Made by a program: the position numbers and the translations under genes | Shown: one piece after another, positions 1-25,275 of the stretch | Position numbering within the stretch: the stretch's first letter is position 1 | Layout: the number at the start of each line of letters is the position of its first letter | From: a bacterium | Lineage (GTDB): Bacteria > Zhuqueibacterota > Zhuqueibacteria > Zhuqueibacterales > Zhuqueibacteraceae | Assembly: GCA_044869275.1 (NCBI GenBank) | Contig: JBIOXB010000140.1 | Coordinates: forward strand, 1 to 25,275 | Direction: 5' to 3' | Length of the DNA: 25,275 nt | The notes under the pieces: generated by a model | What the model was told of the DNA's origin: nothing | The model's input: only the letters and a program-made list of their open reading frames with translations | Database searches by the model: none

Positions 1-172
1 CGGAAGGATAATGCACGCCCAAATAAACTCGGCTGAGGCCTACAAAAAACGCCCAGGGAATCAAGACAAGTGGTTTGAACAAGCCGGAGGCCAACTGGTC
101 GCTGATCAAAATGATTGCAGAGGGCAATTTGTCCGTATCCAAACCTTGAAACGATTTGACGGGTATCCTCAT
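1..172 (-). pseudogene. PAP2-family phosphatase remnant, runs off the left edge, apparently internally deleted
   Basis: Manual translation from ATG 172 (ATGA overlap with the upstream stop): MRIPVKSFQGLDTDKLPSAIILISDQLASGLFKPLVLIPWAFFVGLSRVYLGVHYPS. SRVYLGVHYPS is the PAP2 C3 motif; the C1 RP and C2 PSGH motifs are missing after KPLV. Not in the ORF track. Confidence 0.65.
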
Positions 173-720
173 TTTTCAGAAGAAAGAGTTGGGAGTTCCC
201 ATTGTTGATTTGGCACTGGCGGGACCGCCGGCACGGTGATGATAATAAAAGGGCGTGTGGTCTCTTCATGGCATCCATTGCACACCCCAATCCCTTCGGT
301 GTAAGCCGACTGAAAAGCGCTCCAATCCTTATGTTGAGCCGCCGTTCCTAAGGCTGCCAGTTGTGTCTGTTTAAAGCCATCCTTGAGACCAACCAAATTG
401 GTGCCATTCTCTTCCGGACGAAGTTCTACGGCCTTATCCAGATTTTCTTCGACTTCGTGTAGCTCAAACTCAGCCAACGGCCAGTTTTGCGCTTTGCCGG
501 CGAAATAGAGTTTGGCAAAGTGCAACTGCACACCGGACATGATCGTTCCTACCCCCGGCGCGCCGGCTTCGAGCGCTTTCAGGCGTGCTTCGACTTGCGC
601 ATCCTTTGTCTTGGTCTCATGGCAGCCGCTAAACAGGAAAAAAAGCGCGAGTCCAGCAAAGGCGGTGAAAGCGACGGCATAAAACAGCCGTCGAACTTTT
701 GTCACGATGGTTGTTTTCAT
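169..720 (-). CDS. Putative lipoprotein c-type cytochrome (single C-terminal CxxCH, cytochrome c'-like placement)
   Basis: Hydrophobic N-terminus ending in the lipobox-like LFSGC; heme motif CNGCH near the C-terminus. Confidence 0.7.
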   Translation of the reverse strand: MKTTIVTKVRRLFYAVAFTAFAGLALFFLFSGCHETKTKDAQVEARLKALEAGAPGVGTIMSGVQLHFAKLYFAGKAQNWPLAEFELHEVEENLDKAVELRPEENGTNLVGLKDGFKQTQLAALGTAAQHKDWSAFQSAYTEGIGVCNGCHEETTRPFIIITVPAVPPVPNQQWELPTLSSEK

Positions 721-731
721 AGAAAGACTTT

Positions 732-1022
732 CTACATGACTTCTTCAACCAGTTCCTTCATCTTCTTCCTCACTTCCACCAGAGCTTTTCTGCCTTTCGC
801 AGTGATTTCATAGTATTTCCGGATTTTGCCGTCGACGAGCTGTTCGCTGCTGCGCAGGAGGCCATCCGTCTCCAACGCGTGCAGAATCAGATACAATGTG
901 CCAGGGCTGAGTCGAAATCCGTGCCGCCCCAACTCCTTAATGATCCAAAGCCCATAGATGGGTTCTTCGGAAGCATGATACAAGATGTGAATCTTGATGA
1001 AACCGAGAAAAAAATGTTTCAG
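732..1022 (-). CDS. PadR-family transcriptional regulator, probable non-canonical CTG start
   Basis: Motifs IYGLWIIKEL, SPGTLYLILHALE, RKYYEITAKG. The frame stays open upstream of TTG 983 as LKHFFLGFIKIHILYHA, a typical PadR N-terminus. CTG at 1022 overlaps the DsrE stop. Confidence 0.85.
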   Translation of the reverse strand: MKHFFLGFIKIHILYHASEEPIYGLWIIKELGRHGFRLSPGTLYLILHALETDGLLRSSEQLVDGKIRKYYEITAKGRKALVEVRKKMKELVEEVM

Positions 1023-1372
1023 AATACGAAAGCTTTGTCCGAATCAACAGCCCATTGCGCCAATTCACTCATATGGCTGATTTCAACACCTTCAATGAGC
1101 TTCAACTCGCGAAGGCCTCTGGCATCCGTACAACTGCCGCAGGTCTTCACTTTACCGCCCTTGGCAAGAATGGACTTGAGCATGCGCTCGATATTGTAGT
1201 AACCTTGTGGCAAGTTTTGATTCGGCACGGCGCAGCTCACCGCATCTGCCATCAGGAACACTCGAACTTCTACATCGGGATGCTCTTTTTGCAAAGTCAT
1301 TCCAAGACGCAAAGCATTGTAGGCCTTCTCGGTGCCATACGGAGCGTCATTGATCAGCAAGAGAATCTTCAT
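1019..1372 (-). CDS. DsrE/DsrF-like (YchN-type) sulfur relay protein
   Basis: INDAPYGTEKAYNALRL, FLMADAV, CGSCTDARG; AAGGAG RBS upstream. Confidence 0.9.
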   Translation of the reverse strand: MKILLLINDAPYGTEKAYNALRLGMTLQKEHPDVEVRVFLMADAVSCAVPNQNLPQGYYNIERMLKSILAKGGKVKTCGSCTDARGLRELKLIEGVEISHMSELAQWAVDSDKAFVF

Positions 1373-1428
1373 TGTTCATTTCTCCTTAATGCGGACGAAC
1401 CACAACAAACAGGTTTTCAGTTTTTTTT

Positions 1429-1493
1429 ACCGCGAATAAGCGCGAATTTCCGCGAATGAAAAACATTAGCGCTCATTGGCGTTGATTCGCGGT
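1429..1493. repeat. Intergenic REP-like palindrome built from CGCGAAT units
   Basis: ACCGCGAATAAGCGCGAATTTCCGCGAAT ... ATTAGCGCTCATTGGCGTTGATTCGCGGT: three CGCGAAT units mirrored by degenerate inverted copies. Confidence 0.65.
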
Positions 1494-1537
1494 TTTTCAT
1501 GTTTTCCGAAAAAGCAAAGATTCCACTTGTAATGGAA

Positions 1538-2779
1538 TTACACCGCGATTGGAATTCTCATGGCTTTGCCCCCCATTCTGAGTGCCAGATGTAACAATTC
1601 TCGTTTTGGCCCAAAGGGAGACAACCACCACTTCTCAAAAAGCACTTTGCCGAGGTGCCAGACCTTTCCCATTTTGTGTAATGTAATCTGGGGAGAGGGT
1701 TCCGCGAAAAAATTGCCGTAGGCAAAACCGGCCAAATCTTCTCCGGCCTCCAACATGCAATAGCCGTCGCCGCAGAATTCTTCTTTGGGTGTCCTGCCAT
1801 CAATCTCTGCCGCGATGCGATGCGCAACGACCTCGGCATGATGGTGCGCAAACACGCCGGCCTTCGGCAACATCATTGGGACCTCCGGTTTCCAACGACC
1901 GGGAATGGAAATGGCCGTAATGTCGCCGAGGGCATAAACGTTCTTGTGCCTGGTCGCCAACGTTCCGCGATCAACAGGTATCCAGCCCGCTTCATTGGCG
2001 AGGCCAGCGTCGCGAACGAGCGAGGGCGCGCGATGCGGCGGTATGGCAATCAGCAAGTCATATTTTATCGGCGCTTTCGCTTCAAAGGAAAGCTCGTGCG
2101 TTTGTGGATTGACCGCCGTGAGCTTGTGCATCGAATGAAAGGCAATGCCCTTGGATTGCAGCATCTGCTTGATCATATCGCCAAGCACTGGCCCAGCCAC
2201 CGGCATCGGTTGCGGCTCCGGCGTGAACATCTGAATATCCACCTTCTCGCGCAGGCCGCGCTTGCTGAAGAAATCCGCGATGAGCATCGCGCCTTCATGG
2301 GGAGCGCCGGGGCATTTATATGGCATGGTACTGACCACAAGCGCGATCGCCCCAGCGCTGAATGAGGCAAGGGCATCGCGCAATTTGATTGTGCCCTCGA
2401 ATGTGTAGAACGTGTGCGCCGCCTCGGCGAGACCAGGCATTGTCTCCGGCGCGAGGTCAGCGCCGAGAGCGATAATCAAGTAATCGTAAGGCAGTGCTTG
2501 CGCGCTGGTTTCGACTTGCTGTTTCGCCAAATCGATTGCACGCGCTTCGGCATGAACAATCTCCACGCCGGGTCGCACCAGTTCCCGAACCGGACGAGTG
2601 ATGTGTTCCGGCTGGCGATCACCGGTCATCAGCCAGAGAAAAGATGGTGCAAAGGCGTGCTGGGAATTCTTTTCCACCAAGATGATGCGGTGTTCACGTG
2701 GCAGATGCCGCCGCAACTCGTTGGCAGTAACCAAACCACCGACACCGCCGCCGAGAATCAAAATGGTTTTGGCTTTCAA
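1538..2779 (-). CDS. Sulfide:quinone oxidoreductase-like FAD-dependent oxidoreductase (SQR/FCSD family)
   Basis: ILGGGVGG FAD motif, YKCPGAPHE first redox Cys, VYALGD, PKAGVFA, GYCMLEAG second Cys. Start moved to TTG 2779, which follows AAAGGAG. Confidence 0.85.
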   Translation of the reverse strand: MKAKTILILGGGVGGLVTANELRRHLPREHRIILVEKNSQHAFAPSFLWLMTGDRQPEHITRPVRELVRPGVEIVHAEARAIDLAKQQVETSAQALPYDYLIIALGADLAPETMPGLAEAAHTFYTFEGTIKLRDALASFSAGAIALVVSTMPYKCPGAPHEGAMLIADFFSKRGLREKVDIQMFTPEPQPMPVAGPVLGDMIKQMLQSKGIAFHSMHKLTAVNPQTHELSFEAKAPIKYDLLIAIPPHRAPSLVRDAGLANEAGWIPVDRGTLATRHKNVYALGDITAISIPGRWKPEVPMMLPKAGVFAHHHAEVVAHRIAAEIDGRTPKEEFCGDGYCMLEAGEDLAGFAYGNFFAEPSPQITLHKMGKVWHLGKVLFEKWWLSPFGPKRELLHLALRMGGKAMRIPIAV

Positions 2780-2781
2780 TA

Positions 2782-3780
2782 TTATTTCTCCTTTTTCTGC
2801 TTCTTTTGCATGATCACACCTGACCATGCTCCGAGCATGGCAAAGATCGTGAACGTGATGCTCCCAAGCGAAAGCAGAGGAATACCTGTCAGGCCATGAC
2901 CGACGGTGCAGCCTCCTGCCAGTGAGCCGGAGGCTCCCAATATGAGCCCGCCGCCGGCGAGTTTCCAGATTGCCACGCCTGAAATGGTTGACCAGTGAAA
3001 CTGGCCTTCACGCGAGGCGGACAAATAGCCGCCGACGGGAATGCCAAAAACAAAAAAGAAATCCCAGCTCAAAGCGCTGCGTTTGGCAATTGCCAACAAC
3101 TCAAGCGCATCTTTGCTCCCGGGCAGAACCGCCATGCCGAAAAATCGACCGGAAAGAGAGGAAACCACCCACGCGATTGTGCCTATTGCTCCAACCCATA
3201 GCCCGGTTTTTCTCCAGTTCCAGCCTTTCTCAGGATTGGTGGGGGATTTCTTCAACAAGAAAAATAGGAGGGCGACAGCAAAAGGCACGCTCATCCACCA
3301 CAGAGGCAGATTAAATAAACTTGCGATGGTCATGGTCTCGACACCACTGTCGCTACCGAGGGATTGTATCCATGTGCGCAAGGGTCTTAACGCGCCGCTT
3401 TCAGTTGTGACGTATCCGATAGTCAATCCGATAATGGCAACGAAAGCGCCGATGCTGCCGCCACCGAGTTTGTACCACACACCACCCGCGCAGCCGCCGC
3501 CCCAATTCATGGCGAGACCAAAGAGAAATCCGCCAAGTGCTGCGCCGAGAGGATAGAATGCGGGTACGGTGAATTTAACGATGCCCAAAAGTTGCAGGAA
3601 TGGCAGCATCAGCATCTGCACGGCAATCGCCAGGAAATAAGCTTTGAATCGAGTGGTGTCCCTCCTGACCAGGAGGTTGCGAAAACCCGAATTCATTCAC
3701 AAGCTGCCGCGATGGGAAGCGTAGCCGAAGGCGACGCCGACTGGCAGGCTCAATATGAAATTGGTGAGAAGATTTGTCAT
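2782..3780 (-). CDS. YeeE/YedE (TsuA-like) sulfur-compound transporter, predicted selenoprotein (Sec28), 332 aa
   Basis: ATG 3780 gives MTNLLTNFILSLPVGVAFGYASHRGSL-UGA-MNSGFRN, in frame with the 304-aa ORF. UGA (3697-3699) sits at the conserved RGxxC Cys. The other two family Cys (GGGCAGG, AGGCTVG) are intact. Confidence 0.88.
3661..3676 (-). promoter_or_regulatory. Bacterial SECIS-like hairpin of yeeE
   Basis: CCUCCU-GGUC-AGGAGG; the loop starts 26 nt 3' of the in-frame UGA and is G-led. Confidence 0.75.
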
Positions 3781-3786
3781 CCGGAT

Positions 3787-4488
3787 TCATCTCCGCATTT
3801 TTATCTTTTTGTCAAACAACGGGCCATTTCCCTTTTCAACTTTCCGGCCCGCCTGTTGCCATTCATAAACTCCATCTTCCAAACGCAGCGCCTTATAACC
3901 GGCCTTTTTCAATATGGTCACAGCTTCCGCGGCAAGCACACAATAGCGGCCACGGCAATAGGCCACAATCTCGCGGCGCTTCGCAAGCTTGTCCAGGCCG
4001 CGTTTGAGCTCGGCAAGAGGCATTGATACGGCGCCTGGCAAATGGCCGTTTTCATATTCTTCAACCGGCCTGACGTCGAGTAAAACGATTTCTTTGTTGT
4101 TGAGAAGACGTTGGAGTTCCTCGATCGCAATAGGCTCGATATCATCCCCCTCCGCAAAGAAGGATTTAGCCGCCTCTTTGATTTCTGCTCTTCTCTTCTC
4201 TGCGAGCACCTGCAAAGCTTTCCAACAAGCCAATACCTTCTCATCTGCGATGGCATAGATGACACTCACCCCTTCCTTGCGGCTCCTGACAATTCCGGCA
4301 GCTTTTAACACCTGCAAGTGTCTGGAGGTGTTGGCAATGGTCATCGACCCTTCCTTAGCCAGCGTTTCCACGCTGCGTTCGCCCTGCGCCAGAACCTCGA
4401 TGATTTCAAGCCGCTTGGGGCTTGAAAATGCCTGCGCCACGGCAGCGATTTCCTGAAAGACGAAATCCTTGAATTCTCTTCCTCGCAT
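3787..4488 (-). CDS. ArsR/SmtB-family regulator fused to a rhodanese domain
   Basis: N-terminal HTH (SSPKRLEIIEVLAQGERSV...NTSRHLQVL); C-terminal LDVRPVEEY..GHLPGA and active-site VAYCRGRYC. Confidence 0.92.
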   Translation of the reverse strand: MRGREFKDFVFQEIAAVAQAFSSPKRLEIIEVLAQGERSVETLAKEGSMTIANTSRHLQVLKAAGIVRSRKEGVSVIYAIADEKVLACWKALQVLAEKRRAEIKEAAKSFFAEGDDIEPIAIEELQRLLNNKEIVLLDVRPVEEYENGHLPGAVSMPLAELKRGLDKLAKRREIVAYCRGRYCVLAAEAVTILKKAGYKALRLEDGVYEWQQAGRKVEKGNGPLFDKKIKMRR

Positions 4489-4504
4489 GGCGGATGGCTG
4501 TCAA

Positions 4505-4558
4505 ATTCTATTATTCAATTGTTTAATTGAATAATGGAATAATTCACGAGAATGTCAA
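4505..4558 (-). promoter_or_regulatory. Sigma70 promoter with overlapping palindromic operator (probable ArsR site)
   Basis: TTGACA (4558-4553), 16 nt spacer, CATTAT (4536-4531). Inverted repeat ATTCTATTATTCAATT-GTTT-AATTGAATAATGGAAT (4505-4540, one mismatch) covers the -10. Confidence 0.75.
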
Positions 4559-4685
4559 GAAAAATTTCTGTAGAAACAAAAGTTGTATGAGCAAACTAAG
4601 GAATGACGTAAGCAGGCACGGCGAGCACGAGTGTGAGCAGGACGACAATATGGGCATGATACGCGCGCTATTTGTTCCAATCATA

Positions 4686-4741
4686 CCGGACTTGCACGTG
4701 AAAATTTTTTGGATTTGAAGATTTTGGTTGTGCAAGTCCGG
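4686..4741. repeat. REP-like inverted repeat, CGGACTTGC family
   Basis: CCGGACTTGCAC (4686-4697) and GTGCAAGTCCGG (4730-4741): perfect 12-bp arms. Confidence 0.65.
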
Positions 4742-4776
4742 CTTTGCCCAGTGCAATGAAACCTTAATTTTTGAAG

Positions 4777-4829
4777 GTCACCCTGAGCGAAGTCGAAGGG
4801 CGGCATGGTTCGACTCCGCTCACCATGAC
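4777..4829. repeat. REP-like hairpin downstream of the globin gene
   Basis: GTCACCCTGAGCGAAGTCGAA ... TTCGACTCCGCTCACCATGAC, imperfect inverted repeat. Confidence 0.65.
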
Positions 4830-4858
4830 TAAAAAACTATGGTAATAGCGTACTAGTT

Positions 4859-5347
4859 TTACTTTGTTGTTGATGAGGCCACGACGATGTCTTTTTTCGT
4901 GCTCTCCACGATGGCAATCAGCTCGCCTTGCTCCTTGGCTGGGACCTTGAACTTGTCCAAGGTTGCTTTGAAGTCGGCCGCCATCGCCTGCCATTCTTTT
5001 TCGGTGATGTTGAGATGCGCGTGCGAGTCCTTCATCGTCCGGCCGGCGTACTTTTCCGGCCCGCCGGTGACTTGGCAGACCAAAGCTGTGACGCGAAATT
5101 TTAACCCCGCCCTTGGCACCCGATCCCGTGCCTCCTTGATCTTGGGATTGGCATTCAGAATGTCGTTGACCAACAGTCGCTCGATAAAATCATCCACGAC
5201 CGTCGCAATGGCGTAAACGCCGCCAAGCCGGTCGTAGAGCGATTTTTCTTGAGCGGGCTGCTGCGCGAGCACGGGAGTTACATTCCACAGGACGAGGGCA
5301 GTGAGCGGAAGAAAAACCCATGCGAAGAAAAAGCGTTTTGTCACCAT
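4859..5347 (-). CDS. Group I truncated hemoglobin (2/2 globin) with a signal peptide
   Basis: SLYDRLGG, VVDDF, TGGPEKYAGRTMKDSHAHLNIT; hydrophobic leader ending in VLA; AAGGAG RBS. Confidence 0.9.
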   Translation of the reverse strand: MVTKRFFFAWVFLPLTALVLWNVTPVLAQQPAQEKSLYDRLGGVYAIATVVDDFIERLLVNDILNANPKIKEARDRVPRAGLKFRVTALVCQVTGGPEKYAGRTMKDSHAHLNITEKEWQAMAADFKATLDKFKVPAKEQGELIAIVESTKKDIVVASSTTK

Positions 5348-5397
5348 TGTGGTGCTCCTTTCAAAATGGTTAGGTTATGTGTAAAAACTCTTACTCC

Positions 5398-5453
5398 TAC
5401 TCTTGCTCTTACTCGTTCTTTAATACACCGAAAAGCGAGTAAGAGCAAGAGTA
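5398..5453. repeat. 18-bp perfect inverted repeat made of 6-nt units (REP-like)
   Basis: TACTCTTGCTCTTACTCG (5398-5415) and CGAGTAAGAGCAAGAGTA (5436-5453). Confidence 0.7.
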
Positions 5454-5475
5454 CGAGAAAAAGTAAAAGGACGAT

Positions 5476-5970
5476 TTATTTTGCTCCAGCGCACTGATCG
5501 CACACCCACACACCATCGACGACGCGGCCCTGGTTGAACATGGCTTTATGGCCATGCGGATCGAAGAAGTATCCCGATTCATACACCAGTTTTTTCTCGT
5601 CGTCTTTCAGCAGATGAATTTGCTCCGGCTCGATGGCATCGTCGTAGGGATGATAAATCTTTCCGCTGACAGACAACTTTTCGAGAAAGTATTGTGTCAT
5701 GAAGCTCTGCGGAATATTCACCACAAAATAGAAGTTCTTGTCGGCGGTAAAAATGCCGGTGGTGAAATCGGCCGCGCGATGCGTGCTCGGGCACAGCACA
5801 TTGACGACCGCGCAATCAAATCCCGAGGCTTCACCTTCAACAGTTTTAACGCTGATCTTTTCATTGAGGCCGGTTGGCGCGGCGTGATTGTCTGCTTGCT
5901 TTTGCAAGCAGCCAGGCATAATAGTGGCAGCCGCAATCAGCATAACAGTGCGAGAACGGTAGCGGTTCAT
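5476..5970 (-). CDS. Hypothetical lipoprotein with Cys pairs
   Basis: AAGGAG RBS; lipobox-like MPGC; CAVVNVLC and terminal CDQC; collinear with neighbours. Confidence 0.7.
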   Translation of the reverse strand: MNRYRSRTVMLIAAATIMPGCLQKQADNHAAPTGLNEKISVKTVEGEASGFDCAVVNVLCPSTHRAADFTTGIFTADKNFYFVVNIPQSFMTQYFLEKLSVSGKIYHPYDDAIEPEQIHLLKDDEKKLVYESGYFFDPHGHKAMFNQGRVVDGVWVCDQCAGAK

Positions 5971-6014
5971 AACTTCTCCTTAGTAACGAACTGAGTGGGT
6001 CTTGGAAGGGCTCG

Positions 6015-7148
6015 CTATAGTCCGAACCAGCGCGCGCGGCGACTGGATCCAAAGTGCTGCTTCTCGCCGACCAGGGCGACGGAGGGTTCGATGAAGCTCC
6101 CCGTAGGCGAAGGCCCCGAAAGAAAGTCCACGTCCACGCGCCCGACGCGGCCTCCCCCAAACTCGACGTAGCAGGTACCCGCCCCAGCATAAGCCGGGGG
6201 TTGTTCGCCGCCCTGCACTTCCGCCAGCAACGAGGCGGCAACGACGCGCGCGGCCCCTTCGGAGAACGTGCCGGCCTTGGCCGTTCCCACACTCGTCACG
6301 TCCCCGACTGCATACACGCCCGGGAACCGCGTCTTGAGGTTCTTTGGGTTGACGGGAATCCAGCCATTCTCGGCCATACCACTCGCCGCGACCACGTCCG
6401 GGACGCGGTGCTTCGGGATGCCGAGGAACAGATCATAAGGCATCTCACGCTCATCATCCAGAATGGCGACGCGACGCGCTGGGTCGAGGGCACGCACGCG
6501 CCGGTTGGGGATGAAGGTGATCCCCCGCTCGGCGAAAGCAGCGACCAACGCCTTGGAGGTTGCCGGTGACGGCGGAATCGGAGCGCCGAACGGTATGACC
6601 AAGCTAATTTCGCACGCGTCGCGCACTCCGCGTGTGGTGAGATAATCGTGCAGCAACAAGGCGGCTTCGCTCGGCGCTGGCGGGCACTTGAATGGCGCTG
6701 AGGTGACGCCGACAATCGCGCGGCCCTTCGAGAAGGTGGGCAGCACCTCCCGCAAGCGTTCAGCGCCCGCAAAGGAGTAAAACTCGTTGCCCCCTTCGCT
6801 GAGGCCCGGCGTGGCAGCTAGATCGTAGTCGGCGCCCAGTGCGACCACCAGCACGTCGGCCTCATAGGTCTCGTTGTTAGTCGTGACGCGCCGTGTTTCA
6901 GGGTCAATCGAGGTGATTGTTTCCTGACGAAAACGGACACCAGACTTCACGATGTTGCTGTATGAGAGTCGAATGGCGTCAGGTGTCTTATGACCGAACA
7001 TGACGTCGAACTTCGAGAAGCCGAAGAAAAAGGAGTCGTTCTTGTCGATCAGGGTGAGGTCGAGATGACCGTCGAGCGCCTCGGACAGTACTGTGCTGAG
7101 TTCGAGTCCGCCGAAACCCGCACCGAGGACAACTATTCGTGGATTCAT
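6015..7148 (-). CDS. Second SQR-like FAD-dependent oxidoreductase
   Basis: VVLGAGFGG, FKCPPAPSE, VYAVGD, AKAGTFS, GTCYVEFG; AAAGGAG RBS. Confidence 0.85.
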   Translation of the reverse strand: MNPRIVVLGAGFGGLELSTVLSEALDGHLDLTLIDKNDSFFFGFSKFDVMFGHKTPDAIRLSYSNIVKSGVRFRQETITSIDPETRRVTTNNETYEADVLVVALGADYDLAATPGLSEGGNEFYSFAGAERLREVLPTFSKGRAIVGVTSAPFKCPPAPSEAALLLHDYLTTRGVRDACEISLVIPFGAPIPPSPATSKALVAAFAERGITFIPNRRVRALDPARRVAILDDEREMPYDLFLGIPKHRVPDVVAASGMAENGWIPVNPKNLKTRFPGVYAVGDVTSVGTAKAGTFSEGAARVVAASLLAEVQGGEQPPAYAGAGTCYVEFGGGRVGRVDVDFLSGPSPTGSFIEPSVALVGEKQHFGSSRRARWFGL

Positions 7149-7197
7149 TGTTTAACTCCTTTCACGCATTCAGTCTGCACTGGCGATATATTCGGCT

Positions 7198-7262
7198 GGC
7201 TAACGACAGCTAACCGGCGCGCGGCGTTGTTGCTGCGCGTCCGATTGAGCTTATTGTTAGGC
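7198..7262 (-). mobile_element. Integron attC-like site (65 bp)
   Basis: Minus strand GCCTAAC-AATAAGCTCAATCGGACGCGC...GCGCGCCGGTTAGCTGTC-GTTAGCC: RYYYAAC and GTT boxes enclosing an imperfect palindrome, just 3' of a small ORF. Confidence 0.65.
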
Positions 7263-7293
7263 GGATTTCTGGATTGAGGCAACTTATATTCCG

Positions 7294-7581
7294 CTACGCG
7301 CATTCATAAATCCGGATTTCTGGATCGGCTAAAAGATAAGGCTTTAGTGCCGCCGCTACATCCTTCTGAAACAGCGTACTCCCAAGATAGTTCTCAGCAT
7401 TCGCTTTCGAGTCGAAGCCATGAAGCACCTGTACGTCTTCTGCCCTTACGAGCAGGTCCTTCGATTCGGCGCCCGGGGTGTTGGATAGAAAGGGCTGCCG
7501 ATACTTTGTGTACACGCCGCCGGCTTGCGCCCGGTTCTCTGGAGCAATCTTCAGGGTGATTTCAAGAAATGCCTTCGTCAT
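7294..7581 (-). CDS. Small hypothetical protein, possibly dimeric alpha-beta barrel (ABM-like); gene-cassette-like
   Basis: 95-aa ORF with AGGAG RBS; DVQVLHGFDS..A..YL pattern; followed by the attC-like site. Confidence 0.7.
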   Translation of the reverse strand: MTKAFLEITLKIAPENRAQAGGVYTKYRQPFLSNTPGAESKDLLVRAEDVQVLHGFDSKANAENYLGSTLFQKDVAAALKPYLLADPEIRIYECA

Positions 7582-7672
7582 TATCTTACTCCTATGTAAG
7601 TTGAGTTCATAACCACTACCGCGTTTTTTTTAGTTACTGGCATAATGTACGATATTTCGCTCGCGGTTTCTA

Positions 7673-8346
7673 CTATTGCAAGGGGTGGTTTTCAAAACTA
7701 AATTTAGGCGCCGCGCAACTCAACGCTGTCAACGCCTCCTTCCACTCGGCTTCATCATGGGCTTTGCGAGCGCGGAAATTAATCCCAAGCGTGCCAAACT
7801 TGACGGCGCTGCTCGATTGTGGCGCGCCACTGAAGACGTCTTTTCGCCAGGTTATCTCGAAGCCGGCAAAACCGGCCGACACCACGGTGGCTTGCAACTC
7901 TGCTGCCAGCAGAGCACCGGCAATGACTCCGCATAACCGTGACGAAATTCTACATTACTCATGCCGGCTTCAACGGCAGCGCTCCGAGCTTTGTCCAACA
8001 TCGCCGGGGTCATATCGACGCCGATCACTTGCCCCTTCGGCCCGACCATTTTGGCGGCGATCAAGCTGTCGATTCCTGCGCCGCAACCCACATCCACGAC
8101 ACGCTCGCCAGGCAGAAGCCTTCCCAAACTGAAAGGATTTCCAGTGCCGGCAAAGGACTCGATAGACTTTTCGGGAATGCCTTCCAGCCACTCATCTGAA
8201 TAGCCGACCAGGCGAGCCAAGCGCCGGCCCGTGTGGAAGTGAAAACCGCGGTCGGGATCGAGCGCCACCGTCGCGTACTCTTCTTGAATGGCATGGCGCA
8301 GTTGATCCAAATTGAGATCAAGTTCTGAAGTGATTTGATGACTCAT
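7673..8346 (-). pseudogene. ArsM-like SAM-dependent methyltransferase, internally deleted and frameshifted
   Basis: FAGTGNP and VVDVGCGAGID SAM motif up to AESLPV. At 7915-7924 the sequence switches to another frame reading IAGALLAAELQATVVSAGFAGFEITW. The expected DVVISN and RVLKPGG segment is absent. Confidence 0.8.
7898..7914 (-). promoter_or_regulatory. Orphan SECIS-like hairpin in the methyltransferase remnant
   Basis: CUCUGCU-GGC-AGCAGAG, starting 10 nt into the IAGA codons. Confidence 0.5.
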
Positions 8347-8360
8347 GACACATCCTTAAA

Positions 8361-8948
8361 TCATATTGTTTCTTCCAGCTCAATCGTCACCGGAACCGGA
8401 TTGCGGATGATGTCCAGCACTGGTGAGATTTTTTGAACATGTTCCCACAGTTTCTCCAGCGCCTGATTGGGGGCATTGCATTTGACCTGCACGGCGAAAC
8501 GGACAATTTGATAGCCTGGGCGAACCTGAGGCGACAATCCCAAAAAGCCGCGCAGATCGATTTCGGCTTCGAGGCGCAACCCAAGCTCATTCACGTGGAA
8601 GCCTTGTTGCGTGGCGTGGTAGACGAAGCTCATAATCAAGCATGAACCTAAACCGGCCAAAATGATTTCCATGGCATTCGCAGCAGTTTCGTCGTCAAGC
8701 TGAGTAGAGCGCCCACCGGTTTCAAATGAGATGCTCGGAGCGCGGTGGATGGCCTGGGTTTCGTTGTCATGAGAACAAGGAATCTTTATCTGAACCTGAG
8801 CACCAGTGCTCCATTCGACCTCAGCGCGGAGGGTCACACGCGCCAAAGCCGGATTGGCCTTGATAGCGTCAATGGTATCGCTGAATTGAGCGAAATCGAC
8901 GCCATTGAAGATGTCGGTTGTTGCCGCCTGGGTGATCATGCGCTCCAT
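8361..8948 (-). CDS. OsmC-family protein (start uncertain: 8948 or 8939)
   Basis: NGVD, NAMEIILAGLGSCL, EIDLRGFLGLSPQVRPGY, SPVLDIIRNPVPV. Confidence 0.85.
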   Translation of the reverse strand: MERMITQAATTDIFNGVDFAQFSDTIDAIKANPALARVTLRAEVEWSTGAQVQIKIPCSHDNETQAIHRAPSISFETGGRSTQLDDETAANAMEIILAGLGSCLIMSFVYHATQQGFHVNELGLRLEAEIDLRGFLGLSPQVRPGYQIVRFAVQVKCNAPNQALEKLWEHVQKISPVLDIIRNPVPVTIELEETI

Positions 8949-9258
8949 TCGTGTTTGTTCTGTCACAAGATAAGAATCAACTCTTCCAAAAATCTTCCGC
9001 CGGTCTTCCAGACAGAAGATTTTGACCAAGCTGATTTGAAATTGTCAAGTGAATGAAAAAAGAGAAGGTTACTGCATGAGGTGAAGTCTAGGAGGGCGAC
9101 AAAATCGGCAAAAAAATCTTAATGCGAGATTAGGCTTCCTTAATATGACCAAACCCTGGCCTGCGGCAGGGCAGGCTCAGCAAAAAAATTCTGTGAGCTG
9201 TTTCACTTCCGTGAGCAATTTGTGCTTTATTTGGTTCCGGCTCGTACGGGTTCGAATT

Positions 9259-12200
9259 TTAAAGCGTTCGCATCTGCTTGAGGGCTGAGCGAGCTTGCGC
9301 GACCGTGGTTTCCGCCCCGAGTTTGATAAAGGTGGGCAAAGCGCCGGCAACGAGCCGGCTGGCAGTCAGGTAATCTTTGGGCCGGCCTCTCCGCATGAGG
9401 ACAAAGGCACGAAAGAGATCGCTGCGCGCGATTTCATAATCTTGCCGGATGGCCTGAAATTCTTTCTTCGTTTGTTTGAGCTTGTCAATGGCAGAATCCC
9501 ACTCTTCGAGTAATCCATGCAACATGCCTTGCGCCTGGTAAGTGAGGCCGAGGAAAAGGTGGCTGCCGAAAGCCTTGGCAGATTCCTCCGCCTTCGCCGC
9601 ATAGAAGCGCGCTTTGTCCATATCGCCATTAACGGCGAAGCCCATCGTCGAGATGGGATAAAGCATGACGTTGCAAGTGACGCATAGGCCGTGATTGGCC
9701 GCCACCGCCAGTCCTGCTTCTACCGCCTCACGCACGCCGGCGTAATCGCCTGCTTCCATGCGATTACGTCCCAGCGTCGCATACAAACGCACGAGGCAAT
9801 GCGGCTTCATCATGGCGCGGTCGGCAATGCGCAAGCCCTCGTGCAGATAGCCGCGTGCTTCATCCAAGCGACCAAGTGCCGTGGCTACCACGCCCATGCG
9901 CTGCAGCGCACTCGCCTCGCCGGCAAAGGCCTCGAGTCGGGCATAAAGCGCGCGCGCCTTGCTCAAATTGGAGAGCGCGTCGAGAAAACGGCCTTGGAAG
10001 TATTCGGCGGTACCGATGAAAAGCGTGCACATTGCCAGCGCGCGACTGGCGCCGATATCTTGCGCCTGCTTTTGCATGTGCCGCGCAAATTCCATCGCGG
10101 TTTGATAAGGCTCATCACCATACAGGTGATACTCGCACAGTCAAAGATGGACGTCAGAAACATCGGCGAGATAGCGATTCAAATCGACGCGGCTGAGGCG
10201 CTGGGCTTCGTACTCGAGGCCATGACGCCACTCGCCGAGAGGCACGCAGCAGAGCGCCATCATCTCGTAAGCCTTTGCGGCGTCACCCGACGCGTCTGGG
10301 CCGAGCGCCTCAGCAACACCCAAGCTCTCCCGCGCTATCGCCAGCGCTTCGGCAAATTCATTGCGCTGCCAATGATAATGCGCCTGGGTGTATTGCAAAC
10401 GCACCCATTCCAAATCGCGGGTTTCTGGCGTCAACGCGAGGGCTTCCGACAAATGCCGCCACGCACTCTCCAGATTTCCCGCCAGGGTGTACCGATAAGC
10501 GGCTTTGCGCCTCAGCCGGCGAATATCTAACGTCGCACTTCCGGAAATCGCCGCTTCAAAATGCGCCGCGCTCTCTTGCTCTTTGCCCAGCATACCAAGC
10601 TGATCGCCCAAACTTTCGTGCAACTTGACAGTATGCCGGTCATCATCGAGCTGCAGCGCCTGTGCGTAATAATTGATCGCGACCTCGTGCGCATACAGCG
10701 CCGCGGCGCGATCACCAGCCATAAGAAGATATTTTACCGCCTGCTTGGGCGCGTCGCCGCGGAGGCAATGCTCGGCAAGCGCTTCAACCGGTAACGCACG
10801 ATCATCGCGATACAAAGCCTCCAATATCTTTGCCACTTGTCCGTGCAAATAGCGTTGCCGGGTTTGCGACATCTGCTGGTAAACCGCTTCGTGGAACAAC
10901 GGATGGACAAAGCTGAACGTCAATCCCAATTCCTTCAACAAGTGCACGCTTAGAGTCTCATCGAGCAAATCCAAAATCTCTGCGCTCGGAAGCTGCAGAA
11001 TATTCTCCAGCAAATTCAGGTTGGTTTGCTGGCCGGCGACGGCAACCACTTGCAAAAGCGATTGCGCCTTGGGGGATAAACCGTTCCATTTTTGCGCCAA
11101 TAAGACTTGCAAGGAAGGAGGAAGATAAGGCTTGGTGATCTTACCCGCACGCCAGACACCATCCTGCAGCGTGATCTCGCCGGCTTTCTTCAATTGGCCG
11201 GCCATTTCAACGGCAAAGAGGGGATTGCCTGCTGTAAAAGAAAAAACTTCGTTGGCGAACGCCGCCTCCACCTCCCCTTTCTCCAACGCTTGTTGCAAGA
11301 GTTGCTGATGCTCGGCCTCCGAAAGCGGTTGCAAGAAAATAGTGCCGGCAAGGCGGCCACGATTCAGTGCCGCGAGGAGCGTCGTCAGCTCGGCGGAAAT
11401 CTCCGGCTCGGCGGAACGGCAGGTGGCGACTAGCAAAAGAGGAAAATCAGCGGCGTGGCGCGCCAGATAATTAAAAAGTCCGATAGTGCCGTCATCGGCA
11501 AAGTGCAGATCCTCCAAAATCATCACCACTGGCGTCAAGTCCGCAAGCGCCTTGAGAAAACGTAGCAATCCGGCGAAGAGATAAGCCTGCGCTGCCCCGT
11601 CAGTTCGAGCCGATGGCGCCGGGGCGGATGGCAATTCCGGAATGGCGGCGGCCAATTCTGCCGGAATGAGATGCGCGTGCTGGGGAGAGGTGTTGATGGC
11701 CATGCGCAAAACTTCGACGAACGGACCGTAGGGCAATTCCTTTTCCTGCTCGTAGGCGCTGCCCATCAGCGGCTGATAACCGCGCAATTGCGCCAGATAA
11801 AAAATCTCTTGCGCCAAACGCGTCTTGCCGATGCCGGCCATGCCCTGCAGCAACAACACCTCGCCTTTGCCCTGCGTCAGATGATCGAGAAGCGTTGCGG
11901 CCTGCTTCAGTTCATTTTGCCGCCCCACCATCGGGCTGCGTTTGTGCAGCACCGAAGCCGGTTTTGCCGCGCCAGCCTTTTTCGGCGCGGCCTGCTGCGC
12001 CGATTGAATTTTGCCTTCGCGAATAGTTTGCAAGAGGGCGATGGTTTCTGCGGAAGGCTTGGTGTCGAGCTCCTTCGCGAGAATTTCCTCGCAGCGCTTA
12101 TATTGATGCAACGCCTGTGAGCGGTTGCCCTGCAGCGCAAAGGCGCGCATCAAGCCTTGATGTGCGGTTTCGTCGAGCGGGTCAATGCCGAGCACGCGGC

Positions 12201-12768
12201 GAAAGGCCTCAGCCGCATCGGCAAAATCGCCGGCGTCGATATGCTTCTGCGCGAGGGCGATGAGCAATTCCAAAAACTCCACGCGTGCCGATTCGCGCAG
12301 CCCTTCCGTCCACCTTTCATAAATATCGGAAGGCAGCAAATCTCCCGTGTAGCTTGCCACGGCATGTTGGTAAGAAGAGAGCGTTTTGTTCCGGCGTGCT
12401 TCTTGCGTCAGGTGCTGGAAAGCGTCGAGATCGGTATGCACTTCCGCAGGGGCGGTTAATTTGAGGGTTTCATCTTTGTAAACGAGCAACGCTTCGGGCG
12501 CAGGTCCAGCCGTGGTGGCCTCAAAAGCTTTTCGAATGTAGTGGATGGATTTGTACATCTGCGCTGCCGCCGCGGTGGGATCCAGCTCCGGCCAAAGGGC
12601 ATCAATCGCTTGATCGCGATGCAATTGATGTTTGGGCTTAATGGCGAGTAGCTTCAGCAGGCTCAGCGCCTTTCGGCTCTTGAAGGCAGCTTCGGGTATT
12701 TCCCGTTCTCCCAGATAAAGGCAAAATCTCCCGAGCAGAGAAAAGCAAATGCCGGGTGAGGAATTCAT
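9259..12768 (-). CDS. HTH-BTAD-AAA ATPase-TPR transcriptional regulator (SARP/STAND type), predicted selenoprotein (Sec876), 1169 aa
   Basis: The 875-aa and 278-aa ORFs share one frame, joined by DVHL-UGA-LCEYHLYGDEPYQTA-MEF with no other stop. Walker A GMAGIGKT, Walker B VMILEDLHFAD, BTAD YTGDLLP; TPR-like helices on both sides of the UGA. Confidence 0.8.
10114..10130 (-). promoter_or_regulatory. SECIS-like hairpin of the BTAD regulator
   Basis: AUCACC-UGUAU-GGUGAU; the stem starts 10 nt and the loop 16 nt after the UGA at 10141-10143. Confidence 0.65.
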
Positions 12769-12849
12769 CTAACTTCAGATCTTTAAATGAGGCTGTTATC
12801 TTTTGCTATTCCTCGATTGAAGGTAAGAGGTCAAGCAACGGAAGAGCAG

Positions 12850-12944
12850 AAAACCGGCTTTTGTGAGCTTGGGAAGAGGTGTTAGCATGCGCCTCCTCCG
12901 GCTCCCATCCCCTACAAAGATACACATCTTCTTTCGAAAATCAA
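12850..12944 (-). promoter_or_regulatory. Probable promoter and structured 5' leader of the BTAD regulator
   Basis: TTGATT (12944-12939), 16 nt spacer, TATCTT (12922-12917) preceded by TG; then hairpin GGAGGAGGCG..CACCTCTTCC and AAAAGCCGGTTTT. Confidence 0.4.
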
Positions 12945-13064
12945 GTTCTGAACTTACCTTACACTTTCCTTTCCCAACACGCTTCCGCCCATTGATATAG
13001 AAAAGAAGGTTCGATGAGAGATACAAATTTAGATCGGCAAATCAGGTGGTTGGGCCAAAAACAA

Positions 13065-13095
13065 CAAGCGCCTTGCAAAATCGCAAAGGCGCTTG
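13065..13095 (-). terminator. Probable intrinsic terminator
   Basis: CAAGCGCCTTGC-AAAATC-GCAAAGGCGCTTG hairpin followed on the minus strand by TTGTTTTT, 27 nt after the stop at 13122. Confidence 0.6.
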
Positions 13096-13121
13096 GGTTC
13101 ATCCTTCAGGGCGGCTGAAAT

Positions 13122-14324
13122 TCACTTCCTCATGATCATTTTTTTCGTTACCGACATTCCCGCCGCTTCCAGTCGATACCAATAAATTCCCGAGGCCAGA
13201 ATTTTTCCTGTGGTGTCCATGCCGCGCCAGCGCAGGGTATATTTTCCGGCAGGCTGGTCCGCATTCACTAAGGCCGCCACTTGCTCCCCACTCACATTAA
13301 AAATTGACAGGCTCACGTGACCTGCAACAGCAAGCTCGTAATGGATGGTCGTCTCGGGATTAAATGGATTCGGGTAGTTCTGCTGCAAAACGAAAGCCAT
13401 TGCAACGAAATTTTGTTCTTCGACAGAAGTAACGGTCTCGCCGCGCAGAACGTAATAGCTGCGCACCGGATTCTGCGTCACCGTCACGGTGTTGTTTTGA
13501 GTATCAAGTTGTGCGCCAGTGACTTTTTGCCACTGATTGTTTGAATCCAAGTAGATCAACTGAATGCTCGCTTCGTTGATTTTCAACTCGTCGATGAGCT
13601 GCTGGGGATAATGAAAGCTCATGCGGGTTGAGCGCAAGAAATTCAGCATGCCGCCATTCATCATGCCGTGGCCGCCCATGCGCGTGAACTCGGTATGGAA
13701 TCCCATGAAACCACCGCCATACACCGGCAGACTGTCGGGAGGCATCCATTCAAGTTGGCAATAGAGACTGTCCGGCCACATCATACCCATGCCCATCGCG
13801 CCGGGAGGGATGTGCATCCAACTGCTGCTGTCGGTCGGGCAATAAATGCGTGTGCTGTCGGTGGCATCGCGATGCATCCAGCCGCCCGACCAGGCCGGTG
13901 GGCCAAGCGGCTCGCGCCATTCCAAGCCATTGATCGTGAAGACGATCAAGATGGAGGGGTTGAAGCTTGTCATCACGCCGCCGGTAATCGTCACAGTTTC
14001 GCCGTGGTTCGGTCGCTTGGCCCCGCTCTTGGGCTGATACCACCACGGCCCGAACATCAGAAGATAATCCGTTTTACCATCGCTATTGGTATCCAAAGAA
14101 TAAAGCGCCTGCTGATAATCCAAATTATGCATGAATCCGAGGTGCTGCAGAGAATCCACGCGCACTGTGCCGCTCACTGTGACGGTTTGCAGCGTGTCGG
14201 GCCAGTCCATGCCATGATAGCCGTTGTGCCAGCCGTGTCCACCCATGCCTTGCGCATTGGCATTGGCCCCGCCAATCAACATGAATGTCACAGCTGCGGA
14301 TAGTGCTTTGTTGAAATCTCTCAT
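13122..14324 (-). CDS. Secreted protein with C-terminal T9SS type A sorting/FlgD-Ig-like domain, Met/His-rich
   Basis: Signal peptide ending ANA-Q; C-terminal LQQNYPNPFNPETTIHY...LASGIYWYRL...TKKM; GGAG 7 nt before ATG 14324. Confidence 0.85.
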   Translation of the reverse strand: MRDFNKALSAAVTFMLIGGANANAQGMGGHGWHNGYHGMDWPDTLQTVTVSGTVRVDSLQHLGFMHNLDYQQALYSLDTNSDGKTDYLLMFGPWWYQPKSGAKRPNHGETVTITGGVMTSFNPSILIVFTINGLEWREPLGPPAWSGGWMHRDATDSTRIYCPTDSSSWMHIPPGAMGMGMMWPDSLYCQLEWMPPDSLPVYGGGFMGFHTEFTRMGGHGMMNGGMLNFLRSTRMSFHYPQQLIDELKINEASIQLIYLDSNNQWQKVTGAQLDTQNNTVTVTQNPVRSYYVLRGETVTSVEEQNFVAMAFVLQQNYPNPFNPETTIHYELAVAGHVSLSIFNVSGEQVAALVNADQPAGKYTLRWRGMDTTGKILASGIYWYRLEAAGMSVTKKMIMRK

Positions 14325-14460
14325 AACAATACTCCACATCAAAGATCAACTCCTTGATAAATTGAGATTGACGGCGATAATATCGATGTTACAATTTGAA
14401 TGCCGGGTGAGAGAGACAAATACAGAACGTAATCGCCTATTTTACAACACGGTTGCGTTA

Positions 14461-14868
<408 letters not shown>

Positions 14869-15471
14869 CTAAAGCCAACGTCGTGTTCTTTGACAATATT
14901 TTTGATAATCTTCGCCGTGAGTTTGGCGCAGATATTCTTCTTCCAAATGGACTTGAATTTGCATCAGCGCATCGCCCAATAGAAGCGTGGCGAACGTAAC
15001 CGCATTCGGCAGGATCAGAAAGAAGCTGAGCAGCGTTACGCGCATGCCCAGGAAAATCGGGTTGCGAGACAGCCGGAAAACGCCATGTTGCACAAGTTGC
15101 GTTTTCGTCGCGGCATCGATTCCGATACGCCACGAGTTTCCCATCTGTGCTTGCGCGATAAATGTCCAGACGAGTGAGACCAGCAATAATCCCAATCCAA
15201 ATGACACCAGCACGGATTGCTCAAGCCAACCAATTGGCGTTAAAAACTGATACGCCTTGTTCGAGATGGAATAAAGCATGATAACCAATGTAATCGCAAC
15301 AAGTGTGAGACGAAAAAGCACACCGATAAAATCATGCGCATTGTCGGCCTTGCCGAGTTTGTAGGGGTTGATGCCCGTTCTTTTCCAAACCATGTACGAG
15401 CGCCAGAAAAAAGCGGCGACGAAATACACGATCAAATAAACGGGCAAAAAATATCGCAAGATGGAGTCCAT
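14869..15471 (-). CDS. Isoprenylcysteine carboxyl methyltransferase (ICMT/PEMT) family membrane protein
   Basis: MGNSWRIGID, LVQHGVFRLSRNPIFLG, EEEYL...GEDYQKYCQRTRRWL. Confidence 0.88.
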   Translation of the reverse strand: MDSILRYFLPVYLIVYFVAAFFWRSYMVWKRTGINPYKLGKADNAHDFIGVLFRLTLVAITLVIMLYSISNKAYQFLTPIGWLEQSVLVSFGLGLLLVSLVWTFIAQAQMGNSWRIGIDAATKTQLVQHGVFRLSRNPIFLGMRVTLLSFFLILPNAVTFATLLLGDALMQIQVHLEEEYLRQTHGEDYQKYCQRTRRWL

Positions 15472-15499
15472 GTCTATTTTTCCTGAACGCGCAAACGTA

Positions 15500-15655
15500 T
15501 TATCCCCGTGGCCACCACATGATCACCGCGATACCGATGCAGCAAATGGCGCCGCCAACAATGTCAAAGGTGTCTGGCGTTTTACGATCCACCAGCCAGC
15601 CCCAGAGCAACGATATCACCACAAAGATACCGCCATAGGCTGCGTAGACTCGTCC
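15500..15655 (-). pseudogene. C-terminal half of a YnfA (UPF0060, SMR-like) protein
   Basis: Manual translation [51 protein letters not shown]; the N-terminal half is missing. Not in the ORF track. Confidence 0.85.
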
Positions 15656-15665
15656 GGCGCCCGCC

Positions 15666-16424
15666 TCAAGCCAGATATACTGCTGGCAAAACCACCAGAA
15701 TCAACAGTGTGGAAGTGATGACGCCGAAAACAACGACCGTGGCAAGCGGGCGTTTCACTTCCGCTCCAACACCGGTTGAAATTGCCATCGGAATGAAGCC
15801 TGCGGCATCATTAATGGCTGTCGCCAGCGCCGGGCGCAAACGTTGTTTCGCTGCCGATATGACCGCTTCGGCTAATGGCAATCCTTCATCGCAAAAATTG
15901 CGAATGGCCGCGACGAGCGCTTGGCCGTTCAGCATCGCGATGCCGCTAAGCGCGATAAATCCGATCGCTGCGCTTACACTGAAAGATATGCCGAGAGCCC
16001 AAAGCGCCAACGCGCCACCGATGGCAGCGAAGGGAATGCCGGTATAAATGATGAGCACATCATGCAGGCTGCGCAGACTCAGGTAAAGCAAAAAGAAGAT
16101 GAGCGCCAGTGGCACGACGATCATGAAGCGCCGCTGCGAGCGAATGAGATGCTCGAACTGGCCGCCCCATTCTATGATGTAACCTTCCGGCAGATTCACT
16201 TCTTTTTCGAGGCGCGCCTGCGCTTCGGCGACAAAAGATGCCACGTCGCGGCGCACGCCCACGGCTTCGATCACCTCCAGAACGTTGCGCGTCGGTATGC
16301 CATGCCGCGCGATTTGATCTTGATTTACGACGATCTGCAGAGCTGGCTGGCCGGTGATTTGTTCGCCTGAAACCTGGGCAGCGCCGGGAATGGTCAATAG
16401 AGTTTTCTGGATTTCATCGCTCAA
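15666..16424 (-). pseudogene. Second CzcA/CusA fragment, 5'-truncated and internally deleted
   Basis: EQITGQP..IARHGI..IEAVG is joined directly to VRRDVASFV, whereas intact czcA here has about 70 aa between these points. RLRPALATA present. The 5' end abuts a REP copy. Confidence 0.85.
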
Positions 16425-16486
16425 ACGCTTTAGCGTTTGTTATTCGTTCAAGCACGGCACGGCGACGGTAAACCGTCGTACTCCGG
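16422..16486. repeat. Partial REP unit on the 3' side of the RAYT gene
   Basis: AAACGCTTTAGCGTTT and GCGACGGTAAACCGTCGTACTCCGG, the same palindromes as in the 17125-17594 array. Confidence 0.75.
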
Positions 16487-16534
16487 CTCGATTCTCTACA
16501 ACAAGTGCAATGCCGAAGCATTGCAGTCCGATGG

Positions 16535-17065
16535 CTAAAAATCATCAAAATTATCTTTCAACTCTTCAGGCGGTTTTTCGCCAAACTTGCACCGATCTTC
16601 TTTCTCTCGAATCGCACGGGTGAAGCTCGACCACCAATAATCTTGCGGATGCGCAACCACACCATGTTTAACCGCATTCCAGTAAACATAAGCTAATCGA
16701 TATTCGAAATCACGATCGCCGCGAATGCAAGTGTCCCAATAATTCCACCACACTTGTCGGGCGGGCGCGCTGTCGAGCCGGTTCAACAGCGTGGCGCTGC
16801 CACCGTGTATGCGCATGAAAATGGCCGGCATGTCTTTGGCGCGTCTGGCTTTGGCAACTAGATGATAGTGATTGTTGAGAATGATCCACGCATCTAGTCG
16901 CCACTCGAAATGCGAGAACCATTTCTCCATCGCCAACCGCACGAACTCTTTGCGGACATCATTGCGCAAGATATGCCGCTTGCCTAAAATACCTCCCGTG
17001 ATAAAATAAATAGCGCCATCGATAAACAGATGCGGCGGATTGTGTGGGTACTTTTTGAATTCCAT
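16535..17065 (-). mobile_element. REP-associated tyrosine transposase (RAYT, IS200-like Y1 HUH)
   Basis: YFIT, AWIILNNHYH (HUH), WDTCIR, YVYWNAVKHG, YWWSS; GGAGG RBS before ATG 17065. Confidence 0.88.
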
Positions 17066-17124
17066 GAGCTTTCCTCCCAGTTTTGTGAATTTAAGAGATG
17101 GGAACAATAGACACCGCAATTTTT

Positions 17125-17594
17125 CGGAGTGCAACGCTTTAGCGTTGTCGCACGAAGATAAACAATTCGGAGTCAAAACGCTTCAACGTTTGGCCGCTGC
17201 AGACAACCGCGCAGCGACAGTAAACCGTCGCACTCCGGTTTTTCGGAGTGCATCGCTTTAGCGTTGCCGTACCAAGATAAACAATTCGGAGTCAAAACGC
17301 TTTGGCGTTTGGCTATTGCAGACAACCGCACAGCGACAGTAAACCGTCGCACTCCGGCTTTTCGGAGTGCAACGCTTTAGCGTTGCCGTACCAAGATAAA
17401 CAATTCGAAGTCAAAACGCTTGAGCGTTTGGCTATTGCAGACAACCGCGCAGTGACAGTAAACCGTCGCAATCCGGCTTTTCGGAGTGCAACGCTTTAGC
17501 GTTGCCGTACCAAGATAAACAATTCGGAGTCAAAACGCTTGAGCGTTTGGCTACTGCAGACAACCGCGCAGCGACGGTAAACCGTCGCACTCCG
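17125..17594. repeat. Four tandem 119-bp REP/BIME-like units
   Basis: CGGAGTGC starts at 17125, 17244, 17363 and 17482. Each unit ends GCA(C/A)TCCG and holds three short palindromes. Confidence 0.92.
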
Positions 17595-17596
17595 AG

Positions 17597-20500
17597 CTAC
17601 ACTTTCGGCTTTTCAAACCACGCATACAACGTGGGCAACACCACCAGCGTCAAGAGCGTCGAGGTGATCAAACCCCCGATGACGACCGTCGCCAGCGGGC
17701 GTTGAATCTCCGAGCCGGGGCCGGTGGCGAAGAGCAGCGGAATCAGGCCAAGCGCCCCCACCAGCGCGGTCATCAGCACCGGGCGCAGCCGCAATTCGCA
17801 GCCGCGCAGGATGGCGTCTTCGAGCGACCGGCCTTCCTGCCGGAGCTTGTTGAAATACGACACCAAGACAATACCGTTGAGCACAGCGACGCCAAAGAGC
17901 GCGATGAATCCCACCGAGGCCGGCACGCTGAGATACTGGCCGGAAATATACAACCCGACGATGCCGCCGATGAGCGCGAACGGCAAATTGAGAATGATGA
18001 GTCCGGCTTGGCGCACCGAATTGAAACTGGAGAAAAGCAAAAAGAAAATCAACGCGATGGTGATGGGCACGATGATAGCGAGCTTTTGCATGGCGCGCTG
18101 CTGGTTTTCAAAGGCGCCGCCCCAGGTGATGAAATAGCCGGGCGGCAACGACACGCGTTGGCGAATTTTCTTCTGCGCCTCGGCCACAAAGCTGCCGAGG
18201 TCGCGGCCATTCACATTGCACTCCACCACGATGCGTCGTTTCACATTCTCGTGACTGATTCGCACCGGGCCTTCGACCAGCGACAATTTTGCCAATTGCG
18301 CCAGCGGCAGCCGGGTGCCGTCCGGCGCATTGACCAAAATATTGCCGATGCTTTCCAAATCGTTGCGCCGGTTTTCGGGAAAGCGCACCATCACGCCGAA
18401 ACGCCGTTCCCCTTCAAAGGCGTCGGTGGCGACTTTGCCGCCGACCGCGGTCTCGATGATTTCCTGAATGTCCGCCACGTTGATGCCGTAGCGGGCGATT
18501 TTTTGGCGGTCGATCTCGATGGTTGAATACGGCTGGCCGGAGACTTGCTCGACCCGCAGGTCTGCCACGCCGCGCACCTCCGCCATCACTTTGGCAATTT
18601 CGTCGGCTTTGGCTTTGAGCGCGTCCATGTCTTCACCGAAAAGCTTGATGGCGATTTGCGATTTGACGCCGGAAATCAATTCATCGACGCGCAGTGCGAT
18701 GGGTTGCGTGATGTTGAAGACCACGCCGGGAATTCTTTCCAAGCGCTCGCGTATTTTCTCGACCAGCTCTTCTTTGGTTTTTGCAGTTTTCCATTCGCTG
18801 CGCGGTTTGAGGATGACAATCGGATCGCTGACATTAGGGCCCTCGGGGTCAGTGGCAATTTCGGCGGTGCCGATTTTCGAAACCACGGTTGCCACTTCCG
18901 GAAATTCCATCAGCGTTTGCTGCATGGCGTTTTCGATTTCGACGGACTGCTGCAGCGAGATGCTCGGCAGGCGAATCACTTGTGTCGTCAGCACGCCTTC
19001 GTCGAGCGTCGGGATGAATTCGGTGCCGAGAAACGGAAACAGCGCCAAACTGCCGAAGAGCAGCGTCACCGCGACGCCGGTGAGTACCCAGCGGTGTCGC
19101 AGCGACCAGCGCAACGCCGGCAGGTAAATTTTCTTCGCCCAGCGCACCGGGAAGCTGTCGTGTTCGGAGCCGCCCTTCAAAAAGAACGCACAGAGCACCG
19201 GCGCCAGCGTCAGCGCCAGCAGCAGCGAGCCGAGCAGCGCGATGGAAATGGTGAAAGCCAGCGGCGAAAACATTTTGCCTTCCAAACCTTCGAGCGTGAA
19301 CAGCGGCAGGAAAACAATGATGATGATGAGAATGCCGAAGACCAGGGGCTGCGCCACTTCTTTGGCGGCATCCCAAACCAGCGTGGTGCGGCTCAATTTT
19401 TCGCCGCGGCGCTCGGAGAGCAGGCGATAGATATTTTCCACCATCACCACCGAGGCGTCCACCATCATGCCGATGGCGATGGCGAGGCCGCCAAGCGACA
19501 TGAGATTGGCGGAAAGGTTGACTTGCGGCAATCCCATGATGATGAAGGTGAACAACATCGCCAGTGGCAGCGTGGCGGTGACGATGAGCGCGCTGCGCAC
19601 GTTGCCGAGAAAGAGAAAGAGCACGAGCACTACCAACACCGCGCCCTCTTCCAGCGCTTTGGTGACGGTGCGGATGCACGCCTGCACCAAATCCGTGCGG
19701 TCGTAAAACGGCTTGATGGTGACGCCGCCGGGCAAAATTTTTTGCTCGTTGATTTCGCGCACTTTTTCTTTGACGCTGGCCGCCACTTCGCGACCGGAGC
19801 CGCCGCGAATCATCAACACGATGCCGACCGCCACTTCGCCCTTGCCGTCTTTGACTGCCGCGCCCTGCCGCACTTCGGGGCCGACGACGACTTCGGCGAC
19901 ATCGCGCACGTGAATCGGCACGCCTTCGTGCACGGCGATGACGATGTCGCGGATGTCGTCGATGGTTTGAATGAGGCCGATGCCGCGCACGACATACTGC
20001 TCCGCCGCGTGCGTAAGAACACCGCCGCCGGCGTTGGCGTTGTTGGCGGCAACCGCCTCAAATACTTCGCGCAGCGAGATTTTGTATTTGTACAGCAGAT
20101 CGGGATCTACCAGCACTTGATACTGCTTGACGAAACCGCCGAAAGAGTTCACGTCGGCGACGCCGGGCACGGTTTTGAGCAGTGGCCGCACCATCCAGTC
20201 CTGCATGGTGCGCAACTCGATGAGCTGGTCTTGGCTGAGTTGAGTGAAGCCGGTCAACGGTCTTTTGAGATCGGACTTGCGCCATGCAGCATCGGAATCG
20301 CCATCCAAATCACTCATGCGCAAGTCCGACTTCGGCGGTTCCAGCGTGTATTGATAAATTTCCCCGAGGCCCGTTGATACCGGGCCAAGCCCCGCCTCGA
20401 CGCCTTCGGGCAATTTTTCCTTGGCTTCGATCAGGCGCTCCAAAACCAGTTGCCGCGCGAAATAAATGTCCACGTCATCTTCAAACACCACCGTGACGAT

Positions 20501-20773
20501 GGAGAGGCCGAATTTGGACAACGACCGCAGCTCGGTGAGCCGCGGCAAACCGCTCATGGTGACTTCAATGGGAAAGGTGACGAATTTTTCCACCTCCACC
20601 GGCGAACGGCCGGGCGCTTCACTGATGACTGTCACTTGGATGTTGGTGACGTCCGGAAAGGCGTCGATGGGAATCTTCCGCACCGCGTTGAGGCCGAGGC
20701 CGATGAGCAGTATCGTGAAAATTACCACAAGCACGCGGTTGCGGAGGGAGAAGGCGATGAGTTTATCTATCAT
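17597..20773 (-). CDS. czcA: CzcA/CusA-family heavy-metal efflux RND permease, 1058 aa
   Basis: [55 protein letters not shown]. Start moved to ATG 20773 after GGAGGAG. Confidence 0.93.
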   Translation of the reverse strand: MIDKLIAFSLRNRVLVVIFTILLIGLGLNAVRKIPIDAFPDVTNIQVTVISEAPGRSPVEVEKFVTFPIEVTMSGLPRLTELRSLSKFGLSIVTVVFEDDVDIYFARQLVLERLIEAKEKLPEGVEAGLGPVSTGLGEIYQYTLEPPKSDLRMSDLDGDSDAAWRKSDLKRPLTGFTQLSQDQLIELRTMQDWMVRPLLKTVPGVADVNSFGGFVKQYQVLVDPDLLYKYKISLREVFEAVAANNANAGGGVLTHAAEQYVVRGIGLIQTIDDIRDIVIAVHEGVPIHVRDVAEVVVGPEVRQGAAVKDGKGEVAVGIVLMIRGGSGREVAASVKEKVREINEQKILPGGVTIKPFYDRTDLVQACIRTVTKALEEGAVLVVLVLFLFLGNVRSALIVTATLPLAMLFTFIIMGLPQVNLSANLMSLGGLAIAIGMMVDASVVMVENIYRLLSERRGEKLSRTTLVWDAAKEVAQPLVFGILIIIIVFLPLFTLEGLEGKMFSPLAFTISIALLGSLLLALTLAPVLCAFFLKGGSEHDSFPVRWAKKIYLPALRWSLRHRWVLTGVAVTLLFGSLALFPFLGTEFIPTLDEGVLTTQVIRLPSISLQQSVEIENAMQQTLMEFPEVATVVSKIGTAEIATDPEGPNVSDPIVILKPRSEWKTAKTKEELVEKIRERLERIPGVVFNITQPIALRVDELISGVKSQIAIKLFGEDMDALKAKADEIAKVMAEVRGVADLRVEQVSGQPYSTIEIDRQKIARYGINVADIQEIIETAVGGKVATDAFEGERRFGVMVRFPENRRNDLESIGNILVNAPDGTRLPLAQLAKLSLVEGPVRISHENVKRRIVVECNVNGRDLGSFVAEAQKKIRQRVSLPPGYFITWGGAFENQQRAMQKLAIIVPITIALIFFLLFSSFNSVRQAGLIILNLPFALIGGIVGLYISGQYLSVPASVGFIALFGVAVLNGIVLVSYFNKLRQEGRSLEDAILRGCELRLRPVLMTALVGALGLIPLLFATGPGSEIQRPLATVVIGGLITSTLLTLVVLPTLYAWFEKPKV
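20271..20329. repeat. In-frame palindromic insertion inside czcA
   Basis: TCGGACTTGCGC ... GCGCAAGTCCGA perfect 12-bp arms, encoding KSDLRMSDLDGDSDAAWRKSDL. Confidence 0.7.
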
Positions 20774-20777
20774 GACT

Positions 20778-21890
20778 CTACTCCTCCTCCAAACTTGCTT
20801 CGGCCAACTCTGAGCGCAACACAAACGCTCCGGCGGTGACCACCTTTTCGCCGGCAGCCAGCCCGTCGATGAGGGCAATTCCGCCATCGATTCTTTGGCC
20901 AGTGCGAACTTCGCGCTTCATGAAACTGCTGTCGGATTGCGGCACGAAAACAAAGTGCTGGTCGCCTTCGGACTGCACCGCCGCTTCGGGCACGACGAGA
21001 AGATTCGCCGGCTCGCCGCTCTGCAGCGTCACCGTCGCGAACATCTGCGGCTTCAGCTTGCCGAAGGAATTCTCGGCTTCAATTCTCGCCTTGACCGTGC
21101 GTGTGGTCTCGTCGAGCACGTCGAAAATCGTGGTGAGCCGGCCGTGAAATTTTTCGCCGGGATAGGCGGCCACTTCGATCTCTGTCGTTATTCCGGGCTT
21201 GATCTTGGCGATGTCTTTCTCGTAAATATCCACCAGCACCCACAGCGTGGAAAGGTCGGCAACGTGAAACATGGTACCGCCGACTTCGACGACGTGGCCG
21301 AGAATCTCGCTGGCTTCGGTGACCGAACCGGCAAATGGCGCGCGAATTTCGAGCAAAGTTTTGGGCACGTGCGTCTCGGCAATTTCATTCAGATCTTTCT
21401 CGGTCGCGCCGATCACCAGCAACTTGCGCCGCGCCGATTCAAAAATGGAGCGCGCGGTGGGGAGTTCCGTCGAATCTTTTCGCGTTGCGGCCAGTTTCAA
21501 ACGCTCTTCCGCTTGAATGAACTCCGCTTGTGCGGCCAAATAGTCCTGGCTGTAAATCGTCGCAAGCAGCGCGTCCTTTTGCACGCGGTCGCCGAGAAAG
21601 GCGTAAACTTGCTCGACACGTCCTGCCACGCGCGCGGTGAGATGCGCTAATCGTCGTTCATTGAAAACAACTCGACCGGGCACGGAAATCGTCTGTCGCA
21701 GCGGGCGCAACCCCACTGTTTCGATCTGGATGCCGGCTTTTTGCTGCTGTTCGGCGTCGAGGTGAACGACGTTGGCAGCCTCGGCCTTATGGTCAGCACC
21801 TTCAGCCGGCTTTTCCTGATTCTGTTTTTCGCCGCAGCCGAAAAGTGCGACAACCAAGATCAATAAGAAGAAAATCTCTCGGGACAGCAT
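20778..21890 (-). CDS. czcB: CzcB-type RND periplasmic adaptor (lipoprotein)
   Basis: LFGC lipobox, ARVAGRVE, IRAPFAGSV, DLSTLWV, TRTVKAR, LKPQMF. Confidence 0.9.
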   Translation of the reverse strand: MLSREIFFLLILVVALFGCGEKQNQEKPAEGADHKAEAANVVHLDAEQQQKAGIQIETVGLRPLRQTISVPGRVVFNERRLAHLTARVAGRVEQVYAFLGDRVQKDALLATIYSQDYLAAQAEFIQAEERLKLAATRKDSTELPTARSIFESARRKLLVIGATEKDLNEIAETHVPKTLLEIRAPFAGSVTEASEILGHVVEVGGTMFHVADLSTLWVLVDIYEKDIAKIKPGITTEIEVAAYPGEKFHGRLTTIFDVLDETTRTVKARIEAENSFGKLKPQMFATVTLQSGEPANLLVVPEAAVQSEGDQHFVFVPQSDSSFMKREVRTGQRIDGGIALIDGLAAGEKVVTAGAFVLRSELAEASLEEE

Positions 21891-21945
21891 GTTTGAATAC
21901 TCCGTTGATTGGAAGTTAAATCCTTGCAGAAAAAACAAAAACTTT

Positions 21946-22108
21946 CACGCAAAGGTGCAGAGACGCAAAGATTACGCAAAGGAAATCATAGACAAAATTA
22001 TTTAGAGCAAAATAACAAGAAATCTTTTGAATAATCATTTTGACTAACTAATCATTTTGTCATCCAAAAAATCTTTGCGCGGCCTTTGCGACTTTGCGTC
22101 TTTGCGTG
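21946..22108. repeat. Nested REP-like inverted repeats between czcC and czcB
   Basis: Outer CGCAAAG x3 mirrored by CTTTGCG x4; inner GACAAAATTATT and AATCATTTTGTC. Confidence 0.7.
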
Positions 22109-22139
22109 CGCTTTTGATTTTAGTTGCGGCTTGTCAAGC

Positions 22140-23426
22140 TTATGGCTGGAAAGCCATTTCGCCGGCCACTTCCAAATCGGCCAGCGCCACATTATAGTTG
22201 AAGAGTGCGCGGTAGTATTCCGCTTTGGTTTCGGTATAGGTGCGATAAATGTCAATCAAATTGAGCGCATCGATCTGGTCGGTTTGATAATGCGAGATGC
22301 CGGTGCGCAACTCATCTTCCACGTCGCGCAGCAAGGTTTCTTCAAAAAGCCGCACCTGTTCTTCGGCGGCCTTGACGCTGCGATGGGAATTTTCAATCGC
22401 AGTGGTAACGTTGCGATTAACGGCTTCAAGCTGAATTTGCGCCAGATCAAAAAACGCGCGCGCTTCTTCGGCTTGGCCGCGCGGGCCTTTCCAAAACCAC
22501 AGCGGGATGGAAGCGCCGACCTCGATGCCCCACAAACCGCCTTCGGTAACACCCAAAGGATTCTCGCTGGTGAAAGGCGGCTGGCCATCGCGCTTTTGAC
22601 TGAACAACCCGACGGCAAAATCCGGCAGATAACTTTTTTGCGCCAGTCGCATTTGTGCGCGACCGCGCTCGACGAGCGTTTCACTGAGACGGCGTGACAC
22701 GCTGAATTGGCGCATTTCATTCACCACCATCTCGACCGTCTTTGTAAATGGCTGATAGGTGAGGTCATCCGCGAGCGCCAGCGGAGTAGAACCGGGCCGA
22801 TCGAGCAACCGATTCAATTCCGCGAGCGCGTTTTGCGCCTCGCGACGCGCCGCAATCAGCTCGTTGTTGATTTTCGCCAATTCGGTTTTGGCGCGCAGCA
22901 CTTCAAGAAACGTCACCTTCTGCGCCTGATAGCGCGCCGTGGCGGTCTCGCGAAACTGCTGCAACAAATCGGCGATCGCTTCGAAATTGGCAACGGATTT
23001 TTGATTCAGCCACGCTTGATAATAGGCGCGCTTGACGTCGGCGCTCACCAGCAGCTTGGTGCGCCGCAGACTTCCTTCAAGAAATTGCGATTCGATTTTC
23101 GCCACTTGCCCGCGCGCGCCCCGTTTGCCGGGAAATTCAACAGGCTGCACTAAGCCAATGTTGCGCTCGCCGGCTTTGCTGACATCGAAATTCGACGGCG
23201 TTTCATCCCAATTGAGGCCGAATTCAAGATTTGGAAATGCCTCGGCTTGCAAGATGCGGGCATTGGCGGCCTCAACTTCCTTTTGCGCTGCCAGCACCTG
23301 CGGATTGTTGGCCATCGCCAACTCAATGGCTTGTTGTAAAGTCAATCTCTCCTGCGCGCCGCTGTTGTTGGCCAAAAGAAGAAATGAAAACAGCACGGCG
23401 CCGCAGGAACGCAAAGATAGATGCAC
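22140..23426 (-). CDS. czcC: TolC-family outer membrane factor (CzcC-like)
   Basis: Signal peptide, LTLQQAIELAMANNP, QPVEFPGKR, VKRAYY, YLPDF, SIPLW; upstream of adaptor and permease. Confidence 0.88.
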   Translation of the reverse strand: MHLSLRSCGAVLFSFLLLANNSGAQERLTLQQAIELAMANNPQVLAAQKEVEAANARILQAEAFPNLEFGLNWDETPSNFDVSKAGERNIGLVQPVEFPGKRGARGQVAKIESQFLEGSLRRTKLLVSADVKRAYYQAWLNQKSVANFEAIADLLQQFRETATARYQAQKVTFLEVLRAKTELAKINNELIAARREAQNALAELNRLLDRPGSTPLALADDLTYQPFTKTVEMVVNEMRQFSVSRRLSETLVERGRAQMRLAQKSYLPDFAVGLFSQKRDGQPPFTSENPLGVTEGGLWGIEVGASIPLWFWKGPRGQAEEARAFFDLAQIQLEAVNRNVTTAIENSHRSVKAAEEQVRLFEETLLRDVEDELRTGISHYQTDQIDALNLIDIYRTYTETKAEYYRALFNYNVALADLEVAGEMAFQP

Positions 23427-23497
23427 GTTCCGGTTCCTTTCTGAAAAAAGAACAGAATTATTGGAGCAGATGAATGATAAGAAGAATCGAGACCGAA

Positions 23498-23848
23498 TTA
23501 AGCTGCTGCGGGAGGATGATAAACGAGACGATTGGGGGCGGAAGTCACTGGCAAAATTGCTTTTGAAGAGTTATCTTGCGAAATAGGAGGATAGTTAAGC
23601 TCGAAAGCAGAGGCTATGACGATCGGCATATGACACACGCAGGAACAATCTTTGGCGTTGACATCAAACGGGCCGTGTGAGGGCAGGTCGTGCTTATTCA
23701 ACAAAGAGCACAGCAGGGAAACACATTCCTCGTTGCTCTTTCCGGTCAAACAATCGGCATCACCGCACATGAACAAGGAGAAAGCGAAGCAAATGGTCAA
23801 GAGCAAATAAGCAAACTTGAAGAAGGTTTTCAAAGGAATGTTTATCAT
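23498..23848 (-). CDS. Small Cys/His-rich protein leading the efflux operon (CzcI-like)
   Basis: N-terminal hydrophobic segment, CSCVCH, terminal YHPP; occupies the czcI position. Confidence 0.65.
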   Translation of the reverse strand: MINIPLKTFFKFAYLLLTICFAFSLFMCGDADCLTGKSNEECVSLLCSLLNKHDLPSHGPFDVNAKDCSCVCHMPIVIASAFELNYPPISQDNSSKAILPVTSAPNRLVYHPPAAA

Positions 23849-23909
23849 GGTGAAATTGAATATATGATTCTCTGGTGCAAATCAAAGTTAAATTTTTGAG
23901 TCATGTGAA

Positions 23910-25275
23910 ATGACCGAATCCTCTCGCCCCGATCCCGATGCCCTGCTCGCCGCCGTCACGCGCGAGGAAGAAAAAATCGCGCGCGGCAGGCTTAAAATCT
24001 TTTTCGGCATGGCTGCGGGCGTCGGAAAGACTTATGCGATGCTGCAGGCGGCACACGCATTGCAAGCGCGCGGCCTCGAGGTGGTCGTGGGATATGTCGA
24101 AACCCATGGCCGCGTCGAAACCCAGGAGCTGCTCGAAGGCTTGCAAGTGATCCCGCGACTTAAACTGAAATATCGCGAGCTCGAGCTGGAGGAGATGGAT
24201 TTGGACGCCATCCTGCAACGCAGGCCGGAGTATGTTTTGGTAGATGAACTGGCGCACACCAATGTCGAAGGCGCGCGGCATCGCAAGCGTTATCAGGACG
24301 TATTGGAATTGCTCGACAATGGCATCAATGTCTATACCACCTTGAATGTGCAGCATGTCGAAAGCCTGATCGATACCATAAATCAGATTACGAGTATTCA
24401 AGTCCAGGAAACCGTTCCCGACGGTATTCTCGACCGCGCCGATGAGATCGAATTGATCGATCTGCCGCCCGAAGAATTACTCAAACGATTGGCGGAAGGC
24501 AAAGTCTATACGCCCGAGCGCTCGGCCGTGGCGATTCAAAATTTTTTCCGCAAAGGCAATCTCACCGCGCTGCGTGAAATCGCTTTGCGCAAGACCGCCG
24601 AACGCGTGGGCATGGATTTGCAGGACTACATGCAAGTCCATCACATCGAGGGCACGTGGAAAATCATCTCGCGTTTAATGGTAGCGGTCGGCGCGAGCCC
24701 TTATTCCGAGCAGTTGATTCGCTGGACCCGGCGTCTCGCCGCGACGATGGAAGCACCGTGGGTGGCGGTGTATGTCAAGACTTCCGGACCTATGGCCGAT
24801 CGTGAAGAAAAGCGTTTAAAAGAAAACATGGCTCTGGCCCGTGAACTGGGCGCGGAACTTGTGACGACGGTTGACGAAGATATCGTCAAGGCTTTGATTC
24901 GCGTCGCCCGTCAAAAAAATGTCACGCAAATCATCGTTGGCAAGTCGCTCGGAAAAGGGATATTTGAGTTTCGCGGCTCGCTGGTCGATCGGCTGATTGC
25001 CGACAGCGGCGGCATCGACGTCTACGTCGTGCAAAGCAATCTTTCCGCCGGTCCCACACGCCGGCGGCTCTGGCCCAAGCTAAGCTCGAGTTGGCAACAA
25101 TATCTCGTGTCTTGCGGCGTCGTGATTCTGGTTTCAGTGTTGTGCTTTGTCGCTGCTCCGATTATTGACTATCGCGCCGTTGGCATGTTTTTGTTGTTCA
25201 CGATTTCGCTGCTGGCGTTGTTCGTCGGAGGCGGACCTGTTTTCGCTGCGGCCGTGCTGAGCGCCTTCAGCTGGA
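23910..25275 (+). CDS. kdpD: KdpD sensor histidine kinase, N-terminal part (runs off the right edge)
   Basis: Manual translation MTESSRPDPDALLA...RGRLKIFFGMAAGVGKTYAML, VETHGR, VDELAHTN, RYQDV, TLNVQH, FFRKGNLTALRE, then Usp domain and TM helices. Absent from the track because there is no stop in the window. Confidence 0.95.
   Translation, partial: MTESSRPDPDALLAAVTREEEKIARGRLKIFFGMAAGVGKTYAMLQAAHALQARGLEVVVGYVETHGRVETQELLEGLQVIPRLKLKYRELELEEMDLDAILQRRPEYVLVDELAHTNVEGARHRKRYQDVLELLDNGINVYTTLNVQHVESLIDTINQITSIQVQETVPDGILDRADEIELIDLPPEELLKRLAEGKVYTPERSAVAIQNFFRKGNLTALREIALRKTAERVGMDLQDYMQVHHIEGTWKIISRLMVAVGASPYSEQLIRWTRRLAATMEAPWVAVYVKTSGPMADREEKRLKENMALARELGAELVTTVDEDIVKALIRVARQKNVTQIIVGKSLGKGIFEFRGSLVDRLIADSGGIDVYVVQSNLSAGPTRRRLWPKLSSSWQQYLVSCGVVILVSVLCFVAAPIIDYRAVGMFLLFTISLLALFVGGGPVFAAAVLSAFSW

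Follow-up and report, generated by a model that had tools for sequence, protein, structure and literature searches.

The stretch of DNA analysed here (25,275 nucleotides; hereafter the window) raises the question of whether a large transcription regulator whose frame contains a UGA is a selenoprotein, and which neighbouring genes it would control. We consider it probable that the core of the locus is a selenocysteine (Sec)-containing large-SARP (STAND-class) transcription activator together with its target operon. The genes named in the original prediction, which had assigned them to one Sec-linked sulfur or metalloid module, are present where it placed them, all on the minus strand. The regulator and its putative recoding signals are as follows.

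9259..12768, minus strand: SARP/STAND regulator, 1169 aa if the UGA is read (Pfam, NCBIfam, AlphaFold2, conservation)
10141..10143, minus strand: predicted selenocysteine codon of the regulator, in-frame UGA, codon 876 of 1169 (Cys-column alignment; recurrence of TGA)
10113..10131, minus strand: predicted SECIS of the regulator, 7-bp stem, 5-nt loop, G in the second loop place, loop 16 nt past the UGA

The regulator is an AfsR-like SARP-NTPase-TPR protein. It is composed of a winged helix plus BTAD (residues ~1-250), an AAA_16 NTPase (280-447; motifs GMAGIGKT and LEDLH) and a C-terminal TPR sensor, and thereby carries the parts of a large SARP/STAND regulator: an N-terminal OmpR-type DNA-binding domain with BTAD, a central P-loop NTPase and a C-terminal TPR superhelix. 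BTAD and AAA_16 were each detected in Pfam with E 6e-20, and TPR_MalT with E 3e-7, which is under the family cut-off; the winged helix by itself was not recognised in Pfam, and residues 7-250 match EmbR in sequence (E 3e-5). The domain order is common to AfsR of Streptomyces coelicolor (8HVR, 8K60) and EmbR (2FEZ), although the N-terminal 250 aa match these proteins only weakly in sequence and the regulator is not a member of the AfsR family NF053617 (44.8 vs a cut-off of 1430 bits). A fold search with the AlphaFold2 model (pLDDT 93.6) matched domain III of MalT (1HZ4), the superhelical sensor domain of a STAND activator, with Z 24.6 and rmsd 6.0 over 325 residues, but at 16% identity, and generic TPR proteins match as well (8JAL, Z 28.4). 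The DNA-binding domain of MalT lies at its C-terminus. Unlike AfsR, the regulator has in its TPR sensor a conserved group of Sec/Cys, His and CxxC. Candidate ligands there are D872, H874, U876, H990, R994, C1029 and C1032, with His990, Cys1029 and Cys1032 near-invariant among homologues.

The frame contains a single TGA. In-frame UGA codons had been noted in both the regulator and the YeeE transporter, and both proved real and recurrent in homologues. Column 876 of the regulator alignment (151 of 165 rows kept, after 14 generic TPR hits were dropped) is occupied in 99 homologue rows, by Cys in 94 and by another residue in 5. TGA occupies the site in 26 of the 36 loci having it and in 5 of 6 among new loci. 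Three relatives from two other genera carry TGA in the same column, and at ~35% identity it recurs in KSB1, Chloroflexota, and single Myxococcota and Acidobacteriota genomes. The synonymous codons that form the regulator hairpin (TAT/CTG/GGT) are used in 26/26 TGA loci vs 1/10 Cys loci, while GGT makes up only 11% of Gly codons farther downstream in the TGA loci. An out-of-sample repeat gave the same picture (5/5 new TGA loci, 0/1 Cys locus); since the loci are related, Fisher values for this association overstate it. No compensatory changes were found in the regulator stem because its sequence is nearly invariant.

SECIS-like hairpins had been claimed for three genes, the regulator, YeeE and a methyltransferase. 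All three fit a simplified bacterial consensus, with loops 16, 26 and 17 nt past the codon, respectively; the published criteria are a loop of 3-9 nt with G in its first two positions, a distance of 16-37 nt after the UGA and at most -7.5 kcal/mol (PMC13188914). This claim stood in form but carries little weight, as the same test is passed by 511 of the 3832 TGAs that terminate frames of at least 200 codons in the whole genome (13%), and the folding z-scores of -1.24, -0.63 and +0.16 make the hairpins no more stable than shuffles. By themselves the hairpins are at chance level; on comparative grounds, the evidence is the conservation of the TGA and of the hairpin-forming synonymous codons in distant homologues.

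As originally noted, the window holds no sel genes, and it contains no tRNA gene and no Rfam match. The host encodes intact selA and selB and a tRNA-Sec (selC) on other contigs, but selD gave neither a hit over the cut-off nor a partial copy in its own 94%-complete assembly, so that the host's selABCD set was recovered in part. A shared purC-selD gap was tested as an account of the missing selD and rejected. Among other TGA-bearing genomes, 11 of 12 have selD, as do 4/4 genomes of the same family (two unpublished); selA is present in 12/12 TGA-bearing vs 4/7 Cys-bearing genomes. Catalogued selenoprotein types with in-frame TGA also occur in the host genome (SelW-like CxxU, CMD-like CxxU and Prx-like UxxC).

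These observations bear on two other readings of the UGA. If it were a true stop, the regulator would be a pseudogene or would be split into two genes, one of 875 aa and one encoding a 278-aa TPR protein, in agreement with database annotation, the missing selD and a broken neighbouring gene. We regard this as very improbable: the UGA falls on a Cys column conserved across phyla, the hairpin codons track it, the residues EYHLYGD from the UGA to the next Met are conserved, and close relatives have Leu in place of that Met. Synonymous-to-replacement ratios are also similar on either side of the UGA. Decoding as Cys or Trp in this host would fit the failure to find selD, but is more improbable still, given that the only UCA-anticodon tRNA called is the tRNA-Sec, over the Rfam cut-off, with selA and selB intact, that ordinary genes of the window end in TGA, and that selD is so regularly found in the other TGA-bearing genomes. 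From sequence comparison we conclude that the regulator very probably takes up selenocysteine at codon 876; it combines a UGA at a Cys column, UGA in other organisms, a hairpin of SECIS consensus and a host with SelA, SelB and tRNA-Sec. Automated annotation fragments such genes, as anticipated: 10 of 17 regulator matches are 873-880 aa long, the length up to the UGA, and 45 of 105 YeeE matches start at the Met just past it. A widespread regulator family is represented in databases only as truncated halves.

Downstream of the regulator lie a predicted operator and the operon that it would control.

8967..9014, minus strand: predicted operator-promoter before osmC, three GGAAGA repeats with 11-bp period (9009-8982), then a -10-like TATCTT (8972-8967)
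8361..8939, minus strand: OsmC-like protein (PF02566), Cys form without UGA, start possibly 8948, first gene of the predicted target operon
7679..8346, minus strand: ArsM-like SAM methyltransferase pseudogene, 196-nt deletion removing the Sec codon and shifting the frame
7898..7924, minus strand: deletion junction with a single copy of a 9-nt direct repeat (7924-7916) and an orphaned SECIS-like hairpin (7915-7898)
7294..7581, minus strand: hypothetical protein, 95 aa, no Pfam or NCBIfam family
6015..7148, minus strand: SQR/FCSD-like flavoprotein 1, Cys form (Pfam, NCBIfam), not found in 44 related loci
5476..5970, minus strand: hypothetical protein, 164 aa, with Cys motifs, kept in KSB1 operon versions, no family found
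4859..5347, minus strand: truncated globin with N-terminal hydrophobic leader (PF01152), last gene of the KSB1 operon

The operator before osmC is the best site genome-wide (31.8 bits, next 19.2). In a leave-one-out scan of the downstream regions of 36 loci, with calls required to score above all 20 shuffles, a SARP-type operator (11-bp-period repeats ahead of a -10 box) preceded the downstream gene in 25; three more loci have a site outside the training region. Of the 11/36 regions without an operator in the first scan, 8 were still without one in a later scan, among them two close KSB1 relatives with unrelated downstream genes. New loci scored at least 29 bits in 3/8 cases and <8 bits in 4/8. 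The predicted geometry fits the SARP rule, shared by AfsR, of direct repeats with an 11-bp period, the last ~8 bp before the -10 (PMC10936776), whereas the repeat sequence differs from that of AfsR. The hosts (KSB1, Chloroflexota, Myxococcota) and the predicted targets (genes for OsmC, methyltransferase and DsrE in place of antibiotic regulators) set the two apart as well.

Genes recurring downstream of regulator homologues are those for OsmC, the methyltransferase, DsrE, TusA and SCO4226-like proteins. Co-occurrence was counted over 44 related loci, only 15 of which are true homologue loci with at least 5 kb downstream. In this count osmC follows the regulator in 13/44 loci (two are duplicates), and the expected recurrence held across phyla for regulator, OsmC and ArsM-like methyltransferase, but not for YeeE and ArsR-rhodanese (1/44) or the SQR-like genes (0/44). 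The 95-aa protein has a 56% identical counterpart downstream of the regulator in locus L063; the 164-aa protein has 77-90% identical counterparts in L043 and L062, where the globin is also present.

That the methyltransferase has lost its Sec segment was borne out: the 196-nt deletion is internal, as measured against two intact relatives, and the 3' hairpin survives. Among intact relatives, those of 6 loci read W-x-x-U-I-A-G and one has Cys instead, and our data support both that the methyltransferase formerly contained Sec and that YeeE is recoded with Sec. In its intact form the protein has the SAM-dependent fold of ArsM and of the ArsM-like selenoprotein families NF041536, NF041537 and NF047649, with Sec at the last catalytic-cysteine position (UxxG); it differs from these families in having no second Sec domain, in scoring under all cut-offs and in being a pseudogene in this genome.

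The remaining genes belong to a second transcription unit.

4510..4558, minus strand: sigma-70-like promoter TTGACA-16-CATTAT overlapping an inverted repeat, second transcription unit start (consensus match only)
3787..4488, minus strand: ArsR-rhodanese fusion, Cys form (Pfam, NCBIfam)
2782..3780, minus strand: YeeE/TsuA-family sulfur-anion transporter (PF04143, E 8e-63), predicted Sec28, UGA 3699-3697, hairpin 3676-3661
1538..2779, minus strand: SQR/FCSD-like flavoprotein 2, Cys form (Pfam, NCBIfam)
1019..1372, minus strand: DsrE-like protein, Cys form (Pfam), accompanying YeeE in genomes G007, G010 and G016

The yeeE frame has one in-frame TGA, at codon 28 from the ATG at 3780, and TGA was found in 5/5 matching genomes (167 searched). 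The protein matches YeeE/TsuA of Spirochaeta thermophila (6LEO) over its full length (E 4e-35) and retains all three pore-cysteine positions, but would have Sec at the first of them (position 22, Cys, in 6LEO) and scores under the TsuA cut-off (180 vs 400 bits). Whereas the catalogued YeeE/YedE selenoprotein has the motif GUxSG, Sec here lies in RGSLUMNSG at the first cysteine, outside that subfamily. ArsR-rhodanese also precedes YeeE in G016. Neither SQR-like gene has an in-frame UGA, and both fall short of the type III SQR selenoprotein subtype NF049943 (253 and 212 vs 525 bits).

A single conserved 10-kb sulfide-handling module, as originally proposed, was not upheld: the regulator and YeeE units are separately promoted, and no SQR occurs in the 44 related loci. 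One integrated sulfide/persulfide (or selenium) system under the Sec regulator, taking in YeeE, both SQR-like proteins, ArsR-rhodanese and DsrE, is unlikely in our judgement. All genes are co-oriented, G016 likewise has the two units side by side, albeit in a different order, DsrE or TusA stands behind many regulator homologues, and globin and YeeE are joined, with no ArsR, on a contig from another study. However, YeeE is near the regulator so rarely, G007 has its YeeE-DsrE pair and its regulator cluster on different contigs, ArsR is preceded by a promoter-like site and an inverted repeat of its own, no regulator operator precedes the ArsR-YeeE unit (best other window score 9.4 bits), and SQR-like 1, which is probably a later insertion, has foreign G+C (62% vs 55% for the genome). 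The data only partly support the single 10-kb module, which joins a conserved regulator-OsmC-ArsM-like methyltransferase unit with a separately promoted ArsR-YeeE(Sec)-SQR-DsrE unit. Rather unlikely, too, is a system for sensing and detoxifying arsenic (or soft metals), in which Sec and CxxC would bind As(III) and induce an arsenite methyltransferase. Three chalcogen ligands make a suitable site for As(III), and the intact methyltransferase finds its best NCBIfam and PDB matches in ArsM-type proteins; in addition, MerT is encoded upstream in L062, and Cys forms are followed by SCO4226-like genes. Against it, the intact relatives score under the ArsM cut-off (NF008823; 226, 219 and 255 vs 263 bits), and the enzyme keeps only the last ArsM catalytic cysteine, as Sec or Cys, with Thr and Gly in place of the cysteines of GCGNP and ISNCV; a canonical ArsM is encoded elsewhere in the host (C87), and none of the arsB, acr3 and arsC families appeared among 127 neighbours scanned.

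For the Sec-containing activator and its operon we propose the following mechanism. SelB would read the hairpin past codon 876 and insert Sec, giving the 1169-aa protein, a step with strong comparative support. By SARP precedent and the conserved motif, the winged-helix/BTAD domain would bind the repeats of 11-bp period that overlap the next promoter at its -35 position and activate osmC, the ArsM-like methyltransferase (Sec), in some relatives DsrE (Sec), the 164-aa protein and the globin. By analogy with AfsR and MalT, NTPase and TPR would keep the activator off, and release would require both ATP and an inducer on the TPR sensor; MalT senses maltotriose, and the inducer of the large-SARP TPR sensor is described as an open question for AfsR (PMC10936776). 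In the least certain step, Sec876 with His990, Cys1029 and Cys1032 (plus Asp872 and His874) would most likely form a soft-ligand site for thiol-reactive small species. As the inducer, a reactive species of sulfur or selenium is the leading candidate, though at less than even odds; a soft metal or As(III) is somewhat less likely, an oxidant or NO unlikely, and anything else more unlikely again. The adjoining unit would serve ArsR-controlled sulfur uptake by YeeE with Sec at its first pore cysteine. In this genome the operon appears partly decayed, with the methyltransferase broken and an SQR-like gene inserted.

A rather improbable extension is a selenium-dependent switch, in which the full activator senses through Sec when selenium is available and an 875-aa form without most of the sensor is made when it is not. 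In vitro, DNA binding and activation by AfsR persist when its TPR is removed (PMC10936776); therefore, UGA readthrough could itself set the output of an operon encoding further selenoproteins. If so, selenium supply would be sensed transcriptionally by recoding a transcription factor.

Nearly all of the prokaryotic selenoproteins in the catalogue act in redox catalysis or as carriers or transporters, and the regulator shares with them a UGA at a Cys-homologous position and a consensus-fitting downstream hairpin. The 119 families in Table 1 of PMC13188914 include YeeE, arsenite methyltransferase (UxxG), DsrE-like (UxxC) and OsmC-like proteins; none is a BTAD, SARP, STAND or TPR protein, and the sole regulatory entry is a 'putative regulatory protein, FmdB family'. 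The regulator, a transcription switch in place of an enzyme or transporter, is a candidate for a novel type of bacterial selenoprotein. If true, Sec in the sensor of a DNA-binding STAND activator would add transcriptional signal sensing to the bacterial roles of Sec. The Sec-SARP family offers a tractable case: the candidate ligand residues are few, an operator is predicted, the predicted regulon here is one operon, and Sec and Cys forms occur as natural pairs. YeeE of this locus represents a selenoprotein subtype with Sec predicted at a pore position other than the catalogued one.

Very probably, the regulator of the window (SARP-NTPase-TPR) is a selenoprotein; its family is absent from the catalogue in Table 1 of PMC13188914. 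The regulator is the most valuable part of the original prediction. All genes from the regulator to DsrE lie on the minus strand.

Genes from the regulator to DsrE
12768-9259, (-), regulator
8939-8361, (-), OsmC-like gene
from 8346, (-), methyltransferase
7581-7294, (-), hyp95, between methyltransferase and SQR1
7148-6015, (-), SQR-like gene 1 (SQR1)
5970-5476, (-), hyp164, between SQR1 and ArsR-rhodanese
after hyp164, (-), globin
4488-3787, (-), ArsR-rhodanese
3780-2782, (-), YeeE
2779-1538, (-), second SQR-like gene
1372-1019, (-), DsrE

The regulator frame contains a single TGA, at codon 876, and stays open for 293 codons after it. Ten of 17 database matches, down to 63% identity, measure 873-880 aa, matching the distance to the UGA; one match is named Calditrichia. 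The gene was present in 4 of 167 genomes of the phylum (the source genome included), each time with the TGA. Substitution patterns in the regulator gene were alike before and after the UGA. A search of 1.84 billion representatives yielded 242 matches at E 1e-10 or better. In the residue alignment (165 rows, reduced to 151 by removal of 14 generic TPR hits), 99 rows have a residue at column 876, and in 94 of them it is Cys. Also conserved are His990 (131/134 rows), Cys1029 (133/135), Cys1032 (133/134), His874 (99/110) and Asp872 (99/109).

We fetched 44 loci, of which 35 span the codon-876 site; without one exact duplicate, and with the window and the relative G007 added, 36 were compared. TGA was found in 26 and a Cys codon in 10 of these 36 loci, which include three repeats of phylum relatives already counted and at least one near-duplicate pair. 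The TGA forms occur in KSB1, the candidate division also named as source of close homologues of the window genes, in several Chloroflexota and in single Myxococcota and Acidobacteriota genomes. In a quick tree the Acidobacteriota form groups inside Chloroflexota and may reflect transfer or a binning error. The quick tree (40 rows, root not established) needs three Sec/Cys changes, which would fit an ancient Sec in this clade with repeated loss. selA was detected in 12/12 TGA-bearing versus 4/7 Cys-bearing genomes, and selD in 11/12 versus 4/7, related genomes not being independent in these counts. The unpublished genome G014 contributed to the codon, operator, tree and selA/selD tallies of TGA-bearing relatives, and its SelD was the query for partial selD; unpublished G001 was used only for the same-genus selA/selD statements and the purC test. 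No conclusion relies on G001 or G014 alone.

The original prediction had described an in-frame UGA with a SECIS-like hairpin in both regulator and YeeE, and a further hairpin in the methyltransferase; this observation holds. All three hairpins satisfy a simplified version of the SECIS consensus in the available text of PMC13188914. Hairpins alone prove little, because 511 of 3832 ordinary long-frame TGAs of the source genome (13%) pass the identical test and none of the three folds better than its shuffles (z-scores of -1.24, -0.63 and +0.16); hairpin stability was thus rejected as stand-alone support. Covariation or compensatory change was absent from 25 sequences of the regulator SECIS, since the stem sequence is nearly invariant. 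Codon usage after the site served as a natural control for the SECIS. As TGA and Cys forms encode an identical peptide after the site, codon choice there is free, and three synonymous codons of stem and loop are fixed in 26/26 TGA loci versus 1/10 Cys loci. Farther downstream in the TGA loci, the share of GGT among Gly codons is only 11%, and that of TAT among Tyr codons is 55%. In a fresh sample from the phylum of another genome, G170, regulator matches occurred in 9 of 401 genomes. The site was seen in six of eight new loci: five carry TGA, all with the SECIS-forming codons, and one carries Cys, without them. The pairing of UGA with Cys, the SECIS-specific codon constraint, the co-occurrence with selA and the conserved promoter motif all come from sequence comparison; Sec would very probably be inserted at the regulator UGA. 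One homologue locus (L056:9935) has a Cys (TGT) form with a complete SECIS-like hairpin retained, as expected after a recent Sec-to-Cys change.

The Sec machinery of the host was checked as well. selA, selB and tRNA-Sec were found in the source genome (G000), all over cut-offs, together with in-frame TGA genes of three catalogued selenoprotein types.

Catalogued-type selenoprotein genes with in-frame TGA in G000
C208:42069-42281, SelW-like, CxxU
C4:8260-8403, CMD/AhpD-like, CxxU
C169:2879-3133, Prx-like, UxxC

Sec formate dehydrogenase, sought as a positive control, gave no match over cut-off, and the genes above took its place. Neither whole nor partial selD was found in the assembly, which is 94% complete; selD is present in 4/4 same-family genomes tested (G001 and G014 among them), and its absence is likely an assembly gap. 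A shared purC-selD gap was rejected as the reason, purC being present in the source genome.

None of the 119 families in Table 1 of PMC13188914 is a BTAD, SARP, STAND or TPR protein, and the NCBIfam 20.0 selenoprotein models gave no match to the window's regulator or three homologues. A keyword search did not find "regulator" in the main texts of deep-Sep and BSepDB; the BSepDB supplement may list the family. A literature search returned no report of such a protein; for the families of Haft and Tolstoy 2025, the comparison used NCBIfam 20.0 and the same Table 1. The regulator combines known kinds, a large SARP and Sec recoding. Pfam assigns BTAD, an AAA_16 NTPase with Walker motifs and a TPR region, and the N-terminal 250 aa weakly match EmbR and AfsR. 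The protein has the same large-SARP layout as AfsR but scores far below the AfsR family cut-off.

The C-terminal 413 aa were modelled as an all-helical superhelix (pLDDT 93.6). In a fold search, MalT domain III came second (Z 24.6, with an rmsd of 6.0 over 325 residues) in a list of generic TPR proteins; returning generic superhelices, the search was uninformative on the ligand. In TPR folds, alternate helices line the groove. By our own reading of the model, the candidate ligand residues would sit on alternate helices. By analogy with AfsR and MalT, an inducer together with ATP would release inhibition of the regulator. The nature of the inducer is the least certain part of this scheme: we tentatively favor a reactive sulfur or selenium species, As(III) or a soft metal being a rather doubtful candidate, an oxidant or NO an unlikely one and any other inducer improbable.

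Upstream of osmC, three GGAAGA repeats with an 11-bp period are followed 9 nt on by TATCTT (8 nt if the repeat is taken as a heptamer), which fits the SARP target geometry in the available text of PMC10936776. The same pattern recurs before the first downstream gene across phyla. In leave-one-out scoring, a matrix built on this pattern outscored every one of 20 shuffles for 25 of 36 regions, a set that omits one short region and one duplicate. Three further sites were found outside the training regions. Among the eight new loci, three reached at least 29 bits, one 13 bits and four less than 8 bits. In the source genome, which has close relatives in the training set, the osmC site is the best at 31.8 bits, the next scoring 19.2. 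No site was found in the available sequence of two close KSB1 relatives, whose downstream genes are unrelated. The conserved predicted operator points to the target operon of the regulator, and activation of the downstream operon is likely. One locus, L053, carries the operator-promoter twice downstream of the regulator (10725 and 11740), at a distance of about 1 kb, and osmC comes after the second copy. The same operator is also seen with Cys-form regulators, at L050, L051, L066 and L046, where the genes that come next are SCO4226-like, DsrE or TusA-domain genes.

A single conserved 10-kb sulfur/metalloid module (2782..12768) had been proposed, and this idea held only in part. Among the 44 loci, of which only 15 homologue loci have at least 5 kb downstream, OsmC follows the regulator in 13 (two duplicates) and an ArsM-like methyltransferase in 10. 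DsrE-like genes are near it in 13 (one duplicate, one remnant), a globin in two, YeeE and ArsR-rhodanese in one and SQR-like genes in none. ArsR is preceded by its own promoter-like site and an inverted repeat, and the matrix scan found no comparable operator in front of ArsR-YeeE. In G007 the YeeE-DsrE pair is on a contig separate from the regulator. SQR1 (62% G+C) looks like an insertion.

The suspected loss of the UGA segment from the methyltransferase was borne out: two intact relatives have 196 nt that are missing here, and the TGA forms the end of this segment. At the junction stands a single copy of a 9-nt repeat that flanks the segment in L043. As a check of the deletion, contigs of one sequencing run were compared and are identical (0 differences) to 4816-12900 and 2700-4789; this run is possibly the source of the window itself. 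Intact forms carry Sec in six loci and Cys in one. The G007 operon has three Sec genes, as it includes a DsrE with UxxC. The methyltransferase is ArsM-like but falls below the ArsM cut-off and lacks two ArsM cysteines. A canonical ArsM with all cysteine motifs, running into a GNAT-like stretch, lies elsewhere in the host (C87:1-1240), apart from the window's ArsM-like gene, which is a pseudogene.

The one in-frame TGA of YeeE, at codon 28, is kept in all five matching genomes among 167 searched; their hairpins differ synonymously, with pairing mostly kept by eye. Pattern-based classing split 105 database matches into 45 with a start immediately behind the site, 22 Cys forms of full length and 38 others. 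Sec28 aligns to position 22 of S. thermophila YeeE, and the relative SoxT1B cannot do without the Cys at the equivalent position (PMC11582611, available text). The YeeE selenoprotein family in Table 1 of PMC13188914 has the motif GUxSG, unlike the Sec position here. DsrE accompanies YeeE in three other genomes (G007, G010 and G016). In G016, an N-terminally incomplete frame between YeeE and a porin-like gene (L032:17450-18120) has an in-frame TGA, then about 70 open codons, and is a possible further Sec candidate. We take this frame to resemble a deacetylase.

Rfam gave no match in the window, hyp164 matched only sub-0.9 hypothetical clusters in the ESM Atlas, and none of 20 runs listed was an RNA dataset for expression. 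The ArsR-YeeE-SQR-DsrE run ends with a PadR gene (732-983) and, behind it, a gene at 169-720 (-) whose 183-aa product has one CxxCH heme-type motif and a hydrophobic leader, and belongs to no Pfam or NCBIfam family. A short REP-type-like intergenic element occupies 4750-4850 in the globin/ArsR interval, where many contigs of other origin pile up. Rearrangement and partial decay mark the region downstream of a long RND efflux cluster (17597-23426), where two AcrB/CzcA-type C-terminus remnants (14461-14832 and 15666-16424) and an IS200-like transposase (16535-17176) are found. In a close relative, a MerT-family gene (L062:6547-6900) is located just upstream of the regulator. In the window, the gene immediately upstream (13122-14342, minus strand) encodes a protein of secreted type, rich in His/Met/Gly in its N-terminal part and ending in a FlgD/T9SS-type C-terminal tail.

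Follow-up and report, generated by a model that had tools for sequence, protein, structure and literature searches.

The locus analysed here raises the question of whether a UGA codon within a long reading frame ends a protein or is decoded as an amino acid. In the window, which is the whole analysed stretch of 25,275 nucleotides, a minus-strand frame runs from an ATG at 12766-12768 to a TAA at 9259-9261, and its 1169 codons are interrupted only once, by a TGA at 10141-10143, which is codon 876 and is flanked as DVHL-U-LCEYHLYGD. Under translation table 11 this single frame is split into two open reading frames, 10141-12768 (875 amino acids) and 9259-10095 (278 amino acids). An earlier note on this DNA had joined the two into one frame with a single UGA, which is borne out between 9259 and 12768, and relatives have orthologues of equal gene length with one TGA. 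The gene is organised as follows:

9259..12768, minus strand: regulator gene, 1169 codons plus the TAA stop, with one in-frame UGA that is proposed to be read through
12019..12768, minus strand: SARP module, residues 1-250, an N-terminal OmpR-type DNA-binding region plus BTAD (residues 113-250)
11428..11931, minus strand: NOD/STAND ATPase (AAA_16), residues 280-447, Pfam E 6e-20, 72.8 bits (cut-off 32.6)
9262..10671, minus strand: TPR solenoid sensor domain, MalT-domain-III-like, about residues 700-1169, from Pfam, AF2 and Foldseek
10141..10143, minus strand: in-frame UGA, codon 876, the proposed selenocysteine (Sec) codon, TGA in orthologues and Cys in homologues

The encoded protein is a regulator of STAND architecture, composed of a SARP module (winged helix plus BTAD), a NOD ATPase and a MalT-like TPR region. 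The BTAD domain is matched by Pfam with an E value of 6.1e-20 (72.5 bits, cut-off 22.1), while Pfam Trans_reg_C gives no match to the regulator at E <= 0.001; the structures of EmbR (2fez) and AfsR (8hvr) match residues 7-303 (E 2.2e-6) and 31-245 (E 4.5e-3), respectively. The ATPase contains the Walker A motif GMAGIGKT at residues 309-316. In the C-terminal region TPR_12 scores above its Pfam cut-off (49.1 bits vs 30.1) and TPR_MalT below its gathering threshold (30.6 bits vs 45). The AF2 model of residues 760-1169 is all-alpha, with a pLDDT of 94.3. In Foldseek the modelled domain is globally most similar to MalT domain III (1hz4; TMq 0.60, TMt 0.66), which is placed likewise within its own STAND protein and has 17% identity to the regulator. 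MalT binds maltotriose. The model puts U876 halfway along a confidently predicted helix, in a continuous solenoid, so that a stop or a restart at the UGA would split a fold unit.

The domain order SARP, NOD and TPR is that of AfsR, the large SARP of Streptomyces coelicolor (PDB 8hvr, PMC10936776). By analogy with AfsR as described in the available part of that paper, direct repeats at the -35 region should be the binding sites of the SARP module, and inhibition by the NOD and TPR parts should persist until ATP or a signal arrives. The two proteins are nevertheless very distant in sequence, and orthology to AfsR proper was rejected, since the regulator reaches 44.8 bits with NCBIfam NF053617, whose cut-off is 1430; the architecture alone is shared. 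AfsR belongs to actinomycetes, whereas the organisms of the regulator are labelled KSB1, Calditrichia and Blastocatellia. The sensor of the regulator carries a conserved H-x-C/U ... H ... CxxC set of residues and the UGA, whereas the available text of PMC10936776 mentions no Sec/Cys site for AfsR.

The TGA was found at the identical column in 6/6 orthologous DNA loci (G000, which is the host of the window, G016, G014, G007, L071 and L072), a TGA in independent genomes being support that the earlier note had asked for; it is thus not unique to one genome. The six loci represent three genera and one metagenome, with N-terminal amino acid identities down to 73% and dS up to about 1.0. Since they are closely related, with 84-93% identity near the TGA site, part of the nucleotide conservation stems from recent common descent or transfer. 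Among database proteins, at least 18 stop exactly before the UGA column (...DVHL), with identities down to 49% and source labels that include KSB1, Calditrichia and Blastocatellia, and at least 30 C-terminal fragments have scattered starts 4-32 residues past the column, with none of them including it. The dN/dS ratio is 0.10-0.14 downstream of the TGA (pairs with the full 293 downstream codons; dS 0.23-0.40) and 0.15-0.19 upstream (pairs with about 875 upstream codons), and no locus has a second stop or a frameshift in the 293 downstream codons. By these ratios, the coding sequence is under purifying selection on both sides of the UGA. The regulator was detected in 4/167 genomes of the phylum; a scan of genome contigs for divergent Sec forms returned just the three known relatives and distant AAA matches, and a metagenome scan gave three loci, two of which cover the TGA site, both at 93-94% identity. 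One RNA-library contig spans 10104-10179 at a depth of 2, which is too weak for a claim of expression. A global reassignment of TGA was rejected, as TGA closes 1182 of 2276 long open frames and is the commonest stop.

We then turn to what relatives without an interruption carry at this column. Among 99 uninterrupted homologues the residue is Cys in 95, Val in 3 and Ala in 1, in agreement with the prediction that full-length homologues would have Cys there, and not Trp or a variable residue. Judged from this alignment, the family is widespread and Cys-containing, and the UGA stands in for a Cys that is nearly invariant in it. The conserved in-frame UGA, at a position where nearly all relatives have Cys, makes this very probably a selenocysteine-containing regulator. 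The Val found in 3/99 homologues indicates that the fold can do without the thiol. The segment YHLYGD, which follows the UGA and precedes every possible restart codon, is common to Cys forms of only 30-40% identity. Further His and Cys positions of the sensor are:

10147..10149, minus strand: H874, two residues before U876, His in 87/99 homologues
10135..10137, minus strand: C878, the Cys of the U-x-C motif, in 6/6 Sec-form loci and 0/99 Cys-form homologues
9799..9801, minus strand: H990, at the start of a TPR helix, His in 142/150 homologues (at least 90% in alignment A2)
9673..9684, minus strand: C1029-V-T-C1032, a CxxC at the boundary of a loop and a helix N-terminus, Cys in 138/138 at both positions

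The CxxC is invariant in alignment A2, with helix boundaries taken from the AF2 model. The counts for C878 lend support to the U-x-C motif named by the earlier note. The other Cys residues that it had pointed out in the TPR region, a CC pair (C840-C841) and CVTC (C1029-C1032), are both present, but the pair is poorly conserved, with Cys in 15/103 and 37/104 homologues. The homologue search gave 1826 matches at E <= 0.001, many of which are generic TPR proteins. In five genomes searched with alignment A2, 9-39 SARP-AAA paralogues each were matched via the ATPase region; none of 10 fetched loci carries the H-x-C ... CxxC motif, and no functional clue came from this search for the gene context of Cys forms, while a search of the ESM Atlas with a natural Cys-form homologue returned generic TPR clusters only.

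A bacterial SECIS element is a stem-loop that directly follows the UGA; its apical loop is small, has a G close to its beginning and lies about 16-37 nt from the UGA. These loop and distance criteria originate from the description of bSECISearch. The following element is a candidate:

10113..10131, minus strand: candidate SECIS hairpin, U-AUCACC / loop UGUAU / GGUGAU-G

The hairpin described by the earlier note, with 6 bp (AUCACC-UGUAU-GGUGAU) and a loop that begins 16 nt past the UGA, is present at 10114-10130, and has 7 bp when the flanking U-G pair 10131/10113 is counted. Bacterial SECIS elements typically show such a spacing. In the same genome, the gene for an AhpD-like selenoprotein has a hairpin of similar geometry (7 bp, loop GUU, 17 nt), and GU occurs in the loops of the hairpins of the regulator, of this AhpD-like gene, of YedE in the same genome and of selD in relatives. 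Thermodynamically the fold does not stand out (MFE -18.7 kcal/mol, z -1.66, with 13/200 shuffles equally good). In codons +3 to +13 after the UGA, which contain the hairpin, 2/33 sites vary against a gene-wide mean of 10.3, and only 6/917 windows are as invariant, five of them overlapping this segment. The compensated stem that the earlier note had hoped for did not appear: among the six loci there are no compensatory changes, and the sole substitution in the stem, GAT to GAC, occurs in G007 and disrupts the A-U pair at the base.

The host assembly encodes SelA (490 bits), SelB (337 bits, cut-off 242) and tRNA-Sec (66 bits, cut-off 47). The earlier expectation of Sec machinery in the carriers stands for selA, selB and tRNA-Sec, found in all four carrier genomes, and falls short for selD: this gene, itself with a UGA, is present in G016, G014 and G007 and was not found in the G000 assembly, which is 94.4% complete (TIGR00476 best 77.8 bits, cut-off 125; tblastn with the SelD of G016 negative). 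The co-occurrence of the regulator with the Sec machinery is uninformative, because SelA occurs in 130/167 genomes of the phylum. A genome-wide UGA scan was very noisy, with 610 candidates, and three selenoprotein genes of known families were confirmed by Pfam domains that span the UGA. An ArsM-like methyltransferase was rejected as a second selenoprotein, as its stop is not TGA and its frame looks truncated.

From these comparisons of sequences, the locus is probably a single gene for a 1169-residue SARP-NOD-TPR activator, a STAND protein akin to AfsR and MalT, in which UGA876 would be read as selenocysteine. The main competing explanation is that the gene is truly split, so that the UGA ends an 875-residue SARP-NOD protein and the TPR part, about 270 residues long, is made as a protein of its own that starts at TTG/ATG 892 or ATG 898; an internal promoter may drive it, and the halves may reassemble. 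The two halves are annotated separately everywhere by gene callers, ATG 898 is kept in 6/6 loci, and AfsR without its TPR domain still binds DNA and activates in vitro, according to the available part of PMC10936776. A sigma-70-like TTGACT-16-TATGGT at 10144-10117, overlapping the UGA and the hairpin, could also explain the nucleotide conservation, but this match is only 9/12 and the region has 5 such matches against 2.3 expected. At codon 892 (10093-10095), ATG occurs in G000 only, with TTG in the other 5/6 loci, and it has no Shine-Dalgarno-like sequence, as already remarked in the earlier note. The called starts of the at least 30 downstream fragments are spread across about 29 positions, and any such restart would discard residues 877-891 or 877-897, including the YHLYGD that is conserved with continuous Cys-form homologues. 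The stop would moreover fall exactly on the column that is Cys in 95/99 homologues, and the break in the middle of a helix of the AF2 model. We thus regard two separate proteins as improbable.

A second explanation keeps the full-length product and dispenses with selenium, the UGA being a programmed leaky stop at which a near-cognate tRNA (Trp or Cys) reads through at a low level, possibly stimulated by the hairpin, to give a fixed ratio of truncated to full-length protein. The conserved UGA, the downstream frame and the 3' hairpin fit stimulated read-through as well, and so does the lack of a selD match in the G000 assembly. On the other hand, SelB, tRNA-Sec and SelA are found in all four carriers and a Sec-containing selD in three of them, Cys in relatives at the UGA column is the classic Sec/Cys signature, and the spacing and GU loop of the hairpin match selenoprotein genes of known families in the same genome. 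The +2 Cys, in addition, was gained by the Sec forms alone, as in the UxC/CxU selenoproteins listed in the available part of PMC9312934 (Table 1), and we hold Sec-independent read-through to be quite improbable. A pseudogene or a sequencing or assembly error, which could appeal to G003, where only a frameshifted N-terminal fragment of the regulator gene is present and decay in the family is thus seen to occur, is refuted in practice by the TGA in 6/6 independent loci and assemblies and by the downstream dN/dS, with 293 intact codons in every locus and no variant at 10058-10152 among the variants listed for contigs of four further metagenome runs.

For the selenocysteine-containing regulator we propose the following mechanism. 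SelB with Sec-tRNA(Sec) would bind the hairpin and insert Sec at UGA876, while failed recoding would leave an 875-residue product that keeps the DNA-binding and ATPase modules and has lost most of the sensor. In the full-length protein U876, backed by C878, which is specific to the Sec form, may join H874, H990 and C1029-x-x-C1032 in one site of the TPR sensor. This site might bind a thiophilic metal or metalloid, or react with reactive sulfur, selenium or oxidant species, whereupon NOD/TPR autoinhibition would be released and the SARP module would activate adjacent genes of stress and sulfur functions, for example the OsmC-like one:

8361..9029, minus strand: OsmC-like gene directly downstream, candidate target, Pfam OsmC E 1.3e-15

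This is the most conserved neighbour: it also follows the regulator in L072 (82% identity) and G007 (L077, 47%) and is absent from that position in G016 (L038). The gene island comprises OsmC-like, ArsR-rhodanese and SQR-like genes and a Sec-containing YedE/TsuA-like transporter. It is the conserved His/Cys residues and these gene neighbours, and only they, from which we infer a sensing of sulfur, selenium or metalloid species.

A further and rather doubtful possibility is that the regulator combines a selenol-based sensor with a built-in selenium gauge, so that one UGA would couple transcription of the sulfur, selenium and stress island to selenium supply. With plentiful selenium, SelB would carry ribosomes past UGA876 to give a full-length, signal-gated activator, in which Sec-x-Cys with the His and CxxC residues might be far more sensitive than the Cys forms to reactive sulfur or selenium species or to a soft metal. 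With scarce selenium, the sensorless 875-residue form would prevail, with an altered activity that could be ungated or dominant-negative.

To our knowledge, nearly every selenoprotein of prokaryotes is a redox enzyme, a transporter or a chaperone. Among the closest parallels are the predicted metal-handling selenoproteins (UxxC P-type ATPase, CobW-like, MerT, CopZ-like and [NiFeSe] hydrogenase) in Table 1 of PMC9312934, seen in its available part, which likewise have Sec for a conserved Cys near Cys ligands, a dominance of Cys forms and a SECIS directly 3' of the UGA; unlike the regulator, they are enzymes, transporters or chaperones, with no transcription factor among them. Within the available part of that table, with 87 families, the sole 'regulatory' item is a small FmdB zinc-ribbon protein, and a DNA-binding regulator is absent. 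The same absence applies to the main texts of a 2026 review (PMC13188914) and of BSepDB (PMC13326102) and to the nine new families of deep-Sep (PMC12013277), each in its available part. HrsM and LysR_Se also tie selenium status to transcription, but the available text of PMC9312934 presents them as regulators of selenium-related genes and does not call them selenoproteins, whereas here the regulator itself would contain Sec.

For annotation, members of this family appear to have been mis-split in public databases, where at least 18 N-terminal and at least 30 C-terminal halves are listed as proteins. The analysis also flags a large Cys-containing family whose TPR sensor has an invariant site, H-x-C ... 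H ... CxxC, that is as yet unstudied. If UGA876 is indeed recoded, this would be a natural case of a transcription factor whose amount depends on UGA recoding, and, should the selenium gauge be true, the first transcription factor with an output set by Sec decoding. Sec in the sensor of a STAND activator would, if true, carry the biology of selenium beyond catalysis into the perception of signals.

The regulator is encoded on the minus strand by one frame, which runs from the ATG at 12766-12768 to the TAA at 9259-9261 and is interrupted only once, by the TGA at 10141-10143, as the earlier note had read it. This TGA is codon 876, in the context DVHL-U-LCEYHLYGD, and the other landmarks of the note (an ATG at codon 892, a Cys pair at residues 840-841 and CVTC at 1029-1032) are found in the sequence. 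The following features were identified in the protein.

Features of the regulator protein
aa 113-250: BTAD domain (Pfam)
aa 280-447: AAA_16 domain (Pfam)
aa 309-316: Walker A motif GMAGIGKT (located in the sequence)
TPR_12 repeats (Pfam)

The N-terminus aligns with EmbR (2fez, E 2.2e-6 over aa 7-303) and, weakly, with AfsR (8hvr). With 72 aligned sequences as input, AlphaFold2 models aa 760-1169 as an unbroken, entirely helical solenoid (pLDDT 94.3, pTM 0.89); Foldseek returned generic TPR proteins, with the best global superposition obtained for MalT domain III (1hz4; TMq 0.60, TMt 0.66), and a TPR_MalT match over aa 912-1132 scores below the Pfam cut-off. The Pfam matches, the EmbR and AfsR alignments, the Walker A motif and the MalT-like solenoid together give the protein the architecture of a large SARP or STAND activator, comprising a DNA-binding SARP module, a NOD ATPase and a TPR sensor. 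AfsR itself can be ruled out, because the NCBIfam AfsR model, with its cut-off at 1430 bits, gives 44.8.

Among the homologues from both protein searches that cover column 876, this position is Cys in 95 of 99, Val in three and Ala in one, the last being a generic TPR repeat alignment, and the column lies within the signature D-x-H-L-C-[LV]-[WAG]-E-Y-H-L-Y-G-D. Conservation is also high at C1029 and C1032 (Cys in 138/138 homologues), H990 (His in 142/150) and H874 (His in 87/99). The U-x-C motif highlighted in the note is a property of the Sec forms, with C878 present in all six loci that have UGA at column 876 and in none of the 99 Cys forms, which carry W, A or G there. The Cys pair at 840-841, in turn, is present in the window and is not conserved among homologues.

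When 41 related genomes were searched in six frames, three of them (G016, G014 and G007) yielded full-length orthologues, all with a single internal TGA, and a metagenome scan added two further loci. The stop at column 876 is TGA in 6/6 loci (5/5 without G014, a genome flagged as unpublished); elsewhere in the host genome, TGA is the commonest ordinary stop, ending 1182 of 2276 long open frames. In a collection of 5.8 billion proteins, ten clusters of 873-880 residues, the window's own among them, end exactly at ...DVHL, while HMMER, run exhaustively over 1.84 billion representatives, returned 18 proteins that end at the U876 column, with identity down to 49%, and 30 C-terminal fragments that start at scattered positions 4-32 residues past it. 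Candidate division KSB1, Calditrichia/Calditrichaceae and Blastocatellia are among the source labels of the truncated forms. No variant in 10058-10152 is among those listed for the contigs of four other metagenome runs, compared with the window at 80% likeness, and many more divergent contigs match only the 42-nt core 10114-10155, with loose ends that stay in frame (e.g. ...KGYEEVK).

Judging from the alignments and the structural model, a true split at the UGA would discard a conserved motif and cut a fold unit. The YHLYGD motif, which is common to continuous homologues of only 30-40% identity, falls after the UGA and ahead of the earliest codon at which translation could restart, and residue 876 is located midway along a helix (model residues 104-123). 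Codon 892 is ATG in the window only, and TTG in the other five loci. On the 5' side of the UGA dN/dS is 0.15-0.19 (pairs covering about 875 codons there), and on the 3' side it is 0.10-0.14 (pairs covering all 293 codons), for dS of 0.19-1.06 in the pairwise comparisons.

Two further observations concern this region. A sigma-70-like match, TTGACT-16-TATGGT (window 10117-10144, minus strand; 9/12 positions), overlaps the UGA and the hairpin, and five such matches occur in the region, against 2.3 expected. An RNA-library contig (run X18, record 9; depth 2) joins 10104-10179 to 10411-10485, skipping 231 bases (10179-10411), or 77 codons, in frame, which may reflect either a naturally shorter variant or an artefact of assembly.

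SelA, SelB and tRNA-Sec are present in the host genome, and selD was not found there by family search or tblastn, in an assembly that is 94.4% complete. Each of G016, G014 and G007 has selD, with its own UGA; selD adjoins selB in G016 and G007, and there is none at the equivalent place in the host (contig C86, after 37130). Four UGA-containing genes were counted in this assembly, of which three belong to known selenoprotein families and have a Pfam domain across the UGA.

Known-family selenoprotein genes of the host genome
Window 2782-3786, minus strand: Sulf_transp (YedE/TsuA-like), TGA at 3697-3699, U30, context GSL-U-MNSGFRN
Contig C4, 8062-8661 (L079): CMD/AhpD-like, CxxU (C-H-Y-U), Pfam domain spans the TGA
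Contig C169, 2660-3283 (L080): AhpC-TSA, UxxC (F-G-U-T-F-C), Pfam domain spans the TGA

The Sulf_transp gene, a member of an already known selenoprotein family, starts upstream of the annotated ATG in a frame that reads through the TGA, and with read-through its Pfam match reaches back to position 1 of the profile; G016 (L038) shares both the TGA and, without any change, the hairpin. As SelA occurs in 130/167 genomes of the phylum, co-occurrence of the regulator with the Sec machinery lacks statistical weight.

The candidate SECIS hairpin, AUCACC-UGUAU-GGUGAU, is present as first described, starting ten nt past the UGA with its loop 16 nt from it, and comprises 7 bp if a flanking U-G pair is included. 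Folded alone it is unexceptional (z -1.66; 13/200 shuffles fold as well). Across the five loci spanning the region, only 2 of the 33 sites in codons +3 to +13 past the UGA vary, where the mean is 10.3, and windows this low are found in 6/917 cases, five of which overlap the same spot, whereas synonymous changes are found in 8 of the 12 codons immediately preceding the UGA. The sole stem change, GAT to GAC in G007, breaks the basal A-U pair and is uncompensated, so the hairpin is conserved without covariation. The bacterial element reportedly has a G near the start of its loop, with the loop 16-37 nt from the UGA according to the description of bSECISearch. The comparator hairpins, like that of the regulator, have GU within the loop.

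Comparator hairpins
AhpD-like gene of the host: 7 bp, loop GUU, 17 nt from the UGA
YedE-like gene of the host: 6 bp (CCUCCU-GGUC-AGGAGG), loop GGUC, 26 nt past the TGA
selD of the relatives: loop GGU

The distribution of the regulator is patchy (4/167 genomes of the phylum), and it was not found in G001, of the same genus as the host and likewise flagged as unpublished. Its neighbours in the window are listed here.

Neighbouring genes in the window
ArsR-rhodanese fusion
Sec-containing YedE/TsuA-like transporter
Two SQR/FCSD-like flavoproteins
Globin
RND efflux operon

An OsmC-like gene lies downstream of the regulator in the window, in metagenome locus L072 and in G007, and not in G016. In G016, the regulator is preceded by ArsR-rhodanese, Sec-containing YedE and DsrE-like genes, and followed by an overlapping gene for a Ser/Thr protein kinase of 899 residues that contains TPR repeats (L038, 9449-12148), an arrangement that recalls the AfsK/AfsR pairing, and then by a GAF-sigma54 activator. 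This neighbourhood fits, without proving, a role in sulfur, selenium, oxidant or soft-metal stress.

Short fragments like the RND pump C-terminus recur just upstream of the regulator (L037, L040, L041 and L072), those of the window (14339-16424 and 16535-17176) adjoining an IS200-like ORF, and in G016 the first 96 regulator codons alone recur as a second copy beside an OEP-MFP-RND operon. The recurring fragments and the partial copy suggest that the region is rearranged or mobile. A G003 fragment (contig C17, 122119-123314; L006/L040), which spans regulator codons 1-391 only and is frameshifted around codon 100, is probably what remains of a decayed copy. The SAM-methyltransferase ORF at window 7852-8346 (minus strand) matches the Methyltransf_31 profile over its first half only and closes at a stop other than TGA, behind an unusual tail rich in Cys and Trp; it has probably undergone a frameshift or a truncation, and a copy with 80% identity exists in L072. 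Genomes G167-G171 (behind L055, L042, L047, L065 and L061) have 9-39 SARP-AAA-TPR alignment matches each, a large paralogue expansion, and the H-x-C ... CxxC signature was found in none of the ten loci fetched from them.

At the level of comparative analysis, we show one gene with a UGA conserved at a Cys column and, 3' of it, a conserved hairpin, in a host that carries genes for Sec decoding. In the mechanism we propose, Sec would be inserted at the UGA in a SelB-dependent manner, and failed insertion would yield an 875-residue by-product. U876 and C878, together with H874, H990 and the CxxC motif, may form a joint sensing site, and the sensor would relieve NOD/TPR autoinhibition of the SARP module, by analogy with MalT and with AfsR (PMC10936776).

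No SARP, STAND or TPR regulator is among the 87 selenoprotein families of Table 1 of PMC9312934, nor is one listed in the main texts of a 2026 selenoprotein review (PMC13188914), of deep-Sep (PMC12013277) or of BSepDB (PMC13326102). A full-text literature search returned no paper joining selenocysteine with SARP, AfsR or BTAD, and no NCBIfam model scores above its cut-off with the protein. Within the catalogues and literature searched, the family thus appears to be undescribed. We consider it very probable that the regulator represents a genuine, previously unlisted selenoprotein family, which would be unusual for such a family in that its member is a putative transcription activator.
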